NCBI GenBank assembly: GCA_034414775.1
Contig: DAOULX010000042.1
Span: 3,590-67,589, forward strand
DNA length: 64,000 nt
DNA from: Dehalococcoidales bacterium
GTDB taxonomy: Bacteria; Chloroflexota; Dehalococcoidia; Dehalococcoidales; RBG-16-60-22
Reading direction: 5' to 3'
Part shown: positions 1 to 64,000 of the stretch, one piece after another
How the letters are laid out: every line of letters begins with the position of its first letter
How positions within the stretch are numbered: the stretch's first letter is position 1
Position numbers and translations under genes: made by a program
Notes under the pieces: generated by a model
What the model was told of the DNA's origin: nothing
The model's input: the letters and a program-made list of their open reading frames with translations, nothing else
Databases searched by the model: none

Positions 1-555
1 AGGGACTTGGTACTGGCCGAACAGATAATCGCCGATGACGTGAATATTAACACCAACCGTTTTATAATAGAGAGCAAGTGTATCCAGCTGATCGTCACCC
101 AGCAGCCAATGGCCAGTGACATGCGGGTCATCATGGCGGTCGTCAATATAATAACTGAGCTCGAAAGAATCGGTGATTACGCTGAAGGCATCGCCAGGAT
201 TGTCCTGCTGATCGGTGACGAGCCCCCTCTTAAACCGCTGGTAACCATACCCCGCATGGCGGAGAAGACGGTGGACATGTTGCACCGCAGCCTCGAAGCA
301 TTCATCAACCACGATGTCGAGGCCGCTAAACAGATAGCCCTAGAGGACACCGAAGTAGACCATCTTTATGACGAGCTATACCGGGTACTGATCAGCTTCA
401 TGCTGGAAGACCCCAAAACCATTACCCGGGCTACCCGGCTCATCTGGGCATCTCACAATCTAGAGCGGGCGGCCGACCGTGTTACCAATATCTGTGAGCG
501 GGTAGTGTTTACCGTCACCGGCAAAATGGAGGAGATAGGCGCGTCCAGGTACTAG
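1..555 (+). CDS. phoU: Phosphate transport regulator PhoU (5' end outside window)
   Basis: The reading frame is open to the window edge. Both PhoU helical-repeat signatures are present (ELERIGDYAEGIA and NLERAADRVTNICERV). Stop is TAG at 553-555. Confidence 0.85.
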   Translation, partial: RDLVLAEQIIADDVNINTNRFIIESKCIQLIVTQQPMASDMRVIMAVVNIITELERIGDYAEGIARIVLLIGDEPPLKPLVTIPRMAEKTVDMLHRSLEAFINHDVEAAKQIALEDTEVDHLYDELYRVLISFMLEDPKTITRATRLIWASHNLERAADRVTNICERVVFTVTGKMEEIGASRY

Positions 556-758
556 GCACATCAAACTCGGCGAGGAGCCAGATGGCGGAAGCTTTCCTGA
601 GGTCTTACGCCGGCGATAGATATGAAGCCCATAGTGCCTGGCTCGTTCCTAAGGAGATTCACCCACTAACGAAACGTACTACCATTGGCGCCTGGTCATA
701 TTCTCCAGTTGGCATCCGTATTTCGCCGCCGAACTCCCAGGCCCCCATGGAGGCATAG
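552..758 (+). pseudogene. Remnant of an ArsC / low-molecular-weight phosphatase family gene
   Basis: Frame-3 translation LGTSNSARSQMAEAFLRSYAGDRYEAHSAWLVPKEIHPLT matches the P-loop region CTGNSxRSQMAE of the LMW-PTP/ArsC family. The catalytic Cys position reads Gly. There is no usable start codon, the 5' end overlaps the phoU stop, and a premature TAG lies at 756-758. Confidence 0.35.
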
Positions 759-949
759 CTTATCCAGGGGAAAAACACCCAGCCGAAATCCCGGCAGGTC
801 TTTCGGAGGGCATAGTAGCACGCTTCGGCATTGTTATAAGCGTCCGCCAGGGAGAGATCCGTGTGGAGCAAAGGGCCAGATTGGCACCCGGTCCGGTTTT
901 TTCCGTTTCAGTAGAGCTTCGATACGCTCGCGTTCCGTCGTGTCTATGC

Positions 950-3079
950 TCAAGCCTTATACATTTTACAAAGAAAGCCCCTCATCTTGGGAGACCCCAT
1001 TTCAGGGCTGTAGGGAGGCGAATCATCGGTCAGGATATTTACGTTCGCTTCATCCCAGCCGTACAATTCCGATTCCCCCCTCTCGGGGAACCACCAGCCG
1101 TGCCCCACGCAGATAACCCCGGGCATTATGTCCTGGCTCAGGCTGGTCTTTTGCTTTATCCTGCCCATCCTGTTCTCAATATAGACCATATCACCATCGG
1201 ATATGCCCCATTTCTCCGCGGTTACGGGATTAACGATGACCAGCGGCTCCGGTTTCTCACGGCGGAACGTCTCAAGGTACCTGTCCTGAGAATGAACGTA
1301 ATCAGCCTCGTGCGCGTTCGTCAGCACCAGCGGATATTCTTCGACCAGTTCCGGGCGGCTTGCCGGCGTTTTGTCTGGTTCGTGGTAGACGGGCAGGGGG
1401 TCATAGCCCCATTTTTCACAGAGACTCGAATATAGCTCAACTTTGCTGGAAGGAGTATTAAAGCCTTTTTCCAGGTACTTCCGGTAGCGGGTGGCCGAAG
1501 TGATTACCCTCGACATGTGGCGCAATTCCGCGAATGTTAAGCCCACTGGCGTCAGATACGCATCCAAATACTTCCCGAGGTCCTTCCAGAAAAATCGTTC
1601 TAGACCCAGTTTTTCAGCCAGCTTGATCAAGATTTCCTGGTTGGACAGGCATTCGCCGATCTGGACGACCTTTTGGCAGGCCTGGAGGACGGTCGCCCCT
1701 GAACCCAGGCTCGAAACCACGACACCGTCCGTTTCGAGGTACGAGGCGGCCGGGAGCACGATGTCGGCCAGGGCGGCCGTCGGCGTCATGACAAGCTCGC
1801 TCACGAACGAAAAGGGGACATTCAAAAAGGCTTCGTGGACACGGCGGGAGTTGCTCCATGTCAGTACGGGGTTGCTTCCTATGACACCGACTACCTTTAT
1901 GGGATAAGGTTGTCCCTCCAAGATCGCGTCGACAAGGTGTTGCGGGTGAATTTCGACCGGTTTGCTGGCGATTGAGTACCATAAATCACTCGGTGGGAGA
2001 TAGCCGCACTCGGCCCCAAGTTTTATCTTCTCTTTTTCAACGAGCAACTTGGGGCGTAGTATGTCATCGGAGGTAGCTTCGAACTTGATTGGCCCTTCCG
2101 TTTCGATGGTGCCGCCGGGGATGTCCAGGAGGCCGCAAATGGACTGAATGATAGCGATTGCCCGGGCGAATTGGGTGCTATTATATGTGTCTTCGCTGGC
2201 GTTTCCGGTCATCATACAGGCGTGACGATAGCTTGTGAAGAGTCTGGCGGCGGCAACAATATCTTCCGCTGGGACCCATGTGATTGCCGCCACATTTTCG
2301 GGAGAGTATGGCTGGATGTGCTCTTCCAGCCTGTCAAATCCGGTCGTCCAGGTATCAACAAAGTCGCGGTCATAGAGTTTCTCATTAATTATTACGTTAA
2401 GAATACCCAGAGCCAAGGCAAGATCTGTTGCCGGACGAGGTTGGAGCCAGATATCGGCTTTTTTAGCGGCCGCAGTCCTGAGGGTATTAACGACGATCAG
2501 TTTGCTGCCCTCATTAATGAAAGGGCAGGCGCTGGTTCCCCAACACATGATACATTCTGGAGAGCCATTCAAATCCGGAATACCATCAAACCCGTACGTC
2601 ATCAACCGACCCACTGCCGAAGGAACGTAGCAGGTATTGTCGATGCTGGCGACATTTGGCGTGCCGAAGGCGTTTCCCAGCCGGGACACGAAATCGGCAT
2701 GCCGGTCATAAAATCCCTTGACCAGGGCCACGGACTCAGCCCCGGATGTATCTCTGGCACGGAGGAGTTTCTCGGCGATCTCATCCAAAGCCTCTTCCCA
2801 GGTGATCCGCTCCCATTTTCCGGAGCCACGTTCTCCCGCCCGTCTCCTAGGATAAGTCAGGCGTCCTGGGTGGTAAAGCCTTTCCAGGCTGGCGGCCGCC
2901 CGGGAACAAAGCTGACCTCTTGACGCCAACGAATCGGGGGCATTTTCTATTTCTATCGCCTTGCCCCCAGTAACGTGTACGAGCATGCCGCACCTGTCCC
3001 CGCATTCACAGCACACGGTTTGGACTGTTGCAGATTTCGGTTTATTCACGACACTACCTTCCTTCGGTAGAATTGGCAA
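950..3079 (-). CDS. Molybdopterin (bis-MGD) oxidoreductase, DMSO-reductase superfamily, cytoplasmic type
   Basis: 709-aa ORF. The N-terminal Cys cluster CCECGDRCG...QLCSRA is a 4Fe-4S Mo/W-bisMGD-type domain, followed by molybdopterin oxidoreductase and C-terminal dinucleotide-binding domain patterns. No twin-arginine signal was seen. Confidence 0.85.
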   Translation of the reverse strand: MPILPKEGSVVNKPKSATVQTVCCECGDRCGMLVHVTGGKAIEIENAPDSLASRGQLCSRAAASLERLYHPGRLTYPRRRAGERGSGKWERITWEEALDEIAEKLLRARDTSGAESVALVKGFYDRHADFVSRLGNAFGTPNVASIDNTCYVPSAVGRLMTYGFDGIPDLNGSPECIMCWGTSACPFINEGSKLIVVNTLRTAAAKKADIWLQPRPATDLALALGILNVIINEKLYDRDFVDTWTTGFDRLEEHIQPYSPENVAAITWVPAEDIVAAARLFTSYRHACMMTGNASEDTYNSTQFARAIAIIQSICGLLDIPGGTIETEGPIKFEATSDDILRPKLLVEKEKIKLGAECGYLPPSDLWYSIASKPVEIHPQHLVDAILEGQPYPIKVVGVIGSNPVLTWSNSRRVHEAFLNVPFSFVSELVMTPTAALADIVLPAASYLETDGVVVSSLGSGATVLQACQKVVQIGECLSNQEILIKLAEKLGLERFFWKDLGKYLDAYLTPVGLTFAELRHMSRVITSATRYRKYLEKGFNTPSSKVELYSSLCEKWGYDPLPVYHEPDKTPASRPELVEEYPLVLTNAHEADYVHSQDRYLETFRREKPEPLVIVNPVTAEKWGISDGDMVYIENRMGRIKQKTSLSQDIMPGVICVGHGWWFPERGESELYGWDEANVNILTDDSPPYSPEMGSPKMRGFLCKMYKA

Positions 3080-3252
3080 CTTGAACTGTTTGTTTCAGTA
3101 TATTCCTTTGGAACGCCTATTTTCAACTGGCTTGAGCGGGCAGGGGACAGAACCCAAAATAATGGATTAACTATGCATCTTTAAATAGAAAGACCGCCCG
3201 AATAAACACACACATAGGCGGTCAATTATTTCAAGAGAATGAATGAAAAGGT

Positions 3253-3751
3253 TTACGGTTTTTTGTTTTTTAACGCTTTATGTATCTCATATCCAATGGC
3301 ACCGAAACTGCCTAGACCATAGGTCCCGATATATTTTGGCTTGTTTAATTCCAAGATAAACGTCAACATTTTTCTCGTCTTTAAGTAATGATTTTGGCAC
3401 ATTATCAATGGCTTTTGCAATACTGGTAGCCTTATCGATTGCTCTGACCGCTTTGATGCCCAATTTAGTCCCAATTGCCACGCTCCCAATAACCGGCACG
3501 CAGGCGGTGAAGGACAAGGCGGCATAAACATAGTCTCCTTCGGCGGCGTAAGCGATACCATTAACGGCATCGAAGGCTTCACCCTGGAGGGCTTTTGGGT
3601 ATTGTAAGAGAACCCCACGATAGAGATAGGTAGTCTTTTGGGCGACGGACCGCTAGTAAAGGCCGACCTTCTCGTAGGTGGCCAGGTTGCCTTGAAGGTC
3701 GCCCTTGAGATGCTTGTTCTTGGGGGCTTTGGTACGCCAGCGGTTAGCCAT
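3253..3751 (-). pseudogene. Disrupted hypothetical ORF (in-frame TAG, possible 3' frameshift)
   Basis: ATG at 3751 opens MANRWRTKAPKNKHLKGDLQGNLATYEKVGLY. An in-frame TAG follows at 3655-3653, and the same frame continues RSVAQKTTYLYRGVLLQYPKALQGEAFDAVNGIAY...VPVIGSVAIGTKLGIKAVRAIDKA to 3287. A second frame carries a plausible alternative tail (GTYGLGSFGAIGYEIHKALKNKKP) ending at 3253. The region looks AT-richer than its neighbours by eye. Confidence 0.3.
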
Positions 3752-3786
3752 GGGTATATTATATGGCGTCCGGGAAGGAACTAGAA

Positions 3787-3859
3787 TGCCCCCAATGGAA
3801 TTCGAATCCATGTTGCCGGCTTGAAAGGCCGGTGTCCTAGGCCACTAGACGATGGGGGC
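3787..3859 (-). tRNA. tRNA-Glu (anticodon UUC)
   Basis: Manual cloverleaf of GCCCCCATCGTCTAGTGGCCTAGGACACCGGCCTTTCAAGCCGGCAACATGGATTCGAATTCCATTGGGGGCA. It has a 7-bp acceptor stem, anticodon loop CTTTCAA and T-loop GGATTCGAATTCC. No CCA is encoded. Confidence 0.9.
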
Positions 3860-3994
3860 GTATGGGATAAGTATAACAGAGAAAGGCGTGGCCGGACAAT
3901 ACGACCGGTTCAAAGGGTTACGGCTGTTCAGCTTGCCTGTAAAGCCGTCTGATGCTAGAATTATACTGGAAGTGTTTGTTCGAGGTGACAATGC

Positions 3995-4228
3995 ATGCCC
4001 ATCTATGAGTACGAATGTATCCATTGCAACCACCGGTTCGAGCTGAGACAGAGCTATAAAGATAAGCCCGAGGCGGAATGCCCGGAATGCCAGGAGTCCG
4101 CCCGTCGGGTCTTTCATCCCACTCCAATCATATTCAGGGGGAGCGGTTTCTACGTAACCGACCATCGTCCGAGCCCGGCCCCGGAGACAGGTAAAAGCGA
4201 GTCCGAGCCGAGCAAGAGCGCCAAGTGA
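3995..4228 (+). CDS. FmdB-family zinc-ribbon protein
   Basis: The N-terminus [16 protein letters not shown]...CPECQ is the CxxC-CxxC_SSSS zinc-ribbon signature. Confidence 0.8.
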
Positions 4229-4677
4229 AAGCCGTTCTGCAGCGGGTTAGCCGGGCTTCCGTCAGTGTGGCCGGTGAGGAAGTAGGGGCGATCGGGAACG
4301 GTCTGGTCGTTCTGCTGGGTGTGGCTGAAGGTGATACTGAGGAAGATGCCCAGTTCCTGTTGCAGAAAATTATCAATCTACGCATTTTCACCGACTCGGA
4401 AGGGAAATTCAATCGCTCGCTCCTGGATGCCGGTGGAGAGCTCCTGCTGGTCAGTCAATTCACCCTACTGGCGGATACCCGCAAAGGTAGGCGTCCCAGC
4501 TTTACGGGGGCAGCACCGCCCGAACAAGCCGCGGCCCTTTTCGACCGTTTCGTAGACCTGGCCCGAGACAGTGGGTTGAAGGTGGCCACCGGACAGTTCC
4601 AGGCACATATGATGGTCGAGATACATAACGATGGTCCCGTCACGATAATACTGGATAGCCGCGAAAGGTCCGGTTGA
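4225..4677 (+). CDS. dtd: D-aminoacyl-tRNA deacylase
   Basis: 150 aa. MKAVLQRV...SQFTL...GRRPSF...NDGPVT are conserved Dtd motifs. The GTG start overlaps the upstream TGA stop. Confidence 0.9.
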
Positions 4678-4698
4678 GACTTTCGGGGGAGGCAGAGT

Positions 4699-4911
4699 AT
4701 GAGCAACGATGAAAAGTCCAAGCTACGGGCCCTCCTGGGCTACTGGGTGGAGCACAACCGCGAGCACGGTGAGGAGTTTCGGGAATGGGCAGACCGGGCG
4801 GTGAGGATGGGGGAGGTAGAGGTCGCCGGGGAGATTCGGCAGGCGGTGCGGCATATGGAAAGCGTCACCGAGATACTCTCCGGGACGCTGAAGAAACTGG
4901 AGGGAAAGTAG
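4699..4911 (+). CDS. Small helical hypothetical protein (His/Glu-rich)
   Basis: 70-aa ORF tightly coupled to the downstream CooT-like gene. No recognisable family. Confidence 0.45.
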   Translation: MSNDEKSKLRALLGYWVEHNREHGEEFREWADRAVRMGEVEVAGEIRQAVRHMESVTEILSGTLKKLEGK

Positions 4912-4913
4912 CA

Positions 4914-5108
4914 ATGTGCCTGGCAAAAGCATTCCTCGGCGGCGATGTCAAGCCGGTCGCCGAGGAAATCACTTCGATCAAGAAGGAAGACGGCCAGCTC
5001 CTGGTGACGACTCTCTTCGGGGAGAGAATGGAACTCGCTGCCGCCATCAAAGAGATAGACTTCCGGTCGAGCCGAGTCGTCCTGGAAAAAACTGCCGAAG
5101 GGAGCTAG
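4914..5108 (+). CDS. CooT-family (nickel-binding / RNA-binding-fold) small protein
   Basis: ATG at 4914 gives MCLAKAFLGG...LVTTLFGERMEL...IKEIDF, the typical CooT family pattern with an N-terminal Met-Cys. Confidence 0.65.
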   Translation: MCLAKAFLGGDVKPVAEEITSIKKEDGQLLVTTLFGERMELAAAIKEIDFRSSRVVLEKTAEGS

Positions 5109-5986
5109 GACGAAGGCGGTTCCATCTCCAGCGAGATGTCCAATGACCTGTAGGAGTGGGTCAGGGCACCGACGGAAATCATGTCCACGCCGGTCTCGGC
5201 AACGCGGCGGACATTTTCCAGGGTGATACCTCCGGAGGCTTCCATTCTGGCCCGCCCTCCAACCATTTTCACTACATGTCTCATTTCATCCGGGGCCATA
5301 TTGTCCAACATGATGATATCCGGGGCGGCCTTTAGGGCTTCTTCGGCTTCTTCGGTGCTGGTGACCTCTACTTCTATGGTAATGCCCGCGGGAGCGTTTT
5401 TCCGCGCCTTAGCTATGATATCTGCCAGGCCCAGGCCTGCGACTCGAAGCGCCGCGATGTGGTTGTCCTTGATAAGCACGGCGCCGCCAAGATTAAGGCG
5501 GTGGTTTTCGCCGCCCCCCGCCCGCACGGCGTACTTGTCCAGGGAGCGCAGGCCGGGGGTGGTCTTGCGGGTGTCAAAGACTTTCGCCTTGAGGCCACGG
5601 ACTTCCACCACGTACTGGGCCGTGGTCGTGGCGATGCCGCTGAGACGCTGGAGGAAATTGAGGGCGACACGTTCTCCCTTTAGAATACCGGCGATACTGC
5701 CGCTGACGGTGCCGATGATATCGCCATGCCGGATAGCTGTACCGTCCCCGATAAGGACTTCGAAATGGAGAGAAGGATCGACTTTTTGGAAAACACGCTT
5801 GGCGATATAGATGCCGGCCAGAACGCCGTCCTCTTTGACAACAAGGCAAGCCTGACCGGATAAATTTGGTGGCAGTAGAGCCTTGGTAGTAACGTCACCG
5901 CGGCCGATATCCTCCGCCAGCGCCGCCTCGATTATACCATCGAGCTGCTCTTGGGAAAGATATTCGCTGAGATTCATCCGCAGCAA
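5105..5986 (-). CDS. nadC: Nicotinate-nucleotide pyrophosphorylase (quinolinate phosphoribosyltransferase)
   Basis: 293 aa with full-length family pattern (DIGRGDVTT, ERVALNFLQRLSGIAT, DTRKTTPGLR, IMLDNM). Confidence 0.9.
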   Translation of the reverse strand: MLRMNLSEYLSQEQLDGIIEAALAEDIGRGDVTTKALLPPNLSGQACLVVKEDGVLAGIYIAKRVFQKVDPSLHFEVLIGDGTAIRHGDIIGTVSGSIAGILKGERVALNFLQRLSGIATTTAQYVVEVRGLKAKVFDTRKTTPGLRSLDKYAVRAGGGENHRLNLGGAVLIKDNHIAALRVAGLGLADIIAKARKNAPAGITIEVEVTSTEEAEEALKAAPDIIMLDNMAPDEMRHVVKMVGGRARMEASGGITLENVRRVAETGVDMISVGALTHSYRSLDISLEMEPPSS

Positions 5987-5998
5987 CTTGTGTCCCGG

Positions 5999-6388
5999 TT
6001 ATTTTATTGTGTAGTCCTGCTTTTGCTGGCGGACCGCCACGCTGCCGCGAGCGACCCTGAGCATACCGCCGCCCTCCACCTTGATGACGACGGTGTCATC
6101 GCTGAGGCTTTCGATCCTCCCGAAAATGCCGCCCGCCGTGATGACGTCATCACCTTTTTGCAGACTCTGCGTCATCTCTTGTTGCTCCCTCTGGCGCTTG
6201 CGCTGCGGCCGTATCATGACGAAATAGAACAGCCCGAAGATGACTACCAGGAAAATGATCATGTACCATATGCTGTTAGGGTCCTGTTCTGTCGTTCCGT
6301 CACCTGCCGGGGCATAGCAGCCGCTCAGGAATACCAGCATGACCAGGAGCACCCCGATTAGGGGGGCAAATCTCTTAATCCTGCTCAT
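5999..6388 (-). CDS. yajC: Preprotein translocase subunit YajC
   Basis: One TM segment followed by RPQRKRQ...LQKGDDVITAGGIFGRI, the YajC signature. Confidence 0.85.
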   Translation of the reverse strand: MSRIKRFAPLIGVLLVMLVFLSGCYAPAGDGTTEQDPNSIWYMIIFLVVIFGLFYFVMIRPQRKRQREQQEMTQSLQKGDDVITAGGIFGRIESLSDDTVVIKVEGGGMLRVARGSVAVRQQKQDYTIK

Positions 6389-7635
6389 TCTTCCTCCTCT
6401 ATCTTACCCTGCAGCGACCACGGGCTGGTTCTGGTGATCTTGGCGTTCACCAGTCGCCCCAGATGGTCATGGCCACCGCTGAAAAATACCAGCTTTCCGG
6501 TACGGGTGCGGCCGTACCATTTTCCGCCCTTTTTCCCCTCCACTAGCACCTCCATCGTCTTGTCCAAAAGCCCGGTGTTGATGCCGGTCTGGACGACCTC
6601 CTGGAGCCGCTCGACGGCGTCCAGCCGGGCCTTTTTCTCACCGGGTGGGACGTTATCGCCAAGATCGCGTGCGGCGGCGGTCCCGGGCCGGGTGGAATAG
6701 GCGGCTACATGAACTGTATCAAACTTCAGCTCCGAGAGCAAGTCCAGGGTCTGCCGGAACTGCTCCCCGCTTTCAAAGGGAAAGCCGACGATAACGTCGG
6801 TACTGATGGCCACGCCGGGGACCGTTTTCCTGATCTTGCCGATAAGCCGGTGGTAATCCTCGACCGTGTAGCCCCGCTTCATAGCCCGGAGGACTTCATT
6901 ACTGCCCGCCTGGATGGGCAGATTGACCTGCTCGCAGACTTTATTCAACCTGGCGATAGCATGGATGAGTTTATCACTCATGTCCTTGGGATGGTTGGTG
7001 AGGAATCGCAAACGCGCCAGGCCCTGGATACCGTTCAGCGTCGTCAGGAGGTCGGCAAGGTCCGGACGGCCGGGCAGGTCACGCCCGTAGGAATCGACGT
7101 TCTGCCCTAACAGGATGACTTCCCGGGTGCCCCTGTTTATCAACTCACGCGCCTCGCAGGTTATTTCCTCTGGCGGCCGGCTCTTTTCTCTCCCGCGCCG
7201 GAAGGGGACGATGCAATACGAGCAGAAATTATCACACCCCTGGCTGATGGTAACGTAAACGCTGGGGGTGGCGTGGTGGGGTAGGGGTAACGTTGTGGGC
7301 TGTTCCAGCCAGGGCGGATTATAACCTGCTTTGAAAAAATGGTCGACGTGCGGGTGTTTTTTCCGGAGGCTGGCGGTGTCCGAATCGACCAGGCATCCGG
7401 TGAGGGCAAGCTGCATCTCTGGGTGGGTTTTTTTCAGGGGCCTGAGGGCGTGGAGCTTGTTGACCACGCGGTTCTCGGCGCTCTGGCGTACGACACAGCT
7501 ATTCAACACAACAAGGTCAGCTTGATCGGGATTAGCCACTGCCTCATAGCCAAGCTCCTCGAAGCGGGCCGCCAGCCGCTCCGATTCCGCGGTGTTCATC
7601 TGGCAGCCGATGGTCCAGATATGGTATTTGGGCAT
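6385..7635 (-). CDS. miaB: tRNA methylthiotransferase (MiaB family radical SAM)
   Basis: The N-terminal MTTase domain (YHIWTIGCQMN), a radical SAM CxxxCxxC motif (CDNFCSYC) and a C-terminal TRAM domain are present. Confidence 0.85.
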   Translation of the reverse strand: MPKYHIWTIGCQMNTAESERLAARFEELGYEAVANPDQADLVVLNSCVVRQSAENRVVNKLHALRPLKKTHPEMQLALTGCLVDSDTASLRKKHPHVDHFFKAGYNPPWLEQPTTLPLPHHATPSVYVTISQGCDNFCSYCIVPFRRGREKSRPPEEITCEARELINRGTREVILLGQNVDSYGRDLPGRPDLADLLTTLNGIQGLARLRFLTNHPKDMSDKLIHAIARLNKVCEQVNLPIQAGSNEVLRAMKRGYTVEDYHRLIGKIRKTVPGVAISTDVIVGFPFESGEQFRQTLDLLSELKFDTVHVAAYSTRPGTAAARDLGDNVPPGEKKARLDAVERLQEVVQTGINTGLLDKTMEVLVEGKKGGKWYGRTRTGKLVFFSGGHDHLGRLVNAKITRTSPWSLQGKIEEEE

Positions 7636-7711
7636 TTATTCAACTCATTGGTAGGGATATGCTATAAATTTATTGTCGACGAAATAGGCTGACATGAAAA
7701 GGATAATTTTT

Positions 7712-8047
7712 CTATTCTCTGGCCCTTTTATCGACCAGCTTCAGTGCCTCGACGATTCTATTTTCATCAAAATCGATTGTATTGACTTTTATATGTCGCA
7801 TCGTTTTGCCGCTGCCTTCAAAAAAGGCTAAATCGTCTTTGGTCAGTCCCTGAATGGAGAATCCAAAATTGACATGGTCTTTCAGACCGACGATGTAAAA
7901 ACTGCCGCCGAAGAAGACGGGGGCGCCCCATTTCATTTCTTCGCTGGCATCAGGAAGGGTCGTGAAGATAAGCCTTCTCAATCGCTGGCAGATCTCTTTT
8001 TGGGGTGATGGCAGTTTGTCTATATAGTCGTCGACCTGATTGCTCAT
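7712..8047 (-). CDS. DUF1801 (YdhG-like) domain protein
   Basis: 111 aa with a pattern typical of the DUF1801 family (KWGAPVF...HVNFGF). Confidence 0.65.
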   Translation of the reverse strand: MSNQVDDYIDKLPSPQKEICQRLRRLIFTTLPDASEEMKWGAPVFFGGSFYIVGLKDHVNFGFSIQGLTKDDLAFFEGSGKTMRHIKVNTIDFDENRIVEALKLVDKRARE

Positions 8048-8065
8048 TTTCCCGGTAAATCTGGC

Positions 8066-8157
8066 TGGCGGAGGGGGAGGGATTCGAACCCTCGACCCCG
8101 GTCACCCAGGGTAAGCACTTAGCAGGCGCCCGCACTAGACCACTATGCGACCCCTCC
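8066..8157 (-). tRNA. tRNA-Ser (anticodon GCU)
   Basis: Manual fold of GGAGGGGTCGCATAGTGGTC...CTGCTAA...long variable arm...GGGTTCGAATCCCTCCCCCTCCGCCA. The 3' CCA is encoded. Confidence 0.9.
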
Positions 8158-8233
8158 CCGGCACGGACATAGATGGACCTTTTTGCCAGTGTTATGATAA
8201 CATAATACCCTGATCTGGCTCAATGGGGCTCTT

Positions 8234-9175
8234 CTATGGCCGCGCCGCCCCGATAATCTCCCCCAGTTCCTTTATGCCTTCTTCGGCCATAAAGTGCTCG
8301 ATACCCTCCAGGACGTCGAGGGCAGCGCGGGGATTGGACAGGGTCGCCGAGCCCACCTGGACGGCGGTCGCTCCGGCCATGATGAACTCCAGGGCGTCAG
8401 CAGCGGTGACGATGCCGCCGCAACCGATAACCGGCACCTTTACTGAATCGGCTACGTCGTAGACCAGGGCCAGTGCCAGGGGTTTAATCGCCGGTCCGGA
8501 CAGGCCGCCGGTAATATTCCCTATTATGGGACGCCGAGTAGTAACGCTTATAGCCATACCTCTTACGCTGTTGATGAGAGAAACGGCATCGGCACCGGCT
8601 TCAGCCACGGCAGCAGCCACCGTGGCGATATCCGCAGCGTTGGGAGTCAGTTTGATAATTAACGGTAATGATGTATTGGATCTGACCGCCTTGGTGACTT
8701 CGGCGGCACAGGTAGGGTCGGCCCCGAAAGCCGCCCCGCCAGCCTGGACATTGGGGCAGGAGATGTTGACCTCTAGGCCGCTAACGCCGGTCACCCCGTC
8801 GAGTCGGGAGGCCAGGCGGGCGTAATCCTCAACGGTATCGCCGGCGATATTAACAATGACCGGCACCTGCCAGTTCGCCCACACGGGCGCTTTTTCCTTG
8901 ATAACGGCCTCGACGCCAATGTTCTGCAGGCCAATGGAGTTGATAACCCCACCGGTGGTCTCGACCAGGCGCGGCTGGCGATTGCCCTGACGCGGCTCGA
9001 GGGTGGTGCCCTTACAGACGATGGCACCCAGCTTCTGAATATCGAAGAGTTGCTCGTACTCCGTCCCGTAGCCGAAAGTGCCGGAAGCCGTCATGACGGG
9101 ATTTATAAGCCGCAGGCCGCGCTTATGCTTGGGGGCTAACTGGACAGTCAGGTCCGTAGACATTGCCGGTCCCAT
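8234..9175 (-). CDS. pyrD: Dihydroorotate dehydrogenase, class 1B catalytic subunit
   Basis: 313 aa with conserved PyrD class 1 motifs (NPVMTASGTFG, GAIVCKGTT, NISCPN, IGCGGI). Confidence 0.9.
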   Translation of the reverse strand: MGPAMSTDLTVQLAPKHKRGLRLINPVMTASGTFGYGTEYEQLFDIQKLGAIVCKGTTLEPRQGNRQPRLVETTGGVINSIGLQNIGVEAVIKEKAPVWANWQVPVIVNIAGDTVEDYARLASRLDGVTGVSGLEVNISCPNVQAGGAAFGADPTCAAEVTKAVRSNTSLPLIIKLTPNAADIATVAAAVAEAGADAVSLINSVRGMAISVTTRRPIIGNITGGLSGPAIKPLALALVYDVADSVKVPVIGCGGIVTAADALEFIMAGATAVQVGSATLSNPRAALDVLEGIEHFMAEEGIKELGEIIGAARP

Positions 9176-9306
9176 ATCTGGCTGAAAGCTTATCAGACAG
9201 GCCCGCTTAATGCAAGTCCGTTGAGGGGCTTTACCCAGCCAAACCGGGTAAAAACATGGTTGTCGGTTAGTGTCCCGCGGTCTATTCTGGCGGAGGAGGC
9301 TGAATC

Positions 9307-9519
9307 ATGCCGTCAGAACAGGTTATTACCAATAAAGACAGCCGGGGTGATAAAGCCAAACGGCAGCGCGTTTCCAGCCTTCTTACCCAGGAGCAGTTGG
9401 CGGAGATGGCCGGTATCCCTGTCGAGCACGTTAATCTTTTCGAAAGGGACTTGCCGGTACCCCTGGACAGCCGACGCCGAATTCTGAAGGAACTCTGGGC
9501 AAAAAGAAACGGGAAGTGA
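9307..9519 (+). CDS. XRE-type helix-turn-helix protein
   Basis: LTQEQLAEMAGIPVEHVNLFERD is a classical HTH_3 core. The gene is convergent with the archaellin-like gene. Confidence 0.6.
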   Translation: MPSEQVITNKDSRGDKAKRQRVSSLLTQEQLAEMAGIPVEHVNLFERDLPVPLDSRRRILKELWAKRNGK

Positions 9520-9566
9520 TCTTCAGGAAACCACTTCCCGTCTGATTCTACAACAGGGCGTCTATT

Positions 9567-10148
9567 CTAATGAAGGTCCACGTACTGGGTAACCCGGCCG
9601 GGTATTTCTCTTTCTAAGGGGAGCACCGGGCCGTTGGGTGGCTTAACCTCCAGGGCAAACCTGTCATACGGGCCGATTGAGATATTGCCTGATGTCGGCA
9701 TGACAACGGTGATTTCGAAGAGCTCGTTGGGATCGAGAAGATTATCATCATTGACCGTGCTCAACTTTGCCAATGTCCAGTTGACCGAGGGAAGAAAGTT
9801 GCCCTGGTCATGGTAGGAAATAATGACAGGGCTTACATTCTCCGATGACGGAGCGAAATCTACCGGACTACCGGCCGAAGGAATCGCCACACCAAAGATG
9901 ATTTCCGTTACAACGCTGCTCTCCATCTTGGCGATGATGTTGCCCTTGATTTCTATCGTGGCCATGGTTGAATCGAGTCCGGCGTTGACGGCCTCTTTGG
10001 CCTTCTGTGAGGAGAACAGGCCTGCGGAGAGGACGACATAAGCGAACACCGAAGCCACAATGACGAACGCAATAAGTATTATTGCCGTTTCCAGGCCGGT
10101 GACACCCGCCTGGTTTTCGCGTATTTCCTTTACTCGTTTCCTAAACAT
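9567..10148 (-). CDS. Archaellin (archaeal flagellin) N-terminal domain protein with class III signal peptide
   Basis: A basic leader MFRKRVKEIRENQAG is followed by VTGLETAIILIAFVIVASVFAYVVLSAGLFSSQKAKEAVNAGL. This matches the archaellin N-terminal domain pattern, including the region after the hydrophobic helix. An RBS GGTGGAGG lies upstream. Confidence 0.75.
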   Translation of the reverse strand: MFRKRVKEIRENQAGVTGLETAIILIAFVIVASVFAYVVLSAGLFSSQKAKEAVNAGLDSTMATIEIKGNIIAKMESSVVTEIIFGVAIPSAGSPVDFAPSSENVSPVIISYHDQGNFLPSVNWTLAKLSTVNDDNLLDPNELFEITVVMPTSGNISIGPYDRFALEVKPPNGPVLPLEREIPGRVTQYVDLH

Positions 10149-10431
10149 ATTACCTCCACCTTTTCAGATGGCCACCACGCCACCTTGAGGTATAAAGCCA
10201 TGGTCTCACCGGTCCTTCCCTTCCGGCGACTTTAGAATAACAGGCGTATGGTAACTAAAACATAAATATCCCGAACTTTACTATAAACATTTCGTGAAGA
10301 AGTAAACTTATGGAAAAAGCGGACAGTCTGAATACAATGTTAAGATAGTAATAGTTGAATCGAGGGAGACTTCGTTATCTTTGATAAGTGGGTCTTCTCT
10401 CCATAGGAAAGACTTCAGAGAAAAACCTACT

Positions 10432-11142
10432 TTATACGATGGGACGATGGGGATTGAGGCAGCAGTCCCCGCAGCGGGGGATTTTGCGGCAGGTTTCTTT
10501 GCCCAGCCGAACGAGGAGGGCGTGGTACTCGTTGAAGAGTTGGGTATCGGCAGGAAGGTTTTCCACGAACAGGGCCTGATAGGCGGTATAACTATCCTGG
10601 GATGGGGCCAGCCCCAGCCTACTTAAAATCCGGCGGGTATAGGCATCGATAACGAACACCGGCCGGTTACCGGCATATAGAAGAATAGAATCAGCCGTCT
10701 CTTCGCCGATACCGTTAACGCCAAGCAACTCACGGCGTAGACCGTCCGTATCCCGGGAAAAGAGCCTGTCCAGATTGCCGGCGTATTTTTCGCTGAACCA
10801 TTTTACGAAGGCCTTCAGCCGCCGCGCCTTGATGTTATAGTAACCGCAGGGATGGATCAAGTCCGCCAGCTCCGGCTCGGATAGTTCCCGCAAGGCCGTT
10901 GCGGACAGCTTTCCGGCGGTACGGAGGTTGTCAATGGCCCTCTCGACATTGGTCCAGGCGGTGGATTGTGTCAGTATCGCCCCGACGATTACCTCGAAGG
11001 GCTCCCGGGCGGGCCACCAGTACTGGGGGCCGTACCGGTTCAGGAGTCTCCGGTAAGTGCCCAGCAACGCAACATCCCTCGCCTGATGATTCGCGAGGAT
11101 GTTGCAGTTTCCGTCCGGCGGACTGGGTACCGCTCGAGTCAT
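10432..11142 (-). CDS. Endonuclease III-like HhH-GPD DNA glycosylase family protein
   Basis: The HhH-GPD pattern (VNGIGEETADSILLYA) and a C-terminal Cys cluster (CRKIPRCGDCCL) are present. Confidence 0.75.
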   Translation of the reverse strand: MTRAVPSPPDGNCNILANHQARDVALLGTYRRLLNRYGPQYWWPAREPFEVIVGAILTQSTAWTNVERAIDNLRTAGKLSATALRELSEPELADLIHPCGYYNIKARRLKAFVKWFSEKYAGNLDRLFSRDTDGLRRELLGVNGIGEETADSILLYAGNRPVFVIDAYTRRILSRLGLAPSQDSYTAYQALFVENLPADTQLFNEYHALLVRLGKETCRKIPRCGDCCLNPHRPIV

Positions 11143-12392
11143 TTCACTTCCGCCAGCGGCGTTAACGTCAACAGTTTCCTAGCAATCCCCGGGTACTTGG
11201 CGATGAAGATGAGCTCGTCTTCAACGAGGGGTTTCTGCGACTCCACGTTAGCGTACCTGACCAGTTCGAGGATATCGTTGGCCTTATTCCTATCCGGGAA
11301 CTTGATAGGAACCGGAAGCTGGCTCATAACATGGCTGAACCCGGAGATGCCGCCGTATTCGCCGGTGCAGATCTCACGGCCGGACTCAACAAGCTCGGGC
11401 TCACCGCGGCCCAGCTCTTCGTAATGATAGAGCTCGTAGTTTTCCGGGTCTTTGAGGACACCATCGGCATGGATGCCGGACTCATGGGCGAAGGCGTTGG
11501 CTCCGACGCCCGGCTGATTAATAGGAATGGGGACGCCAAAAGCATAGCTGGTGAACCTGGTAATCTTGAAAGCCATATCCAGCTTGATTGAATTTCCCAG
11601 CTCATAGCGTTTGCAGGTAGCTTTCGATTTCCTGGCCGCCAGTATCACGGCGATGAGGTCGGCGTTGCCGGCCCGCTCGCCGATGCCATTGATAGTGGTA
11701 TTGATGTAGGCATCCTGGCCGCCGTCGATAGCGCCCATAGCTCCCGCGATGGAGTTAGCCACCGCCATACCCAAGTCGTTATGGCAGTGAAGCTCAACGG
11801 GCAGACCGATTTTCTCCGCCATCTTTCTCGCATTGTCGTAGATAGTGAAAGGGTTATCGTAACCGAGCGTATCGCAGTAACGGACCCTGTCAGCGCCATG
11901 TTCCTTCCCCGCTAGCCCGAACTCGATCAGGTAATCGACGTCGGTCCGGGAGGCATCCTCGGCATTGACACCGATGGACTCGGCCCCATGAGCGCGGGCG
12001 GCATCGACGGCTTCAGTCATATCCCGGATAATATCATGTTTGGATTTCTTGCCCAGGAACTTTCCGTTGATCATCTGGTCGGACGTAGAAATGGAAAGAT
12101 TGAGGTGGTTGATATTGGGCACATTGCGGAAGGTTAGCTCTACGTCGACGGGCATGGCCCTTATCCAACCACCGAGCCGCAGTGGTTTAATGACACCGAT
12201 CTCGGCCAGTTCCAGATTGGCCTGGAGATAGTTGATTTCGTGTCGGGTGGTCGGAAACCCGAACTCTGACTGGAAGACGCCCATATCATTGAGATATATA
12301 TTGATCATGGTCTTTTCCAGCTTGGACAGTCCGAGCCTGGCCGTCTGTACACCGTCCCGATTGGTTACATCTAGTAAATAAATCTTGGGCAT
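11139..12392 (-). CDS. Homocitrate / isopropylmalate / (Re)-citrate synthase family (HMGL-like) enzyme
   Basis: LDVTNRDGVQ..., HCHNDLGMAVANS, NGIGERAGNA are the DRE-TIM metallolyase motifs of the LeuA/NifV family. Substrate specificity cannot be assigned from sequence alone. Confidence 0.8.
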   Translation of the reverse strand: MPKIYLLDVTNRDGVQTARLGLSKLEKTMINIYLNDMGVFQSEFGFPTTRHEINYLQANLELAEIGVIKPLRLGGWIRAMPVDVELTFRNVPNINHLNLSISTSDQMINGKFLGKKSKHDIIRDMTEAVDAARAHGAESIGVNAEDASRTDVDYLIEFGLAGKEHGADRVRYCDTLGYDNPFTIYDNARKMAEKIGLPVELHCHNDLGMAVANSIAGAMGAIDGGQDAYINTTINGIGERAGNADLIAVILAARKSKATCKRYELGNSIKLDMAFKITRFTSYAFGVPIPINQPGVGANAFAHESGIHADGVLKDPENYELYHYEELGRGEPELVESGREICTGEYGGISGFSHVMSQLPVPIKFPDRNKANDILELVRYANVESQKPLVEDELIFIAKYPGIARKLLTLTPLAEVK

Positions 12393-12550
12393 TCACACCT
12401 CCACCTGCCGGCATCTAGTAGTGCCGACGCTATATTTTAAGATATATCGGCGCCAGCAAGCAAACATACCAGGCAGGTCTTGTATGGGATAATTCGCTGG
12501 TTTGACGTCCGAGGACTCAAATTTGACCGGGTCACCCGAATTCTGGTATC

Positions 12551-12805
12551 ATGCTCAAGGCCAGGTATTTTGGGTTCGGCATGAACAGGTGGGACTTGGC
12601 GGTCAGGCTGACAGGTGTTGGGTTCTATGTCGGGACCTGTATCGTGGGGGGGACGTTCGCCGGACTGTGGCTCGACGGAAAGCTGGATACCCGGCCGCTA
12701 TTCATGATAGGCGGGCTGCTGTTAGGGGTGGTAGTGGCTTTTTACGGTTTATATCGCATGCTCAAACCCCTCATGAATGACAAGCAAGACAAGGAGAACA
12801 GCTAG
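12551..12805 (+). CDS. atpZ: AtpZ/AtpI-like small membrane protein of the ATP synthase operon
   Basis: 84 aa with two TM segments (GVGFYVGTCIVGGTFAGLWLD, LFMIGGLLLGVVVAF). It lies immediately upstream of atpB. Confidence 0.7.
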   Translation: MLKARYFGFGMNRWDLAVRLTGVGFYVGTCIVGGTFAGLWLDGKLDTRPLFMIGGLLLGVVVAFYGLYRMLKPLMNDKQDKENS

Positions 12806-13777
12806 GTGGCTGAGCAGAAACGACGCGGCTGCTTGGGCTGCTCTTTCCCTATCTTAATCATCGTTGTCGTCTTCTTTCTAGGTCTTTTTATCCTCGGTTT
12901 CCTGGTAGGGCCAATCGGCCAGGGCTTGTTCGAGAAGTTCGGTGTTACCCTGAACTTCCCCGATTGGATGGTCGTACCCCGGCCCGCGCCGCATCTCCCG
13001 GCGCCGGAACTTTTCCACGTTTTCGGTCTGCCGATTACCAATACCTTGCTTGCCAGCTGGCTCACCGTGGTCTTTCTGATAGTATTCAGCTGGGCGGTTA
13101 CCCGCCGCATGAAGCTCGTTCCCGGCAGACTGCAGGTAGTATTCGAGGCCATACTCGGCTGGATGTTTGACCTCTGTAAAAGCGTTTCCGGCGAAGAAAA
13201 CGCGCGTAAATTCTTCCCGGTGGTGATGACAATATTCCTTTACGTTCTGTTTAATGCCTGGCTCAGCCTGATACCCGGCTTCGGCTCGATAGAGATTACC
13301 ATCCACGGGCATCACTATGAGCTGATACGGGGCGCCAATACCGATGTCAATACACCCATGGCATTGGCCGTTATTTCGTTCGTTTTTGTTGCCTTTTACG
13401 GACTCAAAACACTCGGCATAGGCTGGCTTCGGCAGTATTTTAACTTCGGGCCGTTTTTCCGCAGTGTGGGACAACTATTCAAGGGCAAACTGGATTTCAT
13501 GGGTCTTTTCTCCGGCCTAATCGAGATTGTTGTTGGTTTTTTAGAACTGCTTGGCAGGTTTATTACCATTATCAGTTTTACTTTCCGGCTCTTCGGTAAC
13601 ATGACGGCGGGAGAAATCCTGTTGCTGATCACGGCTTTCCTGATTCCCTGGATTCTGGCCCTGCCGTTCTACGGGCTGGAGTTATTAATCGGGGCTATCC
13701 AGGCATTTATCTTCAGCGGTCTGACGCTGGTTTTCGTTACTATGGCGGTGACTCCCCACGGTGGGGAAGCGCATTAG
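12806..13777 (+). CDS. atpB: F0F1 ATP synthase subunit a
   Basis: Polytopic membrane protein with the conserved FRLFGNMTAGE motif. The start codon (GTG at 12806) is uncertain. Confidence 0.9.
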   Translation: MAEQKRRGCLGCSFPILIIVVVFFLGLFILGFLVGPIGQGLFEKFGVTLNFPDWMVVPRPAPHLPAPELFHVFGLPITNTLLASWLTVVFLIVFSWAVTRRMKLVPGRLQVVFEAILGWMFDLCKSVSGEENARKFFPVVMTIFLYVLFNAWLSLIPGFGSIEITIHGHHYELIRGANTDVNTPMALAVISFVFVAFYGLKTLGIGWLRQYFNFGPFFRSVGQLFKGKLDFMGLFSGLIEIVVGFLELLGRFITIISFTFRLFGNMTAGEILLLITAFLIPWILALPFYGLELLIGAIQAFIFSGLTLVFVTMAVTPHGGEAH

Positions 13778-13788
13778 AATACTCATAA

Positions 13789-14034
<246 letters not shown>

Positions 14035-14067
14035 GCTGGTTATTTATCAGGATACAGGAGAGGAATC

Positions 14068-14184
14068 ATGGAAGAAAGCGGGATTCCGTCTTTAATAGCG
14101 GTTCTGGCCGCGGCTGGCGTCGTCATCGGTATCACGGTGGCTATGGCCGTGATTACCTGGGCGTTCATATTCGCTACCGCTTAG
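14068..14184 (+). CDS. 38-codon single-TM ORF between atpE and atpF (below the ORF-track cutoff)
   Basis: An RBS-like CAGGAGAGG is followed by ATG at 14068. The translation is MEESGIPSLIAVLAAAGVVIGITVAMAVITWAFIFATA, with stop TAG at 14182-14184. It sits in an otherwise unexplained 213-nt intergenic gap. Confidence 0.35.
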   Translation: MEESGIPSLIAVLAAAGVVIGITVAMAVITWAFIFATA

Positions 14185-14247
14185 GTGCCGATGACCGGTG
14201 ATATCCGGGACGTACAATAGTGGTCTGAACTGGATATCGGAGGTATT

Positions 14248-14763
14248 GTGGAAGGACTTATAGAGGGACTCGGGATAAACCTACCCGTATTGATAACACA
14301 GGTGGTAACCTTCATCATCCTGCTGGTTATCCTTCGCTTCGTTGCCTATAAACCGCTGATGCGCATGCTCGATGAGCGTTCTCAGCGGGTTAAGGAGAGT
14401 ATGGACCAGGCCGAGACCGTGAAACAGCAATCGGCCCACGCCGAGGAAGAGGTCAAGAAGCAACTCGAACAGGCCAGCCGCGAGGGTCAGGAAAGGATTG
14501 CCCGGGCGGTAAAGGCCGGTGAAGAGGTCAAGCAGCGGGCGCAGGAAGACGCCAAAAAAGAGGCCGATACCCTGCTCGAACGAGCACGCGCTGATATTCA
14601 GCGAGAGCGTGACGATGCCATCAGCGGAGTGAGGCGCGAGTTCGCTGACCTGACGGTGCTGGCGGCGGGTAAGGTTATCGAGCGTTCACTGGATAAAGAA
14701 GCCCATCGTGATCTAATCGAAAAGGTCCTTGAAGAAAGCTCGACACAGGAGAAGGAGCAGTAA
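14248..14763 (+). CDS. atpF: F0F1 ATP synthase subunit b
   Basis: An N-terminal TM helix is followed by a long charged helix. The operon position fits. The start is GTG with a GGAGG RBS. Confidence 0.85.
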   Translation: MEGLIEGLGINLPVLITQVVTFIILLVILRFVAYKPLMRMLDERSQRVKESMDQAETVKQQSAHAEEEVKKQLEQASREGQERIARAVKAGEEVKQRAQEDAKKEADTLLERARADIQRERDDAISGVRREFADLTVLAAGKVIERSLDKEAHRDLIEKVLEESSTQEKEQ

Positions 14764-14770
14764 TTAAATT

Positions 14771-14845
14771 GTCATTCTGAGGAACGAAGTGACGAAGAAT
14801 CTCGTTAATTCGAGGTACGGGATCCTTCACTTCGCTCAGGATGAC
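14771..14845. repeat. Palindromic intergenic repeat element, copy 1 (inverted orientation)
   Basis: Arms are gtcattctgaggaacgaagtgacgaagaatctc and gggatccttcacttcgctcaggatgac. The termini match those of copies at 18287-18373 and 46884-46974. Confidence 0.7.
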
Positions 14846-14865
14846 GCTGCTGGCGGGAACTTATT

Positions 14866-15399
14866 ATGCCGAGAAAGGCCCACGCGAGGCGCTACGCCCA
14901 GGCGGTCTTCGAGATAGCGCTGGAGAAAAAAGAGTTGGAACGGTGGCAGGCGGACCTGGAGAAGGTCGCCGGTGTCCTGGCGGACGAGATGCTCCTGGCG
15001 GCCATGGACAGTCCTAAGATCACATATGAAAACAAAGCCCGGCTGGTGAACGAACGGCTCAAGGATATCGGACCACTGACCAGGAACCTGGTACTCTTGC
15101 TCGTTTACCGAAATGGGGCCGGTATGATCCGTGAAATAGTTGCGGAGTACCATCGTATGGTGGATGCCTATTACGGCATTCAGGCGGCCGAGGTCGTCAC
15201 CGCCGTCCCCCTTGATGACAAGGATAAGGACAGGCTGGCCGAAAACCTCAGCGAGCTGGTGGGCAGTCGGGTTTTTCTCAAGACGGCGGTCGATCCCGAA
15301 ATCCTCGGGGGTATCGTTGCCAGGGTCGGCGGCAAGCTGCTGGACGGCAGTACCCGCAGCCGCCTGGTGGAACTCAAGAAAGAACTGGGTGGGGGATAG
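14866..15399 (+). CDS. atpH: F0F1 ATP synthase subunit delta
   Basis: 177 aa with an OSCP/delta family pattern (ARRYAQAVFE..., GGIVARVGGKLLDGS). The operon position fits. Confidence 0.85.
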   Translation: MPRKAHARRYAQAVFEIALEKKELERWQADLEKVAGVLADEMLLAAMDSPKITYENKARLVNERLKDIGPLTRNLVLLLVYRNGAGMIREIVAEYHRMVDAYYGIQAAEVVTAVPLDDKDKDRLAENLSELVGSRVFLKTAVDPEILGGIVARVGGKLLDGSTRSRLVELKKELGGG

Positions 15400-15424
15400 A
15401 AGGTAAGATAAAATCCCCCTTAAT

Positions 15425-15443
15425 CCCCCTTTACAAAAGGGGG
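15425..15443 (+). other. Perfect 8-bp hairpin (CCCCCTTT-ACA-AAAGGGGG) in the atpH-atpA spacer
   Basis: Read directly from the sequence. It is embedded in a C/G-run motif, atcccccttaatccccctttacaaaagggggaaactgggagggggg. Confidence 0.5.
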
Positions 15444-15516
15444 AAACTGGGAGGGGGGAGAGGCAAATAAATACTAAATACTCAAAACTAACTACTGTAA
15501 ATCCGGGAGGTAGGCG

Positions 15517-17028
15517 ATGACGACAAGAGGCGAAGACATAGTCTCAATTATCAAACAGCAGATAGAGCAGTTCGGGACGGCGGTAACCATGGTAGACGTC
15601 GGTACAGTTATCGAGGTCGGCGATGGCATCGCCAGGATCCATGGGCTGTCAGCGGCCAAATACAACGAGCTCCTCCAGTTCCCTAATGATATCATCGGCA
15701 TAGCCCTGAACCTGGAAGAGGACAGCGTTTCCTCTGTTATCCTGGGGGAGTACGCCGGGATCAAAGAAGGCGACGAGGTTAGATGCACCGGGCGCATCGC
15801 CGAGGTACCGGTCGGAGAGGCCATGATCGGACGCGTCGTCGACCCGCTGGGGCGCCCGCTGGACGGCAAAGGCGCTATCAAGACCGATAAGACCCGGCCT
15901 ATCGAGCGCGTGGCACCCAATGTGGTACTGCGGGCCTCGGTCGATACGCCTGTTCAGACCGGCATCAAGTCCGTCGATAGCATGTTCCCCATCGGCCGCG
16001 GCCAGCGCGAGCTTATCATCGGCGACCGCTCCACGGGCAAGACGGCCATCGCTCTGGATACCATCGTCAACCAGAAGGGCGGCGACCTTATCTGCATCTA
16101 CGTGGCCATCGGCCAGAAGGTGTCTCAGGTGGCCCGCGTTGTGGCCACGCTGACCAACTACAGTGCCATGGAGCACACTATCGTGGTCTCCGCCAGCGCT
16201 TCGGAGTCGGTGGCATTACAATATCTAGCACCCTACGCCGGCTGCGCCATGGGCGAAGAGTTCATGGAGGCCGGCAAGGATGTATTGATTATCTATGATG
16301 ACCTTTCCAAGCACGCCTGGGCCTACCGGCAGCTCTCGCTGCTGCTGCGGCGGCCGCCCGGCCGCGAAGCCTATCCGGGCGATGTCTTCTATCTGCACAG
16401 CCGCCTGCTGGAGAGATCGGCGAAGTACGCTAAAGAGTATGGAGGCGGGTCGCTAACGGCCCTTCCCATCATCGAGACACAGGCCGGTGACGTGTCCGCC
16501 TACATCCCCACCAATGTCATCTCTATCACCGACGGCCAGCTTTACCTGGAATCCGACCTTTTCAATGCCGGCATCAAACCGGCCCTGAATGTCGGCATCT
16601 CGGTATCCCGCGTCGGCAGTAAGGCCCAGACCCCGGCGATGAAGAAGGTGGCCGGAAGGCTCAAGCTGGACATGGGCCAGTACCGCGAGGTGGCGGCCTT
16701 CGCCCAGTTCGGTACCGCCGAGTTAGACAAGGCCACCCGCTCTCAGCTCGAACGCGGCCAGCGCATTCAGGAGGTCCTCAAGCAAAGCCAGTTCGTCCCG
16801 GTTGCGCTGGAGAACCAGGTCATGGTGCTCTATGCCGTTATCAACGGCTACATGGACGACGTCCCTGTAGAGAAAATTGCCGCTTTCGAAGATGATTTCT
16901 ACCGTTTCATGACGGCGGATTACGCGGATCTGGTCAAGGACATCGCGACGACGAAAGACCTCAGCGCAGAAAACGAGGAAATCCTCAAAAAGGCCATCGT
17001 CGAATTCAAGCAGGGCTTTGTAAAATAA
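15517..17028 (+). CDS. atpA: F0F1 ATP synthase subunit alpha
   Basis: 503 aa with a Walker A motif GDRSTGKT and full-length alpha-subunit conservation. Confidence 0.97.
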
Positions 17029-17044
17029 GGCGGAGGTGGAGTAT

Positions 17045-17392
17045 ATGGAAAAGCAGATTGCCTACTGTGGCCTGGACTGCTCCGAGTGCGGGGCTTATAT
17101 CGCCACACGGGAAAACGACGACGCCAAGAGGAAGGAAGTCGCTGCGGAGTGGTCACGGCAATACAAAGTCGATATCAAGCCGGGGGATATCAACTGCGTC
17201 GGCTGTACAACCATCGATGGACCACACGTCGGACACTGGAATATGTGCGAGGTGCATAACTGTGGGGCGAAGAAAGGCGTCATCAACTGCGCCTATTGCG
17301 ATGGTTATGTCTGCGATACGCTGGGTAAATATTTCGAGATGGCCCCGGTAATGAAGGCCAATCTTGAGGAGATAAGAAAGGGTTTGCATTAA
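17045..17392 (+). CDS. DUF3795 Cys-rich protein inserted between atpA and atpG
   Basis: MEKQIAYCGLDCSECGAY...CVGC...CEVHNCGAKKGVINCAYCDGYVC is the DUF3795 cysteine pattern. The RBS GGAGGTGG favours the ATG at 17045 over the GTG at 17036. Confidence 0.8.
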   Translation: MEKQIAYCGLDCSECGAYIATRENDDAKRKEVAAEWSRQYKVDIKPGDINCVGCTTIDGPHVGHWNMCEVHNCGAKKGVINCAYCDGYVCDTLGKYFEMAPVMKANLEEIRKGLH

Positions 17393-17398
17393 AGAAGT

Positions 17399-18256
17399 AT
17401 GCCTGATATTAGAAAAGTAAGGCGGCGCATCCGGGGCGTCCAGAACATCGCCAAGATTACCCGGGCCATGGAGATGATCGCCGCCTCCAAGATGAGGAAG
17501 GCTCAGGAGCGAGGACTGGCCGGGCGTCCCTACTCCGAAAAGATTCAGCAGGTCATCGCCGATTTAGCGGCCCTGCCCGAGACGACTCAGCAGCAGCCCC
17601 TCCTCGAGAGACGCCCTGTCGAGAAAATAGCCGTGGTGCATATTACTCCTGACCGGGGCCTCTGCGGCGGGTTAAACAGTAACCTCAATCGCGGGCTGGC
17701 ACGGTTTATCGTTAGTGGGGAAAAACCGGCCAATGTTATTGCCGTCGGGCGTAAAGGGCGTGATTTCGCCGTCCGGTACGGTTTTGATCTTACCGCCGAG
17801 TTCATCCAGCTAGGAGACCATCCTTCATTCCTGGAAACCCTCCCCATTTCCACGATCGTCATCGATGATTATACCAGGCGTGAGATAGACGCGGTCTACG
17901 TGTCTTACGCCCAATTTGTTTCTACTCTGGTACAGCGGCCGGTTATAAAGCAGTTGCTTCCTGTAGAACCGGCATCAATACCACAGGTCGAGAACGTCGA
18001 TTATATCTACGAGCCCGGGGCGGAGGTAGTGCTGGGTGGATTGCTGCCCCGCTTCGTGGAAATGGAGATATACCAGGCCATCATGGAATCAATCGCCAGC
18101 GAGCAGTCCGCCCGGATGGTCGCCATGAGGAACGCCACCGACAGAGCCAATGAACTTATTGGCGACCTGACACTGCTGTATAACAAGGCCAGACAGGAAG
18201 CCATCACCAAAGATCTCCTCGATATCGTCGGTGGCGTAACGGCGCTGGAAGGTTAG
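17399..18256 (+). CDS. atpG: F0F1 ATP synthase subunit gamma
   Basis: 285 aa with conserved termini (IRKVRRRIRGVQNIAKITRAMEMIAASKMRKAQ ... ITKDLLDIVGG). Confidence 0.95.
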   Translation: MPDIRKVRRRIRGVQNIAKITRAMEMIAASKMRKAQERGLAGRPYSEKIQQVIADLAALPETTQQQPLLERRPVEKIAVVHITPDRGLCGGLNSNLNRGLARFIVSGEKPANVIAVGRKGRDFAVRYGFDLTAEFIQLGDHPSFLETLPISTIVIDDYTRREIDAVYVSYAQFVSTLVQRPVIKQLLPVEPASIPQVENVDYIYEPGAEVVLGGLLPRFVEMEIYQAIMESIASEQSARMVAMRNATDRANELIGDLTLLYNKARQEAITKDLLDIVGGVTALEG

Positions 18257-18286
18257 ATTGAATAACAAAGGAGAATATCATAGTCA

Positions 18287-20212
<1,926 letters not shown>

Positions 20213-20234
20213 AATATGAGAACTGCTAACAGTT

Positions 20235-20262
20235 AGGCCGCTGATTTTTCAGCGGCCTTTTC
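20235..20262 (+). terminator. Rho-independent terminator of the atp operon
   Basis: aggccgctga-tttt-tcagcggcct is a 10-bp perfect stem followed by TTTC. It lies 23 nt after the atpC stop. Confidence 0.7.
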
Positions 20263-20382
20263 GCATTATGGCGAAACGACGGTTGCTTTTGAGTTTCTCG
20301 TGAGTAAGGGGCACGAGCTTGGTAAAGGGAGAAGAACGGGGGCTCTCCGGTCCAGGAGAGCCAACCGGTCGTGAGGAACCAA

Positions 20383-20610
20383 CTACATGATTTCGAGTCT
20401 GACTCTGGTGGAGGCCTTGGCCGCTTTGACTCGAAGTAGGGTGCGCATGGCCTGGGCGATTTGACCCTGCTTCCCGATGATCCTGCCCTTATCATCATCG
20501 GCGACGCGCAGCTTTAGCGTGATGCCCTCCTCGTTAGTTTCTTCGTCAACGTTCACTGCTTCGGGATCGTTGACGATCGACTTGGCGATGTACTCTACTA
20601 GCTCTTTCAT
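20383..20610 (-). CDS. KH-domain RNA-binding protein (YlqC/UPF0109)
   Basis: The 75-aa ORF contains GRIIGKQGQIAQAMRTLL, a KH GxxG motif. It overlaps the rpsP stop, the canonical position. Confidence 0.85.
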   Translation of the reverse strand: MKELVEYIAKSIVNDPEAVNVDEETNEEGITLKLRVADDDKGRIIGKQGQIAQAMRTLLRVKAAKASTRVRLEIM

Positions 20611-20876
20611 GGTTTCTCCTTGACCGGTCTGAACTTTTCTAGAATACCTGCCTTTCCTAGGAGTCTGGCAGAAGTATCTGTTGGCTTGGCTCCCTGAGTC
20701 AACCAGTGCAGTGCCTTGTCCTCCTGGATGACTATTGTCTCCGGTTCGGTCATGGGGTCATAATGACCGATTATGTCCACAAAGGCACCATCACGAGGTG
20801 CCCTGATATCGGCGACCACCAGCCGGTAGCTGGGCTTTTTCTTGGCTCCGACACGCCGTAGTCTTATTCTGAGCAT
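20607..20876 (-). CDS. rpsP: 30S ribosomal protein S16
   Basis: MLRIRLRRVGAKKKPSYRLVVAD is the S16 N-terminal signature. Confidence 0.95.
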   Translation of the reverse strand: MLRIRLRRVGAKKKPSYRLVVADIRAPRDGAFVDIIGHYDPMTEPETIVIQEDKALHWLTQGAKPTDTSARLLGKAGILEKFRPVKEKP

Positions 20877-21084
20877 TATTCGCCTTCTTCTATTTTGTAT
20901 TGATTCTTATACGTCCCCTATTATGCAACATAATATTATACCTGTCAATGGTAGTCTTCGGATATTTGATTTAGCGGCCGTTCGGGTGCGGACCGGACCA
21001 TGGTATAGCAATCAGGCTACTGCCCCTGCTATAATAGTCCCTGAGTTGTAACGGGGACTGGCCGGGCCGGCTCGAGGAGTAGAT

Positions 21085-21357
21085 ATGGAGACCAAGGAGT
21101 ACAAGGTAATTATACGTCTGGTGGGCAACCGCAGCCCGTGTCACATCGGCCATAAGGTCGGCGACTAGTGGATTTTCGATTCCATGGCTCCCGAGGGCAT
21201 GTGCGGCCTGGCTTTCAACGCCATCTATCCGGCCGCCCTGGCACTCCAGTACGGGGCCACGTTTCCCTGGCAGACGGACCCGGATGTCGTTGTCCTTACC
21301 TGTCCGGATGCCGATGTTAATAACGTCTTCGAGTTGAGGCGTGTACCCAAAAAATGA
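21085..21357 (+). pseudogene. TIGR04076-family protein gene with an in-frame TAG
   Basis: The translation is METKEYKVIIRLVGNRSPCHIGHKVGD, then TAG at 21166-21168, then WIFDSMAPEGMCGLAFNAIYPAALALQYGATFPWQTDPDVVVLTCPDADVNNVFELRRVPKK in one frame. The stop sits where family members usually have Glu, which is consistent with GAG->TAG. Confidence 0.55.
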
Positions 21358-21401
21358 GACTGGCGTGTCAATCCAGTCGCACGGGGAAAGGGGGACATGG
21401 T

Positions 21402-22187
21402 ATGCGGATTAAGAGACTGGCACTTTGCCTGTTGATGTTGGCTAACTTTCCTGTAGTCGGCTTGATCACCGGGTGTACCGTAGTCACTGGCTCCGGCGAG
21501 ACAGTGACCTGGGAGATGGACTTCGCGGATTTCACCAAGATCGATGCCGGTTACTCTTTCGATATCGAGGTCATGCAAGCCGATACGTTTCTGGTTATTA
21601 TCACCATCGATGAAGCCTTGAATGAGTACCTTAAAGTTGACCAGCGGGGAGATACGTTGCGTATCGGCCTGGAGCCGGGCACCGTTTATACCAATACCCG
21701 GCAAGAGGCCACTATCAATCTGCCGGATTTACGCCGCCTGGAGCTTTCCGGTGCCTCCAGGGCTACGGTCAGCGGATTCTCAACGTCTCACTCGGTGGAC
21801 TATGAACTCTCCGGGGCCAGCAATCTGGAACTTAACGATATAAAGGCCGGTGATACCAGCCTGAATCTTTCCGGAGCCAGCGAGGCAACGGGCACCATCG
21901 CTATGGATCGAGGGGAGTTCGATGCTTCCGGGGCGAGCCGGATTGAGCTGGAAGGCTCGGCCAGTAACATCAATATAGATGGTTCGGGCGCCAGTGAGTT
22001 ACAGCTGGCTGACTTCCCGGTTACCGATGCCGCCATATCCCTGTCTGGCGCCAGTCGCGCCGTCGTTCGCCTTGATGGCCGCATCGACCTGGACTTGAGC
22101 GGTGCTTCCAAAGTGGAATATATCGGCAATCCCCGGCTGGGTAGTATTAATATGTCCGGCGGTTCCAAGGTGGACCAGTGGAAATAG
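21402..22187 (+). CDS. Lipoprotein with DUF2807 / GIN (putative adhesin head) beta-helix repeats
   Basis: A lipobox signal MRIKRLALCLLMLANFPVVGLITGC is followed by the repeated LSGAS/GSGAS motif. The start is taken at the signal-peptide Met rather than the ORF-track 21354. Confidence 0.75.
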   Translation: MRIKRLALCLLMLANFPVVGLITGCTVVTGSGETVTWEMDFADFTKIDAGYSFDIEVMQADTFLVIITIDEALNEYLKVDQRGDTLRIGLEPGTVYTNTRQEATINLPDLRRLELSGASRATVSGFSTSHSVDYELSGASNLELNDIKAGDTSLNLSGASEATGTIAMDRGEFDASGASRIELEGSASNINIDGSGASELQLADFPVTDAAISLSGASRAVVRLDGRIDLDLSGASKVEYIGNPRLGSINMSGGSKVDQWK

Positions 22188-22220
22188 GACCGGGGAACAG
22201 TCACAAGGAGGAAACATGCG

Positions 22221-22505
22221 ATGAAAATGACCGAAGAGCAGATCTACGAACAAGCCAGGAAACGCGTCGAGGAAAAACGCGGTTTTTTCAGCCACCTTGC
22301 GGCGTATGTGATCGTCAATATCATCCTTTTCCTTATCTGGTATTTCACCGACAGCGACTTCCCCTGGTTCATCTTTCCCCTTGGCGGTTGGGGCATCGGA
22401 GTTCTGTTTCATTTCCTGGGGGTCTTTGTGTTCGACCCGTTAAGGAGCCAGGGCGCCGTAGAGAAGGAAGCCGATAAAATAAGGAAACAGCAAGGGCAGC
22501 CCTGA
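22221..22505 (+). CDS. 2TM-domain membrane protein
   Basis: The N-terminal pattern EQARKRVEEKRGFFSHLAAYVIVNIILFLIWY and a second TM segment are typical of the 2TM family. Confidence 0.7.
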   Translation: MKMTEEQIYEQARKRVEEKRGFFSHLAAYVIVNIILFLIWYFTDSDFPWFIFPLGGWGIGVLFHFLGVFVFDPLRSQGAVEKEADKIRKQQGQP

Positions 22506-22545
22506 ACCGGTTGTCTCTGTACCTGGTTTAGATGGTTTACTTCAC

Positions 22546-22782
22546 CTATACTGGTTTCCTCAGCAGTATGGTAAGTATTAACGTGTTCCGGGAAATGGTA
22601 ATGTTGTGAGAGACGACCTCCCATTCCGGCGGGATGGATTCGGGAAGATGACTCAAAACATCGTTGATCGTCCGTGTAAATCCTTCCTGGTCTTCGAGGC
22701 GGGAAAAATGGGGGAAACGCCCGGCCTCTTCAGGGCTGAGGTATTCCACGAGTGCTTTGTATTCGTAAGGATGGCTGTTCAT
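22546..22782 (-). CDS. Hypothetical protein
   Basis: The ATG at 22782 is preceded by GGGAGG. The 78-aa product has no recognisable family. The longer ORF-track start (22908) lacks an RBS and would overlap the divergent gene. Confidence 0.4.
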   Translation of the reverse strand: MNSHPYEYKALVEYLSPEEAGRFPHFSRLEDQEGFTRTINDVLSHLPESIPPEWEVVSHNITISRNTLILTILLRKPV

Positions 22783-22895
22783 GATGACCTCCCGAACAGG
22801 CTCTTCCCGAGGCGCCTTCATGAAGGGCACAGGATAATTCTCACATCGCGGGGGAAAAATTGTCAAGCGGGGGTGGTTGCGAAGGAGGGGTATAA

Positions 22896-25800
22896 TTGAA
22901 TATGACAAACCCGGAGGTTGACAAAGATATGGCGTTAACCGGCAAGGTAATAATCGATACAGGGGAAATCGATGCGGTGATTCTTGATATGGATGGTGTC
23001 ATCACCCAGACCGCTGACATCCATGCCGCTGCCTGGAAAGAGCTTTTCGACGAGTACCTGAAAACCCGGGCGGACCGTTCCGGGGAGAAGTACCGGCCGT
23101 TCGAAATCGATCCCGATTATTTCCAGTACGTTGACGGGAAACCCCGTGATGACGGCGTGAAAAGCTTCCTGGAATCCCGCGGCATGTCTATCCCGCTGGG
23201 GGGAAAAGCTGATTCTGAAGACCAGGAGACTGTCCGGGGGTTGGGTAGCCGAAAAAACCGGTATTTTCTCGAGCAACTGAGGCAGGAGGGAGCCACTGCT
23301 TTCCAGTCTTCGGTGGATTTTGTAAAAGAGCTCAAAGCTCTCGGCATTTACGTGGCGGTAATATCGGCCAGCCGGAACGCCGAGGAGGTATTACGGTCTG
23401 CCGGGGTACTCGACCTGTTTGACGTCAAGGTTGACGGCGTTGACGCCGGTGAACTCAGGTTAAAGGGTAAGCCCAATCCGGCTATATTCCTGGAGGCCGC
23501 CAGGCGGCTGAATGTCCGGCCGGACCGGGCGGCCGTGGTCGAAGATGCCATAGCCGGTGTCCAGGCTGGCCGAAGGGGTAACTTCAAGCTTGTCATTGGA
23601 GTCGACCGTACCGGGCAGGAGGAAAACCTCCGGGAAAATGGCGCCGATGTAGTCGTGGCGGACCTGTCCTGGCTTGGTATCAAACAACCGACCCGCCCGA
23701 AGTCATTCGGCCGCCCGCTGAACAGCCTTCCATCTGCCCTGGAACGGAGAGAAGAAATTTTCGCCCGGCTGAGTGAAAAGAGTCCCGCAATTTTCCTTGA
23801 CTTCGATGGTACGCTGGCACCAAGAGTTAAAGCCCCGGCCGAGGTGGTTCTTTCCGGGAAGACCCGGCAGGTCATCAAACACTTGGGCAGACACTATTCG
23901 GTTGCCGTTGTCAGCGGACGTGATCTGGATGACATTCGTAAACTGGTCGATATCAATGACATCGCCTACGCGGGTGGTCATGGAATAGACATTTCCGGCC
24001 CGGGTAACGCCTTCCGGAGAGAGGAACGCGGTAAAGAGTTCCTGCCGGCACTCACCCGCGCCGAGAAAGAATTACGCGGGGCACTCAAACGTATCAAGGG
24101 GATAAAGATTGAACGTAAACACTTCAGCGTTTCCGTTGATTATTGCCGGGTCAATGAGGCTGACCTGGGTACATTCAAGGAGAGGCTTGACGGGGTGGCC
24201 TCAAATAATCCAAGGTTGAAAAAGACCGCCGGTGAAATGTTGTTTGAGCTGACGCCCAAAATCGATTGGAACAAGGGCAAGGCTGTCTTAGCCCTGATGG
24301 ACGTATTATATGCGGACAGCAGTAAGATTACGCCTCTTTATATTGGCGAGGATACCGCCGATGAAAAGGCTTTCCGCGCCATGGGGGAACGGGGTATCGG
24401 CATCGCCGTTGGTAAGGGGCGCCGCCGGACCCTGGCGCATTACCGGCTGCACGATCCGGATGAGGTCAGGGAGTTTCTGGCAGGACTGGGGGCGCTGGCG
24501 GAAAAGAAGGTCTCTCGAGGCATCTGGTCGCTTGTTTTCGATGGTTTCGTTCCCGAGGAAGAAGGGTTGAGAGAGGCCCTGTGCACGCTGGGTAACGGCT
24601 ATTTCGCCACCCGTGGCGCTGCTCCCGAGTCTAAGGCAGACGCGGTTCACTATCCAGGCACCTATGTCGCGGGATGCTTTAACCGGCTGACCAGCAAGAT
24701 AGCTGGCAAGAAAATCGAGAATGAAAGCATGGTGAACCTCCCGAACTGGCTGCCGCTGTCGCTGCGTTTCAACGACGGCGCCTGGTTCGATGTTGAGAAG
24801 GTCCAGGTGCTGGAATACGAGCAGGAGCTCGACCTGAGACGGGGCGTCCTGAACCGGCGGATACGCTTTGCCGATGAGCAAGGCCGCCGGACACGCCTGC
24901 TGCAACGCCGTTTTGTCAGCATGGCCGATCCTCATCTGGCAGGGATAGAGACCACCATCGTCGCGGAAAACTGGTCGGGGCAGTTATCGGTCAGATCGGC
25001 GCTTGACGGGACGGTAACCAACGACGGCGTGGCCCGCTACCGGCAACTGGATTGTCAGCATCTAGTACCGCTGGAATGCTCCCGCATCAATAACGAGACG
25101 ATATTACTGCAAGTGGAGACATATCATTCGCACATCCGGATTGCCGAAGCGGCACGAACGAGATTGTTCCTTGACGCCACCCAGCTCACTCTGGAACCCG
25201 CGACTATAGAAGACAAGGGCTTTATCGCCCAGGAGTTCAGCATCCCTGTAAAGACGGGGGGGCAGATAAGCGTTGAAAAGATAATATCTTTATATACGTC
25301 TCGGGATTCGGCTATTTCGGAGAGTGGTGAAGCCGCCCGGGAATCCGTGGCACGTGCCCCGGGCTTTGAGGGGCTTCTGGAACGCCACGTGATGAGCTGG
25401 GCTAACCTCTGGAACCGGAGCCGTATCGCCATCGAAAACGGCGAGCGTGTGGCCATGATCCTGCACCTGCATATCTTTCACTTATTGCAGACGGTTTCGC
25501 CCAATAGCATCGGTCTTGACGTGGGTGTACCGCCGAGGGGCCTCCACGGCGAGGCTTATCGCGGCCATATCTTCTGGGATGAGCTGTTTATATTTCCATT
25601 TTTAAACCTGAGCATTCCGGATATCACCCGCTCGCTGCTGTTGTACCGTTACCGGCGCCTGCCGGAAGCACGCTGGGCGGCCGCCCGGGCCGGGTTCCGG
25701 GGGGCGTTGTACCCGTGGCAGAGCGGCAGCGACGGACGGGAGGAGAGCCAGACACTCCATCTGAATCCCCGCTCGGGGCGATGGCTACCCGACAACTCAC

Positions 25801-26942
25801 ACCTGCAAAGGCATATCAATATCGCTATCGCCTATAATATCTGGCTTTACTACCAGGTGACCGGCGATGTCGATTTTCTCTCTTACTATGGAGTGGAGAT
25901 GCTCGTCGAAATCGGGCGGTTCTTCGCCAGCATCGCCACATACAATCGCACGCTGGACCGTTACGAGATCCGCCGGGTCATGGGTCCTGACGAATACCAC
26001 GATTCTTATCCGAACGCCAGCGAACCCGGCATCGACAATAACGCCTATACCAATGTAATGACGGTCTGGCTGCTCTGCCGGATCCTGGAAGCACTTGATA
26101 TAATCCCCCCGGATAGGAAGGAGTCACTCCAGGATAAACTGGATCTTAGACGCCAGGAGCTGGAGCATTGGGATGACATCAGCCGTAAAATGCGGATCGT
26201 CTTCCATGACGGCGGTATCATAAGCCAGTTTGAGGGCTATGATGCTCTTGAGGAGTTCGATTGGAAAGGCTACGAAAAGAAGTACGGTAAAATCGAGCGC
26301 CTCGACCGTATCCTCGAGGCGGAAGACGATACTCCCAACCGGTACAAAGTCTCTAAGCAGGCCGATGTGCTAATGTTGTTTTACCTGCTTTCATCCGATG
26401 AACTGCGGGAGCTGTTCGGCCGGCTTAACTATCCCTTTGAATATGAGACCATTCCCAGGAACATCGATTATTACCTTCATCGTACTTCCCATGGCTCTAC
26501 TTTGAGCCGATTGGTGCATGCCTGGGTACTGGCCCGCTCCAAACGTGAACTTTCCTGGCACCTTTTCAAGGAGGCCCTGGAGAGCGATGTTTCCGATATT
26601 CAGGGCGGTACGACGATGGAGGGTATTCATCTCGGTGCCATGGCGGGGACGGTAGACCTGGTGCAGCGCTGTTTCACCGGGATCGAAACCCGCCGGGACA
26701 AGCTGCAGTTAAACCCGGTGCTACCAAACGAGCTCAAAGACATCCAGTTCGATATTGTGTTCCGTCGGCAGCATCTCAACCTTCAATTTACCCATAACCG
26801 GCTGATTATCAAGGGACAGCCGGGTGAAGTGTCACCGGTCAGGATTGGCTTCGGAAACCTGGAAACCGATCTCAAACCTGGTGAGACCATGGAATTCAAG
26901 CTTCCGGATCCCTTGGCGAACCCTGATGATCTTACCAGGTAG
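22896..26942 (+). CDS. Tri-domain fusion: beta-phosphoglucomutase-like HAD + trehalose-phosphatase-like HAD + GH65 glycoside phosphorylase
   Basis: Domain 1 has DAVILDMDGVIT...KGKPNP...VEDAIAGVQAG. Domain 2 has AIFLDFDGTLAP...VSGRD...GEDTADE. The C-terminal roughly 780 aa have a GH65 pattern (HIFWDELFIFPF, GPDEYH, QADVLML). The architecture is that of mycobacterial OtsB1-like proteins. Confidence 0.85.
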   Translation: MNMTNPEVDKDMALTGKVIIDTGEIDAVILDMDGVITQTADIHAAAWKELFDEYLKTRADRSGEKYRPFEIDPDYFQYVDGKPRDDGVKSFLESRGMSIPLGGKADSEDQETVRGLGSRKNRYFLEQLRQEGATAFQSSVDFVKELKALGIYVAVISASRNAEEVLRSAGVLDLFDVKVDGVDAGELRLKGKPNPAIFLEAARRLNVRPDRAAVVEDAIAGVQAGRRGNFKLVIGVDRTGQEENLRENGADVVVADLSWLGIKQPTRPKSFGRPLNSLPSALERREEIFARLSEKSPAIFLDFDGTLAPRVKAPAEVVLSGKTRQVIKHLGRHYSVAVVSGRDLDDIRKLVDINDIAYAGGHGIDISGPGNAFRREERGKEFLPALTRAEKELRGALKRIKGIKIERKHFSVSVDYCRVNEADLGTFKERLDGVASNNPRLKKTAGEMLFELTPKIDWNKGKAVLALMDVLYADSSKITPLYIGEDTADEKAFRAMGERGIGIAVGKGRRRTLAHYRLHDPDEVREFLAGLGALAEKKVSRGIWSLVFDGFVPEEEGLREALCTLGNGYFATRGAAPESKADAVHYPGTYVAGCFNRLTSKIAGKKIENESMVNLPNWLPLSLRFNDGAWFDVEKVQVLEYEQELDLRRGVLNRRIRFADEQGRRTRLLQRRFVSMADPHLAGIETTIVAENWSGQLSVRSALDGTVTNDGVARYRQLDCQHLVPLECSRINNETILLQVETYHSHIRIAEAARTRLFLDATQLTLEPATIEDKGFIAQEFSIPVKTGGQISVEKIISLYTSRDSAISESGEAARESVARAPGFEGLLERHVMSWANLWNRSRIAIENGERVAMILHLHIFHLLQTVSPNSIGLDVGVPPRGLHGEAYRGHIFWDELFIFPFLNLSIPDITRSLLLYRYRRLPEARWAAARAGFRGALYPWQSGSDGREESQTLHLNPRSGRWLPDNSHLQRHINIAIAYNIWLYYQVTGDVDFLSYYGVEMLVEIGRFFASIATYNRTLDRYEIRRVMGPDEYHDSYPNASEPGIDNNAYTNVMTVWLLCRILEALDIIPPDRKESLQDKLDLRRQELEHWDDISRKMRIVFHDGGIISQFEGYDALEEFDWKGYEKKYGKIERLDRILEAEDDTPNRYKVSKQADVLMLFYLLSSDELRELFGRLNYPFEYETIPRNIDYYLHRTSHGSTLSRLVHAWVLARSKRELSWHLFKEALESDVSDIQGGTTMEGIHLGAMAGTVDLVQRCFTGIETRRDKLQLNPVLPNELKDIQFDIVFRRQHLNLQFTHNRLIIKGQPGEVSPVRIGFGNLETDLKPGETMEFKLPDPLANPDDLTR

Positions 26943-26984
26943 TACGAGCAGAGGTAGAGCCACTTAATCGGAAATCCGAGTTGT

Positions 26985-27013
26985 TTGACGATGCCATATT
27001 ATTGGGGCATAAT
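26985..27013 (+). promoter_or_regulatory. Sigma70-type promoter for tRNA-Ser
   Basis: TTGACG-N17-CATAAT ends 13 nt before the tRNA 5' end. Confidence 0.45.
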
Positions 27014-27026
27014 GGGTACGGCATCG

Positions 27027-27113
27027 GGAGGGGTGTCCGAGTGGCCTATGGTGACGGTCTTGAAAACCGTTGTCGGTGCAAGCCGACCGCGGGTTCGAAT
27101 CCCGCCCCCTCCG
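27027..27113 (+). tRNA. tRNA-Ser (anticodon UGA)
   Basis: Manual fold of GGAGGGGTGTCCGAGTGGCC...ACGGTCTTGAAAACCGT...long variable arm...GCGGGTTCGAATCCCGCCCCCTCCG. No CCA is encoded. Confidence 0.9.
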
Positions 27114-27309
27114 CTTCGGTTGTAAAGACGTGTTGGGTTTTAGAAACACAACAATATTGTTCGTGGCCGGGTTTGGTTCAGTTGTCCGTAACTATGAGGC
27201 GAGCCACCGGCTCTATGCCGAGGTGTTCGGTCCCCTTCAAAGAGTTTGAGAACGATTACTATTATAATCATCAATAAACATCGAATTCTGTGTGACCGAG
27301 TCGTTCCTA

Positions 27310-27655
27310 ATGATTAACGACCCGCATACCCGCGATTTCGACCAGTTACTGGCTTTCCAGAACGCCGATGCCACCCGCGTCAACGTTTCGACGCGGAGGT
27401 CTGGCTCTACCTGGGTCCCGAGGGCGAGCAGGAAAAACTGGTAATCACGGAGTCCTGTTTTGTCCACGTCCCCGCAGGGATGGTCCACACCCCTTGGAGT
27501 TCAAAATAATCCTCAAACCGATTGTGTTTATGGACTCCGCACTGACCACTGCGTACGTACGCAAGCCGGAAGACCCGGATGAGCCAATTGTGAGGGATGA
27601 GAACCGGAGCCTGCCAGGTAAAGAGAGCGGAGATTGGAAAAACTGCTCCTTTTAA
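27310..27655 (+). pseudogene. Decayed cupin-like gene split over three frames
   Basis: The translation reads MINDPHTRDFDQLLAFQNADATRVN in frame 1, FDAEVWLYLGPEGEQEKLVITESCFVHVPAGMVHTP in a second frame, and LEFKIILKPIVFMDSALTTAYVRKPEDPDEP in a third. Together they form one contiguous cupin-like sequence, which implies two frameshifts. Confidence 0.5.
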
Positions 27656-27736
27656 TTAAGGCTGATGTTTTTCAGGACGAGGGTATGACTTGCTACTTTT
27701 ACGTCTCACTTGGCGCGGGGTGCTCTGGATATGGTC

Positions 27737-28144
27737 TCAGGCCTCTTCTTCAGGCCACTTCCAGGCGAACCAGGTGATTAAGAATGCGAATATAATCCCT
27801 AAAATGAAAATCAGCCAGTGAGCGATGGGCACTGCTTCTCCCGCCGTTAGGCGACTGATTAATTCATAAATATAAAATAGCGTAAAAATAGTCCCTAGGA
27901 CGAAATTTAGCCACTTTGATTTGTTCAAGGTCAAACATAGTACCGCTATTACCAGAGGAATCAACCATATGAGAGCATAGATAATCATCCTCTGGTCAGT
28001 AAGCTGTCCTCCTTTGAAATTGCCGGACATCATTTCCTCTAATGTGCCCGGCATCATTAAACTTATAAACCACCCTGCCGTAAAACCTATGGTCATAGAG
28101 ACCCAAAGTACGGAAAGCCTCGTTTTACATCTCAGGATTTCCAT
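27737..28144 (-). CDS. Hypothetical 4-TM membrane protein
   Basis: 135 aa with four hydrophobic segments. No family was recognised. Confidence 0.55.
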   Translation of the reverse strand: MEILRCKTRLSVLWVSMTIGFTAGWFISLMMPGTLEEMMSGNFKGGQLTDQRMIIYALIWLIPLVIAVLCLTLNKSKWLNFVLGTIFTLFYIYELISRLTAGEAVPIAHWLIFILGIIFAFLITWFAWKWPEEEA

Positions 28145-28162
28145 AATTGGTCACCTCCTTGC

Positions 28163-28873
28163 TTATAAAAGCCCGTTCCGTTTCAGGCTTATATAGTTAT
28201 TACCGCCGATGATTATGTGGTCCAGCACCTCTATCCCCACTATTTCTCCGGCCTCGTTCAGTCTTTTCGTCAACCGGATATCATCTTCTGATGCCTCGGT
28301 ATCGCCGGAAGGGTGATTATGAACAAAAATCACCGAGGCGGCGCTCGCGGATATCGCTTCTTTGAACACCTCTCTGGGATGGACAATACTGCTGTCCAGT
28401 GAGCCGATGGACACCTCGGCCACACGGATGAGCCGGTTCCTCGTATCCAGCAGAATTGCCAGGAAATATTCTTTCTTTTTATCTTTCAGCCGTCCCTGCA
28501 CGAGGGCGGCGGCGTCTTCCGGCGTTTTAATGATTGCCTGACTACCGGGATCCTCAGTGCCATCTACCCGGTTGGCAAGGTCCACCGCCGCCTTGATCTG
28601 GGAGGCCTTAGCGATGCCGATGCCCCTGACCCCGGCCAGCTCCTCAAGTGACGCCCGGGCGACACCTTTCAGACCCCCGAACCGGCTGAGCAGTCTTTGG
28701 GCAGTCACCATCACCGATTCGCCGGAGATTCCCCTCCCCAGTATCACGGCCAGCAATTCCTGGGCGGAAAGGGCTTCAACTCCCAGTCTCTGGAGCCTCT
28801 CCCGCGGCCGGTCGGCAGCCGGCAGGTCGTGTATCGTCAGCGAGCTTTTTTCAACCCGGTGAGGTTTTTCCAT
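28163..28873 (-). CDS. radC: RadC-family (JAB/MPN) protein
   Basis: An HhH region (LSAQELLAVILGRG) and the JAMM motif HNHPSGD are present. The start is taken at Met31 of the ORF-track ORF to give family-typical length. Confidence 0.85.
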   Translation of the reverse strand: MEKPHRVEKSSLTIHDLPAADRPRERLQRLGVEALSAQELLAVILGRGISGESVMVTAQRLLSRFGGLKGVARASLEELAGVRGIGIAKASQIKAAVDLANRVDGTEDPGSQAIIKTPEDAAALVQGRLKDKKKEYFLAILLDTRNRLIRVAEVSIGSLDSSIVHPREVFKEAISASAASVIFVHNHPSGDTEASEDDIRLTKRLNEAGEIVGIEVLDHIIIGGNNYISLKRNGLL

Positions 28874-29146
28874 ATCAGCCCAGTCTATCACCCCTGGCTT
28901 ATCGCTGGCAAGCCATCTGTCATCACGAGAATATCCCGAGAAGGCTAGGAATCGTCGTATCAATCCTCCCTATCTTATAAACCCGGTTCCGTTCTTTATA
29001 CCCGATAAAAGTACTGGGTACAGCCCACCAGTTGATTTGAAGGTGAGTTAATTTGAGAATCAGGGCTGACCAGATTCAAAAGCTTCCCCATAACGAATAT
29101 TATCAAGATGGCTGATATTCCGAACCGAAGGGGATTTGAGAAAAAC

Positions 29147-29377
29147 ATGCTCTGTGTGATACGTACCAAGAGTTGCAAAAGATGCGGGGGAGACCTCTCA
29201 TTGGAAAGTGATGTCTACGGCGTCTATATCCAGTGCATCCAGTGTGGCGCCAGCTATAACAAAGATAACCTGCCGCCGGCGGCCCTTCAGTCTCAAAAGG
29301 CTCTGAGAGCTGTCAAAGCTCCACCCTGGGCGGTTACGACTCTTCACCCATCGAAGCCCGCAGGTAAGCATCTATAA
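29147..29377 (+). CDS. Small zinc-ribbon hypothetical protein
   Basis: MLCVIRTKSCKRCGGDL...CIQCGA contains two CxxC pairs, with the RBS-like AAGGGGA upstream. The 3' end overlaps convergent prfB by 44 nt, so the call is tentative. Confidence 0.35.
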   Translation: MLCVIRTKSCKRCGGDLSLESDVYGVYIQCIQCGASYNKDNLPPAALQSQKALRAVKAPPWAVTTLHPSKPAGKHL

Positions 29378-30432
29378 AGCCGTCCAGTTCGCCGTCCAGC
29401 ACGGCCTCGGTATTACTCGTCTCGAAGTCGGTGCGGTGGTCCTTGACCATACGGTAGGGATGTAAGACATAGCTCCTGATCTGATTGCCCCAGCCAGCCT
29501 CGATACGCCTGCCTTTGAGCCTGGCTTTTTCTTCCTCGCGTTTTTCAAGCTCCTGTTCCAGGAGACGCGCCCGAAGGATCTTAAAGGCGAACTCCTTGTT
29601 CATGTACTGTGAGCGCTCGCTCTGGCAGGTCACCGTGACGCCGGTCGGCAGGTGGGTCAACCGCACGGCGCTGCTGGTCTTCTGCATGTGTTGGCCTCCG
29701 GGGCCGCTGGAACGGAACGTCTCTACCCTGACGTCGTCGGGGGAGATCTCCAGCTCGACATCGGATTCGGCCTCGGGCATCACCTCCACCAGGGCAAAAG
29801 AGGTATGGCGGGCATGATCGGCGTCGAAGGGGGAGAGACGTACCAGGCGATGGACGCCGTGCTCGGATTTCAGGTAACCGAAGGCGTACTGGCCGCTGAC
29901 GGCAATAACGGCGCTCTTGATACCGGCCTCATCGCCGGGGGAGGTATCCAGTACTTCTGCCTCGAAGCCGCGACGCTCGCACCAGCGCAGGTACATACGT
30001 ATCAAAATTTCGGCCCAGTCCTGGGACTCGGTGCCGCCGGCGCCGGCATGAATGGCCAGGATGGCATTGCGGGTGTCGTACTCGCCGCCGAGTGAGAGCT
30101 GAAATTCCAGTTCGTCGAGTTTTGCCGCCAGCTCGTCCAGTTCCTTCTCCAGACCGGCCTGGAGGGAGTTGTCTTCCTCGGCCAGGGGGATTAATTCAGC
30201 AGCATCGGCCAGCTTTTTCTCCAGTTCCCGCCAGGACTGTACCGTTCGAGTCAGGCTGGCAAGCTGACGCATGGTATCTTGAGCATTGGTCTGGTCGAGC
30301 CAGAAATCGGGATTGGATGATTGCTTTTCCAGCGCGGTTATTTCTTTTTCTTTTCCGGCGATGTCAAAGATGCTCCACGGCCTCGGCTACCCGGGCCCGC
30401 AAGTTTTTCAGTTTATCGATCAATTCCTGCAT
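29334..30432 (-). CDS. prfB: Peptide chain release factor 2, with programmed +1 frameshift
   Basis: ATG at 30432 gives MQELIDKLKNLRARVAEAVEHL. The sequence CTT TGA C follows (TGA at 30366-30364), preceded by an SD-like GGAG. The +1 frame continues DIAGKEKEITALEKQSSNPDFW... into the 312-aa ORF, which contains the SPF and GGQ motifs. Confidence 0.92.
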
Positions 30433-30456
30433 CCTTCCTCGCCCTTCTCAGAGTAT

Positions 30457-31158
30457 TTATCCGGTGGCTCCGACCGATGTTACATAGTGTTCTTTTGAGT
30501 TAATTCCAGCGGCCAGGTGGGCCAGGCGGGCCGGCTCCGGCAGACGGTAGCCGCGACAGCAGGCCAGCACCAGGCCAATCGCTGAAGACAAGTCAATATT
30601 ATTGCCAATAGACACGTAAACCGGTTTGACACCCGTCCGGGTACGCAGCACCGCCCCGATGACCTCGCCGCTGTCGGTAAGGTCGGCCTGGCTGCCGGCG
30701 GTCGGCCCCGGTTCTGTGTATTCACCGATGAGCCGTGATTTGGCGCAGCCGATGGTCGGGACACTGAGGCAGAGGCCCAGGTGGGAAGCGATGCCCAGCC
30801 GGTGGGGATGGGCAATGCCCTGGCCGTCCACCAGAAAGACATCCGGAGTAAGCGTAAGTTTTTCGCAGGCGGCCAGGGTCAGCGGGGCTTCCCGGAAGGA
30901 GAGAAGACCGGGGACGTAGGGAAATTCGATCGGGCCAGTGTATACGGCTGTCTCCAGCAGTTTCAGTTCCGGAAAGCTGAGGATAACTGCGGCGGCGGTT
31001 CCCGTTTTGGCGAACCGGTTGACGGAGATGTCCAGCCCGCCAACGAGATGCGGATTTTCCACCCGACCTTCCCGTGAGACCTGTCCCGCCAGTTTTTCCT
31101 GTATCTCCCTGGCGCGGGTCGTGGTCACCTGCCACTCGTGCCATCGGACGATTTTCAT
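30457..31158 (-). CDS. nfi: Endonuclease V (deoxyinosine 3' endonuclease)
   Basis: GGLDIS...YVPGLLSFREAP...DGQGIAHPHRLGIASHLG are Nfi motifs. The start is taken at the ATG at 31158, because the ORF-track start is a TTG. Confidence 0.85.
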   Translation of the reverse strand: MKIVRWHEWQVTTTRAREIQEKLAGQVSREGRVENPHLVGGLDISVNRFAKTGTAAAVILSFPELKLLETAVYTGPIEFPYVPGLLSFREAPLTLAACEKLTLTPDVFLVDGQGIAHPHRLGIASHLGLCLSVPTIGCAKSRLIGEYTEPGPTAGSQADLTDSGEVIGAVLRTRTGVKPVYVSIGNNIDLSSAIGLVLACCRGYRLPEPARLAHLAAGINSKEHYVTSVGATG

Positions 31159-31206
31159 AGTAAGATTATAGGGGTTGGGAGGGGGTGGGGGCAAGACAAT
31201 CTTTGA

Positions 31207-32445
31207 CTATCCAATAATCTTGGTGCCCACGAAATCCTGTAAAACCTCCGGCACGGTGATGCGGCCGTCGGCCTGCTGGTAATTTTCAATGACGGCAATC
31301 ATTATCCTGGGCAGGGCCAGGCCGGAGCCATTGAGTGTATGAACGAACCGGGGGCGGGCGTCCGGGGTGGCGCGGTAGCGTACATTGGTCCGCCGGGCCT
31401 GGAAGTCCCCGCAATTTGAGCAGGAGGAGACCTCGAGCCACTCCTGGCAGCCGGGCGCCCAGACATCGATATCGTAGGACTTCACCGAGGCGAAACCGAG
31501 GTCGCCGGTGCAAAGCTGGCGGACCCGGTAGGGCAGGTCGAGCTTTTGACAGACGTCCTCGGCATCGGCGGTCAGTTTCTCAAGCTCGTCATCAGAGGTC
31601 TCCGGCACGACGAACTTATAAAGCTCCACCTTGTCGAACTGGTGGCCGCGCTTGATACCACGGGTATCCTTACCGGCGGACATTTTTTCGCGGCGAAAGC
31701 AGGCGGTGTAGGCGGCGTAATAGAGCGGCAGATCGTCATTAGTGAGTATCTCGTCGCGGTGCAGGTTGGTCAGCGGTATCTCGGCGGTGCCGACGAACCA
31801 GAGGTCATCGGTGACGTCATGATAGATATTATCCTCGAACTTGGGCAACTGCGCCGAGCCGACCATGCAATCACGCTTGACCATGAAAGGAGGATATATC
31901 TCCCGGTAGCCGTGCTCACGGGTATGCAAGTCGAGAAAAAGGGCGATGAGGGCCCGTTGGAGGCGGGCACCGGCTCCGCTGAGAACGTAAAACCGGCTCC
32001 CTGAAATTTTAACGCCGCGTTCGAAATCGATAATACCCAGGTCTTCCCCCAGTTTCCAGTGGGGGGCCGGTTCGAAGGGAAAGGTCCGGGGCTCTTTCCA
32101 GGTGCGGACAGTTACATTGTCAGCGTCATCTTGGCCGATGGGGACATCGGGTGCGGGGATATTGGGCAGTTGGAGGAGAAGCTCTTCGAGTTGCGAGTCC
32201 AGATTCCTGACCGCCTCTTCCATTTCCTGTATCTCGGTGCGGAGTTGGCGGCCCCGTTCCTGGGCCTTTTCCCGCTCCCTGGAGACAGTCTTTCTTTCCT
32301 GTCGGAGGGCATCGAGCTGGCCTATTTTCTGGCGGCGCTCGGCGTCGAGACGGAGGACGTCATCGAGGGGGGCGCTATCATGGCGGTTTTCAATCGCTTT
32401 AAGGACGAGTTCCGGGTTTTCGCGTATCAGTTTGATGTCCAGCAT
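31207..32445 (-). CDS. serS: Seryl-tRNA synthetase
   Basis: 412 aa with an N-terminal coiled-coil arm and class II motifs (FRRE, GSGLALPR). Confidence 0.95.
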   Translation of the reverse strand: MLDIKLIRENPELVLKAIENRHDSAPLDDVLRLDAERRQKIGQLDALRQERKTVSREREKAQERGRQLRTEIQEMEEAVRNLDSQLEELLLQLPNIPAPDVPIGQDDADNVTVRTWKEPRTFPFEPAPHWKLGEDLGIIDFERGVKISGSRFYVLSGAGARLQRALIALFLDLHTREHGYREIYPPFMVKRDCMVGSAQLPKFEDNIYHDVTDDLWFVGTAEIPLTNLHRDEILTNDDLPLYYAAYTACFRREKMSAGKDTRGIKRGHQFDKVELYKFVVPETSDDELEKLTADAEDVCQKLDLPYRVRQLCTGDLGFASVKSYDIDVWAPGCQEWLEVSSCSNCGDFQARRTNVRYRATPDARPRFVHTLNGSGLALPRIMIAVIENYQQADGRITVPEVLQDFVGTKIIG

Positions 32446-32463
32446 GGTGTTTATCCCTGTTCG

Positions 32464-32904
32464 TTACCAGTTACGTTTACCGGTGATGAAGCTCTCGATT
32501 CCTGATTTCTTGATTATTTTCAGGTTTTTGATGTGGGCGTCTTCGTGGTTTGGTTTAAGGAAGTCCAGCTTGGTACAGGTCTCGAAATCTTCGCATTCCC
32601 AGCAGCCTTCGATGCCTTTTTTCTGGCAACAATTTCTCATTTTACAGGGAGGGCCGCCACCGCCCCGGCAGGCCCTCTTACAGCGGAACTTAACCATAGC
32701 CCCCAATACCTTGTAACATTGGGGGTAGTCTTCAAATACCTTAAAGAAAGGTGTCTGGGATACATACGCAGCCGTTTTCTCGAATTTGGACCTTCTCAGC
32801 TCTTCTCTGAGGTCTCTGGCCAGATCAGCAATTCTTCCCTGGTAGGCGAAACAGTCGCCGCAATAAAGACCGCAATAGGCAATAAGGTTTTTCGTTTCTT
32901 CCAT
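32464..32904 (-). CDS. DUF3795 Cys-rich protein (second paralog in the window)
   Basis: LIAYCGLYCGDCFAY...CKRACRGGGGPPCKMRNCCQKKGIEGCWECEDFETC matches the DUF3795 cysteine pattern. Confidence 0.8.
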   Translation of the reverse strand: MEETKNLIAYCGLYCGDCFAYQGRIADLARDLREELRRSKFEKTAAYVSQTPFFKVFEDYPQCYKVLGAMVKFRCKRACRGGGGPPCKMRNCCQKKGIEGCWECEDFETCTKLDFLKPNHEDAHIKNLKIIKKSGIESFITGKRNW

Positions 32905-32953
32905 TTTTCAATCCTTACTCAACTAAGACTTACCTTCATACTGGAGAGTTGGA

Positions 32954-34453
32954 TTAACCTTTCTCCTTCAACTGCGGGAACAGAATCACCTCTCTTATCG
33001 AAGACTGGTTGGTAAACAGCATGATAAGGCGGTCGATGCCGATACCCAGGCCACCCGTCGGGGGCATACCGAACTCCAGCGCCGTCAGGTAGTCTTCGTC
33101 GATGGTCCAGCGTTCCTCGTCCTCGGCCGGTCGCTCCTTGAGCTGCTCCTCAAAGCGCTGCCGCTGCTCGATAGGGTCGTTGAGCTCGCTGTAGGCATTG
33201 GCAATCTCGAGGCCGCCGGCCACGGCCTGGAAACGCTCGACCACCCGCTCCTCGCCGGGTTTGTTCTTGGCCAGCGGTGACATCAAGACCGGATAATCGA
33301 GGAGAAAGGTGGGTTGCACCAGTTTCGGCCTGACCACGGTCTTGTAAAGCTCATCGACGAGCTTGGCCCAGTTTTTGGTGGGGTCAGCCTCAAGGCCTGT
33401 CGATCTGATTTTCTCCCGCAGTCCGTCGGCCGTTGGATATTTGACGAAGTCGATACCGCTATGTTCCTTAACGGCATTCCGTAACGTAAGGCGTCGCCAG
33501 GGCGGTTTTAGGTTAACGATTTCGCCGCCGTAATTGATTTCTGACTTGCCCAATACTTGCCCACTGACCTGGTAGACCATTTCCTCGAGCATGGCCATGA
33601 CGTCGGCGTAGTCGGCGTAGGCCTCATAACTTTCGAGGAGGGTATATTCCGGGCTATGGGTCGTGGAGATACCCTCGTTGCGGAAGACCCGTCCGATTTC
33701 ATAGACCTTGTCAAATCCACCGACGATCAGCCGCTTGAGGTGAAGCTCCAGGGCGATGCGTAGATAGAAGTCCTGATCGAGGGCGTTGTGGTGCGTGATA
33801 AAGGGCAGGGCCAGGGCGCCGCCGGCCGAGGCCTGGAGGACCGGCGATTCCACCTCGATGAAGCCGCGCTGGTCGAAAAAGCGCCGTATCGCGGCGATGA
33901 CTAGGCTGCGCACCCGGAATATCTCCTTGACCTCGCTGTTGGCGATGAGGTCGACATAACGCTGGCGGTAGCGGGTGTCCGTATCGCTCAGGCCGTGCCA
34001 TTTTTCCGGCAACGGCTGGAGTGATTTTGAGAGTAGGGCAAATCCGGCGACATCGACAGTCGGCTCGCCGGTTCTGGTGCGCAGCAGCGTCCCCTCGGCG
34101 CCGATGATATCCCCGATATCCAGGTCACCGAAGAGGTCCTGCCGGGCCTCGTCGAACTCCGAATTGCGAAAGAGGAGCTGTATCTTGCCGGAACCGTCCC
34201 GGATATCCACGAAGGAGCTTTTACCCATCTTCCGGATGGCCATAATCCTACCGGCCACGCCCAACGGCTCGGCGGTCTTGCCGGATACGCTTTTACCCTG
34301 GCTAGCCTTTTCTTGTTCTTCCAACCGCTTGATGGCCTCACCCGTGGTGTGGGTACGGTGATAGCGGTTGGGGTAGGGATTGATGCCCCGCGTGCGCAGC
34401 CGCTCCAGTTTCTGTCTTCGCTGTTGGTTGATGTTATCAAATCGGGATGGCAT
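32954..34453 (-). CDS. lysS: Lysyl-tRNA synthetase, class II
   Basis: 499 aa with an OB anticodon-binding domain and class II motifs (FRNEG, GGLGIGIDRL). Confidence 0.95.
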   Translation of the reverse strand: MPSRFDNINQQRRQKLERLRTRGINPYPNRYHRTHTTGEAIKRLEEQEKASQGKSVSGKTAEPLGVAGRIMAIRKMGKSSFVDIRDGSGKIQLLFRNSEFDEARQDLFGDLDIGDIIGAEGTLLRTRTGEPTVDVAGFALLSKSLQPLPEKWHGLSDTDTRYRQRYVDLIANSEVKEIFRVRSLVIAAIRRFFDQRGFIEVESPVLQASAGGALALPFITHHNALDQDFYLRIALELHLKRLIVGGFDKVYEIGRVFRNEGISTTHSPEYTLLESYEAYADYADVMAMLEEMVYQVSGQVLGKSEINYGGEIVNLKPPWRRLTLRNAVKEHSGIDFVKYPTADGLREKIRSTGLEADPTKNWAKLVDELYKTVVRPKLVQPTFLLDYPVLMSPLAKNKPGEERVVERFQAVAGGLEIANAYSELNDPIEQRQRFEEQLKERPAEDEERWTIDEDYLTALEFGMPPTGGLGIGIDRLIMLFTNQSSIREVILFPQLKEKG

Positions 34454-34603
34454 GTTTCATTCCGCAAATATATAGATATTTCATTATATGTTAAAGCGCT
34501 GGGAGCGGTAAAGTGGGAAAATGTCGGGTGAGCTTTAATGCGAATATTGATACCTGGCCGGGGAAACAATGACTTGATAGTGGAACCTACGAACCAGGTG
34601 TTT

Positions 34604-35389
34604 TCAAGTAAGGGCATCCTGTCTGCTGGTCATGGCGCGGAGCTCATCCAGCCAGGCGGCGGACCTTACCTCCCGTTCCAGCAGGTACCGCAGGTAGCCG
34701 CGCAGGACATCGTCCAACTCACGGGACAGGGTAGCGTCAATCCGGACGCGGCTGACCTCGCCGAAATCATGGGTGGTCTGGAGAAGTCGCAGCACTTTCT
34801 GCGCGTTCAACGATAGCAAATACGCCAAAGTTTGTTCCTGAGCACAGCCCGGGCAGAGCAGGCCACCGGCGGCGGGATGAAAATAGTTGGGGACGGGCTC
34901 CAGGGGGCGGTGACAGGCGGTGCACTGGCGGAGCTGGGGACGGTAGCCGGCGCTTTCCAAGAGATGGAGTTCGAAGAAGCGGAGGACCAGTTCTTTGTCG
35001 TTCTCGGCGGTGAGTCGCTCTAATGTCGCCAATAGCAATTCAAAGACAGCACGGTTCTCTTCCCGCTCGGCGGTGAACTGGTTGACCAGCTCGGCGATAT
35101 AAAGTCCACAGGAGGTCAGCCAGAGGTCGTTGCGCAGGAGCAGAAAGCTGTTAATGGTCTGGCTGCCGATAATTGTGTCAAGGTTGCGGCCACGGACGAA
35201 GGACACCTGGCTGTGGGTGAGGAGCTCCAGGTGGCCGGCCAGCTTGCTCTTGGGCTTACGCAGGCTCCTGGCGAAACCCTGGATTTTGCCGAGGTTGGGG
35301 GTAAAGAACGTGAGGATGGTATCCGCCTCCCCCAGCTTGGTCTTTTTAATGACGATGGCCTCGGTCTTATATTCACGGGGGTCCGACAT
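34604..35389 (-). CDS. recO: DNA repair protein RecO
   Basis: An N-terminal OB fold pattern (EAIVIKKTKLGEAD) and a zinc motif C..C...C..C (CTACHRP...CPGC) are present. Confidence 0.85.
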   Translation of the reverse strand: MSDPREYKTEAIVIKKTKLGEADTILTFFTPNLGKIQGFARSLRKPKSKLAGHLELLTHSQVSFVRGRNLDTIIGSQTINSFLLLRNDLWLTSCGLYIAELVNQFTAEREENRAVFELLLATLERLTAENDKELVLRFFELHLLESAGYRPQLRQCTACHRPLEPVPNYFHPAAGGLLCPGCAQEQTLAYLLSLNAQKVLRLLQTTHDFGEVSRVRIDATLSRELDDVLRGYLRYLLEREVRSAAWLDELRAMTSRQDALT

Positions 35390-35525
35390 AATATCCCACT
35401 TTTTCGACTGCTCCTGTTATTCTGAGGAATATAACTTTACAGTTTCATTATACACCAATTGGAGATAGAATCTCCTCTACCAACGCTTGGGAAAAGGCCT
35501 GTTTTGAGGTATAATAGAGGCTGTA

Positions 35526-37172
35526 ATGTCATCTCAGGTGTTCTATCGCAAGTGGCGCCCCCAGCTTCTCGCCGAGGTGGTCGGCCAGGAGCATGTCACA
35601 CGGACGCTGCTCAATGCCCTGGCCAAAGGGCGCATCTCGCACGCTTACCTCTTCTGTGGCCCGCGCGGCACAGGCAAGACCAGCACGGCGCGCAATCTGG
35701 CCAAGGCGGTCAACTGCCTGGCGGACGGTAAAGGTGAGCCATGTAATGAATGCGATATATGCCGGTCTATCATCGAGGGGCGGGCCATGGATGTCATCGA
35801 GGTGGATGCCGCCAGCAACACCGGCGTCGACGATATCCGCAGCCTGAGGGAGAAGGTGAACTACGCCCCGAACCAGGCCCGCTACAAGGTCTATATCATC
35901 GACGAAGTCCATATGCTGAGTACCAGCGCCTCCAACGCCCTGCTCAAGACGCTGGAAGAGCCACCGCCCCATGTCATCTTCATCCTGGCCACCACCGAGA
36001 CCCACAAGATACTCCCGACCATCCTGTCACGGTGTCAGCGTTTCGATTTCCACCGCCTGGCCCAGTCCAATGTGGTGGACAAGCTGGTCCGGATATGCGA
36101 GAAAGAGGGTATCAGCACCGACCCGGAGTCACTGCGGCTGATCGCCCGGGCGGCCACCGGCAGCCTGCGGGATGCGGAAAATCTCCTTCAGCAGTTGACA
36201 ACCGGCTACGGGAACGAGATCACCCTGACGCAGGTGCAGACCCTCCTCGGTATGGCCGATAACGAGCGCAGTCGCGAGCTGGTGAGGCATATCGTCAACG
36301 GAGACGTCGCCGCCGGCGTGGCCACGATCAATAACGTCAACAACGACGGCCTCGACCTGCGCCAGTTCAATCGGGAGGTTGTCGACTACCTGCGCTTGAT
36401 GCTGCTGGTCAAGACCGGCTCCGGTGATTCCATCGAGCTTACGCCGGAAGACCTCAGCGAGCTTAAAGAGCTGGCCTCCCGGGTGCCTTTGTCGCGTGTA
36501 TTAGGGGCCGTCAGGAGCTTCGGGCAGCTTGACCTCAGCCTGGATAACTACTCTACTCTGCCGCTGGAGCTGGCGATGGTCGAATGCACCCTCTCTACAT
36601 CCGAAGAATCGGTGAAGACAAGCCCTCCGGTTGTTGAAGAGAACACTGAACCTGTTCGACATTCCAGACATCATCCGGCTATATCCGAGGATTCGCAGCG
36701 GGTAACTCCGCCTCCCGTCGAGCCAGCCGCTCGCGAAGAGGCGAAGAATATTCCTGAAACGGAGTCTCGCGTGACCGACACAGCACCGGAGGTGAAACCT
36801 CCGCCTTCAACCACGCCAGAAGCAGAAGCCGAACCCGCCGCCGGCGAAATAATCGGGCAGTTACAAGTCCATTGGACCAAAATCATCAATGAAGCCCCGG
36901 AGAACCTCAGCCGCACCCCGGCGGCCGCTCTGCTCAGGAGCGCCCGGCCGATATCTATCGAGGACAACACAGTGGTGGTTTCCTTTAAATTTCCGTTCCA
37001 CAAAGAAAAGATGGAGGCTGTTGAGAATCAGAAAACGGCCGATAAGATCGTAAGTTGTTTTTTGGGGCGTTCCTGCCGGGTACGCTGTGTCTACGAACAC
37101 GAGAATAACCACCTGGTCAAAGCGGCGCTGCGCATGGGCGCCCAGGTTATCGATAACGGGGAGGGAAAATGA
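35526..37172 (+). CDS. dnaX: DNA polymerase III subunit gamma/tau
   Basis: A Walker A motif GPRGTGKTS, a zinc module CNECDICRS, a DExx box IIDEVHML and an SRC motif are present. Confidence 0.9.
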   Translation: MSSQVFYRKWRPQLLAEVVGQEHVTRTLLNALAKGRISHAYLFCGPRGTGKTSTARNLAKAVNCLADGKGEPCNECDICRSIIEGRAMDVIEVDAASNTGVDDIRSLREKVNYAPNQARYKVYIIDEVHMLSTSASNALLKTLEEPPPHVIFILATTETHKILPTILSRCQRFDFHRLAQSNVVDKLVRICEKEGISTDPESLRLIARAATGSLRDAENLLQQLTTGYGNEITLTQVQTLLGMADNERSRELVRHIVNGDVAAGVATINNVNNDGLDLRQFNREVVDYLRLMLLVKTGSGDSIELTPEDLSELKELASRVPLSRVLGAVRSFGQLDLSLDNYSTLPLELAMVECTLSTSEESVKTSPPVVEENTEPVRHSRHHPAISEDSQRVTPPPVEPAAREEAKNIPETESRVTDTAPEVKPPPSTTPEAEAEPAAGEIIGQLQVHWTKIINEAPENLSRTPAAALLRSARPISIEDNTVVVSFKFPFHKEKMEAVENQKTADKIVSCFLGRSCRVRCVYEHENNHLVKAALRMGAQVIDNGEGK

Positions 37173-37474
37173 ACAAACACATGATGCAGCAGGCCCAGAA
37201 GCTCCAGGCGCAGCTTCTCAAAGCCCAGGAAGATCTGGCCAGCCTGACCGTAGAGGCCAGTTCCGGCGGCGGCGCCGTGACAGTCGTAATGAGCGGCCAG
37301 CAAAAAATTATATCGGTGAAAATATCTCCGGAGGTGGTCGATCCAGCGGATGTCGAGATGCTCGAGGACATGGTATTGAGCGCCGTTAGCGAGGCCCTGG
37401 CCAAGTCCCAGGAGGCGGCCACCAAGATGATGGGCGGACTGACGGGTGGATTGAAGATACCCGGGTTGATGTAG
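37169..37474 (+). CDS. ybaB: Nucleoid-associated protein YbaB/EbfC
   Basis: 101 aa with the family pattern ([26 protein letters not shown]) in the canonical dnaX-ybaB-recR context. Confidence 0.9.
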
Positions 37475-37481
37475 GATTACT

Positions 37482-38093
37482 ATGAACCAGGAAACCACCC
37501 CCGCGACCGACGCTATCGGCCGACTGGTACAAGAGTTCAGCCGGCTGCCGGGCATCGGCCCCAAGAGCGCCCAGCGCATCGCCTTTTACCTGATGCGCTC
37601 CCCGGAGGAGCAGTCCCGCGAACTTGCCGAGGCCTTGCTGGGGTTGAAACAGAAGATCACCCTGTGCTCAGCGTGCTGCAACGTCACGGAAGTTGATCCC
37701 TGTCCCATCTGTCGCAACCCGCAGCGGGAGACCGGCCAGCTATGCATCGTGGAGCAGCCCCAGGATATCCTGGCCCTTGAGCACACCGGCGCCTACAAGG
37801 GGCTATACCACGTCCTCCACGGAGCCATTTCCCCCGGCGAGGGGGTGGGGGCGGGCGATATACGGATCAAGGAGCTGCTCGACCGGCTGCGGAACAACAC
37901 CATCAGCGAAGTCATCCTGGCGACCAATACCAATCTTGAAGGCGAGCAGACGGCGATGTACCTGGGCCGGGTCATCGCCCCGCTGGGCATCAAAGTGACC
38001 CGCTTAGCCCGCGGCCTGCCCTTCGGCACCGAGCTGGAATACGCCGACGATGTCACCCTTACCCGCGCCCTGGAAGGCCGGTCTGAGTTTTAA
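37482..38093 (+). CDS. recR: Recombination protein RecR
   Basis: An HhH motif, a zinc finger [16 protein letters not shown] and a Toprim domain are present. Confidence 0.95.
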
Positions 38094-38123
38094 ATACATC
38101 TGTATCAAAAACCTGAGGTATAT

Positions 38124-38702
38124 ATGTCATTGTTACCAGACTTTGGTATTGGAGTTTGGAACGTCTGGTTGTTTATGATTATTTATCCTCTCCAATGGTT
38201 GGCGGTCGTCGTATTCCCTAAAGGAATTGGTGAAAGAGCCAGTCATGCCCCGGAAATCATCCGGGACCGCCGGGACAAAATCATGGCTATACTCACCCAG
38301 GGACTCTGGGTCGGCGCTACGCTCTACTCCATATTCGTGCCGCTGCGAACGGGCGAGCCCTGGTTGTGGGTGGGGCTGGCGCTGTTCGCCGCCGGTCTGG
38401 TGGTGTTAATTCTAGCGACAGTAGCCGTATCCAGCACGCCTCAAGGAATGCCCTTTTCGACCGGTATCTACCGCTTTTCACGCCACCCCATGTACCTTTC
38501 CATGTTCCTTGTCTATGCGGCGGTCAGTGTCGCTGCCGCTTCCTGGCTGTTTTTCGTTATCACCATTGCCACCTTCTTTCTCCAGCAGTACCAGGCAAGG
38601 AAAGAAGAAGCCCAATGCTGTGATATATTCGGCCCGGCCTATCGGGAGTATATGGGCAGGACGCCCATGTGGATAGGTGTACCGAAGCTACAGCGACAAT
38701 AG
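38124..38702 (+). CDS. Membrane methyltransferase, ICMT/PEMT-like family
   Basis: Polytopic membrane protein with YRFSRHPMYLSMFLVY, the motif typical of isoprenylcysteine carboxyl methyltransferase-like enzymes. Confidence 0.7.
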   Translation: MSLLPDFGIGVWNVWLFMIIYPLQWLAVVVFPKGIGERASHAPEIIRDRRDKIMAILTQGLWVGATLYSIFVPLRTGEPWLWVGLALFAAGLVVLILATVAVSSTPQGMPFSTGIYRFSRHPMYLSMFLVYAAVSVAAASWLFFVITIATFFLQQYQARKEEAQCCDIFGPAYREYMGRTPMWIGVPKLQRQ

Positions 38703-38726
38703 GGGATAGGATAGGGAATACCCCCT

Positions 38727-38767
38727 AAAAAACCACACCCCGCCCCCGGAATCCCGGGGAGCGGGGT
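38727..38767 (-). terminator. GC-rich hairpin with T-tract downstream of CetZ-like gene A
   Basis: The minus strand reads ACCCCGCTCCCCGG-GATT-CCGGGGGCGGGGT, then GTGG, then TTTTTT. It lies 27 nt after the stop at 38794, between convergent genes. Confidence 0.5.
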
Positions 38768-38793
38768 AAATGTTCATCTGGTACCCGGATAAT

Positions 38794-39969
38794 TTACAAT
38801 AGTGAGGGGATGTCTTTGGAGACGTCATCCAGCGCCTTGAGCTTGTCCTCCGTCTCCTCCTGGCGTTTCTTGAACTCGGGGATAAGGTCGGTCGAGCGGA
38901 GATAGTAGTCGCGTACTTTCTCAACGTCGCTGAGCTCGGAGAGAAGTACGGTAACATCTACCAGGCCCCTTTCCCTGGGGTAGTCACCGTTGCGGATGAT
39001 GGCCTCCGGCGCGATGTCCCTCATATAATCGCCGATCTCTTTGACCATGTCCATGTTCATTTCCTTGGCCGGGCCGGACACCAGGTATAGCGCCCGGCGC
39101 GAATCGGCGGGATTGCATTTCAGGGAAAGCTCGCTGATGGCCTCATCCATAGCCTGGATGCCCTTCTGGATCTCGGTGCCCTTCTTGCGGAAATCGCTCT
39201 TCCACTCGGTCGGCCACTTGAACAGGGGAGCCTGGGTCTTACCGTAGCCGATGACTGTCCAGCCGACCACGGTCTGGATAATGTCCCCGGCGTCGAGCAG
39301 CTTGGCACCGATGAACTTGGACTTCTTTTCCTCGCCGGCGCAGAGCATATTATAGAACGGCTCGGCAATCATGCCATTTATTTTGGATAGATTGGTCTGG
39401 ATGGAAGAGTCCTTTCTTACGTAGCGCTGGTTATCAACGAGGAAGACGGCATCGGCGACCGAGTAGCAGGACTTGAGGCAGGTGGCCACGTTGAAGACGG
39501 TCCTTTCCTCGGTAGTCTCTTCGTGCTCGAAAGGCAAGACAATCAGGTTCCAAATCGGTTTATCGATGTAGCGTTCCTTCAGGTGCTGCGAGACGATGGA
39601 GATAGCGCCGGATCCGGTGCCTCCTGCCGAACCGGCGATAAGGAGGAAGGCGTCCGTTTCGAAGAAGTGCTTGGTTGTCCTGATCGCGTCTACGATTTTA
39701 TCGGAATCTTCCTTGGCTATCTCGGCACCGAGCTCGTTGATTTTCCCGACGCCGTGGCCGCCGGTCTTGCGGCTACCGATAAGGATCCGATGGCGGTGGT
39801 CGTTACCTATGCTGGACAGGCCGCTCAGATCAGCGGCATCAGTATTGACAGCGAAACAGCCTGTGACGATGGTCATACGACGGCGGCTACGGGCTTTGGA
39901 ATTAAGCCGAGCAAATTCATCGGCAATTCTGCCACCGCACTGCCCCAAGCCAACAACGACTAATTTCAT
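38794..39969 (-). CDS. Tubulin/FtsZ-superfamily GTPase, CetZ-like (paralog A)
   Basis: 391 aa. The T1 loop is MKLVVVGLGQCGGRIADEF, the T4 tubulin signature is SAGGTGSGA, and a T7-like loop is KLLDAGDII. An FtsZ-type C-terminal domain pattern is present (RALYLVSGPAKEMNMDMVKEIG...VDVTVLLSEL). The tail ends KDIPSLL. The RBS is AGGGGG. Confidence 0.85.
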   Translation of the reverse strand: MKLVVVGLGQCGGRIADEFARLNSKARSRRRMTIVTGCFAVNTDAADLSGLSSIGNDHRHRILIGSRKTGGHGVGKINELGAEIAKEDSDKIVDAIRTTKHFFETDAFLLIAGSAGGTGSGAISIVSQHLKERYIDKPIWNLIVLPFEHEETTEERTVFNVATCLKSCYSVADAVFLVDNQRYVRKDSSIQTNLSKINGMIAEPFYNMLCAGEEKKSKFIGAKLLDAGDIIQTVVGWTVIGYGKTQAPLFKWPTEWKSDFRKKGTEIQKGIQAMDEAISELSLKCNPADSRRALYLVSGPAKEMNMDMVKEIGDYMRDIAPEAIIRNGDYPRERGLVDVTVLLSELSDVEKVRDYYLRSTDLIPEFKKRQEETEDKLKALDDVSKDIPSLL

Positions 39970-39997
39970 TGCAGCCCCCTAAGTTTGAGTTATGTCT

Positions 39998-40027
39998 ATT
40001 TTAAGCATAATGTCAGCGCAATGTCAA
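39998..40027 (-). promoter_or_regulatory. Sigma70-type promoter of CetZ-like gene A
   Basis: The minus strand reads TTGACA (40027-40022), an 18-nt spacer, then TAAAAT (40003-39998), about 28 nt upstream of the ATG. Confidence 0.5.
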
Positions 40028-40121
40028 TTAGCGTAAAGTAATTTAATCATATATATTTTCGTACTAATTGTATATATGACCAATTTCCTATCTTAGGTTT
40101 GTTTGGCTTGAAAAGTAGTTA

Positions 40122-40150
40122 TTGAAAAAGTGCTACCCGAATAATATAAT
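40122..40150 (+). promoter_or_regulatory. Sigma70-type promoter of the 818-aa repeat protein gene
   Basis: TTGAAA-N17-TATAAT is followed by the RBS GGGGGGTGG and the ATG at 40183. It is divergent from the CetZ-like A promoter within an AT-rich 213-bp spacer. Confidence 0.5.
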
Positions 40151-40182
40151 AAAGATTGCCATAAAAATTTGGGGGGTGGCGA

Positions 40183-42639
40183 ATGTCTCCGAATCTGAGG
40201 GAAGAAGTCGAGGGGAATATCACAGATTTCGAACGGGCGGTAGCTAAGGCTGAGGAACTCAGCCGGGCTGCCCGAGAGGCTGCCGGTAAATCGACGAAGA
40301 GCGCCATGGAAGCCGCTCAGCGGGCGGAGGAGGTGGGGCTGAAGGCCAAGAAGGCGGCGGAAGATGCCGCCAGGGCGGCCCAGGATGCGATAGCCCGGGC
40401 GGAAAAAGTCAGCCGGGAGGCCAAAGAGGCCGCTGACGCAGCGATGAAAGCCGCTAATGAAGCCATCGCCAAGTCGGAGGAGATCGCCAAGCGGCCGCAG
40501 GAAACGGCCCAATCCATGGCCAAAGCCTTCGAGGAAGCTATCGCACGGGCGGAGAAGATTGGTGGGGAAGCGATGCGGGCGGCGGAATCGGCATTGATGC
40601 TTTCCCAGGAGAGGCTCCAGCGCATCGATGAAATCAGCCGCGAAGCCAAGAAAATAGCTGATACAGCCGAAGAAACAACCCAGGAGGCTATTTCCACAGC
40701 AGAATCAGCCGTTAGCGCCGCCAGAGAGGCCACCGAAGAGTCAATCAGAGCAACCAAGGAAGCTACCAAACAGGCGGAAAAAATGGCCCGAGAGGCCAGG
40801 GAGGCCGCCGAGGCAACCACCAAGGTGTCCAAAGACGTGGTAAGCCGGACGGAGAAGACCAGTCTGTCCACCCGGGAAGCCGCCGAAGTAGCCGCCCGGG
40901 CCGCTGAGGAAGTAGCCACGCGGGCGGAGACTATCAGCAAGGTAGCCCGTGAGGTCGCCGAGGCGTCACAGCGTTCATCCCAGGAAACGATGAACCGTGT
41001 TGAAATGGTGAGTCGGGAGGCCAAACTGGCCAACGACGCTTCTCAGAAGACCGCCCAGGAAGCACTCAAGCGGGCGGAAGACGTTACCAGGGAGACTAGA
41101 GCCGCTACGGATATGGCGGCCAAGATTGCCAAGGAGGCTTCGGCAGCTTCTGTGAAGGCCTCACAGGAAGCGATGGCCAAGGCTGAACTTCTGAGCCAGG
41201 AGGCCGGTACCAAAGCTGCTGCAGCGGCTACCGAATTACAGGAGGCGGTCGCCAGGGCGGAGCAGGTATCACGGGATACCATTGATGCTACCGAAACGGC
41301 CGTGAGGAATGTGAAGGAAGCCCAAGCCCTTACGGAGAAACAGAGTCAGACCGCCAGGGAGGAGGCCGAGGCGGCGTCGCTGTCCGCCCGGGAAGCCGCC
41401 GAAATGGCCGCGCAGTCTGCCCGGGAAACCGCCGAGGCAGCCGCACAATCAGCCAAGGAGGCCGCCCGGGCAGCCGCCGAGAATGCCCGGCAGGCCGCCG
41501 AAGCTGCGGCACAGTCGGCGCGAGAGGCCGCCGATGCGTCAGCCCAACAGGCCAGCGAGGATGTGGAAGCCGCTTCACGTAGCGCCTGGGAAGCGACCGA
41601 GGCGGCAGCTGTAGCCGTGCGGGGTGCAGTCGATGCTGCTGTACAGAAGATACTAGAGGCTTCTCAGAAGACGACTGAAGAATCCGCCGCGGCTGTAACC
41701 AGAGTCGAAGAAGTTAGCGGTGAAGCCCGGCAGAAGTCGGAGGCCGCTTCTGAAGAGTTCCGCCAGGCGGTGGCGCGGATGGAAGAAATAAATAATGCAG
41801 CCGGGGTGTCCGTCGAGGAATCGGCCAGGAGCGCCCGTGAAGCGGTCGAAAAGATCGAGAAAGAGACCCAGGAAGCGGTGGCCAGGGCCGAGGAGATTGG
41901 CCAGTCCGCCAAACAGACAGCCGAGGAATCGACAAGAGTGATGCGGGAAGCCATCGACGCCGCCATTGCGACAGTGCAGGAGACGTCCCAGGTATCCCAA
42001 CAGGAAATCCAGGAGGCGATCGCCAGAGCTGAGGAAATCAGCCGGGAGACAAAGGAAGCGGCCGAGGCAGCGGTCCAGGCCGCCCGGGAAGTGACGGACG
42101 GGCTGGTCAAAGCCGCCACGGAATCCGCGGAGAGGACGGTCAAGGCGGTCAAGGAAGCCACCGAAGCAGCCGCCAAGGTTGCCCGAGAAGCTGCCGGGGT
42201 TTCCATTTCCGCTTTCAGGGAGGCGATAAGCCGGGCGGAGACAAGCGGGCAGCTGGCCAGGCAGACAGCGGACGAGTCCTTCCGCCGCTACGAAGAGTCC
42301 CTGGGTAAGGTCCGGCAAGACGAAACCGGAGAAGGCGAAAGTCAGGAAGAAACCCCGGTCAGCGCCGAAGATGCTGTTGAAGATGAGATGGCCGCTACGC
42401 TGGAGACAGATACCGAGTTTGAGACCGAGATGGGGAGCGCTCAGGATTTGGAGGAAGAAGAGCTAGGCTCGGACATAAAGCTGGAAAAGGAAGACGTTAA
42501 AAACAACGACAAGAACGGTTCAAGGGGAGAACCCAAGGGGAAAATGGAAGCTCGTCTTGAATCCCTGGCCCGGATGTATGAGGCCAAGAGAAACCAGCAA
42601 TCCGGCAAGGGAGATGAGAATAACGATAACGGCGAATGA
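40183..42639 (+). CDS. 818-aa Ala/Glu-rich all-helical repeat protein (25-residue and 11-residue repeats) with an acidic disordered tail
   Basis: A long ORF with RBS and promoter. It has no TM segment and no signal peptide. About 20 copies of a motif resembling A-[IV]-A-R-A-E-x-[IV]-S-R-E-A-K-x-A-A are present. The conserved Glu falls at residues 24, 49, 74, 99, 124, (D149), 174, 199, 224, 249, 274 and 299. A pure 11-mer block covers about residues 392-480. The C-terminal roughly 130 aa are Glu/Asp-rich. Confidence 0.85.
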   Translation: MSPNLREEVEGNITDFERAVAKAEELSRAAREAAGKSTKSAMEAAQRAEEVGLKAKKAAEDAARAAQDAIARAEKVSREAKEAADAAMKAANEAIAKSEEIAKRPQETAQSMAKAFEEAIARAEKIGGEAMRAAESALMLSQERLQRIDEISREAKKIADTAEETTQEAISTAESAVSAAREATEESIRATKEATKQAEKMAREAREAAEATTKVSKDVVSRTEKTSLSTREAAEVAARAAEEVATRAETISKVAREVAEASQRSSQETMNRVEMVSREAKLANDASQKTAQEALKRAEDVTRETRAATDMAAKIAKEASAASVKASQEAMAKAELLSQEAGTKAAAAATELQEAVARAEQVSRDTIDATETAVRNVKEAQALTEKQSQTAREEAEAASLSAREAAEMAAQSARETAEAAAQSAKEAARAAAENARQAAEAAAQSAREAADASAQQASEDVEAASRSAWEATEAAAVAVRGAVDAAVQKILEASQKTTEESAAAVTRVEEVSGEARQKSEAASEEFRQAVARMEEINNAAGVSVEESARSAREAVEKIEKETQEAVARAEEIGQSAKQTAEESTRVMREAIDAAIATVQETSQVSQQEIQEAIARAEEISRETKEAAEAAVQAAREVTDGLVKAATESAERTVKAVKEATEAAAKVAREAAGVSISAFREAISRAETSGQLARQTADESFRRYEESLGKVRQDETGEGESQEETPVSAEDAVEDEMAATLETDTEFETEMGSAQDLEEEELGSDIKLEKEDVKNNDKNGSRGEPKGKMEARLESLARMYEAKRNQQSGKGDENNDNGE

Positions 42640-42690
42640 GATTGCGGCTCGGGGGCCGGAAAACGCCGGTTAAAGGCTATCAGAAACAAT

Positions 42691-42719
42691 TTGACTTTTA
42701 AATATTAGGGCAATATACT
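42691..42719 (+). promoter_or_regulatory. Sigma70-type promoter of the 162-aa repeat protein gene
   Basis: TTGACT-N17-TATACT lies about 90 nt upstream of the GTG start at 42811. Confidence 0.5.
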
Positions 42720-42810
42720 GGGCACAAAGTAGCAACCGGACTACTGGAAACGCCCCTTTATTGTTGCCGGTGATTAATGGAGAAATCAGTTTCATATAAG
42801 GAGGTGCCAG

Positions 42811-43299
42811 GTGGCCAACCCGAAGGAACGAACCAAGAAGACTACAGCAGAACTTGAACCCGAACCATCTGTAGAAGTGGCACCGGAGGAACAGCCCAAG
42901 AGTCCTCTTGATGAGGTCATGAGCCAGGCCGAAAAGGCCTATGCCGCTTATATGGACGCCGAGCGGCAGGTGGCCCGGGCCTATCATGAGAACGAGGTGC
43001 AGGTGGCCAAGGCTTACAAGCGGGCGGAGGAGCAGGCCGCCCGGGCTTATGAAGCGGCCGTTGCGAAGGCATTGAAAGACCGTGACGAGGCGATATCGCG
43101 GGCGGCTAAAAGCCGTGAGGACATGATGAGGCGGGCTGAAGAGGCTTACCAGGCGGCCGTCGATTCAGCCTGCGCCAATAGTGAAACGGCCATTGCCGAG
43201 GCTGTTAAAGTTCGTGATGAAAGCGTTGAGAAAGCCTGGCAGGTACGCGACCAGACCATTGAACAGGCCTGGCAGATTTACTCCAAGATAGCCAGGTAG
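42811..43299 (+). CDS. 162-aa hendecad-repeat helical protein
   Basis: The start is GTG, preceded by AAGGAGG. After a Pro/Glu-rich N-terminus, an aromatic residue recurs every 11th residue (Y47, Y58, Y69, Y80, Y113, then W143 and W154). Confidence 0.75.
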   Translation: MANPKERTKKTTAELEPEPSVEVAPEEQPKSPLDEVMSQAEKAYAAYMDAERQVARAYHENEVQVAKAYKRAEEQAARAYEAAVAKALKDRDEAISRAAKSREDMMRRAEEAYQAAVDSACANSETAIAEAVKVRDESVEKAWQVRDQTIEQAWQIYSKIAR

Positions 43300-43349
43300 C
43301 AATCCGTGGCGGTCGGCCGACTGCCTGTCATTAACCGGAAACCGACTGT

Positions 43350-43390
43350 AAAAAAGTCCGGAGCAACCTGATTCAGGCGGCGCCCCGGAC
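43350..43390 (-). terminator. Hairpin with T6 tract downstream of CetZ-like gene B (A-tract on the other side)
   Basis: The minus strand reads GTCCGGGGCGCCGCCTGAATCAGGTTGCTCCGGAC followed by TTTTTT, 26 nt after the stop at 43416. It may also serve the convergent 162-aa gene. Confidence 0.55.
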
Positions 43391-43415
43391 ATTTAAACCG
43401 ATATTTAGCAGTTAC

Positions 43416-44591
43416 TTAAAGCAGCGAGGGTATATCCTTGATGGTAATATCAATCCCTCGCTGCGTACTTATTGCACCCTCCTGGCGTTTCTTCAATTCG
43501 CTCATGAGATTGATAGCCTTGGTAAAGTAGTTCCTAACCTTCTCCACATCGCTGAGTTCGGATAGTATCAGGGTTATATCCACAGCGCCTTTTTCACGGG
43601 GGTAATCGCCGCTCCTGATGATAGCTTCTGGGGACATATTCTTGATGTGGGCTCCCATTTCCTTGATAAGGTCCACGTTGATTTCCTTGGCCGGGGCGGA
43701 AACCAGGTAGAGAGCCCTCTTCGAGTCCAGCGGATTACACCTGATGGACAGGCCGCTGATGGCGGAATCGAGGGCCTGGATGCCCTTCTGTGTTTCCGTA
43801 GCTTTGTTCCTGAAATGGCGGTTGCGGCCGAAGAGGTTTTTAAACGCGGAAGTGTGGGACCGGCCATATCCCAGAGTTGTCCAGCCTACCAGTGTCTGGA
43901 TGATATCCCCCGCATCTAGTATCTTGGCGCCGATGTGGCGGGACTTTATCTCCTCGCCGGCGCAGAGCAGATCGTAGAAGGGTTGGACGATGGTAGTGTT
44001 AATGCGGTGGAGGTTGCCCATGATATGCCGGTCTTTCATGACATAGCGCTGGTTATCGATGAGGAAGACGGCATCGGCAACCAGGTAGCTGGACTTGAGG
44101 CAGGTAGCCACGTTGTAAACCGTCCTTTCCTCGGTGGCCTCTTCATGTTCAAAGGGCAGGATGATGAGGTCGTAAACAGGCTTATCGACATAGCGTTCTT
44201 TTATCTGTTGGGTCATAACGGAGATGGCGCCGGAACCGGTGCCGCCGGCTGCCCCGGCAATAAGCAGGAAGGCATCGGTTTCCTGAAAGCCCTTCGAGCT
44301 TCTGATGGTCTCGATGATTTTATCGGCGTCTTCCCGGGCGACTTCGGCGCCGAGCTCGTTGATTTTACCGACGCCATGGCCCTGGGTCTTCTTATTACCG
44401 ATGAGGATACGGGTGTCATAGCGAGGTTTTATGGTCTTCAGGCCATGGAGGTCGGCTAAATCGGTATTGACGGCGAAAGCGCCGGTGATTATATTCAGCC
44501 CGCGGGTACTACGTGCCCGACTATTAAGCCGGGCGAACTCGTCAGCAATCCTGCCACCGCATTGCCCCAGGCCGATGACGATTAGTTTCAT
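43416..44591 (-). CDS. Tubulin/FtsZ-superfamily GTPase, CetZ-like (paralog B)
   Basis: 391 aa, collinear with paralog A without gaps and roughly two-thirds identical by eye. The same motifs are present (GLGQCGGRIADEF, AAGGTGSGA, KILDAGDII), and it ends in the identical KDIPSLL. Confidence 0.85.
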   Translation of the reverse strand: MKLIVIGLGQCGGRIADEFARLNSRARSTRGLNIITGAFAVNTDLADLHGLKTIKPRYDTRILIGNKKTQGHGVGKINELGAEVAREDADKIIETIRSSKGFQETDAFLLIAGAAGGTGSGAISVMTQQIKERYVDKPVYDLIILPFEHEEATEERTVYNVATCLKSSYLVADAVFLIDNQRYVMKDRHIMGNLHRINTTIVQPFYDLLCAGEEIKSRHIGAKILDAGDIIQTLVGWTTLGYGRSHTSAFKNLFGRNRHFRNKATETQKGIQALDSAISGLSIRCNPLDSKRALYLVSAPAKEINVDLIKEMGAHIKNMSPEAIIRSGDYPREKGAVDITLILSELSDVEKVRNYFTKAINLMSELKKRQEGAISTQRGIDITIKDIPSLL

Positions 44592-44619
44592 GGAGCGACC
44601 CTATTTTATTGTTGTATTC

Positions 44620-44648
44620 ATTGTACGCAATAAATAATGGGATGTCAA
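44620..44648 (-). promoter_or_regulatory. Sigma70-type promoter of CetZ-like gene B
   Basis: The minus strand reads TTGACA (44648-44643), a 17-nt spacer, then TACAAT (44625-44620), about 28 nt upstream of the ATG at 44591. Confidence 0.55.
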
Positions 44649-44790
44649 TCGGTACTAAGGTACAAGGTTAATCGTTCCATCAGACGTGCTGAAGGAGGAG
44701 AATGCGTACATTAGCTTGCTTCGCCGTCCCGAAAAGGCCCGGGAGACGAAATAAGCAAAAACGAAAAATCTAGGAGATTTAAGCTTCCGC

Positions 44791-45804
44791 TTATATCCCT
44801 TTCGAAGCTATGAAATGGACGAGGTCACCGAGGCGGCAGCTATAGCCCCACTCGTTGTCATACCAGGCCAGTATCTTGACCATGTTGCCGCCGATGACCA
44901 TCGTGCTCAGCGCATCAATAATCGAACTGTGGGGATTTCCCTTGAAGTCCATGCTGACAAGTTCCTCGTCGCAGTACTCCATGATGCCCTTGAGCGGCCC
45001 GGTGCAGGCCGTCCGTAAAGCGTCGTTGACCTGCTCCACGGTAACTTCTTTAGATACGTCGCAGACAAAATCGATGACCGAGACCGTCGGGGTCGGCACG
45101 CGGAAGGCCAGTCCGTGGATCATACCCTTGAGGTCCGGGATAACCTGCGTCACGGCTTTGGCGGCCCCGGTGGTGGTGGGAATAATGTTGAGGGCAGCGC
45201 CCCGCGCCCGGCGGAGGTCGCTGTGGACGGTATCCATGATACGCTGGTCATTGGTGTAGGAGTGGATAGTGGTCATCAGGCCTTTGGTGACGCCGAAGGC
45301 ATCATGCAGGACCTTGACCGGCGGGGCGATGCCATTGGTGGTGCAGGAGGCGTTAGAAATGACGTTGTGCTTGTCCGGGTCGTAGTCCTTATCGTTAACG
45401 CCGAGGACAATGGTGACGTCCTCGTTCTTGGCGGGGGCCGAGATGATGACCTTTTTAGCGCCGCCCTGGCGGTGGGCGACGGCTTTGGTAGCGTCCGTGA
45501 AAAGACCGGTCGATTCGATGACGATGTCAACGCCATGGTCTTTCCAAGGAATGGCGCCGGGATCCCGCTCGGAGATCACCTTGATTTCATGACCGTCCAA
45601 GATGATGGCGTTTTCGCTATGGTTGACCTCTCCCGGATAGCGGCCGTAAACGCTGTCCCATTTCAACAAGTGGGCGTTGGTCCTGGTGTCGGTCAGGTCG
45701 TTGATAGCCACCACCTCCAGCCGGTCGCGGTGGTACTGGTTGATGGTCCTGAGGGTCAGCCGTCCGATGCGGCCGAAACCATTGATGCCTACTCGGGTTA
45801 CCAT
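44791..45804 (-). CDS. gap: Glyceraldehyde-3-phosphate dehydrogenase, type I
   Basis: 337 aa with NGFGRIGR at the N-terminus and the active site SNASCTTN. Confidence 0.95.
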   Translation of the reverse strand: MVTRVGINGFGRIGRLTLRTINQYHRDRLEVVAINDLTDTRTNAHLLKWDSVYGRYPGEVNHSENAIILDGHEIKVISERDPGAIPWKDHGVDIVIESTGLFTDATKAVAHRQGGAKKVIISAPAKNEDVTIVLGVNDKDYDPDKHNVISNASCTTNGIAPPVKVLHDAFGVTKGLMTTIHSYTNDQRIMDTVHSDLRRARGAALNIIPTTTGAAKAVTQVIPDLKGMIHGLAFRVPTPTVSVIDFVCDVSKEVTVEQVNDALRTACTGPLKGIMEYCDEELVSMDFKGNPHSSIIDALSTMVIGGNMVKILAWYDNEWGYSCRLGDLVHFIASKGI

Positions 45805-45805
45805 A

Positions 45806-46843
45806 TTAGCCTCCTTGCGAGTAAATTTTATCCGGTGACCGCCGAACTTTTTTCACGGCGGAGCGTTGTAACATGTCGAGGAAAGCCTCGATGCGGGTGC
45901 GATTATGGGCATTGAGGAAGAAATCGGCGTTACCTTCCAGGGTCAATACCGGCAGTCCGAGTTCCTTCCTGAAGATAATATCACCTATGCCACGATGGCA
46001 GAAGGCCTGCACGTAATGGATAACCCCACTCACATGGCGGCGCCGGACCTCGTTTTTGATGTCCTGCAGGCGTTCCTGGATGGAATATGGATAGGTATAA
46101 TTAGCATACCCCTCGGCGAGGGAACCGCCTGGCTCCGGCAAGGTAAACTGACGCTGGACCTCATTGAAAACGATACGTCCCCCGTTTCGCTCGATAAAGG
46201 GATATAAGTCCCGTGCGTAGACCGCCGGCACGCCGATATAAGCCAGTCGTGTCTCACCGTCCGGATAGGGCTGGCGTTTCGAGCAGGTTTCCAGAAGCGA
46301 ACGCAACTCTTGCTCGTAGCGGCTTACGTCCCGGTTAAAGTCCGATGTGGAGACGAGCCAGAGGTGGTTTTCCCAGCCGCTGACCGTATTCTCTCGCCAT
46401 GTCATCCCGTCGAGGCGGGCGGCTAACTCGCGGCAGGGTCGGAGATCTTCCCGGATAGCCTCGGCTTTTTCCAGAGTCGTACCCAGGGGCGCCGCCAGTT
46501 CTTCCAGGGATAATTGCATGGCGGCGGGATCCGGACGGGTGGGGAAGGCAAAGGGGATGGCCTTGAGACCTTTAAGCTTGAGGGTCTCCATGAGCATTAT
46601 GGTATTGGAGCAGTCGCCGCCGGTGACACAAAGGACTTCTTCGATACCGGAATCGAGGCAGACGCCGTATATACCCTTGATCCAGGCGCAGCAGTTCATC
46701 GGGAAACCGTCCCGCTCGGCGATGGTTATAAAGCGTTCGGGATTGGCGTCGGCGACAAGGATATTGTTGAGGTCTACCGGCTGGTAACCGGCGGACAGAA
46801 GCACCTCGATGGGGACGGTCGTGGTAATGCCGATTTTTTTCAT
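45806..46843 (-). CDS. 2-hydroxyacyl-CoA dehydratase (HgdB/BcrB-like) family protein
   Basis: Family-like pattern (MKKIGITTTVPIEVLLSAGYQPVDLNN..., CAWIKG, CSNT). The start is taken at Met16, because the longer ORF would run into repeat copy 3. Confidence 0.65.
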   Translation of the reverse strand: MKKIGITTTVPIEVLLSAGYQPVDLNNILVADANPERFITIAERDGFPMNCCAWIKGIYGVCLDSGIEEVLCVTGGDCSNTIMLMETLKLKGLKAIPFAFPTRPDPAAMQLSLEELAAPLGTTLEKAEAIREDLRPCRELAARLDGMTWRENTVSGWENHLWLVSTSDFNRDVSRYEQELRSLLETCSKRQPYPDGETRLAYIGVPAVYARDLYPFIERNGGRIVFNEVQRQFTLPEPGGSLAEGYANYTYPYSIQERLQDIKNEVRRRHVSGVIHYVQAFCHRGIGDIIFRKELGLPVLTLEGNADFFLNAHNRTRIEAFLDMLQRSAVKKVRRSPDKIYSQGG

Positions 46844-46883
46844 AAGCACATGCAAACAGGATAGACTCCAAGGACTCTGAAAT

Positions 46884-46974
46884 GTCATCCTGAGCGAAGC
46901 GAAGGATCTCGTTGTGGGGTATTTGCCCTTCTACCCCGAGATTCTTCGGTCGCTACGAGCTCCCTCAGAATGAC
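46884..46974. repeat. Palindromic intergenic repeat element, copy 3
   Basis: gtcatcctgagcgaagcgaaggatctc ... gagattcttcggtcgctacgagctccctcagaatgac. Confidence 0.7.
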
Positions 46975-47033
46975 AGCTCAATAAGCGCCCTGGGCCTTAT
47001 TCATATCGTTAAGATTGCACCCATTAGATTATA

Positions 47034-48023
47034 TCAAATCTGCCGGTAGTAGTTAATGCCGTCCCGGGAGAGCCGGTCCAGAAGCCCGTTGGCGGCCATC
47101 ATCTCCAGGTGGGCCAGCGTCTCGAAGATGGCCATCCTTTTGTGGAAGTTGGGAAGTTCGTGCCAGCCAGTCCAGGTACCCCATCTCGTCTTCAGGGCGA
47201 TCTGGTAGGCTGTCCGTGGCCCGCTATCCATCATACTGTAGATCTCCCGGTTCCTTTCTTCATGGTGCCGCATAATCTGGTCGATGCGGGGTACCAGCCT
47301 GGTAAATGGCTCATCATGGCCGGGGAGGGTCAGCTCAACATTTAGTTGGCGCGTTTCCTTAAGCGATTTCAGATAGCGGCCGAGGGGATTTTCGATAGAC
47401 TGCGGGTGCACGCTGATGTTGGGCGTGATTTTCGGGAGGATATGGTCGCCGGCGAGGAGGATTTTTTTCTCCGGCTCGTAGAGGCAAATGTGACCGGATG
47501 AGTGACCGGGCGTCCACACGACGCGAAAGTTGAACAGTCCCGTGGAAATGGTTTCACCGCCGTGAAAGGTGGAGTCGGGTTGGGTGGGGACGACTAACGG
47601 CACCAGGTCCACGGTGGCATCACGGAGCCGGACCATTTCATCGTGGGTTACACCGTTGGCGATGAGCATCCGGTCGGTGTCGTGGAGCAGTTCCTGCATC
47701 GTAACATAGCGGGAGGCAATGAAATCCTTCTCTATGTGGTGCATAGACAGGGTCGCCCCGGAGAGCTGTTTAATGCGCCCGGCCATACCGTAGTGGTCCG
47801 GATGGACATGGGTGCAGATTACCTGCGAGATGTCTTTGATATCAGCCCCGATTTCCTTCAGGCCGCGGGAGAACATATCGAAGGATTCGGGCGTGTTCCA
47901 GCCAGCATCCACCAGGAGATAACCGTCCCGGCCGCGGGTCAGGTAGATGTTGACCTCTTCCGGGCCATCCATGGGCGATGGCATTTTAATCCAGTAAATA
48001 CCTGGCGAAACTTCTTTTATCAA
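47034..48023 (-). CDS. MBL-fold metallo-hydrolase with a C-terminal winged-helix-like extension
   Basis: The HxHxDH motif (THVHPDHYG) and downstream His/Asp ligands (GHSSGH, GDH) are present. Confidence 0.8.
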   Translation of the reverse strand: MIKEVSPGIYWIKMPSPMDGPEEVNIYLTRGRDGYLLVDAGWNTPESFDMFSRGLKEIGADIKDISQVICTHVHPDHYGMAGRIKQLSGATLSMHHIEKDFIASRYVTMQELLHDTDRMLIANGVTHDEMVRLRDATVDLVPLVVPTQPDSTFHGGETISTGLFNFRVVWTPGHSSGHICLYEPEKKILLAGDHILPKITPNISVHPQSIENPLGRYLKSLKETRQLNVELTLPGHDEPFTRLVPRIDQIMRHHEERNREIYSMMDSGPRTAYQIALKTRWGTWTGWHELPNFHKRMAIFETLAHLEMMAANGLLDRLSRDGINYYRQI

Positions 48024-48062
48024 TTTTATTTCTTTCTAGCTACCGTGTTCACGGGAATGATG

Positions 48063-49364
<1,302 letters not shown>

Positions 49365-49410
49365 CTAAACACTATCCGTTGTCACATCAAGAAAGGTATC
49401 ACCGGGATTT

Positions 49411-49893
49411 TCATGGTTCTAGAAGCTCCAACGCCTTGTTGACCGCATCTTGTGGGCTGGCCGCCACGATAATGTTATCGTATTTTCGACCTTCAATAGC
49501 TATCTCCCAGGTGTTCAGGCCGATAACGGGGATCCCGCTCTGGAGAGCATGGCCGATCTCCGAGAGAGTGCCGTAGCTGCCATCGACGGCGATGACAACC
49601 TGACATGATTTAACTACGGCAACGTTTCGGGCATAACCTATGCCGGTGACGATGGGAATTCGGACATAGGGATTGGCCGCCAGGCGATTCTCCCCGGGGA
49701 GGATGCCGATCGTAAGACCACCTTCGGCGGCGGCTCCCCGGCAGGCGGCCTCCATAACACCCCCCAATCCCCCGCATACCAGGACCGCGCCCCGCCGGGC
49801 AATCTCGCGGCCGACCTCTTCCGCCAGGTCGGCTATCCGGGGAGGCACTTCGCTACCACCGATCACGCCGATAAAAACAGGTCTATCTTTCAA
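49411..49893 (-). CDS. TIGR00725 / LOG-like Rossmann-fold protein
   Basis: 160 aa with GVIGGS...VCGGLGGVMEAACRGA...GIGYARN, the pattern of the TIGR00725 family. Confidence 0.75.
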   Translation of the reverse strand: MKDRPVFIGVIGGSEVPPRIADLAEEVGREIARRGAVLVCGGLGGVMEAACRGAAAEGGLTIGILPGENRLAANPYVRIPIVTGIGYARNVAVVKSCQVVIAVDGSYGTLSEIGHALQSGIPVIGLNTWEIAIEGRKYDNIIVAASPQDAVNKALELLEP

Positions 49894-49946
49894 GATTACT
49901 TCCTGATGGGATATAAAGAATTATAACACCTGGGTGTGAACGGGGG

Positions 49947-49987
49947 CAAAAGGGGAGGGCTGCGGGAAGTGTACCACCGCAGCCCTC
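49947..49987 (-). terminator. Candidate terminator downstream of ftsZ
   Basis: An 11-bp stem GAGGGCTGCGG / CCGCAGCCCTC is followed on the minus strand by CCCCTTTTG. Confidence 0.45.
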
Positions 49988-50073
49988 TAGACTTACATCT
50001 GCCTGGCAACTCGGCAAGCGGAGCTCGGGGGCTCCGCCTACCAAGTCACCCTTTATTGATGACTTCTATTTTC

Positions 50074-51201
50074 TTAAGTGAAGTGACGTTGCTTGGCCGA
50101 CTCGCTCGGTGTTTCACTGGATGCCACGTGCCGTCGGTGACTGAAAAGGGGACGGCGCAGGAAGGAAGGCATATCCAGCTCGTCCTCTGTCTTCATGCCT
50201 TTCAGGATCTTGGTGAGCTCGTCATCCTCGGTCTCCTGGCCCATGCCCAGCTTGGCATGGAATCCGGTGGTGATGAGGGTAATCCTCACTTCGTTTTCCA
50301 TGGACGGGTCATTGGCGACGCCGAAGATGATGTTGGCATCCGGATCGACAGCCTGTTTGATGACATCGGCCGCCTGGTTGACCTCGAACAGAGAGAGATT
50401 GCTGCCGCCGACGACGTTAAACAGGACAGCCTTGGATCCTTCGATGGACACATCGAGGAGCGGACTGGCCAAGGCTTCCTTGGCAGCATCGGTGGCCCGG
50501 TTCTGTCCGGATCCCTTACCGATTGACATCCAGGCCGGGCCGGCATCCTTCATGATGGCCTTGACATCGGCGAAGTCGAGGTTGATCATACCGGGGGTGG
50601 TAATCACCTCGGCGATGGCCTGGACGCCGTGTCGCAGGACATCATCGGCGAGCTTAAAGGCGCTGTCGACACCGGTCTTGTGGTCACAGAGAGTCAGCAG
50701 GCGGTCGTTGGGGATGATAATCAGGGTATCGACCTTATCGATCAGGGTAGTGATGCCTTCTTCAGCCGTCTCCATGCGGTGAGCACCCTCGAAAGTGAAG
50801 GGTTTGGTAACTACGGCGATGGTCAGGGCACCGCTGTGCTTGGAAATCTCCGCTAATATCGGGATAGCACCGGTACCGGTACCGCCGCCCATACCCGCTG
50901 TGATAAACACCATGTCCGCACCGGAGAGGATCTCCTTCAGCTCATCGCGGTTTTCCTCGGCGGCCTTTTGCCCGATGCGATGGTCGCCGCCGGCGCCGAG
51001 TCCCTTGGTCAGCTTGGGGCCAAGCTGGACGCAAACCGGGGCTTCACAGATCGCCATAGCCTGGGCGTCCGTGTTCATGGCGATGAATTCTACCCCCTGG
51101 ATGTTTTCCCTGACCATACGTGTTACGGCATTGCTGCCACCACCACCCAGACCGACGACTTTTATCCTGGCTGGGTTGGTTACAAAACTTGTTCTAGCCA
51201 T
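50074..51201 (-). CDS. ftsZ: Cell division protein FtsZ (canonical)
   Basis: 375 aa with [18 protein letters not shown] and NLDFADV motifs and a C-terminal peptide LDMPSFLRR. Confidence 0.97.
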
Positions 51202-51245
51202 CTCCTCCTCCTTTCACTGATACCTTTTTATTTATTATTCTGTTT

Positions 51246-52448
51246 TCATACGAAGAACTTTTTAAGCTGGGCCGCGATGCGGTTGAATAGCCCCGGTTTC
51301 CAGTTCCTCCTACTCTGGTATTTGCTCCCCCAGAGCAGCAGACCGACACTGGTGGCGTAGGCCGGGTCACGGAGTGTGTCGGCGATACCATGGAGGTTAG
51401 CAGGGGCGCCAACCCTCACCGGGAGCTTGAGGATATCGCGCCCGAGGGCAGCCATGCCGGATAGATTGGCACTGCCACCGGTAAGCACCAGACCGGCGGG
51501 TACCAGTGCTTCGTAGTCCGAATTCGGCATTTCCAGGAGGATGAGCTTCAAGATTTCCTCGACCCTGGCCCGGATGATGTCGCAGAGGTCCTGATAGGAT
51601 ACGCCGTGGCCGTCTTTGGATATAGCCGGAGCCGTATCACTTTTGCTTTCATAAACAGGCATAACACTGCCGTACTTTTTCTTCATCTCTTCGGCAATCT
51701 CGAACGGCAGCCCCAGGCCGATAGCGACATCGCGGGTGAGCTGGTATCCGGCTACCGGTAGAATGGAGGTATGCCAGATGCTGCCTTCCCTGAAGACAGC
51801 AACGTCCGTGGTGCCACCACCGACATCAGCCATGATGACACCGACCTGCTTTTCGTCATCGGTGAGGATGGCCTCGCTGCTGGCCAGGGGCTCCAGGACA
51901 AGGTCTTCGATGTCTATCCCGATGCTCCGGATGCATTTGACCAGGTTCTGGATCGAGGTCACCGCCGCTGTGATAATATGGGTTTCCACGTCGAGTCGGA
52001 AGCCGTGCATGCCGACGGGATTTTTAACGCCCGTCTGACCGTCGACGGCATAGGCGCGGGGGATAACGTGAAGCAGTCTTCTATCAGTGGCGGTCTTCAC
52101 GCTCTGGGCGGAGGCCAGGACCCGTTTCAAGTCGTCCGGGCGTACGACGCGGTCGTTACGAGTGATAGCGACAACGCCGTGGTTGTTGATCGACGTAACG
52201 TGGCGGCCGGTAACGCCGACGTAGGCAGATTCCACTTTATAATTGCTGGCCTGCTCCGCCTTTTTAACCGAGTCCCTGATGGATTCCCTCGCTTCGTTGA
52301 TATTGACCACGAGCCCTTTGTGCAGCCCCCGGGAAGGAGAAACGCCCACGCCCAGGATGCGAGGGCCGCCGTCACTGACATCCGAAAGTATCGTACAAAT
52401 CTTGGTCGTGCCAACATCAACTGAAGCTACGACATTCTGTTTTTTCAT
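51246..52448 (-). CDS. ftsA: Cell division protein FtsA
   Basis: 400 aa with actin-fold motifs (VDVGTTK, DVGGGTTD). It lies immediately upstream of ftsZ and has a strong RBS, AAGGAGGG. Confidence 0.95.
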   Translation of the reverse strand: MKKQNVVASVDVGTTKICTILSDVSDGGPRILGVGVSPSRGLHKGLVVNINEARESIRDSVKKAEQASNYKVESAYVGVTGRHVTSINNHGVVAITRNDRVVRPDDLKRVLASAQSVKTATDRRLLHVIPRAYAVDGQTGVKNPVGMHGFRLDVETHIITAAVTSIQNLVKCIRSIGIDIEDLVLEPLASSEAILTDDEKQVGVIMADVGGGTTDVAVFREGSIWHTSILPVAGYQLTRDVAIGLGLPFEIAEEMKKKYGSVMPVYESKSDTAPAISKDGHGVSYQDLCDIIRARVEEILKLILLEMPNSDYEALVPAGLVLTGGSANLSGMAALGRDILKLPVRVGAPANLHGIADTLRDPAYATSVGLLLWGSKYQSRRNWKPGLFNRIAAQLKKFFV

Positions 52449-52536
52449 CTGCCCTCCTTAAATATCCGTGGTCTTTCGTACCATATTTCTTTCGGTTCTC
52501 ACATACAAGAACCTCCTTTATTGGTTTGCTTATGGT

Positions 52537-53589
52537 TCAAGCGGCCAATAATACCGTCTTGATCTTTTGTAACAGGGCTGGCCGACGCCATCCCCGATAC
52601 TCGGCGATGGTGAGGACCGGATGGTCTCGGGCGGCGTCGGGCGAAGAGTTGTTATTGATCACACGCTGCGCGGCCCTCATTTTGGCGCTGCGGCTGCGCA
52701 CGTTGAGCCCGATTTCGGCTCGGGTGGGGGTAATGACTTTCTTGTTGACCAGTTCCAGGCGTGGGGTATGGCCGCAGATACAGGCCGGCGTCCCCGGGGG
52801 GCAAATACAACCGCGGGACTCTGTCTGCATGAACTGCTTGACGATTCTGTCTTCGAGAGAGTGGTAGCTGATGACTACCAGCCGGCCAGCGTGGCCGAGG
52901 AGATCAACGGCCTGTCTCAGAGCGGCTTCCAGGTGTTCCAGTTCGTGGTTGACGGCGATGCGGAGCGCCTGGAAGGTTTTCGTGGCCGGGTGAATACGGC
53001 CGCTCCGTCCGATGGCCGTTTCAACCAGTGATGCCAGCTGGCGAGTTGTGGAAACGGGACGATTCTCCACGATAATCCGGGCAATTCTGCGACTGCGCTT
53101 TTCCTCGCCGTAGGTCTTGATGATATGGGCCAGCCGGGCTTCCGGTGTCGTGTTGACGATATCGGCGGCGGTGGTCTTTTGGGTGGGATTAAATCTCATG
53201 TCCAACGGGGCATCGGTCTGGAAGCTGAAACCGCGCCGGCTTCCGTTGAGCTGAAGGGAGGACAGTCCCAGATCGAAAAGGATGCCGTGTACGGGGAAAA
53301 AGTCATATTTAATACAAATGGATTGCAGATTGGCGAAATTATCATTGACCAGGAGGGCGGACTCCTTATAGCGCTGGAGTCTTTTCTTCGCCGCCTCGAT
53401 AGCGGCGGGGTCGGCGTCAATACCCAGAAGCTGACCCCCCGGAGAGCTGTGGTCGAGGATAGCCGCGGCGTGCCCGCCGGCACCGACGGTGCAATCGATA
53501 TAGCGGCCGCCAGGCTGTACAGCGAGGGCGCGAAGCGCCTCAGAGAGGAGGACCGGGGTGTGGGTGTGGGTTGATCTCTGGTTCACCAT
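52537..53589 (-). CDS. rsmH: 16S rRNA (cytosine1402-N4)-methyltransferase RsmH
   Basis: [15 protein letters not shown] and FDLGLSS motifs are present. The protein is about 40 aa longer at the C-terminus than typical RsmH. Confidence 0.92.
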
Positions 53590-53592
53590 TAA

Positions 53593-54018
53593 TTATTTGT
53601 TCTCCAGGCTTTCGATAATCTGCCAGGCCTGTTCCTGGCTGTCCATCTTCTCTTCTTCCCAGACTTCCTTGTTCCAAATCTCAAGGTAAGTGTTAGCTCC
53701 GGCGATAACCACGTCGTCGACGATTTCGGCGTGTTCGCGGAGAGGAGCGGGAATGGCGATGCGTCCTTGATTATCGACACGGGTACTGAAAGCGGTGGCG
53801 AAGATGGCGCGGCTCAATTTTCTCATTTTGCTGCGGGTCAGGCCGCTGCCGGTGAGTTGTTCGGCGATCTTCTTCCATTCAACCGGGGTATAGCAGGTGA
53901 TGCACTTTTCCTGACCGGGCGTCAGAACGATACCGTCTTTCAGGGCGTTCCTGAAGCGCGGCGGGACGGGTACCCGGCCCTTGTCATCTACCTTATAATC
54001 GAACTCACCGTAAAACAT
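53593..54018 (-). CDS. mraZ: Transcriptional regulator MraZ
   Basis: MFYGEFDYKVDDKGRVPVP plus a second DxxGR motif (VDNQGRIAIP). Confidence 0.92.
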   Translation of the reverse strand: MFYGEFDYKVDDKGRVPVPPRFRNALKDGIVLTPGQEKCITCYTPVEWKKIAEQLTGSGLTRSKMRKLSRAIFATAFSTRVDNQGRIAIPAPLREHAEIVDDVVIAGANTYLEIWNKEVWEEEKMDSQEQAWQIIESLENK

Positions 54019-54033
54019 CGTCTTCCTGGAATC

Positions 54034-54099
54034 TTACCACTATTTACCACTATTTACCATATTTCACCATTTTATAACACAGACTCCCACATTTGTCAA
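54034..54099 (-). promoter_or_regulatory. mraZ promoter with four 10-bp-phased TGGT direct repeats (candidate MraZ operator)
   Basis: The minus strand reads TTGACA-N17-TATAAA, immediately followed by ATGGTGAAAT ATGGTAAATA GTGGTAAATA GTGGTAAGAT. On the plus strand, ACCA occurs at 54036, 54046, 54056 and 54066. Confidence 0.5.
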
Positions 54100-54328
54100 G
54101 CGATTTGGGAAGAATTTTTAAGAAAAAAAGCGAAAAATCAGGGTGGTGTAATGGCGTATTCTTGATAAAAGCCTCGGAAATAGAACATATGGTCGGATAT
54201 TCACCCGTCAATGGCTCTCAGCAGTTGGTGGGGGAAAGTGGGGGGAAGTCGGTCAAACCGCGCCGGTCGATTGAAATTCCGTTGGATGCAGAGTTTATCT
54301 CTCTGGAGTCAACAGGCAAAATGGTATA

Positions 54329-55057
54329 ATGAAAGCCGTGGGCGGCATTACCGTTATAATATTGTATTCACTGGCATCCGGCGCGACGGTTCTTCTCGGG
54401 GGATTGATTGCCAGGATCAACCCGTTCCCGAAGAATGAAACCGGTCAGGAAATTACCCACGGCATCGTCGCATTCGGGGGTGGCATACTCGTGGCCGCCG
54501 TGGCCTTTGTCTTGGCGCCGAGAGGGATACGTTTTCTCTCGCTGCCCATCATTATTCCCGTCTTCTTCGGCGGTGTTGTGTTATTCTTACTTGTTGACCG
54601 TTTCATTTCGCTGCGTGGTGACCGGGCGGGGCAACTTATCTCCATGTTAATGGATTTTGTCCCCGAAGCGATCGCTCTCGGGGCGGTTTTTTCGAGTGAT
54701 CCAAGGACCGGATTGCTGCTGGCCTTGTTCATCGGGATGCAGAACCTCCCCGAGGCATATAACTCATTCGGAGACCTGGTCAACAGCGGCTTTTCCCCTA
54801 ACCGGTCCTGGCTCATACTGGTCCCTTTCAGCCTGGTGGGAGTGGTGGCTGCCGTAGCCGGTTATTTGTTTCTAACTGGGCATGAAGAGATAATTGCGGC
54901 CCTCATGTTATTTTCGGCGGGGGCCATACTTTACCTGGTATTTCAGGATATCGCGCCAATGGCTAAACTCCGGAACCACTGGATGCCCGCCACAGGCGCG
55001 ACCCTGGGATTTATGATGGGTATGATAGGTGAGAAATTGCTGGGAAGCCTGGTATAA
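54329..55057 (+). CDS. ZIP-family divalent metal transporter
   Basis: 242 aa polytopic membrane protein with a ZIP signature region (LALFIGMQNLPEAYNSF). Confidence 0.8.
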   Translation: MKAVGGITVIILYSLASGATVLLGGLIARINPFPKNETGQEITHGIVAFGGGILVAAVAFVLAPRGIRFLSLPIIIPVFFGGVVLFLLVDRFISLRGDRAGQLISMLMDFVPEAIALGAVFSSDPRTGLLLALFIGMQNLPEAYNSFGDLVNSGFSPNRSWLILVPFSLVGVVAAVAGYLFLTGHEEIIAALMLFSAGAILYLVFQDIAPMAKLRNHWMPATGATLGFMMGMIGEKLLGSLV

Positions 55058-55129
55058 CGCTTTGCCCGTCCCACTTTCCCCACTGGTCGAAGTTATGGTA
55101 AAATATACTTTGTTTTCCGAGTAGAAATT

Positions 55130-55627
55130 GTGATAAATGCGGCCATACTTACCGTAAGTGATAAAGGTTCCCGGGGACAGCGCCAGGATATTAGCGGTGG
55201 CCTCATCCGGGAGATGCTGGCCGGCATTGAAATTAGCGTGGTCAAATACGAAATCGTTCCGGACGAAATGGAGGTTATCACCACCAGGCTTGCGGAATGG
55301 GCCGACGGGGGAGGCGTGGATATTATATTGACGAGCGGTGGGACCGGCCTGGCGGCTCGGGACATCACGCCGGAGGCAACCCTTGCGGTGGTTGACCGGG
55401 CTGTTCCCGGTATCGCCGAGACCATGCGGGTAAAATCGCTGGAAAAGACCCCGATGGCCATGCTGAGCCGGGCTGTGGCGGGACTGCGGGGGCAATGCCT
55501 GATAATAAATCTGCCGGGGAGTCCTAAAGCCGTACGGGAGTGTCTCGAAGTGGTACTGCCGGCTATCCCTCACGCCGTGGAAATCATTAAGGGAGAGGTT
55601 ACCGATCATACTATTGGTATGCCGTAA
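55130..55627 (+). CDS. mogA: Molybdenum cofactor biosynthesis protein MogA/MoaB family
   Basis: ILTVSDKGS...[18 protein letters not shown]...GSPKAV is the MoCF_biosynth domain pattern. Confidence 0.85.
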
Positions 55628-55635
55628 ACGGGAAG

Positions 55636-56397
55636 ATGCGTATTGATGTTCTCACCCTTTTCCCGTCGATGTTCGAGGCACCGTTCAGCTTCGGGATTTT
55701 CAAGCGGGCTGTCGAGAACGGGCTGGTGGAAATGAACCTCGTCGATATCAGGGACTATGCTCATGATAAGCACCGTACTACGGATGACTATCCCTACGGC
55801 GGTGGTGCCGGTATGGTCCTCAAACCGGAACCTATCTTCGAAGCCGTCGACACTATTAAGTCAGGCGTAAAGCACGAGCCGCGGGTCGTTTTACCTACCC
55901 CTCAGGGGCGGCGCCTTACTCAGGATATCACCGCCGAGTTGGCCCGGGAGAATCACCTGGTCTTTATCTGCGGTCACTACGAGGGAATTGACGAACGGGT
56001 ACACGAGCACCTGGCAACTGATGAGATCAGCATCGGAGACTACGTTCTGACAGGAGGGGAGCTACCGGCCATGGTCATCATCGACGCTTTAGTGCGGCTG
56101 CTGCCCGGTGTGCTCGGTTCGGAGGACTCGCATATAGATGATTCACACGTTAGTGGTCTGCTTGAATATCCCCAGTACACCCGCCCGGCAGATTTCCGTG
56201 GCTGGCTGGTACCGGAGGTGCTGGTTTCCGGAGACCACGCCCGGATAGCCAGGTGGCGTCGGGAGCAAATAATACGACGAACCCTGGAGCGCCGGCCGGA
56301 TCTGTTGGACCGGGCTGAACTGGGACTTGAAGAAAAAATGTTGGTTGAGCGGTTGATGGCTGCCCAGCCAGAGGTTATTAATAACAGGGAGTCATAA
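55636..56397 (+). CDS. trmD: tRNA (guanine37-N1)-methyltransferase
   Basis: [13 protein letters not shown]..., [11 protein letters not shown] and [16 protein letters not shown] motifs are present. Confidence 0.95.
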
Positions 56398-56398
56398 C

Positions 56399-57268
56399 AT
56401 GGACGTTGCATCGCTGGTTGAACTCAAGGAGAACCCTAAAATCCCGGATATCGCTCCCGGGGATACCGTCAAGGTCAGCGCCAGGATTGTGGAGGCCGGT
56501 AAGGAGCGTATCCAGGTCTTCCAGGGCGTTGTACTCAAGATAAGGCGCGGCGGCGCCGGTGCCAGTTTTACGGTACGGCACGTCGCCTATGGCATAGGAG
56601 TGGAGAGGACATTCCCGCTTTACTCGCCGCTGGTCGAAAAAGTAGAGATCGTGCGTCAGGGTAAAGTACGGCGGGCCCGGCTTTATTACCTGCGCGGCCT
56701 TAGCGGCAAAGAAGCACGTCGCAAGATCAAGCGCGTTGAGAGGAAAGTGAAGCAGGTCGGCGAGGAGCTTTTAGAACCGGTTCAGGAAGAGGTCATGGAG
56801 CCTGAGGTTGCTGAGCTGGCTGAAGAAGTGGCACCCGTAGAAGGGGTGGAAGCAGTAGAAGCCCAGGTTGCCGAAGAGAAACCGACCGAAGCTCCGGCTA
56901 TGGAGGCAGAGCCAGTAGTGGAGGAGCTTGAGGTTGCCGAAGCCCCACCTGCTGAAGAGCCAGCCGAACCGGTAGCCGAGGAGAAACCGGCCGAAGCACC
57001 GGCCATGGAAGCGGAGCCAGTGGTGGAGGCGCCAGAGGTTGCCGAAGAGCCAGTTGAGCCGGTAGCCGAGGAGAAACCGGCCGAAGCACCAGCCATGGAA
57101 GCGGAACCAGCGGTGGAGACACCAGAAGTTGCCGAAGCCTTGCCTGCCGAAGAAACAGTTGAACCGGTAACCGAGGAGAAACCGGCCGAAGCGCCGTCCA
57201 TGGAAACAGAACCAACTGAAGTTCCTCCTGATGAAGAACCTCCCGCTGAGGAGAAAGAGACCGGCTAA
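56399..57268 (+). CDS. rplS: 50S ribosomal protein L19 with a roughly 170-aa acidic Pro/Glu/Ala tandem-repeat C-terminal extension
   Basis: Residues 1 to about 120 are a normal L19 ([11 protein letters not shown]...[16 protein letters not shown]...[10 protein letters not shown]...RRARLYYLR). Repeated [17 protein letters not shown]...PEVAE units follow, up to residue 289. Confidence 0.9.
56873..57240 (+). repeat. In-frame tandem DNA repeats (105/90/105 nt plus a partial unit) inside the rplS 3' region
   Basis: Units begin with GA(A/G)GAGAAACCG(A/G)CCGAAGC at 56873, 56978, 57068 and 57173. Confidence 0.8.
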
Positions 57269-57313
57269 CCGGGGCAGGGCCTTGCCCCCAATAACTCCAC
57301 GCCGGAGTCCGGG

Positions 57314-59713
57314 ATGAGATACGCCGAAGTCAGCGTTAACTCACCGGCAGCCCGGCGCCGAACTTTCAGCTATGCCATACCGCCGGGACTCGATGTCCGC
57401 GAAGGACAGGCGGTGTTGGTCCCTTTCGGCGAGAGGACTCTCCAGGGTATCGTGCTGGCACTTAGTTTCGTCCCGGCCGTCGAGGATACCCGGGAAATAA
57501 TCGATATCATAGAACCTGAGCCGGTACTTTTCCAACACCATATCGCTTTAGCCCGCTGGATAAGCGATTATTATCTTTCACCGTTGTTCGATGCCGTTTC
57601 TCTGATGCTTCCTCCGGGATTCGAACGCAAGACCGTCACTCGTTTGAGCTTGACGTACGATGGTGTCGATACTTCGATGCTCGGTGATGACGAGCAGCGG
57701 GTGCTGGAACTGATGGCGCAGGGGAAAGTCGAGCCTGTCCAAATTGAAAAAGCCTTGGGTAAGAAAAGGGCCACCGTGGCTATCGCCAGCATCGTCCGGC
57801 GGGGACTGATTTCTCGTAACTATGAACTGGGTCCGGTACGCGTCAAACCGCGTAGCGAACTGTATATAAAGGTAGTAAGCGACACAGGGCGGGAGTACGG
57901 ACTGACGGAAAAGCAGGCAACACTCCTCGATTTTTTAAAGAGCCAGGACGCTCCAGTACACTGGGCGGAGGCCCGTCGCCAGACAGGTACTACTAAAGCC
58001 ATTGCTGATAACCTTGCCAAACGAGGGATGGTTAAATTATCTCAGGTCGAAGTTCAGCGGGAGCCAGTATCTTACAATAATATAAAGGTGTCCCGGCCGC
58101 TGGTGCTTACTGCTGACCAGTCTTCGGCTTTCGAAGCCATTAAGGAGTCGCTGGAAAAAGAAGAACAGCCAGAGGTATTTCTGCTCCATGGCGTCACCGG
58201 CAGTGGCAAGACGGAGGTCTATCTACAGACCCTGGCCGCAGCGGTACAACGGGGAAAGAAGGGTATCGTTCTGGTGCCGGAGATAGCCCTCACGCCTCAG
58301 ACCATAGAGCGTTTTGCCTCACGGTTCCCGCGACGGGTAGCGGTGCTGCACAGTCGGCTGTCCCTCGGTGAGCAGTACGACGAATGGTATCGCATCCGCG
58401 CCGGTGAGTTCGACGTCGTCATCGGCTCCCGCAGCGCCATCTTCGCTCCGCAGCCTGACCTGGGCCTGATTATTATCGATGAAGAGCACGAGTGGACCTA
58501 CAAGCAGGACAACTCGCCGCACTACCATGCCCGGAGCGTTGCCATCAAACTGGCAGAGATGGTCGGGGGCACCGTTGTCCTGGGGAGCGCCACACCGGAC
58601 ATCGAGACATATTTCAGAGCCCTTAACGGAGAGTACAGGTTACTGAAACTGCCGGAGAGGGTAGCCCCGGTCGCCGGGACGCCCCTGCCCCGCGTGGAAG
58701 TGGTGGACATGAGGGAGGAGCTCAAAACTGGTAACCGGGGAGTTTTCAGCCGGGCGCTGTCCCAGGCTGTTAATGAGGCTGTTGCGGCCGGGGAGCAGGT
58801 CATTCTCTTTCTGAACAGGCGGGGTGGGGCTACGTTCATCCAGTGCCGGCGTTGCGGTTATGTATTGCGCTGCCGCCGTTGCGAAGTGCCCCTGGCCCAG
58901 CATATCGCCGAAAATGTTCTTACCTGTCATCAATGCGGCTACAAGACGGCCGTTCCGCAAACCTGCCCGCAGTGCGGTAGTCCCCAGCTCAAGTTTCTCG
59001 GTACCGGGACGCAAAAGCTGGAGCAGGAAACGCGCTATACGTTTCCGCGGGCCCGGCAGCTCCGCTGGGACAGCGATATCGCCACCGGGCGCACGTCCCA
59101 CCAGGACATCTTGGAGAAGTTTCGCGGCCGCCAGGCCGAAATCCTCATCGGTACACAAATGGTGGCCAAGGGGCTGGATATCCCCTCGGTAACACTGGTT
59201 GGGGTAGTCAGCGCCGATACCTCGTTGAACCTGCCTGATTTTCGGGCCGGGGAGCGGACCTACCAGCTCCTCAGCCAGGTTGCAGGGCGGGCTGGGAGGG
59301 GGCCTTCCGGGGGCCGGGTTATTATCCAGACGTACTCGCCGGAGCACTATGCCATTCGCGCCGCCGTCCGTCATGACTATCAGTCATTTTACGAACAGGA
59401 AATAGACTTCCGGCGGCAGCTCAACGAGCCACCTTTGACGCAGCTGGCGCGGCTCCTCTATGTCCATACCAACGATGCCGCTTGCCAACGTGAAGCGGAG
59501 CGGATGAAGCAGCGTCTCAACGAGGAGATCGGGGCACGGGGTGTCGGAGGCATCGATATTATTGGACCGGCACCGGCCTTTATCCACCGCCGTCGCGGCC
59601 GTTTCCGCTGGCACCTCATTCTCCGCGGTACCGGGCTGGCGGCTTTCCTGACTCCGGTAGACTTTCCCAAAGGCTGGACGGTGGATGTTGACCCGGTGGG
59701 TTTGCTTCAGTAA
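57314..59713 (+). CDS. priA: Primosomal protein N' (replication restart helicase PriA)
   Basis: 799 aa with a Walker A motif GVTGSGKTE, a DEEH box and a Cys-rich zinc region (CRRCGYVLRCRRCEVPL...CHQCGY...CPQCGS). Confidence 0.95.
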   Translation: MRYAEVSVNSPAARRRTFSYAIPPGLDVREGQAVLVPFGERTLQGIVLALSFVPAVEDTREIIDIIEPEPVLFQHHIALARWISDYYLSPLFDAVSLMLPPGFERKTVTRLSLTYDGVDTSMLGDDEQRVLELMAQGKVEPVQIEKALGKKRATVAIASIVRRGLISRNYELGPVRVKPRSELYIKVVSDTGREYGLTEKQATLLDFLKSQDAPVHWAEARRQTGTTKAIADNLAKRGMVKLSQVEVQREPVSYNNIKVSRPLVLTADQSSAFEAIKESLEKEEQPEVFLLHGVTGSGKTEVYLQTLAAAVQRGKKGIVLVPEIALTPQTIERFASRFPRRVAVLHSRLSLGEQYDEWYRIRAGEFDVVIGSRSAIFAPQPDLGLIIIDEEHEWTYKQDNSPHYHARSVAIKLAEMVGGTVVLGSATPDIETYFRALNGEYRLLKLPERVAPVAGTPLPRVEVVDMREELKTGNRGVFSRALSQAVNEAVAAGEQVILFLNRRGGATFIQCRRCGYVLRCRRCEVPLAQHIAENVLTCHQCGYKTAVPQTCPQCGSPQLKFLGTGTQKLEQETRYTFPRARQLRWDSDIATGRTSHQDILEKFRGRQAEILIGTQMVAKGLDIPSVTLVGVVSADTSLNLPDFRAGERTYQLLSQVAGRAGRGPSGGRVIIQTYSPEHYAIRAAVRHDYQSFYEQEIDFRRQLNEPPLTQLARLLYVHTNDAACQREAERMKQRLNEEIGARGVGGIDIIGPAPAFIHRRRGRFRWHLILRGTGLAAFLTPVDFPKGWTVDVDPVGLLQ

Positions 59714-59750
59714 ACTGAAAATGGATATCTAGGTAGGGACAAGGAGACCT

Positions 59751-60239
59751 ATGGCGGTTCTACCGATACGGACTGTGCCGGACCCCATTTTGAGGCGTAA
59801 AACCAGGCGTGTCTCGACGATCGATAAGTCAGTCAAGAAACTGATCGCGGACATGGTGGAAACTTTACACGCCGAAGAGGGGCGGGTCGGCCTGGCCGCC
59901 AATCAAATCGGTGTTTCCCTGCGTGCCACGGTAATCTGCCTGCCGGAGGGAGAGGATATTATCCTGGTCAACCCGGAGATAGTCCGCCGTAAGGGCGAGC
60001 GGCTGGTTTCCGAAGGGTGTCTCAGTGTGCCCGGCTATATCGGCCAGCTTACGCGGGCAGAATCGGTAACGGCCAAAGGACTGGATATCGACGGGAAACA
60101 GGTCAGAATCAAGGCGGACGGACTGCTGGCGCAAGCCCTGGAGCACGAGACCGATCATCTCAACGGGAAGCTTTACATCGACTATCCCGGCTGCCTGGAT
60201 ACGCTGCGTAAGGTCCAACCGGAGGACATAGAGATATAA
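59751..60239 (+). CDS. def: Peptide deformylase
   Basis: GLAANQIG, EGCLSVPG and HETDHLNG motifs are present. Confidence 0.95.
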   Translation: MAVLPIRTVPDPILRRKTRRVSTIDKSVKKLIADMVETLHAEEGRVGLAANQIGVSLRATVICLPEGEDIILVNPEIVRRKGERLVSEGCLSVPGYIGQLTRAESVTAKGLDIDGKQVRIKADGLLAQALEHETDHLNGKLYIDYPGCLDTLRKVQPEDIEI

Positions 60240-60257
60240 AAAGGTCAAGTCGGGCTT

Positions 60258-60590
60258 TCAGACTTCTACCAGAGGATCGGCGGAGGCCATTCGCCGGACG
60301 ATGTGATTATATCGCCTCACGGGTGTCTCGGCCATGGCCGGGGTAGACGGCTCGGCATTGAAATAAAACAGGTCGTCGAGAAGGCACTCGGGAAAGGCCT
60401 TTTTAGCTCCGACGATGAACTTTTCATTAATGCCACGCTTTCCTTCACGAACGCGGTATACCTGACTGACAGATAATCCCATAGCCCTGGCTAGGTCGGA
60501 CAGGTTATTATACCTGCTGCTGGCCATATCAAAGACCCTTGTCCTGATAATCATAAGCGTATTAGGATTACTTATGTGCCAAATGTCCAC
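60258..60590 (-). CDS. XRE-type helix-turn-helix protein
   Basis: NLSDLARAMGLSVSQVYRVREGKRGI is an HTH core. The start codon is uncertain because several in-frame Met codons are available. Confidence 0.55.
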   Translation of the reverse strand: MDIWHISNPNTLMIIRTRVFDMASSRYNNLSDLARAMGLSVSQVYRVREGKRGINEKFIVGAKKAFPECLLDDLFYFNAEPSTPAMAETPVRRYNHIVRRMASADPLVEV

Positions 60591-60759
60591 ATTATAGTAT
60601 CAATAATTACAATTGTCAAGACTGTAATAAACATAAATCAGGAAAATGTTAACGAGCGAATCAAAAGCCGCGGCGCCAGATTCGGTTATAACTCAAGCGG
60701 CAACTGACAACCGGTAAACGATTTGTGCTACAATAATGTGATTATGTCAGTGATAAGCT

Positions 60760-62217
60760 ATGCCTGAAGTTCACAAGCCGGGAGATAGGATCTTCCGTCC
60801 CCGGCGAATAAAGCGTTTCCGGCTCAGGAGGGTGCTGGGGATACCCGCCGTATTCTCCGCAGGTTACGGAAACGTCGGCTCGTCTATCTATTACGCCCTG
60901 GGTATCGTGGCGCTGGTTGCCCTGGGCGCGACGCCGGTGGCGCTGGGCATCGCCGGTATCCTTTTTATTTTTACAGCATTGACCTACGCCGAAGGTACGG
61001 CCGCCTTGCCGGAAGCGGGCGGTTCGGCCAGCTTCGCCCGGCACGGCTTCGGCAATACGGCCGGCTTCGTGGCCGGCTGGGCTCTTATGCTCAGTTATAT
61101 CGTAACCATCTCTATTTCGGCCTATACCATTCCGCCCTACCTGGGTTTTTTCTGGGAGCCGTTCAAGTCTTCGCCTGTAATCGGCACTCTGGCTTCGGTT
61201 GTTATTGTTTTTTTCCTGATGGTCGTCAATGTCATCGGCATCAGGGAGACGTCTCTGATCAATGTCGGGGCGACCCTGATTGACATTCTGACCCAGGTGT
61301 CGCTGGTGGTGATAGGCTTCATCCTGCTGTTTGATCCATCGCGAGTCTGGAACAGCATGCTGGCGAACTGGCCCAGCGGCGAGAACCTGGTGCTCGGTAT
61401 AGCCCTGGCGACAATAGCCTATACCGGCATCGAGACGATGTCTCAGATGGCGGAAGAGACCAAGCGGCCGGAGACCAATGTCCCTCGGGCGCTGGTAATG
61501 ATGATCGTCGCCGTGCTGGTGATATTCGCCGGCATTTCCCTGGTCTCGCTTTCCGCCATGACCCCTCAGGAACTGGCCACGGACTGGGCGCGGGACCCCG
61601 TGGCCGGGATTGCCTCCAATCTGCCGGTGGCGATGATACGTTTTATCCTGGAGCCACTCATCGCCATCCTGGCGGGCACGATACTGCTGATTGCCACCAA
61701 CGCCGGGGTGATCGGGATATCGCGGCTTGCTTTCTCGCAGGGTACTCACGGCCTGGTACCTCCGCTGCTGAGCAAGGTGCACACCCGCTTCAAGACCCCG
61801 TACATAGCTATCATCATCTTTAGCCTTATCGCTATTGCTTTGCTGATCCCGGGATTCTTCGCAACGGACGTCTTCGCCAACATGGGGGCCTTGTACGCGG
61901 TCGGTTCTCTCCTGGCTTTCATGTTCTCCCATGCTTCCATCCTCGGGCTGCGCATCAGAAAACCGGAGATGGAGCGTCCGTTCAAGCTCGGCTGGAATCT
62001 CAGGATAAAGGGGCGGGAACTTCCCATCAGCGCCGTTATCGGCCTACTGGCGACTTCGACGATTTGGGTGATCATCCTTATCACCCAGGACTACAGCCGC
62101 TGGGTGGGCCTCGGCTGGATGGCCGGCGGCCTGATCATCTACTTTGCATTCCAGAGGAGGCGGCGCCTGAAGAAGCCTTCCGAGGAATGGGAGATAAAGC
62201 CGGAGAAAAGACGGTAA
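60760..62217 (+). CDS. APC-superfamily amino acid/polyamine permease
   Basis: 485 aa with about 12 TM segments and an N-terminal APC pattern (FSAGYGNVGSSIYYALG). Confidence 0.85.
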   Translation: MPEVHKPGDRIFRPRRIKRFRLRRVLGIPAVFSAGYGNVGSSIYYALGIVALVALGATPVALGIAGILFIFTALTYAEGTAALPEAGGSASFARHGFGNTAGFVAGWALMLSYIVTISISAYTIPPYLGFFWEPFKSSPVIGTLASVVIVFFLMVVNVIGIRETSLINVGATLIDILTQVSLVVIGFILLFDPSRVWNSMLANWPSGENLVLGIALATIAYTGIETMSQMAEETKRPETNVPRALVMMIVAVLVIFAGISLVSLSAMTPQELATDWARDPVAGIASNLPVAMIRFILEPLIAILAGTILLIATNAGVIGISRLAFSQGTHGLVPPLLSKVHTRFKTPYIAIIIFSLIAIALLIPGFFATDVFANMGALYAVGSLLAFMFSHASILGLRIRKPEMERPFKLGWNLRIKGRELPISAVIGLLATSTIWVIILITQDYSRWVGLGWMAGGLIIYFAFQRRRRLKKPSEEWEIKPEKRR

Positions 62218-62277
62218 AATCCACCAATCGGGTATTGTAGAATTACGGCAATTAGATTATAATAACTGTCTGATAAA

Positions 62278-62694
62278 ATGGAATTTAAAAAGGTACTGGT
62301 GCCCGTGGCGGGCAGTCCGGCGGACGAAGAGGCGATGAGGCTGGCCTGTCGGTTCGCCAAGAAAGATAAGGGTAAAATCTGGGTAGTATCCGTCGTGGCC
62401 GTTAAACGCGCCCTGCCACTTGACGCTGAAATTGATTCCGAAATCAGGCATGCTGAGGATGTACTGGACAAGGCGCAAACCATTGCCGAAGAGGAAGATT
62501 ACGAGGTAGAGACGGATATTCTTCAGGCCAGGGATGCTGGCCCGGCGATTGTGGACGAGGCGGTAGAGAGGGGTGTGGACCTCATTTTAATGGGGTTTTC
62601 TTACAAGAGGCGCTTTGGCCAGTACAGCCTGGGGCATGTCGTGCCATTCGTCTTGAAAAACTCACCATGCCCGGTTATACTTTACCAGCAATAA
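62278..62694 (+). CDS. Universal stress protein (UspA family)
   Basis: 138 aa with KKVLVPVAGS... and a C-terminal G-x2-G-x9-G(S/T)-like region (GFSYKRRFGQYSLGHV). Confidence 0.85.
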   Translation: MEFKKVLVPVAGSPADEEAMRLACRFAKKDKGKIWVVSVVAVKRALPLDAEIDSEIRHAEDVLDKAQTIAEEEDYEVETDILQARDAGPAIVDEAVERGVDLILMGFSYKRRFGQYSLGHVVPFVLKNSPCPVILYQQ

Positions 62695-62721
62695 CACTGA
62701 AACATTGAAATTATTTATAGC

Positions 62722-63132
62722 ATGAAAATTATTATTATGGGTTGCGGACGAGTTGGAGCCCGGCTGGCATCCCTCCTGGATGAGGACGGACACGAAGTAA
62801 CCGTCCTGGATAATGATACTTACAGTTTCCGCCGGTTACCGTCTTCCTTCGGTGGTACGGCTCTCTTCGGCAACGGCATCGATGAAGAAGCGTTAAAGCG
62901 GGCTGGCATCGAGGGGGCGGATGTTTTTGTAGCGTTGACTCAGGGCGACAACCGCAACGTCATGTCCTGCCAGATCGCCAAGCACATCTTCAACGTGCCA
63001 AGGGTCATTTGTCGCATATATGACCCTCTACGAGAGGAAATGTACGGTACGTTGGGACTGGAAACGATAAGCCCAACCAAGATTTTCGCTCAACTATTCC
63101 GTACGAAACTAGAGAATCCCGAGGTTGAATAA
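62722..63132 (+). CDS. trkA: TrkA-N (RCK N-terminal, NAD-binding) domain protein
   Basis: MKIIIMGCGRVG Rossmann motif. The 136-aa product has the N domain only. Confidence 0.8.
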   Translation: MKIIIMGCGRVGARLASLLDEDGHEVTVLDNDTYSFRRLPSSFGGTALFGNGIDEEALKRAGIEGADVFVALTQGDNRNVMSCQIAKHIFNVPRVICRIYDPLREEMYGTLGLETISPTKIFAQLFRTKLENPEVE

Positions 63133-63135
63133 TAT

Positions 63136-63804
63136 ATGTATATTGTAGTAATCGGCGGAGGGCGCCTGGGCTACTACTTGTTAAAAGGATTGATTAACGA
63201 GGGACACGAGGTCCTTGTGGTAGAAAAAGACCCACGTATCTGCAAGACCATCACCGATGAACTGGGGAGCGTCTGCTTCCGTGGGGACGGTTGTGAGGTG
63301 GCGACACTGGCCGAGGTGGGAACGGGCCGCGCTGATATGCTGGTGGCCGTTACCGGCGACGATGAAGACAACCTGGTTTCCTGCCAGGTAGCCAAGCACA
63401 AGTATAACGTACCACGGACCATCTCGCGGATCCGTAATCCCCAGAACGCTATCCTCTTTAAAAAGCTGGGAATAGACAGAACGGTCAGTTCCACGGACCT
63501 CATCCTGGAGGCCATCGAACGTGATGTACCAACGCACCCGGTAACCGAGCTGCTTTCCCTGGAAGAACAAGGGGAAGTGATTGTCGATGTCAAGATATCG
63601 GAGCAATCTGCCACGGTAGGTAAGAATGTCAGGGATCTATCCCTGCCCCAGGAGAGCAAACTGGCGTTGATAATACCGGCGGAAGGTAGCGCCTATGTAC
63701 CTGCACCCAATACGGTGCTCCATGCCGGCGACCAGATAATAGCCGTTACCACGGCAGAGACCAAGGAAGCGCTGCGGGCGGCTCTACGGGGCGTCGAACC
63801 CTAG
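63136..63804 (+). CDS. trkA: Trk/Ktr potassium uptake regulatory subunit (TrkA-N + TrkA-C)
   Basis: IVVIGGGRLG Rossmann motif plus a C-terminal RCK_C pattern. Confidence 0.85.
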   Translation: MYIVVIGGGRLGYYLLKGLINEGHEVLVVEKDPRICKTITDELGSVCFRGDGCEVATLAEVGTGRADMLVAVTGDDEDNLVSCQVAKHKYNVPRTISRIRNPQNAILFKKLGIDRTVSSTDLILEAIERDVPTHPVTELLSLEEQGEVIVDVKISEQSATVGKNVRDLSLPQESKLALIIPAEGSAYVPAPNTVLHAGDQIIAVTTAETKEALRAALRGVEP

Positions 63805-63933
63805 TCGGTACCTTCAGGGTTCGCTTATTTTCAACCATTTTAGAGTCTTTCTATTTCAATTCGTATTTGACTTCCGACGCCGGTTTGTTATATCGTCAGT
63901 TCCGGTTCGCCAATTGGCAAACCGGAGACGCTC

Positions 63934-64000
63934 GTGAAGTCCGAAAATCTTAAAGGCGTCTGGATTCTGGCGGCTTTACTGCTGGCGGCGGTTATCATCG
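63934..64000 (+). CDS. Possible 5' end of a membrane protein gene (runs off the window)
   Basis: A GTG is preceded by GGAGA, and the translation VKSENLKGVWILAALLLAAVII is hydrophobic. A Trk/Ktr membrane subunit would be expected here, but identity cannot be shown from 22 codons. Confidence 0.25.
   Translation, partial: MKSENLKGVWILAALLLAAVII

Follow-up and report, generated by a model that had tools for sequence, protein, structure and literature searches.

This locus raises the question of what a bacterium with an intact FtsA–FtsZ pair does with two additional tubulin-superfamily genes and with the two coiled-coil protein genes enclosed between them. The window, i.e., the whole 64-kb stretch of Dehalococcoidales DNA that was analysed, contains the four open reading frames (the cassette) in the order, by coordinates, cetA(-), cc818(+), cc162(+) and cetB(-). 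They were found exactly as the first-pass annotation had described them, the outer two being gap-free paralogs of 391 codons (66% identical and 83% similar, with 0 gaps, over all 391 residues). The genes, with candidate control sites from a consensus scan, are:

38737..38752, minus strand: hairpin with T-run, terminator-like, 3′ of cetA (weak evidence)
38794..39969, minus strand: cetA, 391-aa GTPase of the tubulin superfamily, CetZ-like; the "A-type" paralog, which evolves slowly
39998..40027, minus strand: sigma-70-like promoter of cetA, TTGACA-18-TAAAAT, 11/12
40122..40150, plus strand: sigma-70-like promoter of cc818, TTGAAA-17-TATAAT, 11/12, pointing away from that of cetA
40183..42639, plus strand: cc818, 818-aa Ala/Glu-rich coiled-coil protein
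42691..42719, plus strand: sigma-70-like promoter-like site 5′ of cc162, TTGACT-17-TATACT, 10/12
42811..43299, plus strand: cc162, 162 aa, GTG start
43416..44591, minus strand: cetB, 391-aa CetZ-like GTPase; the "B-type" paralog, which evolves faster
44620..44648, minus strand: sigma-70-like promoter of cetB, TTGACA-17-TACAAT, 11/12
50074..51201, minus strand: canonical ftsZ (TIGR00065), outside the cassette
51246..52448, minus strand: canonical ftsA (TIGR01174), outside the cassette
52537..53589: RsmH/MraW, directly upstream of ftsA

Promoter-like sites numbered 8 in the region against 2.8 ± 1.8 in shuffles, and terminator-like sites in the cassette region were not enriched over shuffles. The cetA/cc818 spacer is 213 bp long, AT-rich, and holds promoter-like sites of both genes; this common divergent spacer was counted in favour of functional linkage.

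That the paralogs are extra to the division pair, as had been proposed, was borne out by the family models, in which the canonical FtsZ scored 412 bits (cut-off 295) and FtsA 382 bits (cut-off 176), the intact pair lying 5.5 kb from the cassette. The dcw cluster, outside which the cassette is located, had been described as stripped of peptidoglycan genes, and in the 64-kb window the rsmH–ftsA interval is indeed free of peptidoglycan genes (mur, mra or fts). The host belongs to the Dehalococcoidia, and peptidoglycan has been reported absent in Dehalococcoides, Dehalogenimonas and SAR202.

The two paralogs both carry a Tubulin/FtsZ GTPase domain (Pfam Tubulin, 1.9e-31 for cetA and 7e-32 for cetB) and a CetZ_C domain (58 and 64 bits, respectively, against a Pfam gathering score of 21.6 bits). 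A PDB sequence search returned three CetZ crystal structures, 4b46, 4b45 and 3zid, as best matches (CetZ1 3.6e-43, CetZ2 1.7e-26 and M. thermophila CetZ 1.5e-14; best FtsZ 4.5e-10). With the AF2 model of cetA (pLDDT 94.3), CetZ structures took Foldseek ranks 1–4, above every FtsZ entry (TM 0.92–0.93; CetZ1 TM 0.92; rmsd 2.1–2.2 for the top two), at an identity to CetZ1/2 of only ~28% in the Foldseek alignment. Because CetZ_C lies above its cut-off, the FtsZ equivalog model fails (58 vs 295 bits) and CetZ is best in the PDB by both sequence and fold, the paralogs are placed by four independent tests, on sequence and predicted structure, with CetZ and not with FtsZ, TubZ or tubulin. The earlier reading of them as CetZ-like rather than FtsZ-, TubZ- or BtubAB-like thus agrees with Pfam, the equivalog model, the PDB and Foldseek, a tubulin fold being predicted and no grouping with FtsZ being found. 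FtsZ_C was not detected in the Pfam/NCBIfam search. TubZ was rejected as an identity at 15 bits against the Tubulin_2 cut-off of 27, and true tubulin or BtubAB with Tubulin_C not detected and a BtubB match in the PDB only at E~6e-5.

Within the family, the paralogs form a bacterial lineage apart from the canonical archaeal CetZ, on a branch of its own, from which CetZ2 was excluded in ~91% of bootstraps of a neighbour-joining tree. Its members were found in Dehalococcoidales and SAR202-type Dehalococcoidia, and the lineage is old and spread through the class; the horizontal acquisition that had been proposed is conjectural. The SAR202-type relatives are located in mobile-element-rich islands. 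In the same 35 genomes, median identity was 89% for cetA, 76% for GAPDH, 77% for RecR and 64% for DnaX, i.e., cetA is under stronger purifying selection than the neighbouring housekeeping genes; the median for cetB is 75%. The T1, T4 and T7 motifs are retained in 98–100% of both A-type and B-type sequences, and the nucleotide-binding loops (T1, T4) and the catalytic T7 loop of cetA and cetB are intact. The B-type sequences form one clade, restricted to loci bearing the cc genes. The two proteins of the window end in the same peptide:

38797..38817, minus strand: KDIPSLL, C-terminal peptide of cetA, a candidate adaptor-binding tail
43419..43439, minus strand: KDIPSLL, C-terminal peptide of cetB, the same tail

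The extreme C-terminus fits the pattern D[ILV]P[ST]L[LI] in 95% of the A-type sequences and in 100% of the B-type ones. The peptide is similar to the LDMPSFL tail of the window's FtsZ, and its proline makes it an FtsZ-like tail. The wider pattern [DE][IL]xxL[LF] is general to archaeal CetZ-type sequences, in hosts without FtsA, and this was counted against a link between tail and FtsA.

The enclosed proteins had been described as Ala/Glu-rich, periodic and helical, which held for composition, autocorrelation and hydropathy power, the last lying above shuffles in both. Two parts of cc818 were delimited:

40225..42282, plus strand: repeat core (residues ~15–700), 25-residue units with interspersed 11-mers
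42541..42591, plus strand: conserved C-terminal helix KMEARLESLARMYEAKR, kept across 60+ homologs

The long protein (A 24%, E 17.5%) has autocorrelation peaks at 25, 11 and 36 and a hydropathy period of 3.57 residues (= 25/7; power 412, shuffles mean 52, maximum 99); copies of the motif 'QEA[IV]ARAE..S' are spaced by multiples of 25, plus extra 11s, and the DNA has a 33-bp tandem repeat at 41347-41538. Its architecture comprises a conserved N-terminal motif, the variable-length core, an acidic linker (~85 residues, net charge -19), the conserved C-terminal helix, called amphipathic from its computed hydrophobic moment, and a charged tail. Homologs of 517–911 aa have common termini, 'GNIxDFEKAVARAExLSR' and 'EARLExLAxMYExKK', and such conserved ends around a variable core are characteristic of proteins whose ends bind specific partners. 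The short protein (A 22%, E 15%) consists of an acidic disordered N-terminus (~31 aa) and a single hendecad helix of ~130 residues, modelled by AF2 as one helix (residues 32-161, pLDDT >96), with autocorrelation peaks at 11, 22, 33 and 44 and a hydropathy period of 3.65 (= 11/3; power 138, shuffle maximum 79); its family is conserved, with the invariant core 'AYAAYMxAERQVAxAYxENE' and the C-terminus 'ETIEQAWQIYSKIxR'. Neither protein reaches the threshold of any Pfam or NCBIfam family or has detectable homology there to the Zap, EzrA or DivIVA families, and in the PDB cc818 matched only designed helical repeats and cc162 nothing at E<=1. Judged by sequence, they are two novel coiled-coil protein families. 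Crescentin, FilP and Scy are likewise long rod-like coiled coils of non-heptad (hendecad-containing) periodicity and serve as cytoskeletal scaffolds; no sequence relationship of the cc proteins to these three was detected, and neither 25/7 periodicity nor obligate pairing with tubulin-family GTPases was found described for them.

Of the 56 species-level loci that were informative, 47 had the four-gene arrangement and 4 more a three-gene form. A reciprocal scan from cc162, made on the best 80 of 281 metagenomic relatives at loci with enough flanking DNA, found cetB adjoining in 60/61 loci, cetA in 24/24 and cc818 in 50/57, cet genes lying beside cc162 in all but one such locus. The cet genes are genomically locked to both coiled-coil families; the partners that had been called dedicated are so in the genomic sense, by strict two-way co-occurrence. 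A five-locus sub-lineage (L048, L050, L053, L055 and L060, of which four belong to the 56 scored loci) is without cc162, and in some lineages (L064, L066 and L080) there is a single cet gene and no cc gene, so that the GTPase works without the coiled-coil proteins. The constant neighbours of the cassette in related genomes are GAPDH and dnaX (GAPDH ... dnaX-ybaB-recR), and synteny in small, stable genomes can be retained in the absence of functional coupling. This conserved setting, the cet lineages without cc genes and the sub-lineage without cc162 were all counted against the favoured reading.

That reading, given a probability of roughly 0.55, is that peptidoglycan-less Dehalococcoidales inherit vertically, on the chromosome, a cytoskeletal cassette for a shape, membrane or envelope scaffold. 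cetA and cetB would polymerise in a GTP-dependent manner into protofilaments beneath the cytoplasmic membrane, as co-polymers or two interacting polymers, which has been reported of CetZ1 and CetZ2 in Haloferax; the archaeal pair jointly sets rod versus plate shape. The invariant KDIPSLL tails would dock these polymers on an adaptor, as the FtsZ C-terminal peptide does. Since lineages without coiled-coil genes keep the tail too, its likeliest receptor would be FtsA or a SepF-like protein; the link to FtsA is suggested by resemblance of the motifs and by FtsZ biology. For cc818, with its 25/7 periodicity and conserved end motifs, an untwisted rod up to ~100 nm long is envisaged, and for cc162 a hendecad helix of ~19 nm; both may act in a MAP- or Zap-like manner, bundling the filaments or keeping them at a set distance as cross-linkers, stabilisers or spacers. 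The scaffold would maintain or remodel shape and envelope organisation in an S-layer cell without a murein sacculus, and division would stay with FtsZ–FtsA. The presence of CetZ-like genes in two groups both reported without peptidoglycan was counted for the envelope link, as were the shape control by archaeal CetZ1 and CetZ2 and a D. mccartyi proteome study, described below with the division alternative.

CetZ1/CetZ2 of Haloferax volcanii (4b46, 4b45) and M. thermophila CetZ (3zid) have the same Tubulin GTPase plus CetZ_C architecture; their C-terminal helix is likewise long, their catalytic T7 residue acidic, and they too end in the short peptide. In Haloferax, too, two paralogs are co-resident in an S-layer cell without murein. 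The cassette differs in its bacterial host, with FtsA, RsmH and dnaX-ybaB-recR, in the proline of the tail and in the coiled-coil genes between the paralogs, none being described for archaeal CetZ in the literature found, where the reported gene neighbourhoods differ.

A role in division is the less likely alternative. The cet polymers would then belong to the divisome of a wall-less cell, co-assembling with FtsZ on FtsA via the DIPSLL tail and contributing the force for constriction or ring stabilisation that walled bacteria obtain from septal peptidoglycan synthesis, with archaeal dual FtsZ1/FtsZ2 as the analogue and the cc proteins like ZapA, ZapB or EzrA. The tail similarity and the short distance to ftsA-ftsZ fit this; two FtsZ paralogs are reported to be common in archaea without pseudomurein. 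A D. mccartyi proteome paper reported an 'FtsZ/Tubulin GTPase' and a neighbouring hypothetical protein as abundant only in disc-shaped pure-culture cells, and neither as abundant in barrel-shaped co-culture cells; where morphology was altered, the levels of the GTPase and of FtsZ fell together, and the authors read the correlation as a division effect. This protein also speaks for division, but may be non-orthologous to the cassette's cet. Sequence and fold are, however, CetZ-type, and the cassette lies outside the dcw cluster with GAPDH and dnaX as constant neighbours. Archaeal CetZ1 is reportedly dispensable for division. FtsZ with FtsA, SepF, ZapA/ZapB and EzrA is similar to the proposed system in its GTPase polymer, its short docking peptide (D-I/M-P-x-F/L-L) and its small or large coiled-coil accessories; the AF2 model, unlike FtsZ, has almost no disordered linker before the tail.

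A nucleoid or chromosome function, in which cet filaments would act on DNA in the manner of TubZ and PhuZ, by segregating or organising it, is improbable. It would explain the invariant position of the A-type gene, which in the single, tandem and four-gene variants of related genomes alike directly precedes dnaX-ybaB-recR and points in the same direction; YbaB is a nucleoid-associated protein, and the island setting of the SAR202-type relatives points the same way. The window's dnaX block is nevertheless inverted relative to cetA, and co-transcription is therefore not required. TubZ/TubR/TubY and PhuZ are also bacterial non-FtsZ tubulin-superfamily polymers with small accessories (TubY is a coiled-coil protein), but they reside on plasmids or phages and come with a centromere and a DNA-binding adaptor, whereas the cassette is chromosomal and order-wide, and no TubR-like adaptor or centromere repeats adjoin its genes; the Tubulin_2 model stays below cut-off, and the closest fold is that of shape-determining CetZ proteins.

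A reading of cc818 and cc162 as stress or membrane protectors akin to LEA proteins or apolipoproteins, inserted between duplicated cet genes and hitch-hiking there, is highly improbable: they are Ala/Glu/Lys-rich with the 11-mer periodicity of group-3 LEA proteins and apolipoproteins, each has its own promoter-like site, and cet is kept without them in some lineages, but no LEA_4 match was found, cet and cc162 adjoin almost throughout the reciprocal scan, the B-type cet enters the phylogeny along with the cc genes, the cc818 termini are conserved, and cc818 has its promoter region in common with cetA.

Returning to the scaffold, BtubA/BtubB(/BtubC) of Prosthecobacter also combine two paralogs and an accessory protein in an FtsZ-bearing bacterium, from a family otherwise typical of another domain of life; these are true tubulins with a TPR protein (BtubC), confined to one genus, whereas the CetZ-like cassette with its coiled coils is spread over a whole order and both its paralogs keep the catalytic T7 residue. 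The first-pass annotation had held the arrangement to be undescribed, which stood for the cassette and the coiled-coil families, no description of either being found in the literature. It did not stand for the GTPases: Santana-Molina et al. 2023 (PMC9871819) list CetZ-like sequences, with C-terminal homology to CetZ, in Chloroflexota-Dehalococcoidia, the JGI annotation of some relatives already reads 'tubulin-like protein CetZ', and there is the D. mccartyi protein; in the literature found, the Dehalococcoidia proteins are mentioned only in passing. Carried in addition to the normal FtsZ, the cassette probably constitutes an undescribed bacterial cytoskeleton in a wall-less bacterium of the Dehalococcoidia.

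The module consists of four open reading frames, in which two genes for 391-aa CetZ-like GTPase paralogs (cetA and cetB) bracket two genes for periodic coiled-coil proteins of 818 and 162 aa (cc818 and cc162), with an intact canonical division pair, ftsA/ftsZ, located 5.5 kb from this cassette.

Genes of the cassette and the nearby division pair in the window
38794-39969, minus strand: cetA, ORF of 391 aa
40183-42639, plus strand: cc818, ORF of 818 aa
42811-43299, plus strand: cc162, ORF of 162 aa
43416-44591, minus strand: cetB, ORF of 391 aa
50074-51201: ftsZ, TIGR00065 at 412 bits against a cut-off of 295
51246-52448: ftsA, TIGR01174 at 382 bits against a cut-off of 176

The two cet proteins align end to end without a single gap, at 66% identity and 83% similarity. 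The four-ORF module with an intact ftsA-ftsZ pair nearby had been described in the first-pass annotation, made from the sequence alone, and the ORFs, the gap-free paralogs and the model scores of the division proteins bear that description out. An RsmH/MraW gene stands directly upstream of ftsA, and in the window the usual peptidoglycan genes are absent in between. Consensus matching placed a near-consensus sigma-70-like promoter-like site 5′ of each cassette gene; the region holds 8 such sites, compared with 2.8 ± 1.8 in shuffles, and the divergent cetA and cc818 have an AT-rich spacer of 213 bp in common. These putative promoters are consensus matches, not proof of function.

Promoter-like sites of the cassette
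cetB: TTGACA-17-TACAAT, 11 of 12 consensus positions
cc818: TTGAAA-17-TATAAT, 11 of 12 consensus positions
cetA: TTGACA-18-TAAAAT, 11 of 12 consensus positions
cc162: 10 of 12 consensus positions

Elsewhere in the window, a pair of ORFs of 799 and 162 aa at 57.3-60.2 kb was considered as a second copy of the coiled-coil genes; the pair encodes PriA and peptide deformylase, so the match in size with cc818 and cc162 is coincidental. The ORF of ribosomal protein L19 (56399-57268) is 289 aa long, of which the L19 domain takes up residues 12-109 only, followed by a C-terminal extension of ~180 residues. An extra 289-aa protein with no Pfam domain, encoded between GAPDH and cetB in two related loci (L001, 4716-5585; L002, 4718-5587), is missing from the window.

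The identity of the GTPases was followed by domain, sequence and fold. Both cet proteins carry the Tubulin GTPase domain (PF00091; E 1.9e-31 and 7.3e-32 in cetA and cetB, Pfam) and the CetZ_C domain (PF21011; 58.3 and 64.3 bits, with a gathering score of 21.6), and their close homologs all have the same precomputed Tubulin and CetZ_C domains. They fail the FtsZ equivalog model TIGR00065 with 58 bits, while the FtsZ of the window passes it, and FtsZ_C was not found in either protein in the Pfam/NCBIfam profile searches. In phmmer searches against the PDB, the top three matches are CetZ structures, namely Haloferax volcanii CetZ1 (4b46, 3.6e-43) and CetZ2 (4b45, 1.7e-26) and the M. thermophila CetZ (3zid, 1.5e-14), with the best FtsZ at 4.5e-10. 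An AlphaFold2 model of cetA (pLDDT 94.3, pTM 0.92) was then compared using Foldseek, and CetZ structures occupied ranks 1-4, ahead of every FtsZ: CetZ1 was matched with E 2e-33, TM 0.92 and an rmsd of 2.2 Å, CetZ2 with E 2e-30, TM 0.93 and 2.1 Å, and FtsZ structures with E ~1e-23 and TM ~0.83-0.86. Since these four independent tests (CetZ_C, the failed FtsZ model, the PDB matches and the fold) agree, the CetZ-like motifs named in the first-pass annotation were recognized correctly; the TIGR00065 failure and the Foldseek result speak against an ordinary FtsZ. TubZ/PhuZ identity was rejected because Tubulin_2 (PF13809, TubZ) stayed below its cut-off (15 vs 27 bits, in cetB only) and the genes sit on the chromosome beside conserved housekeeping genes; tubulin or BtubA/B identity was rejected because Tubulin_C was not found in cetA or cetB at E ≤ 1 (Pfam) and BtubB and gamma-tubulin gave only weak phmmer matches in the PDB (E 6e-5 to 1e-4).

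The closest database relatives of the cet proteins are 88-95% identical, come from MAGs of Dehalococcoidales, Dehalococcoidia or “Chloroflexi bacterium RBG”, and are annotated as “cell division protein FtsZ”, “tubulin/FtsZ family protein” or (JGI) “tubulin-like protein CetZ”. With each GTDB species represented by one genome, scanning returned 373 cet relatives, the best 80 of which are essentially all from Dehalococcoidales/Dehalococcoidia MAGs. Among 1.84 billion representatives, searched exhaustively, the relatives form a graded series from 56% down to ~28% identity. In the placement trees, which are neighbor-joining (NJ) only and were bootstrapped with capped distances and with fragmentary sequences left out, cetA and cetB are sister paralogs (165/200 bootstraps) within a lineage that has Dehalococcoidia as its named members. 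Next to it stands a clade of proteins of 418-424 aa, again from Chloroflexota, named “Dehalococcoidia bacterium”, “SAR202 cluster bacterium” and “Chloroflexi bacterium”, and the clade of H. volcanii CetZ1 and CetZ2 stands apart from this Chloroflexota cet lineage, with CetZ2 falling outside the Dehalococcoidales-type lineage in 181-185 of 200 NJ bootstraps. In line with this, Dehalococcoidia sequences were classed as “CetZ-like”, outside the canonical CetZ node, by Santana-Molina 2023 (PMC9871819), and CetZ was called archaea-specific by Brown & Duggin 2023. While CetZ is described as archaeal, the hosts of the cet genes are bacterial, the window encoding FtsA, RsmH and dnaX-ybaB-recR. The two proteins are CetZ by domain, sequence and fold, but not by clade or host, and they are therefore called “CetZ-like”.

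Other CetZ-like genes were met in the related genomes. A SAR202/Chloroflexota-type gene of 418 aa with the Tubulin and CetZ_C domains lies at 10001-11257 in loci L164-L166 (ENA ERZ25072076 / ERZ25067264), where its surroundings are an island with abundant resolvases, IS66, IS605 and DDE transposases and a group II intron RT; the next gene is in each case one for a single-pass membrane protein of 324-327 aa with a Pro/Ala-rich linker, a partner that differs from the coiled-coil genes of the Dehalococcoidales cassette. Some Dehalococcoidales have a third, divergent paralog type (L067, 6764-7939; L072, 3076-4251) that is 45% identical to cetA/cetB, ends in DELPTLD, and stands in tandem directly upstream of the cetA counterpart (A-type) without coiled-coil genes. 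The complete 1.73-Mb Dehalococcoidales chromosome CP070645.1 contains, besides the cassette (L070), an extra A-like cet at an unrelated site (L081, 8001-9170), which has an altered tail (…TAIPSL) and adjoins membrane proteins and a zinc-ribbon protein.

The four-gene arrangement is kept in other genomes. Seen from the GTPase side, 56 species-level loci with enough upstream sequence were scored, and cetB, cc162, cc818 and cetA occur in the same order and orientation in 47 of them (including L012, with a truncated cetB); a three-gene form without cc162 was found in 4/56, a single cet gene without coiled-coil genes in 4/56, and a cet tandem without coiled-coil genes in 1/56. The sub-lineage of L048, L050, L053, L055 and L060 has the three-gene cassette, and its large coiled-coil protein is shorter (517-653 aa). 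The reciprocal scan agrees: on metagenome contigs with the best 80 of 281 cc162 relatives, a convergent cetB follows in 60 of the 61 loci for which 500 bp or more of downstream sequence is available, cetA is present in all 24 with at least 4.2 kb upstream, and cc818 in 50 of 57. Among these best 80, the only cc162 homolog with enough flank and no adjoining cet is that of L117 (73-2057), where helical proteins of another kind come after it; the locus may have been rearranged or may represent a different setting. When A-type, B-type (i.e., cetB counterpart) and single-copy proteins are put into one NJ tree, the B-type forms one clade, restricted to loci with coiled-coil genes, and single-copy cet proteins from loci lacking these genes branch at the base of the A clade or beneath it, except for a few that are nested and have the look of secondary loss. 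The simplest history would be one duplication coupled to the gain of the coiled-coil genes. The flanks are conserved as well, with HGD-D and GAPDH on one side and dnaX-ybaB-recR on the other, and in every variant among the related genomes the A-type cet is directly upstream of dnaX. In the window, the dnaX-ybaB-recR block together with an ICMT/PEMT-like membrane protein (35526-38702) is inverted relative to cetA, unlike essentially all related genomes, in which cetA is followed by a co-directional dnaX-ybaB-recR.

The coiled-coil proteins are Ala/Glu-rich, and residue autocorrelation peaks at 25, 11 and 36 in cc818 and at 11, 22, 33 and 44 in cc162. Neither belongs to a Pfam or NCBIfam family, and PDB sequence searches returned nothing or designed helical repeats only. 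Sub-threshold matches (BORCS6, Phasin_2, linker histone and ZorA for cc818; DUF6658, SctL, DivIVA/Wag31 and ATP synthase b for cc162) were discarded as coiled-coil or compositional noise. Each represents a genuine conserved family. Homologs of cc818 (517-911 aa) have in common an N-terminal motif, …GNIxDFEKAVARAExLSRAAR…, and a conserved C-terminal amphipathic helix, …EARLExLAxMYExKK, with a charged tail after it; between the two lie the repeat core, which varies in length, and an acidic linker whose net charge is -19 in the window protein. The hydropathy of the core has a period of 3.57 residues, exactly 25/7, that stays in phase over ~690 residues (power 412, compared with a shuffle mean of 52 and maximum of 99), and copies of the motif QEA[IV]ARAE..S are spaced by multiples of 25, with 11-mers inserted. 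Within cc818, a tandem DNA repeat with a 33-bp unit (window 41347-41538; 5.8 copies, 67% matches), encoding 11-mers of the “AAQSAREAAEA” type, suggests a recent repeat expansion, a process that could explain the length variation of the family. In homologs of cc162, the acidic N-terminus varies, the core, AYAAYMxAERQVAxAYxENE, is invariant and the C-terminus, ETIEQAWQIYSKIxR, is conserved; hydropathy repeats every 3.65 residues (about 11/3), and the AlphaFold2 model is one uninterrupted helix of 130 residues (pLDDT >96). Together, 25/7 and 11/3 give 36/10 = 3.6, and such periods imply bundles of helices with hardly any twist for both proteins; if the helices were continuous, cc818 might reach up to ~100 nm and cc162 ~19 nm. 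The conserved ends on either side of a core of variable length suggest that cc818 could be a spacer or cross-linker with specific end-binding partners. Bacterial coiled-coil-rich, intermediate filament-like (IF-like) scaffold proteins are long, uninterrupted coiled-coil rods that form filaments by self-assembly; cc818 has a rod-like, in-phase amphipathic periodicity and matches no sequence family model.

The constraint on the genes was expressed as the median identity to the window proteins in 35 genomes carrying all of them, which is 89% for cetA, 75% for cetB, 59% for cc162 and 43% for cc818; the neighbours GAPDH, RecR and DnaX have 76%, 77% and 64%. With 89% against 43-77%, cetA is the most constrained gene of the neighbourhood, which, like the retained GTPase motifs, would fit a polymer-forming protein. 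The T1 (GxGQxGG), T4 (GGTGSG) and T7 (LDAGD) motifs are kept in 98-100% of the A- and B-type sequences, GGTGSG in 100%, and only four sites differ in a fixed manner between the two types. The T7 LDAGD aligns with VDSSE of CetZ1, its aspartate falling on the catalytic glutamates E218 of CetZ1 and E212 of CetZ2 (PMC13556191). A heterodimer with one catalytically dead paralog, in the manner of alpha/beta-tubulin, was rejected as unsupported, because both types keep the T7 aspartates and have only these four fixed differences; neither cetA nor cetB has the appearance of a decayed partner. Conservation is lowest, in both paralogs, at residues ~250-260, a stretch that coincides with a low-confidence loop of the AlphaFold2 model and would correspond to the position of the M-loop, the lateral-contact loop of tubulin-family proteins.

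The C-terminal end KDIPSLL is nearly invariant in A-type, B-type and single-copy cet proteins. The tail reads DLPSLE, DIPLLL or DIPTLL in Dehalococcoidia relatives that are more distant, and related tails (DIDSLL, IEPLF, IDGLL) occur in likely archaeal CetZ-type representatives. The C-terminal consensus of FtsZ, DIPxFLR, binds FtsA, SepF or ZipA; the FtsZ of the window has LDMPSFLRR, and the Pro-containing KDIPSLL is closely similar to this C-terminal peptide. Because the tail is retained where the coiled-coil genes are absent, neither cc818 nor cc162 is likely to be its partner; the putative receptor is FtsA, for which the window has a gene, or else a SepF-type protein.

The best-supported reading, to which a probability of roughly 55% is assigned, is a CetZ-type cortical cytoskeleton that shapes a cell without a murein sacculus. 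The two GTPase paralogs, both active, would form polymers beneath the membrane, the polymers would be held there via their FtsZ-like tails, and cc818 and cc162 would cross-link or space them, so that the resulting scaffold would give the cell its shape. In Haloferax, CetZ1 and CetZ2, the closest relatives that have been characterised, together determine whether cells are rods or plates, and CetZ1 is linked to motility besides shape. CetZ-like genes are found in two Dehalococcoidia groups, Dehalococcoidales and SAR202, both of which have been reported to lack peptidoglycan and to have S-layers; in SAR202, which carries the sister CetZ-like clade, S-layers and the archaellum genes flaI and flaH were reported (PMC11994032). 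In D. mccartyi BTF08, high levels of an “FtsZ/Tubulin GTPase”, btf_0551, and of the hypothetical protein btf_0548 encoded nearby were confined to disc-shaped cells from pure culture, and the two were not quantified in barrel-shaped co-culture cells (Kruse et al. 2021, PMC8163811); by its published description, btf_0551 is a candidate cet ortholog. The kinship with CetZ1/CetZ2, the peptidoglycan-less hosts and the D. mccartyi proteomes support a role in shape or the envelope, and for polymerisation and shape control the proteomics and the Haloferax analogy are circumstantial.

Of the other readings, an accessory role of the cet polymers in the divisome is the strongest, although unlikely. A role in the nucleoid or in segregation, which the invariant adjacency to dnaX would favor, is improbable. 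That the coiled-coil proteins are functionally unrelated, LEA-like neighbours is less probable still: they have the 11-mer periodicity, but LEA_4 is matched by neither at E ≤ 1 (Pfam), and the strict co-occurrence of their genes with cet genes does not fit an LEA family found away from tubulin homologs. The remaining probability falls to something else. The cortical cytoskeleton can also be drawn more fully, as a structure of peptidoglycan-less Dehalococcoidia made of co-polymerised CetZ-type paralogs, with FtsZ-like tails as membrane anchors and two dedicated MAP-like coiled-coil bundlers or spacers from novel families (25/7 and 11/3), that sets the disc shape of these wall-less bacteria, and in this form the proposal is tentative, with the odds against it.

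With the cet GTPases, a known superfamily gains new members. The first-pass interpretation is borne out in part: the identification and the module were right, horizontal acquisition is an unproven proposal, and the view of the system as undescribed was overstated to the extent that the presence of these GTPases in Dehalococcoidia had been noted once before, in passing, by Santana-Molina. No description was found in the searchable literature of the order-wide, highly conserved two-paralog cassette, of coiled-coil families with 25/7 and 11/3 periodicity, of the invariant FtsZ-like tail of CetZ-like proteins, or of the match of CetZ-like genes to peptidoglycan-less Dehalococcoidia. CetZ is currently seen as the archaea-specific, shape-controlling third branch of the tubulin superfamily; here, peptidoglycan-less bacteria prove to have a separate (sister) lineage that is abundant and highly conserved throughout an order, and two previously unrecognised coiled-coil families are its fixed genomic partners. 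Thousands of database entries now named “cell division protein FtsZ” are mis-annotated. The FtsZ-type C-terminal docking peptide offers a testable link to CetZ-type polymers, and a natural prokaryotic tubulin-family polymer with dedicated associated proteins would bear on the origin of MAP-like regulation. The function of the module is still a hypothesis; if the fuller cytoskeletal reading is true, bacteria would have, for the first time, a tubulin-type polymer together with filament-associated proteins that co-evolved with it, and “archaeal” CetZ-based morphogenesis would be common to both domains wherever an S-layer replaces murein. For the Dehalococcoidia, which include the bioremediation genera Dehalococcoides and Dehalogenimonas and the abundant marine SAR202, the cassette is a candidate basis for a defined shape in wall-less, S-layer-bounded cells.

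Follow-up and report, generated by a model that had tools for sequence, protein, structure and literature searches.

In the literature CetZ is presented as the third branch of the tubulin superfamily, one confined to archaea, where it gives wall-less cells their shape. The boundary of the family has been drawn around a clade in which the CetZ proteins of the Thermococcales are the deepest members (Brown and Duggin 2023, PMC9856176), and the C-terminal tail of Haloferax CetZ1, LESLF, has been described, mutated and found to be required for function (bioRxiv 10.1101/2024.04.08.588506). Santana-Molina et al. (2023, PMC9871819) also mention sparse CetZ-like sequences from the Dehalococcoidia, with C-termini that score about 1e-10 against a CetZ_C model. 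These Chloroflexota-Dehalococcoidia sequences very probably belong to the same protein group as the two paralogs treated here.

A bacterial locus with two CetZ-like genes

The paralogs A and B are encoded in the window, by which is meant the whole stretch of 64,000 nucleotides that was analysed, and their host is a bacterium, an uncultured member of the Dehalococcoidales. This is the main point of the present analysis and was not stressed in the earlier note on this DNA. The gene context is bacterial and includes DnaX, YbaB, RecR, RecO, RadC, FtsA, FtsZ and RsmH, the last three of which lie together:

50074-51201, minus strand: canonical FtsZ with the Pfam domains Tubulin and FtsZ_C
51246-52448: ftsA, adjoining ftsZ
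52537-53589: rsmH, near ftsA and ftsZ

This FtsZ carries the motifs GGGGSN and GGGTGTG, in agreement with the earlier note, together with NLDFAD, and ends in the C-terminal peptide DMPSFL. The division cluster is reduced to rsmH, ftsA and ftsZ, uninterrupted by mur, ftsI or ftsW genes. Dehalococcoides, Dehalogenimonas and uncultured Dehalococcoidales are not known to make peptidoglycan and have an archaeon-like envelope, and the reduced cluster fits the known absence of peptidoglycan in Dehalococcoides.

A and B are encoded on the minus strand, 3.4 kb apart, with the following features:

38794-39969, minus strand: CetZ-like paralog A, an ORF of 391 aa with an ATG start; Pfam Tubulin and CetZ_C
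43416-44591, minus strand: CetZ-like paralog B, an ORF of 391 aa with an ATG start; Pfam Tubulin and CetZ_C
39925-39951 (A) and 44547-44573 (B), minus strand: T1 loop GLGQCGGRI, aligned to CetZ1 GFGQAGGKV
39604-39630 (A, SAGGTGSGA) and 44226-44252 (B, AAGGTGSGA), minus strand: T4 signature, from translation and alignment
39277-39300 (A, LLDAGDII) and 43899-43922 (B, ILDAGDII), minus strand: T7 loop and start of H8, from translation and alignment
39193-39231 (A, APLFKWPTEWKSD) and 43815-43853 (B, TSAFKNLFGRNRH), minus strand: M-loop, from AF2 models and comparison of consensus sequences
38797-38817 (A) and 43419-43439 (B), minus strand: C-terminal tail KDIPSLL-COOH, identical in the two, from ortholog conservation

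Translation bears out the motif set that had been claimed for both proteins, namely GLGQCGGRI, (S/A)AGGTGSGA and (L/I)LDAGDII, and the estimate by eye that the two are roughly two-thirds identical is matched by BLASTP (258/391 residues or 66% identity, 83% positives, 0 gaps). In an alignment with GDP-bound Haloferax CetZ1 (4b46), GTPgammaS-bound CetZ2 (4b45) and FtsZ, the T1, T4 and T7 loops fall column for column on the same loops of these proteins, and the T4 loops of A and B fit the tubulin pattern [SAG]GGTG[SA]G. D226 and D229 in T7 align with the catalytic pair of the FtsZ NxDxxD and CetZ DxxE motifs, and the DxxD form is found in 119 of the 120 sequences in each of two sets of close relatives. 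In the AF2 models T7 joins H7 to H8, its usual place in a tubulin fold. The mapping of the motifs onto the GTP pocket of such a fold, which the earlier note had left to be checked, is borne out by the pocket columns of the alignment. The cysteine of T1 is variable: it is replaced by alanine in the Dehalogenimonas MAG locus L064 and in L040_A, as well as in 21 of 120 relatives retrieved with the L064 protein, and alanine is the commonest state among representatives at 50% identity, including the labelled archaeal CetZ.

The M-loop is long, rich in aromatic and hydrophobic residues, and the segment in which A and B diverge most (consensus identity 0.3). The AF2 models contain a short helix at residues 253-256 in the M-loop of A that is absent from B, in a region where pLDDT falls to 63 in A and 58 in B. 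Both proteins end, as is typical of CetZ, in a short hydrophobic motif at the extreme C-terminus. The KDIPSLL tail is kept in all A and B orthologs, with the equivalents RDIPSLLE in D. mccartyi and ELPLL, ELPTL or ELPNL in distant relatives, and it resembles the DMPSFL peptide of the FtsZ in the window, with which it is aligned by MAFFT.

Family assignment and phylogeny

A and B consist of a Tubulin/FtsZ GTPase domain followed by a CetZ-type C-terminal domain. The Pfam Tubulin model (PF00091) matches them well above chance level, at 1.9e-31 and 7.3e-32 (110 and 112 bits, gathering cut-off 33) and the CetZ_C model (PF21011) at 8.7e-16 and 1.3e-17 (58 and 64 bits, gathering cut-off 21.6), while no FtsZ_C (PF12327) and no Tubulin_C domain was found in either protein by the Pfam search, and with 58 bits they fall short of the cut-off of 295 bits of the FtsZ equivalog TIGR00065. 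Among the matches listed by phmmer against the PDB, the closest are CetZ1 (4b46, 3.6e-43 for A), CetZ2 (4b45, 1.7e-26) and the Methanosaeta thermophila protein 3zid (1.5e-14); the best FtsZ among them is at 4.5e-10, and the tubulins and BtubB among them are weak partial matches at about 8e-6 to 1e-4. The AF2 models (pLDDT 93.3 for A and 93.2 for B) give the same order, as the top three Foldseek matches of both are CetZ1, CetZ2 and the CetZ of M. thermophila, ahead of FtsZ and tubulin, with TM scores of 0.92-0.93 and an rmsd of 2.1-2.6 Å against CetZ1 and CetZ2. The mixture of motifs in the GTP pocket, with GxGQxGG in T1, a tubulin-type GGTGSG in T4 and an acidic pair in T7, had been taken as the hallmark of CetZ, and this reading agrees with the Pfam domains, the best PDB sequence matches and the best fold matches. 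By sequence and predicted fold, A and B are thus assigned to the CetZ family of tubulin-superfamily GTPases, inside or beside the archaeal CetZ clade, in a bacterial host; in having a bacterial gene context they depart from the archaeal host that is otherwise part of the definition. In UniRef the D. mccartyi ortholog is already named CetZ. The public annotation of these proteins is 'cell division protein FtsZ'.

A neighbour-joining distance tree was built from 88 sequences (representatives at 50% identity, 100 bootstraps). The A clade has 97% and the B clade 88% bootstrap support in this tree, and the Dehalococcoidia clade adjoins the archaeal clade at deep nodes that have only 9-53% support. 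The tree distance from A to Haloferax CetZ1 (1.23) is about that between the Thermococcus CetZ and Haloferax CetZ1 (1.17). The taxa named among a few of the representatives are Dehalococcoidia, Chloroflexota, Bathyarchaeia, Nitrososphaerales, Haloplanus and Thermococcus. The contig of one representative has a bacterial context with FtsH and MacB.

Duplication, synteny and selection

The paralogs were followed through 80 related genome loci, all from MAGs and nearly all labelled Dehalococcoidia or Chloroflexi (at least two carry other bin labels); the ortholog of D. mccartyi came from outside this set. The genes are ordered GAPDH, B, a 162-aa helical gene, an 818-aa helical gene, A and DnaX, the two helical genes being opposed to the paralogs, and the block of four between GAPDH and DnaX is kept in about 45 public MAG contigs; both paralogs are present in about 45 genomes. 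A single copy occupies the same place between GAPDH and DnaX in D. mccartyi and in two uncultured MAG lineages (L057 and L059), while the single copy of the Dehalogenimonas locus L064 adjoins GAPDH, with enolase/GAPDH upstream. The neighbours enolase, GAPDH, DnaX, YbaB and RecR are common to D. mccartyi and the uncultured Dehalococcoidales lineages. One further locus, L063, has a B-type copy and the helical genes with no A within 21 kb. The block arose in a subclade when a single ancestral gene was duplicated and the two helical-repeat genes came to lie between the copies.

Strong purifying selection acts on A and B alike, with median dN/dS values among orthologs of 0.054 and 0.075, respectively. 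Direct comparison of A with B gives a dS of about 1.5, a pS of 0.65 and a dN/dS of about 0.17, the last of which is unreliable because synonymous sites are saturated, and the ortholog comparisons were used in its place. No gene-conversion tract was found between the two genes, which share 68% nucleotide identity with a longest identical run of 19 nt. The earlier proposal of an old duplication maintained by selection is therefore upheld by the dS, the missing gene conversion, the ortholog dN/dS and the retention in about 45 genomes; a dN/dS near 1, named beforehand as the sign that one copy was decaying, is far from the values obtained for either.

The consensus sequences of A and B are 90-100% identical in the T3, T5 and T7 loop blocks, which make the longitudinal contacts, and divergence is concentrated in the M-loop, in H10 and in the C-terminal helix/linker, away from the GTP pocket. 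At 11 sites the residue is conserved within each paralog and differs between them, mostly by conservative changes; ten of these sites belong to the C-terminal half (H9, H10, S9 and H11), away from the T3, T5 and T7 loops. A matches the single-copy relatives at these fixed sites and is 95% identical to its ortholog in locus L001, for which the value of B is 81%. Judged from these sequences, A has changed slowly and retained ancestral residues, and B has evolved faster and is the derived copy.

Helical-repeat genes and promoters

The spacer between the paralogs contains two genes on the plus strand, and each of the four genes is preceded by a promoter-like site:

40183-42639, plus strand: 818-aa Ala/Glu-rich helical-repeat ('coiled-coil') protein, from composition and periodicity
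42811-43299, plus strand: 162-aa helical protein with hendecad-like AY repeats, the second gene between the paralogs
39998-40027, minus strand: promoter-like site of A, TTGACA-18-TAAAAT
44620-44648, minus strand: promoter-like site of B, TTGACA-17-TACAAT
40122-40150, plus strand: promoter-like site of the 818-aa gene, TTGAAA-17-TATAAT
42691-42719, plus strand: promoter-like site of the 162-aa gene, TTGACT-17-TATACT
38737-38752, minus strand: terminator-like hairpin and T-run directly after the stop codon of A, a consensus match only

The 818-aa protein contains 24% alanine and 17% glutamic acid, with a hydrophobic periodicity of 3.62 and repeats of 11, 25 and 36 residues. Its orthologs (643-911 aa, 43 loci) share a conserved N-terminus and the C-terminal motif MEARLESLARMYExKK, and those of the 162-aa protein (159-193 aa, 43 loci) are always encoded between B and the 818-aa gene. 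Both genes occur only in lineages with a B-type copy. Searches of Pfam and NCBIfam gave only sub-threshold matches for the two proteins (BORCS6, DUF6658 and DivIVA/SctL-like), a PDB search returned only designed helical repeats, and a word-indexed homolog search with the 162-aa protein yielded only six fragments.

A TTGACA -35 element precedes A in 50 of 57 loci and B in 39 of 46, and the site of the 818-aa gene lies divergent from the A promoter within an AT-rich spacer. Going by these predicted sites, A and B each have their own conserved near-consensus promoter and do not share an operon. Rfam over the window reports three tRNAs and nothing else.

Proposed function and alternatives

It is proposed that each paralog polymerises head-to-tail in a GTP-dependent manner into dynamic protofilaments, as Haloferax CetZ1 and CetZ2 do, with the T7 acidic pair completing the active site of the neighbouring subunit, and that the KDIPSLL tail together with the hydrophobic M-loop would recruit the filaments to the membrane or to partners. 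A would continue the ancestral role, while B may have taken on a specialised role in lateral association or partner binding by way of its changed M-loop, H10 and C-terminal helix/linker. The two helical-repeat proteins could be filament-associated scaffolds or bundlers, as their gene neighbourhood suggests. By analogy with CetZ1 in wall-less haloarchaea, the filaments would most likely serve to set cell shape or to organise the envelope of a lineage without a peptidoglycan wall. Taken as a whole, this model of CetZ filaments with an ancestral A, a specialised B, helical scaffolds and a role in cell shape is held with somewhat better than even confidence. A bolder version, in which the block would be a self-contained bacterial CetZ cytoskeleton, derived from an archaeal-type tubulin homologue that the wall-less Dehalococcoidia took up in the distant past and that later split into a core filament former (A) and a specialised partner (B), organised on the membrane by the helical proteins and representing the first tubulin-superfamily shape system in bacteria, is rather doubtful.

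The earlier note considered that A and B might form a heteropolymer as in alpha/beta-tubulin or BtubA/B, and an obligate A-B polymer of this kind would accord with the joint retention of the copies in about 45 genomes, with their equal length, lack of indels and shared purifying selection, and with the near-identical loops of the longitudinal interface, which make A-B contacts sterically plausible. It is nevertheless unlikely, as the asymmetry of the alpha/beta type is lacking: both proteins keep D226 and D229 in T7 and the full set of nucleotide-binding motifs, and these catalytic acids together with the near-identical longitudinal loops do not point to an obligate asymmetric heterodimer. The fixed differences are mostly conservative, and all but one fall in the C-terminal half, away from the T3, T5 and T7 loops; single-copy relatives such as D. 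mccartyi manage with one protein, the locus L063 has its B-type copy and helical genes with no A within 21 kb, and the genes lie 3.4 kb from each other behind separate predicted promoters, whereas btubA and btubB share an operon. The sequences rather favour filaments in which A and B mix freely, or a separate filament of each with distinct lateral or partner contacts.

Alternatively, A and B could be accessory to division, in the manner of archaeal FtsZ1/FtsZ2, assembling together at the Z-ring by way of FtsA in a bacterium without a wall. FtsA is present, the public annotation names a division protein, and the likeness of DIPSLL to the DMPSFL of the same genome's FtsZ could mean FtsA binding and association with the divisome. 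Besides FtsZ, D. mccartyi BTF08 expresses another 'FtsZ/tubulin GTPase', btf_0551, here a candidate ortholog, which becomes less abundant as cells go from discs to barrel shapes, in correlative proteomics in which FtsZ fell along with it (PMC8163811). This lends indirect support to a link with cell shape, but a role in division fits the joint shift equally well. This interpretation is nonetheless improbable, given the score of 58 bits against a cut-off of 295, the lack of FtsZ_C, nearest sequences and structures that are CetZ and not FtsZ, and genes that lie outside the division gene cluster. A similar tail, LESLF, is found in archaeal CetZ1, which is required for rod-shape development and is said, in work by Duggin from 2015, to be dispensable for division. 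Bacterial tubulin-superfamily paralogs outside the division cluster, as A and B are, are often TubZ or PhuZ, which would make the pair DNA-segregation tubulins of a mobile element. This candidate was rejected on chromosomal synteny among housekeeping genes and on sequence similarity, and is hardly credible: the genes keep enolase, GAPDH, DnaX, YbaB and RecR as neighbours across lineages, their base composition is like that of the surroundings, no TubZ or PhuZ is among the matches listed (60 of 63 PDB sequence matches), and neither a TubR-like gene nor centromere repeats turned up in the window.

A CetZ-type gene common to Dehalococcoides, Dehalogenimonas and uncultured Dehalococcoidales, well conserved, probably expressed and duplicated in one lineage, would have a meaning beyond this locus. 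For these bacteria, with no known peptidoglycan and an archaeon-like envelope, it would be a concrete candidate for what keeps their disc shape, and they allow one to ask whether CetZ function goes together with life without a wall in bacteria as well as in archaea. How such a filament acquires partners once its gene has been duplicated can be followed in the A/B pair and the two helical-repeat genes beside it, which make a compact system, and D. mccartyi, cultured and single-copy, is the practical entry point.

Comparison with known systems

BtubA/BtubB of Prosthecobacter and alpha/beta-tubulin resemble A and B in being paired paralogs with a GQCG-type T1 and a GGTGSG T4, but have Tubulin_C where A and B have a C-terminal domain of the FtsZ/CetZ type, and unlike BtubA/BtubB the pair described here has no operon, no bklc-like partner and no sign of an asymmetric interface. 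The FtsZ of the window shares the superfamily fold (TM about 0.83-0.85), the aligned T7 aspartate and a similar C-terminal peptide, but is 27% identical, carries GGGGSN and GGGTGTG with an FtsZ_C domain, and lies beside ftsA.

CetZ-like proteins in the Dehalococcoidia were already mentioned in 2023, whereas the gene block with the A/B pair is previously undescribed: the mention is a passing one (PMC9871819), and the A/B duplication, the four-gene block, the selection, the tail motif and the link to expression in D. mccartyi are absent from it.

Archaeal CetZ, as known from CetZ1 and CetZ2 of Haloferax volcanii and from Methanosaeta thermophila (3zid), differs in its host, which here is a bacterium of the Dehalococcoidales, and in gene neighbourhoods that are unrelated to the two helical-repeat genes, GAPDH and DnaX found here. 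T1 usually has cysteine here (GQCG) and alanine in CetZ, T4 begins here with alanine or serine (AGGTGSG), and identity to CetZ1 and CetZ2 is only about 28-37%. The same Tubulin and CetZ_C architecture is nonetheless shared, as are GxGQxGG in T1, GGTGSG in T4, DxxD/E in T7, the hydrophobic tail [LI]xSL[LF]-COOH and, with the CetZ1 subfamily, the long hydrophobic M-loop. Like this genome, those of the Halobacteria encode several CetZ paralogs, and the hosts of archaeal CetZ, like the Dehalococcoidales, have no rigid peptidoglycan wall.

CetZ-family GTPases in a bacterium

The paralogous genes A and B encode CetZ-family GTPases, and their host is a bacterium. They occupy the following positions:

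38794-39969, minus strand, paralog A, 391-aa ORF
43416-44591, minus strand, paralog B, 391-aa ORF

Regular-expression searches and translation agree with the earlier note on both ORFs and on their nucleotide-binding and catalytic loops: T1 reads GLGQCGGRI in both, T4 is SAGGTGSGA in A and AAGGTGSGA in B, and T7 is LLDAGDII in A and ILDAGDII in B, where the canonical FtsZ of the window (50074-51201) instead has NLDFAD. The two proteins align without gaps at 66% identity and 83% positives, which bears out the estimate by eye of two-thirds. In HMMER and MAFFT alignments T1, T4 and T7 share columns with those of nucleotide-bound CetZ1/CetZ2 and of FtsZ, which places the motifs, as had been supposed, in the GTP pocket and in the catalytic loop T7. 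D226 is invariant throughout CetZ and FtsZ, and the D229 column holds the second catalytic acid.

The likeness to CetZ, proposed from the mixture of tubulin and FtsZ motifs, proved right. Both proteins exceed the curated cut-offs of Pfam Tubulin (A 1.9e-31, B 7.3e-32) and CetZ_C (A 8.7e-16, B 1.3e-17), whereas their 58 bits against the FtsZ equivalog model lie far below its cut-off of 295. The best match in a PDB sequence search is Haloferax volcanii CetZ1 (4b46, 3.6e-43), followed by CetZ2 (4b45) and Methanosaeta CetZ (3zid), with FtsZ from 4.5e-10 and tubulins at 1e-5 or weaker. The AF2 models (pLDDT 93.3 and 93.2, pTM 0.91 and 0.90 for A and B) have an identical order of secondary structure elements, and Foldseek searches of the PDB with either place CetZ1, CetZ2 and M. 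thermophila CetZ on top (TM up to 0.93, rmsd 2.1-2.6 Å) and FtsZs next. The M-loop (residues ~247-259), modelled with low confidence, is long and aromatic/hydrophobic, like that of the CetZ1 subfamily.

Host and distribution

Reviews and papers describe CetZ as an archaea-specific family (PMC9856176, PMC11621097). Santana-Molina et al. 2023 (PMC9871819) did mention in passing a sparse set of CetZ-like sequences from Dehalococcoidia, with C-termini that a CetZ_C model matches at about 1e-10; these very probably belong to the protein group of A and B. The window carries the bacterial genes DnaX, YbaB, RecR, RecO, RadC, RF2, FtsA, FtsZ and RsmH, and the 80 related genome loci are all MAGs labelled, apart from a few other bin labels, as Dehalococcoidia or Chloroflexi. 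A search with the protein of a Dehalogenimonas MAG (L064) recovered the D. mccartyi ortholog P0436, named 'cell division protein FtsZ' by NCBI and 'Tubulin-like protein CetZ' by UniRef. D. mccartyi carries one copy, placed between GAPDH and DnaX-YbaB-RecR as the window genes are; three small DUF2089/SHOCT-like genes intervene before DnaX (L081/L082, 9384-10480), coding for a DUF2089 protein, an unannotated one of 89-94 aa and a SHOCT-like DUF2089-C protein. One of the three is possibly the 'hypothetical protein btf_0548', for which high abundance and a position near the tubulin gene have been reported. The window has no equivalents of this set between A and DnaX; its helical-repeat genes lie on the opposite side of A.

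The division cluster (50074-53589, minus strand) consists of rsmH-ftsA-ftsZ alone, with no ftsL, ftsI, mur, ftsW or ftsQ in between. Dehalococcoides lacks peptidoglycan, and so small a cluster fits a Dehalococcoidia cell without it. A small SLOG cluster4/LOG-like (DprA-related) protein is encoded between enolase and FtsZ (49411-49893, minus strand), as in D. mccartyi. Elsewhere, the RF2 (prfB) ORF (29334-30430, minus strand) lacks its N-terminus, and in the sequence ahead of it, ATG CAG ... GTG GAG CAT CTT TGA CAT, an SD-like GGAG is followed by CUU UGA C, the classic site of RF2 +1 programmed frameshifting. A 1348-aa fusion of HAD/beta-phosphoglucomutase-like, trehalose-phosphatase and GH65 phosphorylase domains (22896-26942, plus strand) may unite a trehalose or disaccharide phosphorylase pathway in one polypeptide.

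The four-gene block and its duplication

Tblastn across the 80 loci found the order GAPDH, B, 162-aa gene, 818-aa gene, A, DnaX, with the two helical-repeat genes opposed to B and A, in about 45 contigs; orthologs share 77-95% identity for A and 71-84% for B. Single copies occur directly between GAPDH and DnaX, without the helical-repeat genes, in L057 and L059, and after GAPDH but with a histidine kinase instead of DnaX downstream in the Dehalogenimonas MAG. In one MAG (L063, 10001-13749) a B-type copy accompanies the two helical-repeat genes, with no A within reach and no adjoining DnaX, so the block is open to rearrangement and B can travel with the helical genes without A.

The more distant single copies have another setting: they closely follow the gene for an IPT/TIG-domain protein with a signal peptide, which is possibly an envelope partner. 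In seven such loci (L067, L069, L070, L075, L077, L078, L079; 53-56% identity) the two genes share a strand and are spaced by ~40-90 bp (~400 bp in L075). The upstream protein has ~560 aa with IPT/TIG and Ig-like domains (e.g. L069 8226-9911) and a C-terminus, ...RDRVGLYD, kept in the L067/L077/L078/L079 subgroup; in L077 and L078 its ORF is called shorter or split.

In the neighbour-joining tree the A clade has 97% bootstrap support and the B clade 88%; the nodes ordering the duplication against the L057/L059 lineages have 39-53%. Eleven sites are conserved (at least 90%) within each paralog yet differ between them, and since the single-copy proteins match A there (A/B counts 8/0, 5/3 and 6/0), A is ancestral-like and B derived. 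The duplication arose in one Dehalococcoidales subclade and both copies are held under strong constraint.

Alanine makes up 24% and glutamate 17% of the 818-aa protein, which has a hydrophobic periodicity of 3.62 residues, repeats of 11, 25 and 36 residues and an acidic tail. Orthologs occur in 43 loci and range widely in length (643-911 aa), but their N-terminus is conserved, and so is the short motif MEARLESLARMYExKK, also given as MEARLESLARMYE(T/A)KK, that stands ahead of the acidic tail in the C-terminal part (window 42520-42600) and is a candidate peptide for interactions. The 162-aa protein combines hendecad-like AY repeats with a conserved core, and neither protein belongs to a described family. 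A separate promoter close to the sigma-70-type consensus precedes every gene of the block; TTGACA is kept upstream of A in 50 of 57 loci and of B in 39 of 46, and the -10 elements of both lie 25-34 nt ahead of the start codon across loci.

Selection and divergence

A and B differ by a dN of 0.26 and a dS of ~1.5 (saturated), and no gene-conversion tract was found between them. Over ortholog pairs with usable dS, the median dN/dS of A (579 pairs) is 0.054 and that of B (308 pairs) is 0.075, far from the value near 1 that the earlier note associated with decay; neither copy is decaying, although at the protein level B evolves two to three times as fast as A. Consensus identity between the two is 90-100% in the T1, T3, T4, T5 and T7 blocks and low in the M-loop (30%), H10 (40%), two surface loops (40-50%) and the C-terminal helix and linker (10-40%). 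Ten of the 11 difference sites, mostly conservative changes, fall in the C-terminal half.

A and B might mix within shared filaments, and the duplication had been read as compatible with a heteropolymer. Neither copy has lost the T7 acidic pair, which 119 of the 120 sequences of either close-relative set also carry, and this, with the near-identical T loops at the interface and the differences in the C-terminal half, argues against an asymmetric heterodimer of the alpha/beta-tubulin type, so that an obligate heteropolymer is not favoured. The pattern of substitutions suggests instead that the copies have diverged in how they contact lateral neighbours or partners.

Proposed function and comparison with known systems

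Most likely, A and B would form GTP-dependent filaments at the membrane, attached through the tail and M-loop, while B and the two helical-repeat proteins could supply lineage-specific modulation. The best guess for their role is in cell shape, the main rival being an accessory role in division. In co-culture proteomics of D. mccartyi the 'FtsZ/Tubulin GTPase' btf_0551 was detected, and both it and FtsZ were less abundant when cells took an unusual barrel shape (PMC8163811). The literature searched describes neither the duplication nor the block and reports no function, and this arrangement of a CetZ-type pair with helical genes has not been described before.

A and B share the extreme C-terminus KDIPSLL, a type of tail kept in all orthologs (RDIPSLLE in D. 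mccartyi) and appearing as ELPLL, ELPTL or ELPNL in the 53-56%-identical relatives. Haloferax CetZ1 ends in LESLF, mutation of which abolishes rod formation (bioRxiv 10.1101/2024.04.08.588506), and the tail is thus a further feature common to CetZ; it is also similar to DMPSFL, the FtsZ C-terminal peptide of the same genome.

Follow-up and report, generated by a model that had tools for sequence, protein, structure and literature searches.

The 64,000-nucleotide stretch of Dehalococcoidales (Chloroflexota) DNA analyzed here (the window) encodes an acidic, all-α, non-membrane protein of an unannotated family, hereafter the rod, which we propose, with a probability of about 0.6, to be a subunit of a conserved and previously undescribed Dehalococcoidia cytoskeletal module, in which it would organize CetZ polymers together with the product of a neighboring gene (orf162) and one or two CetZ GTPases. 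The association of rod and CetZ-like genes is strongly supported by comparative genomics; as to the mechanism, the rod may act as a scaffold or bundler. The features of the locus are collected in Table 1.

Table 1. Features of the rod locus, in positions of the window
Feature	Position	Strand	Remarks
CetZ-like tubulin paralog 1 (CetZ1)	38794..39969	-	391 aa; divergent from the rod gene; C-terminus KDIPSLL
Divergent intergenic region	39970..40182	.	AT-rich; between CetZ1 and rod genes
Promoter-like site, CetZ1	40027-39998	-	11/12 sigma-70 consensus positions; consensus match only
Promoter-like site, rod gene	40122-40150	+	11/12 sigma-70 consensus positions; consensus match only
Rod protein gene	40183..42639	+	818 aa; pI 4.74; net charge -54; 24% Ala, 17% Glu
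Twelve exactly phased 25-residue units	40237..41136	+	residues 19-318; motif indexing, autocorrelation
Central hendecad block	41347..41652	+	residues ~389-490; lag 11 z = 9.2; 33-nt DNA repeat
C-terminal rod	41653..42282	+	residues 491-700; motif spacings 25, 25, 11, 47, 69
Variable acidic linker	42283..42534	+	residues ~701-784; net -19 over 701-782; low AF2 pLDDT, mostly coil
Conserved tethered amphipathic helix	42535..42600	+	residues 785-806; ...MEARLESLARMYEAKR...; AF2 helix 785-806
orf162	42811..43299	+	GTG start; RBS AAGGAGG; ~160 aa, 11-residue repeats (A-x-x-A-Y/W)
CetZ-like tubulin paralog 2	43416..44591	-	391 aa; pI 9.05; convergent with orf162; C-terminus KDIPSLL

The initial annotation had read this open reading frame, which is preceded by the ribosome-binding site GGGGGTGG, as an 818-residue protein with an exact 25-residue repeat and a central 11-residue block, and both the frame and its periodicities were borne out. 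The acidic residue of the repeat motif occupied all 21 positions that had been indexed (Asp at residue 149), and the spacings past residue 299 (36, 25, 25, 124, 25, 25, 11, 47, and 69) were all 25 + 11n, or 11. In BLOSUM autocorrelation against shuffled sequences, lag 25 reached z = 15.5 over residues 1–700, with lags 25, 50, and 75 at z ≈ 14 over residues 1–310, and residues 386–490 were dominated by lags 11, 22, 33, and 44 (z ≈ 9). The hydrophobicity Fourier peaks of the latter two stretches lay at 3.56 (= 25/7) and 3.68 (= 11/3), respectively. The 25-residue register, with the unit consensus AVSRAEEISKEAREAAEAAxKAAQE, runs on beyond the twelve phased units to residue ~390 (nt 41352) with one hendecad inserted. 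When the rod gene was inspected with Tandem Repeats Finder, only the central block was detected (33-nt period, 41347–41538, 5.8 copies, 67% matches) and no 75-nt units were found; the latter are therefore old and maintained at the protein level.

Composition, the hydrophobic periodicity of 3.56–3.68, and a low-confidence AF2 model of the full-length monomer (pLDDT 61), all-helical with helices of 94–144 residues, agree in supporting the very long helical rod that had been proposed at first. The sequence also carries runs of i→i+4 Glu/Lys/Arg pairs, which are helix-stabilising. A fold search with the low-confidence model against the PDB returned only generic helical bundles (TM ≤ 0.21), and this result was discarded. 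The antisense ORFs in the rod gene (40317–41033 and 41653–42318) and orf105 (42670–42987) were set aside as probable shadow ORFs arising from the GC-rich, Ala/Glu-coding frame; the conserved frame is that of the + strand.

The rod-flanking genes, previously taken for tubulin homologs, are by their sequences true CetZ-family tubulins of the archaeal type in a bacterium. Paralog 1 matched the Pfam Tubulin (1.9e-31; 110 bits, cut-off 33) and CetZ_C (8.7e-16; 58 bits, cut-off 21.6) profiles, and its best PDB match was Haloferax volcanii CetZ1 (4B46; E = 3.6e-43), with FtsZ structures at 4.5e-10 or above. Paralog 2, which shares 66% identity with paralog 1, gave corresponding matches (Tubulin 7.3e-32, 112 bits; CetZ_C 1.3e-17, 64 bits; same cut-offs). 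Orthologs of the two are 89–95% and 77–83% identical to them, respectively. The GTP signature AGGTGSG is invariant in the CetZ-likes, and the Asp of LDAGDII in their T7 loop aligns with E218 of H. volcanii CetZ1, which we take to be the catalytic acidic residue of that loop. A canonical FtsZ/FtsA pair is encoded by separate genes in the same window, 6 kb away. The D-I-P-S-L-L tail of the CetZ-likes resembles the D-M-P-S-F-L of this genome's FtsZ C-terminal peptide, a mimicry that suggests anchoring through FtsA, whose own C-terminus looks amphipathic by eye. Both sides of the rod are occupied by CetZ-family members, and orf162, the third gene of the module, had been overlooked.

This tail also bears on the possibility that the rod is a membrane coupler, whose 11- and 25-residue amphipathic helices would lie, in the manner of apolipoproteins, perilipins, or PspA, on the membrane and fasten CetZ filaments there. 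An 11/3 periodicity is commonly seen in amphipathic helices that lie on surfaces, a distant rod relative gave a sub-threshold match to ApoLp-III (19.8 bits, cut-off 36.3), and the rod itself matched Phasin_2 at E = 0.8; nevertheless, we regard such a role as unlikely given the net charge of −54, the narrow apolar face, and the CetZ-likes' own FtsZ-type C-terminal peptide with the FtsA anchoring it suggests. The apolar stripe consists mostly of Ala with two bulky residues per 25-residue unit (7+7+11; 3.57 residues/turn). Plotted on a 25/7 helical wheel, basic (R/K) and acidic (E/D) positions are mixed together and class-A charge segregation was not found. A TM segment is likewise absent, as first stated, the maximum 19-residue hydropathy being 0.97 versus 2.66 in a membrane-protein control. 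The Apolipoprotein and ApoLp-III profiles had no match in the rod, and apolipoprotein and phasin identities were rejected on profiles.

The gene order of the module is rod, orf162, then one or two CetZ-likes, and this cassette was kept in 11/11 Dehalococcoidales genome contigs of sufficient length. We further inspected 80 diverse metagenomic loci anchored on CetZ-like genes, whose products form 35 clusters at 80% identity. A module partner was present in all 64 loci with at least 700 nt downstream, and the rod gene in all 38 with at least 3 kb, 25 of which also harbored orf162. The window's flanking genes were absent from 18 of 33 long CetZ-like loci, and distant rod homologs (28–34% identity) adjoin CetZ-likes (55–61% identity) in four unrelated contexts. 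In the sufficiently long loci examined, rod and CetZ-like genes are practically always neighbors, and the link to the flanking tubulin homologs drawn in the initial annotation is upheld by a rod homolog at every such CetZ-like locus. Two rod-like genes on short contigs (L058 and L060) had no CetZ gene within 1–2 kb; contigs L059–L062 are too short to inform on gene context.

Gene linkage requires shared function only and not contact, and we accordingly give a modest chance to the reading of the rod as an autonomous protein akin to intermediate filaments (crescentin, FilP, and Scy), forming its own filaments or lattice in a CetZ shape pathway and not directly binding CetZ polymers. The length of the coiled-coil rod, its mixture of heptad and hendecad periodicity, and the two rod-like genes located away from CetZ fit this reading, and the conserved N-terminal motif and C-terminal helix could mediate head-to-tail assembly. 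On the other hand, CetZ adjacency is near-absolute over 35 CetZ clusters in many contexts, a closer linkage than pathway partners usually show, and the Ala-dominated core with few bulky residues, together with the net charge of −54, disfavors strong self-association in the absence of a basic partner. Most of the CetZ-likes have a pI of 8.2–9.05 (the exception being CetZ1, pI 6.4), as compared with 4.7 in the rod, and this charge complementarity speaks for the proposed cytoskeletal module.

The repeat register is deeply conserved within the rod family. Syntenic orthologs share 43–57% identity, and their 25-residue array is colinear and indel-free in 11 of 12 cases, the twelfth having a single deletion of exactly 11 residues. 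Residues 1–385 and 509–686 are colinear across orthologs, and the anchor segments of the C-terminal rod (108 and 69 residues) are invariant in 12/12; this part of the rod includes the highly conserved segment ESAERTVKAVKEATEASARVAREAAGVSISAF. Length differences among orthologs in the central hendecad block (−22, −22, −22, −88, −55, −44, −33, and −55) were multiples of 11, and two further ones were +73 (66+7) and −84 (77+7). With indels confined to lengths of 11n or 7+11n, the register of the helix has stayed intact. Together with the period of 3.56–3.68 and spacings of 25, 36, 47, 69, and 11, such indels conform to what is expected of a coiled coil with stutters, namely a hydrophobic period of 3.5–3.67, repeats that add up from 7s and 11s, and indels that keep the register. 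Among 49 diverse complete rod homologs, the strongest lag was 25 in 44 and 50 or 47 in the remainder, and rod family sizes ranged from 345 to 818 aa.

An exhaustive phmmer search with the rod across 1.84 billion representatives yielded 57 matches, mostly fragments, and those examined were rod-family fragments and unrelated repeat proteins. Full-length rods are scarce in protein collections, and 5 of the 17 genome contigs end within the rod gene. A word-indexed search with the full rod returned only a histidine kinase, low-complexity words having saturated the candidates, and the same search with a C-terminal alignment returned only fragments. In an unrelated histidine kinase, the 25-residue repeat of the rod also fills the PAS-to-HisKA stretch, which in histidine kinases is a parallel dimeric coiled coil, a point in favor of the coiled coil proposed for the rod; the repeat alone is therefore not specific to tubulin binding.

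These searches also speak to a role of the rod as an LEA-like stress protectant or molecular shield, with its adjacency to tubulins devoid of structural meaning. The rod is indeed hydrophilic and repetitive, rich in Ala, Glu, and Lys, and includes an 11-mer block, and in Dehalococcoides mccartyi 195 the hypothetical genes DET0586–0588, located beside DET0589 (a second 'FtsZ'), respond to solvent toxicity (PMC5102406, PMC4340931). If DET0586–0588 are homologs of rod or orf162, for which the link is positional only, they would also fit a stress role. Against such a role, the LEA_4 profile had no match in the rod even at E ≤ 10 (Pfam scan), no LEA-type protein was recognizable among the phmmer matches examined, and hendecads account for only ~100 of the 818 residues. 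LEA group 3 identity was rejected on profiles; lag 11 is dominant only in residues ~386–490, and lag 25 elsewhere. An exact 25-residue register over deep divergence and near-absolute CetZ linkage would also be unexpected of a shield protein, which leaves this explanation highly improbable. The initial annotation had named missing 25- and 11-residue peaks, or LEA_4-type homologs outside tubulin contexts, as evidence against its own reading; both peaks are pronounced, and the homologs, which show no LEA_4 match, are found in tubulin contexts.

The third gene of the module, orf162, encodes a protein with a disordered N-terminal stretch of 31 residues followed by one helix of ~130 residues (AF2 single helix 32–161 at high confidence, pLDDT 86). 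Its autocorrelation was maximal at lag 11, with a hydrophobic period of 3.65, and its orthologs and distant homologs share 58–69% and 35–39% identity, respectively. In rods with an orf162 neighbor, the hendecad block was stronger (median 1.53 vs 0.69; p = 3e-7) and the C-terminal motif was present in 32/32 cases, compared with 8/15 of those without this neighbor, in statistics that ignore phylogeny.

The last ~130 residues of the rod had been described as an acidic low-complexity tail. An acidic linker over residues ~701–782, probably disordered together with the adjoining residues to ~784, and a short acidic tail are indeed present, but a conserved amphipathic helix between them had been missed. 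Its sequence K-M-E-A-R-L-E-S-L-A-R-M-Y-E-A-K (RLExLAxMY) is strongly conserved and family-defining: in 22 family members R, L, L, and M do not vary and Y is found in at least 90% of rows, and RLxxLxxM[YF] occurs in 40 of the 49 complete metagenomic homologs. A conserved motif is also present at the N-terminus of the rod.

We propose that the rod assembles, probably in parallel, into a coiled coil with weak supercoiling, which would measure ~100 nm if fully extended, and that it may bind and organize (bundle, space, or stabilize) polymers of the basic CetZ-likes. The tethered C-terminal helix would serve as a docking peptide and orf162 may pair with the hendecad block, the ensemble constituting a putative shape-related cytoskeleton apart from the FtsZ/FtsA divisome. 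At 1.5 Å per residue, each 25-residue unit spans ≈37.5 Å. The subunit repeat of tubulin-family protofilaments is ~40–44 Å, a figure for the tubulin family in general, and a simple ruler of one repeat per subunit was put aside because it would not fit this figure 1:1. A unit of 37 Å, shorter than the subunit repeat, could match the inner side of a curved oligomer, and a long helix with a regular repeat, an acidic character in contrast to that of mostly basic CetZ-likes, and a gene strictly linked to theirs could act as a stathmin-like negative regulator or sequestering factor, lying along CetZ subunits or short curved oligomers and limiting polymerization. Such a function seems improbable, as 345–818 residues far exceed the length needed to cap a few subunits, and both the conservation of the tethered helix and the presence of orf162 as a partner point to an assembly and not an inhibitor.

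Wall-less, disc-shaped Dehalococcoidia are important dechlorinators, and the host bacterium probably lacks a wall as well; the module may bear on how such cells maintain their shape. A more elaborate version of the proposed module, which is rather doubtful and which we advance only tentatively, would be a composite membrane skeleton in which the acidic coiled coil runs along or cross-links basic CetZ protofilaments, orf162 forms a hetero-coiled coil on the hendecad block, the DIPSLL tail of CetZ borrows FtsA for anchoring to the membrane, and the whole gives wall-less Dehalococcoidia their disc shape; if true, the rod would represent the first lattice partner, of a tropomyosin or MAP kind, for a prokaryotic tubulin homolog. 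Two published observations favor the proposed module itself: disc-shaped cells of D. mccartyi BTF08 were the only ones in which a tubulin/GTPase and a hypothetical protein encoded nearby were abundant (PMC8163811), and genes for coiled-coil proteins are repeatedly found next to archaeal tubulin-like genes (PMC9871819). The BTF08 protein btf_0548 is a putative homolog of rod or orf162, linked by position only. The locus offers a three-gene candidate module of near-absolute co-occurrence, with small soluble proteins suited to co-polymerization and imaging. The 25-residue (7+7+11) register, kept over deep divergence and 11-quantized indels, is also a clean natural example of a non-heptad coiled coil, and the FtsZ-like tail on CetZ hints at cross-talk between the two tubulin systems that this bacterium has.

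Among known systems, LEA_4 proteins, apolipoproteins, and perilipins share with the rod a hydrophilic, Ala-rich composition and an 11-residue period (in the central block only), whereas the rod has mainly a 25-residue period, a strongly acidic character, and a cytoskeletal genomic context. The rod can be likened to ZapA, ZapB, EzrA, and SepF, some of them coiled coils, which are accessory factors for the bundling or anchoring of a tubulin-family polymer; they serve FtsZ, whereas the rod module accompanies CetZ and FtsZ/FtsA are encoded separately, and neither the rod nor orf162 had a Pfam or NCBIfam match to any of them. Crescentin and Streptomyces FilP and Scy are, like the rod, bacterial cytoskeletal rods of non-heptad 7s and 11s, the role of the rod in shape being inferred, but FilP and Scy have 51-residue hendecad-containing repeats in place of a 25-residue unit, and all three lack strict linkage to tubulin-family genes; no match to these proteins was found in Pfam, NCBIfam, or PDB, and the best rod lags were 25, 50, and 75, not 51. 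The CetZ-likes of the window share Tubulin and CetZ_C domains, a GTP signature, and an acidic residue in T7 with H. volcanii CetZ1/CetZ2, from which they differ in being bacterial, near-neutral to basic (pI 6.4–9.05), tailed with an FtsZ-CTP-like DIPSLL, and always accompanied by a rod partner gene; we know of no partner protein of archaeal CetZ or of any CetZ tubulin, and none was found in the literature searched. Tropomyosin, to which the rod has no sequence relation, is likewise a long acidic helical rod with an Ala-rich core, exact internal periodicity, and conserved termini that would allow head-to-tail overlap, and both act, or are encoded, alongside a cytoskeletal polymer. Its period is ~39.5 residues and its partner is actin, as opposed to 25 residues (7+7+11) in the rod, whose partner would be CetZ, and the tethered helix on its disordered linker and the small helical protein as a partner are peculiar to the rod.

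Gene-order comparison revealed the cassette CetZ2/orf162/rod/CetZ1, in which an 818-aa periodic protein (the rod) and a third module gene (orf162) lie between two CetZ-like tubulin genes, in 11 of the 11 genome contigs long enough to contain it. Since the clade of these contigs also retains the flanking housekeeping genes, more distant loci were examined. An exhaustive rod-anchored HMMER search gave 57 matches in all, several of them distant family members bearing the C-terminal signature, an RLExLAxMY-type helix. Four unrelated contexts (L057, L064, L065 and L066) exhibited the order rod-like, orf162-like, CetZ-like, or rod followed by CetZ; a further locus (L063) has the same synteny as the window, and on the short contigs L058 and L060 CetZ is absent within 1-2 kb of the rod-like gene. 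A CetZ-anchored metagenome scan yielded 80 CetZ-like loci out of more than 558, and the CetZ-likes fall into 35 clusters at 80% identity. Of the loci with at least 700 nt downstream of CetZ, 64/64 contained an orf162-like or a rod-like gene, and of those with at least 3 kb, 38/38 contained a rod-like gene (orf162 too in 25 of the 38); the loci lacking both, eight in all, break off within ~300 nt of CetZ. The window's flanking genes were absent from 18 of the 33 loci of at least 9 kb. Comparative genomics thus gives strong support to the central idea of the initial annotation, that the rod is tied to the flanking tubulin homologs. The 49 complete rod-like ORFs (163-794 aa) showed a best lag of 25 residues in 44 cases, 50 in four and 47 in one, and 40 of them carry the RLxxLxxM[YF] pattern.

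Features of the window, with their positions and strands
Feature	Position	Strand	Remark
Fusion protein	22896-26942	+	1348 aa; HAD hydrolase, trehalose-phosphatase and glycoside hydrolase family 65 (phosphorylase-type)
CetZ-like 1 (CetZ1)	38794-39969	-	391 aa
Rod gene	40183-42639	+	real ORF, 818 aa
Antisense ORF	40317-41033	-	238 aa, over the rod gene and downstream region
DNA-level tandem repeat	41347-41538		33-nt unit, 67% matches
Antisense ORF	41653-42318	-	221 aa, as above
Antisense ORF	42670-42987	-	105 aa, as above
orf162	42811-43299	+	between the rod gene and CetZ-like 2; strong RBS
CetZ-like 2 (CetZ2)	43416-44591	-	391 aa
RsmH-FtsA-FtsZ stretch	50074-53589	-	
FtsZ	50074-51201	-	canonical
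FtsA	51246-52448	-	beside canonical FtsZ
Ribosomal protein L19	56399-57268	+	C-terminus extended by ~175 aa of acidic Glu/Pro/Ala/Val repeats

Several variants were observed among the distant loci. In one distant lineage (L057), a 588-aa SMC_N/AAA_23 ATPase (10876-12642) is encoded divergently from the CetZ-like gene, beside a rod/CetZ pair lacking orf162. P0133, on the 2-kb contig L060, looks like a fusion protein in which 25-mer repeats of the rod type are joined to an N-terminal motif resembling orf162 (AYQAYREAERK), with a response regulator downstream and no CetZ on the contig. In P0141 and P0149, from the short contigs L061 and L062, the RLExLAxMY helix is replaced by an unassigned but conserved globular domain at the C-terminus (...LFEGTVLIIAP...VTL), fused to rod-like repeats.

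The rod locus is surrounded by bacterial genes (DnaX, RecR, RecO, type I GAPDH and F-type ATP synthase), and the genomic loci nearest to the window all belong to Dehalococcoidales or Dehalococcoidia MAGs. Both flanking proteins pass the Pfam thresholds for the Tubulin and CetZ_C domains, retain AGGTGSG as their GTP-binding signature as well as the acidic residue of T7, and matched H. volcanii CetZ1 (4B46, E 3.6e-43) far ahead of any FtsZ in the PDB. As canonical FtsZ and FtsA are encoded separately 6 kb away, the CetZ-likes comprise an additional tubulin system. FtsA and FtsZ directly follow RsmH, with mur, ftsW, ftsI and ftsQ genes absent between them in the window; locally, this is a dcw cluster stripped of its peptidoglycan genes, which would fit a wall-less organism. 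The two CetZ paralogs share 66% identity and differ in the conservation of their orthologs (89-95% for CetZ1, pI 6.4; 77-83% for CetZ2, pI 9.05); two CetZ genes, in tandem or flanking the rod, occur at 20 of the 80 metagenomic loci, and a heteropolymer is possible. Additionally, the CetZ-likes end in (K/E)DIPSLL, both window proteins in KDIPSLL, and the exact DIPSLL terminus recurs in 63 of 102 metagenomic CetZ-likes. This D-I-P-S-L-L tail mimics the D-M-P-S-F-L of the C-terminal peptide of this genome's FtsZ (LDMPSFLRR), suggesting from sequence that the two may share an adaptor such as FtsA, in which case membrane anchoring may run via FtsA and not via the rod.

The periodicity of the rod withstood direct analysis. 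The motif positions listed by the initial annotation (24, 49 and onward to 299, then 335, 360, 385, 509, 534, 559, 570, 617 and 686) all hold the acidic residue of A-[IV]-A-[RK]-A-E, with Asp at 149. BLOSUM autocorrelation against shuffles recovered both proposed periods, with z=15.5 at lag 25 over residues 1-700 (z≈14 at lags 25/50/75 over residues 1-310) and z≈9 at lags 11/22/33/44 over residues 386-490, and hydrophobicity Fourier peaks fell at 3.56 (=25/7) and 3.68 (=11/3). A DNA-level tandem repeat was recognisable in the central block only, which indicates that the 25-mer array is ancient and preserved at the protein level. The protein comprises 24% Ala and 17% Glu (pI 4.74, net charge -54), and the three antisense ORFs are probably shadow ORFs of this Ala/Glu-rich coding frame. 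In the 25-mer consensus, AVSRAEEISKEAREAAEAAxKAAQE, the apolar positions (1, 2, 5, 8, 9, 12, 15, 16, 19, 22 and 23) line up as a single stripe when drawn on a helical wheel with 7 turns per 25 residues. Ala fills most of these positions and only 2 and 8 are bulky; the charged residues are linked into chains by i->i+4 pairing.

An alignment of the window rod with 11 syntenic orthologs (43-57% identity) resolved five parts. The N-terminal 25-mer rod (residues 1-385) is strictly colinear, except that one ortholog lacks exactly 11 residues. The central hendecad block differs in length from that of the window protein by -22, -22, -22, -88, -55, -44, -33 and -55 residues, each a multiple of 11, and in two other orthologs by +73 (66+7) and -84 (77+7), leaving aside one ortholog with a masked, uninterpretable run. 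After this block the C-terminal rod is again colinear, and its anchor segments, of 108 and 69 residues, are invariant. The remainder consists of a variable acidic linker, a conserved helix (...IEARLESLARMYEAKK...) and an acidic tail; the acidic low-complexity C-terminus described by the initial annotation is present, and the helix within it had been overlooked. Single-sequence AF2 gave a low-confidence, all-helical model (pLDDT 61) with helices at 3-96, 105-225, 228-371, 412-540, 545-600 and 606-713 and a short one at 785-806; fully extended, residues 1-700 would measure a computed ~105 nm. Together, these observations show the rod to be a register-conserving helical protein of 7/11 arithmetic, co-inherited with CetZ-like tubulins.

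A stress-protective LEA-like role, the main alternative in the initial annotation, is not supported; in the Pfam scan neither LEA_4 nor the apolipoprotein A1/A4/E and perilipin profiles matched the rod even at E≤10, the sole matches at that level being sub-threshold ones to BORCS6 and Phasin_2. Searches against PDB sequences produced weak matches to designed helical proteins only, and a fold search with the rod model was uninformative and generic. A TM segment is absent by hydropathy, as previously claimed, and a membrane-surface helix is disfavoured by the strong negative charge and by an apolar face that is narrow and Ala-dominated, with charges not segregated in the class-A manner. A ruler of one repeat per subunit seems a poor fit on simple geometry, with ~37 Å per 25-residue unit against the ~40-44 Å subunit repeat of tubulin-family protofilaments.

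The third gene, orf162 (orthologs at 58-69% identity), matched no Pfam family, with DUF6658 as a sub-threshold top match, and no PDB sequence. AF2 predicted with high confidence (pLDDT 86) one ~130-residue helix after 31 disordered N-terminal residues; the helix consists of 11-residue repeats in which Tyr/Trp recur at regular spacing (A-x-x-A-Y/W), and its hydrophobic period is 3.65. In tests that ignore phylogeny, the hendecad block is stronger in rods with orf162 next to them (median 1.53 versus 0.69 without, p=3e-7), and all such rods have the C-terminal motif (32/32 versus 8/15), which suggests pairing of orf162 with the hendecad block or the C-terminal helix.

We infer that the rod forms a weakly supercoiled coiled coil, in which 25/7 = 3.57 would make the pitch long and left-handed, 11/3 would make it slightly right-handed, and 36/10 = 3.6 would leave the helix straight. 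The 876-aa response-regulator/PAS/HisKA histidine kinase P0001, from a JGI contig, carries a rod-type 25-residue repeat (SQEAIARAEEEARLAREEAEAxKTx; spacings 25×6, 18, 25×2) between PAS and HisKA, a segment that in histidine kinases is a parallel dimeric coiled coil. By this analogy the rod coiled coil is probably parallel, and the repeat type also serves elsewhere as a signalling stalk. An electrostatic contact between rod and polymer is plausible given the acidic rod (pI 4.7) and the mostly basic CetZ-likes (8.2-9.05 for most; 6.4 for CetZ1). The rod would probably act as a bundler or scaffold rather than as an autonomous filament, inhibitor or membrane coupler.

The rod family is unannotated, apparently confined to Dehalococcoidia/Chloroflexota, and a candidate family of cytoskeleton-associated coiled-coil proteins. 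Its gene is cut by the contig end in 5 of 17 genome contigs (L004, L005, L007, L012 and L014), is split in L063 into ORFs of 480 and 172 aa, and appears in protein collections almost only as fragments; both assembly and gene calling seem to fail at the repeats, a possible reason why the family went unnoticed. In the literature searched, we found no description of the rod, orf162 or the module, and CetZ-like proteins of Dehalococcoidia are mentioned in passing, without any partner (Santana-Molina et al. 2023; PMC9871819). In D. mccartyi BTF08, the 'tubulin/GTPase' btf_0551 and the nearby-encoded hypothetical protein btf_0548 are abundant only in disc-shaped pure-culture cells, not in barrel-shaped co-culture cells (PMC8163811). 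Strain 195 harbors, besides FtsZ/FtsA (DET0343/0342), two extra 'FtsZ' genes, DET0589 and DET0636, and the hypothetical genes DET0586-0588 adjoining DET0589 track solvent stress (PMC5102406, PMC4340931). By position, btf_0548 and DET0586-0588 correspond to the module genes, of which they may be homologs.
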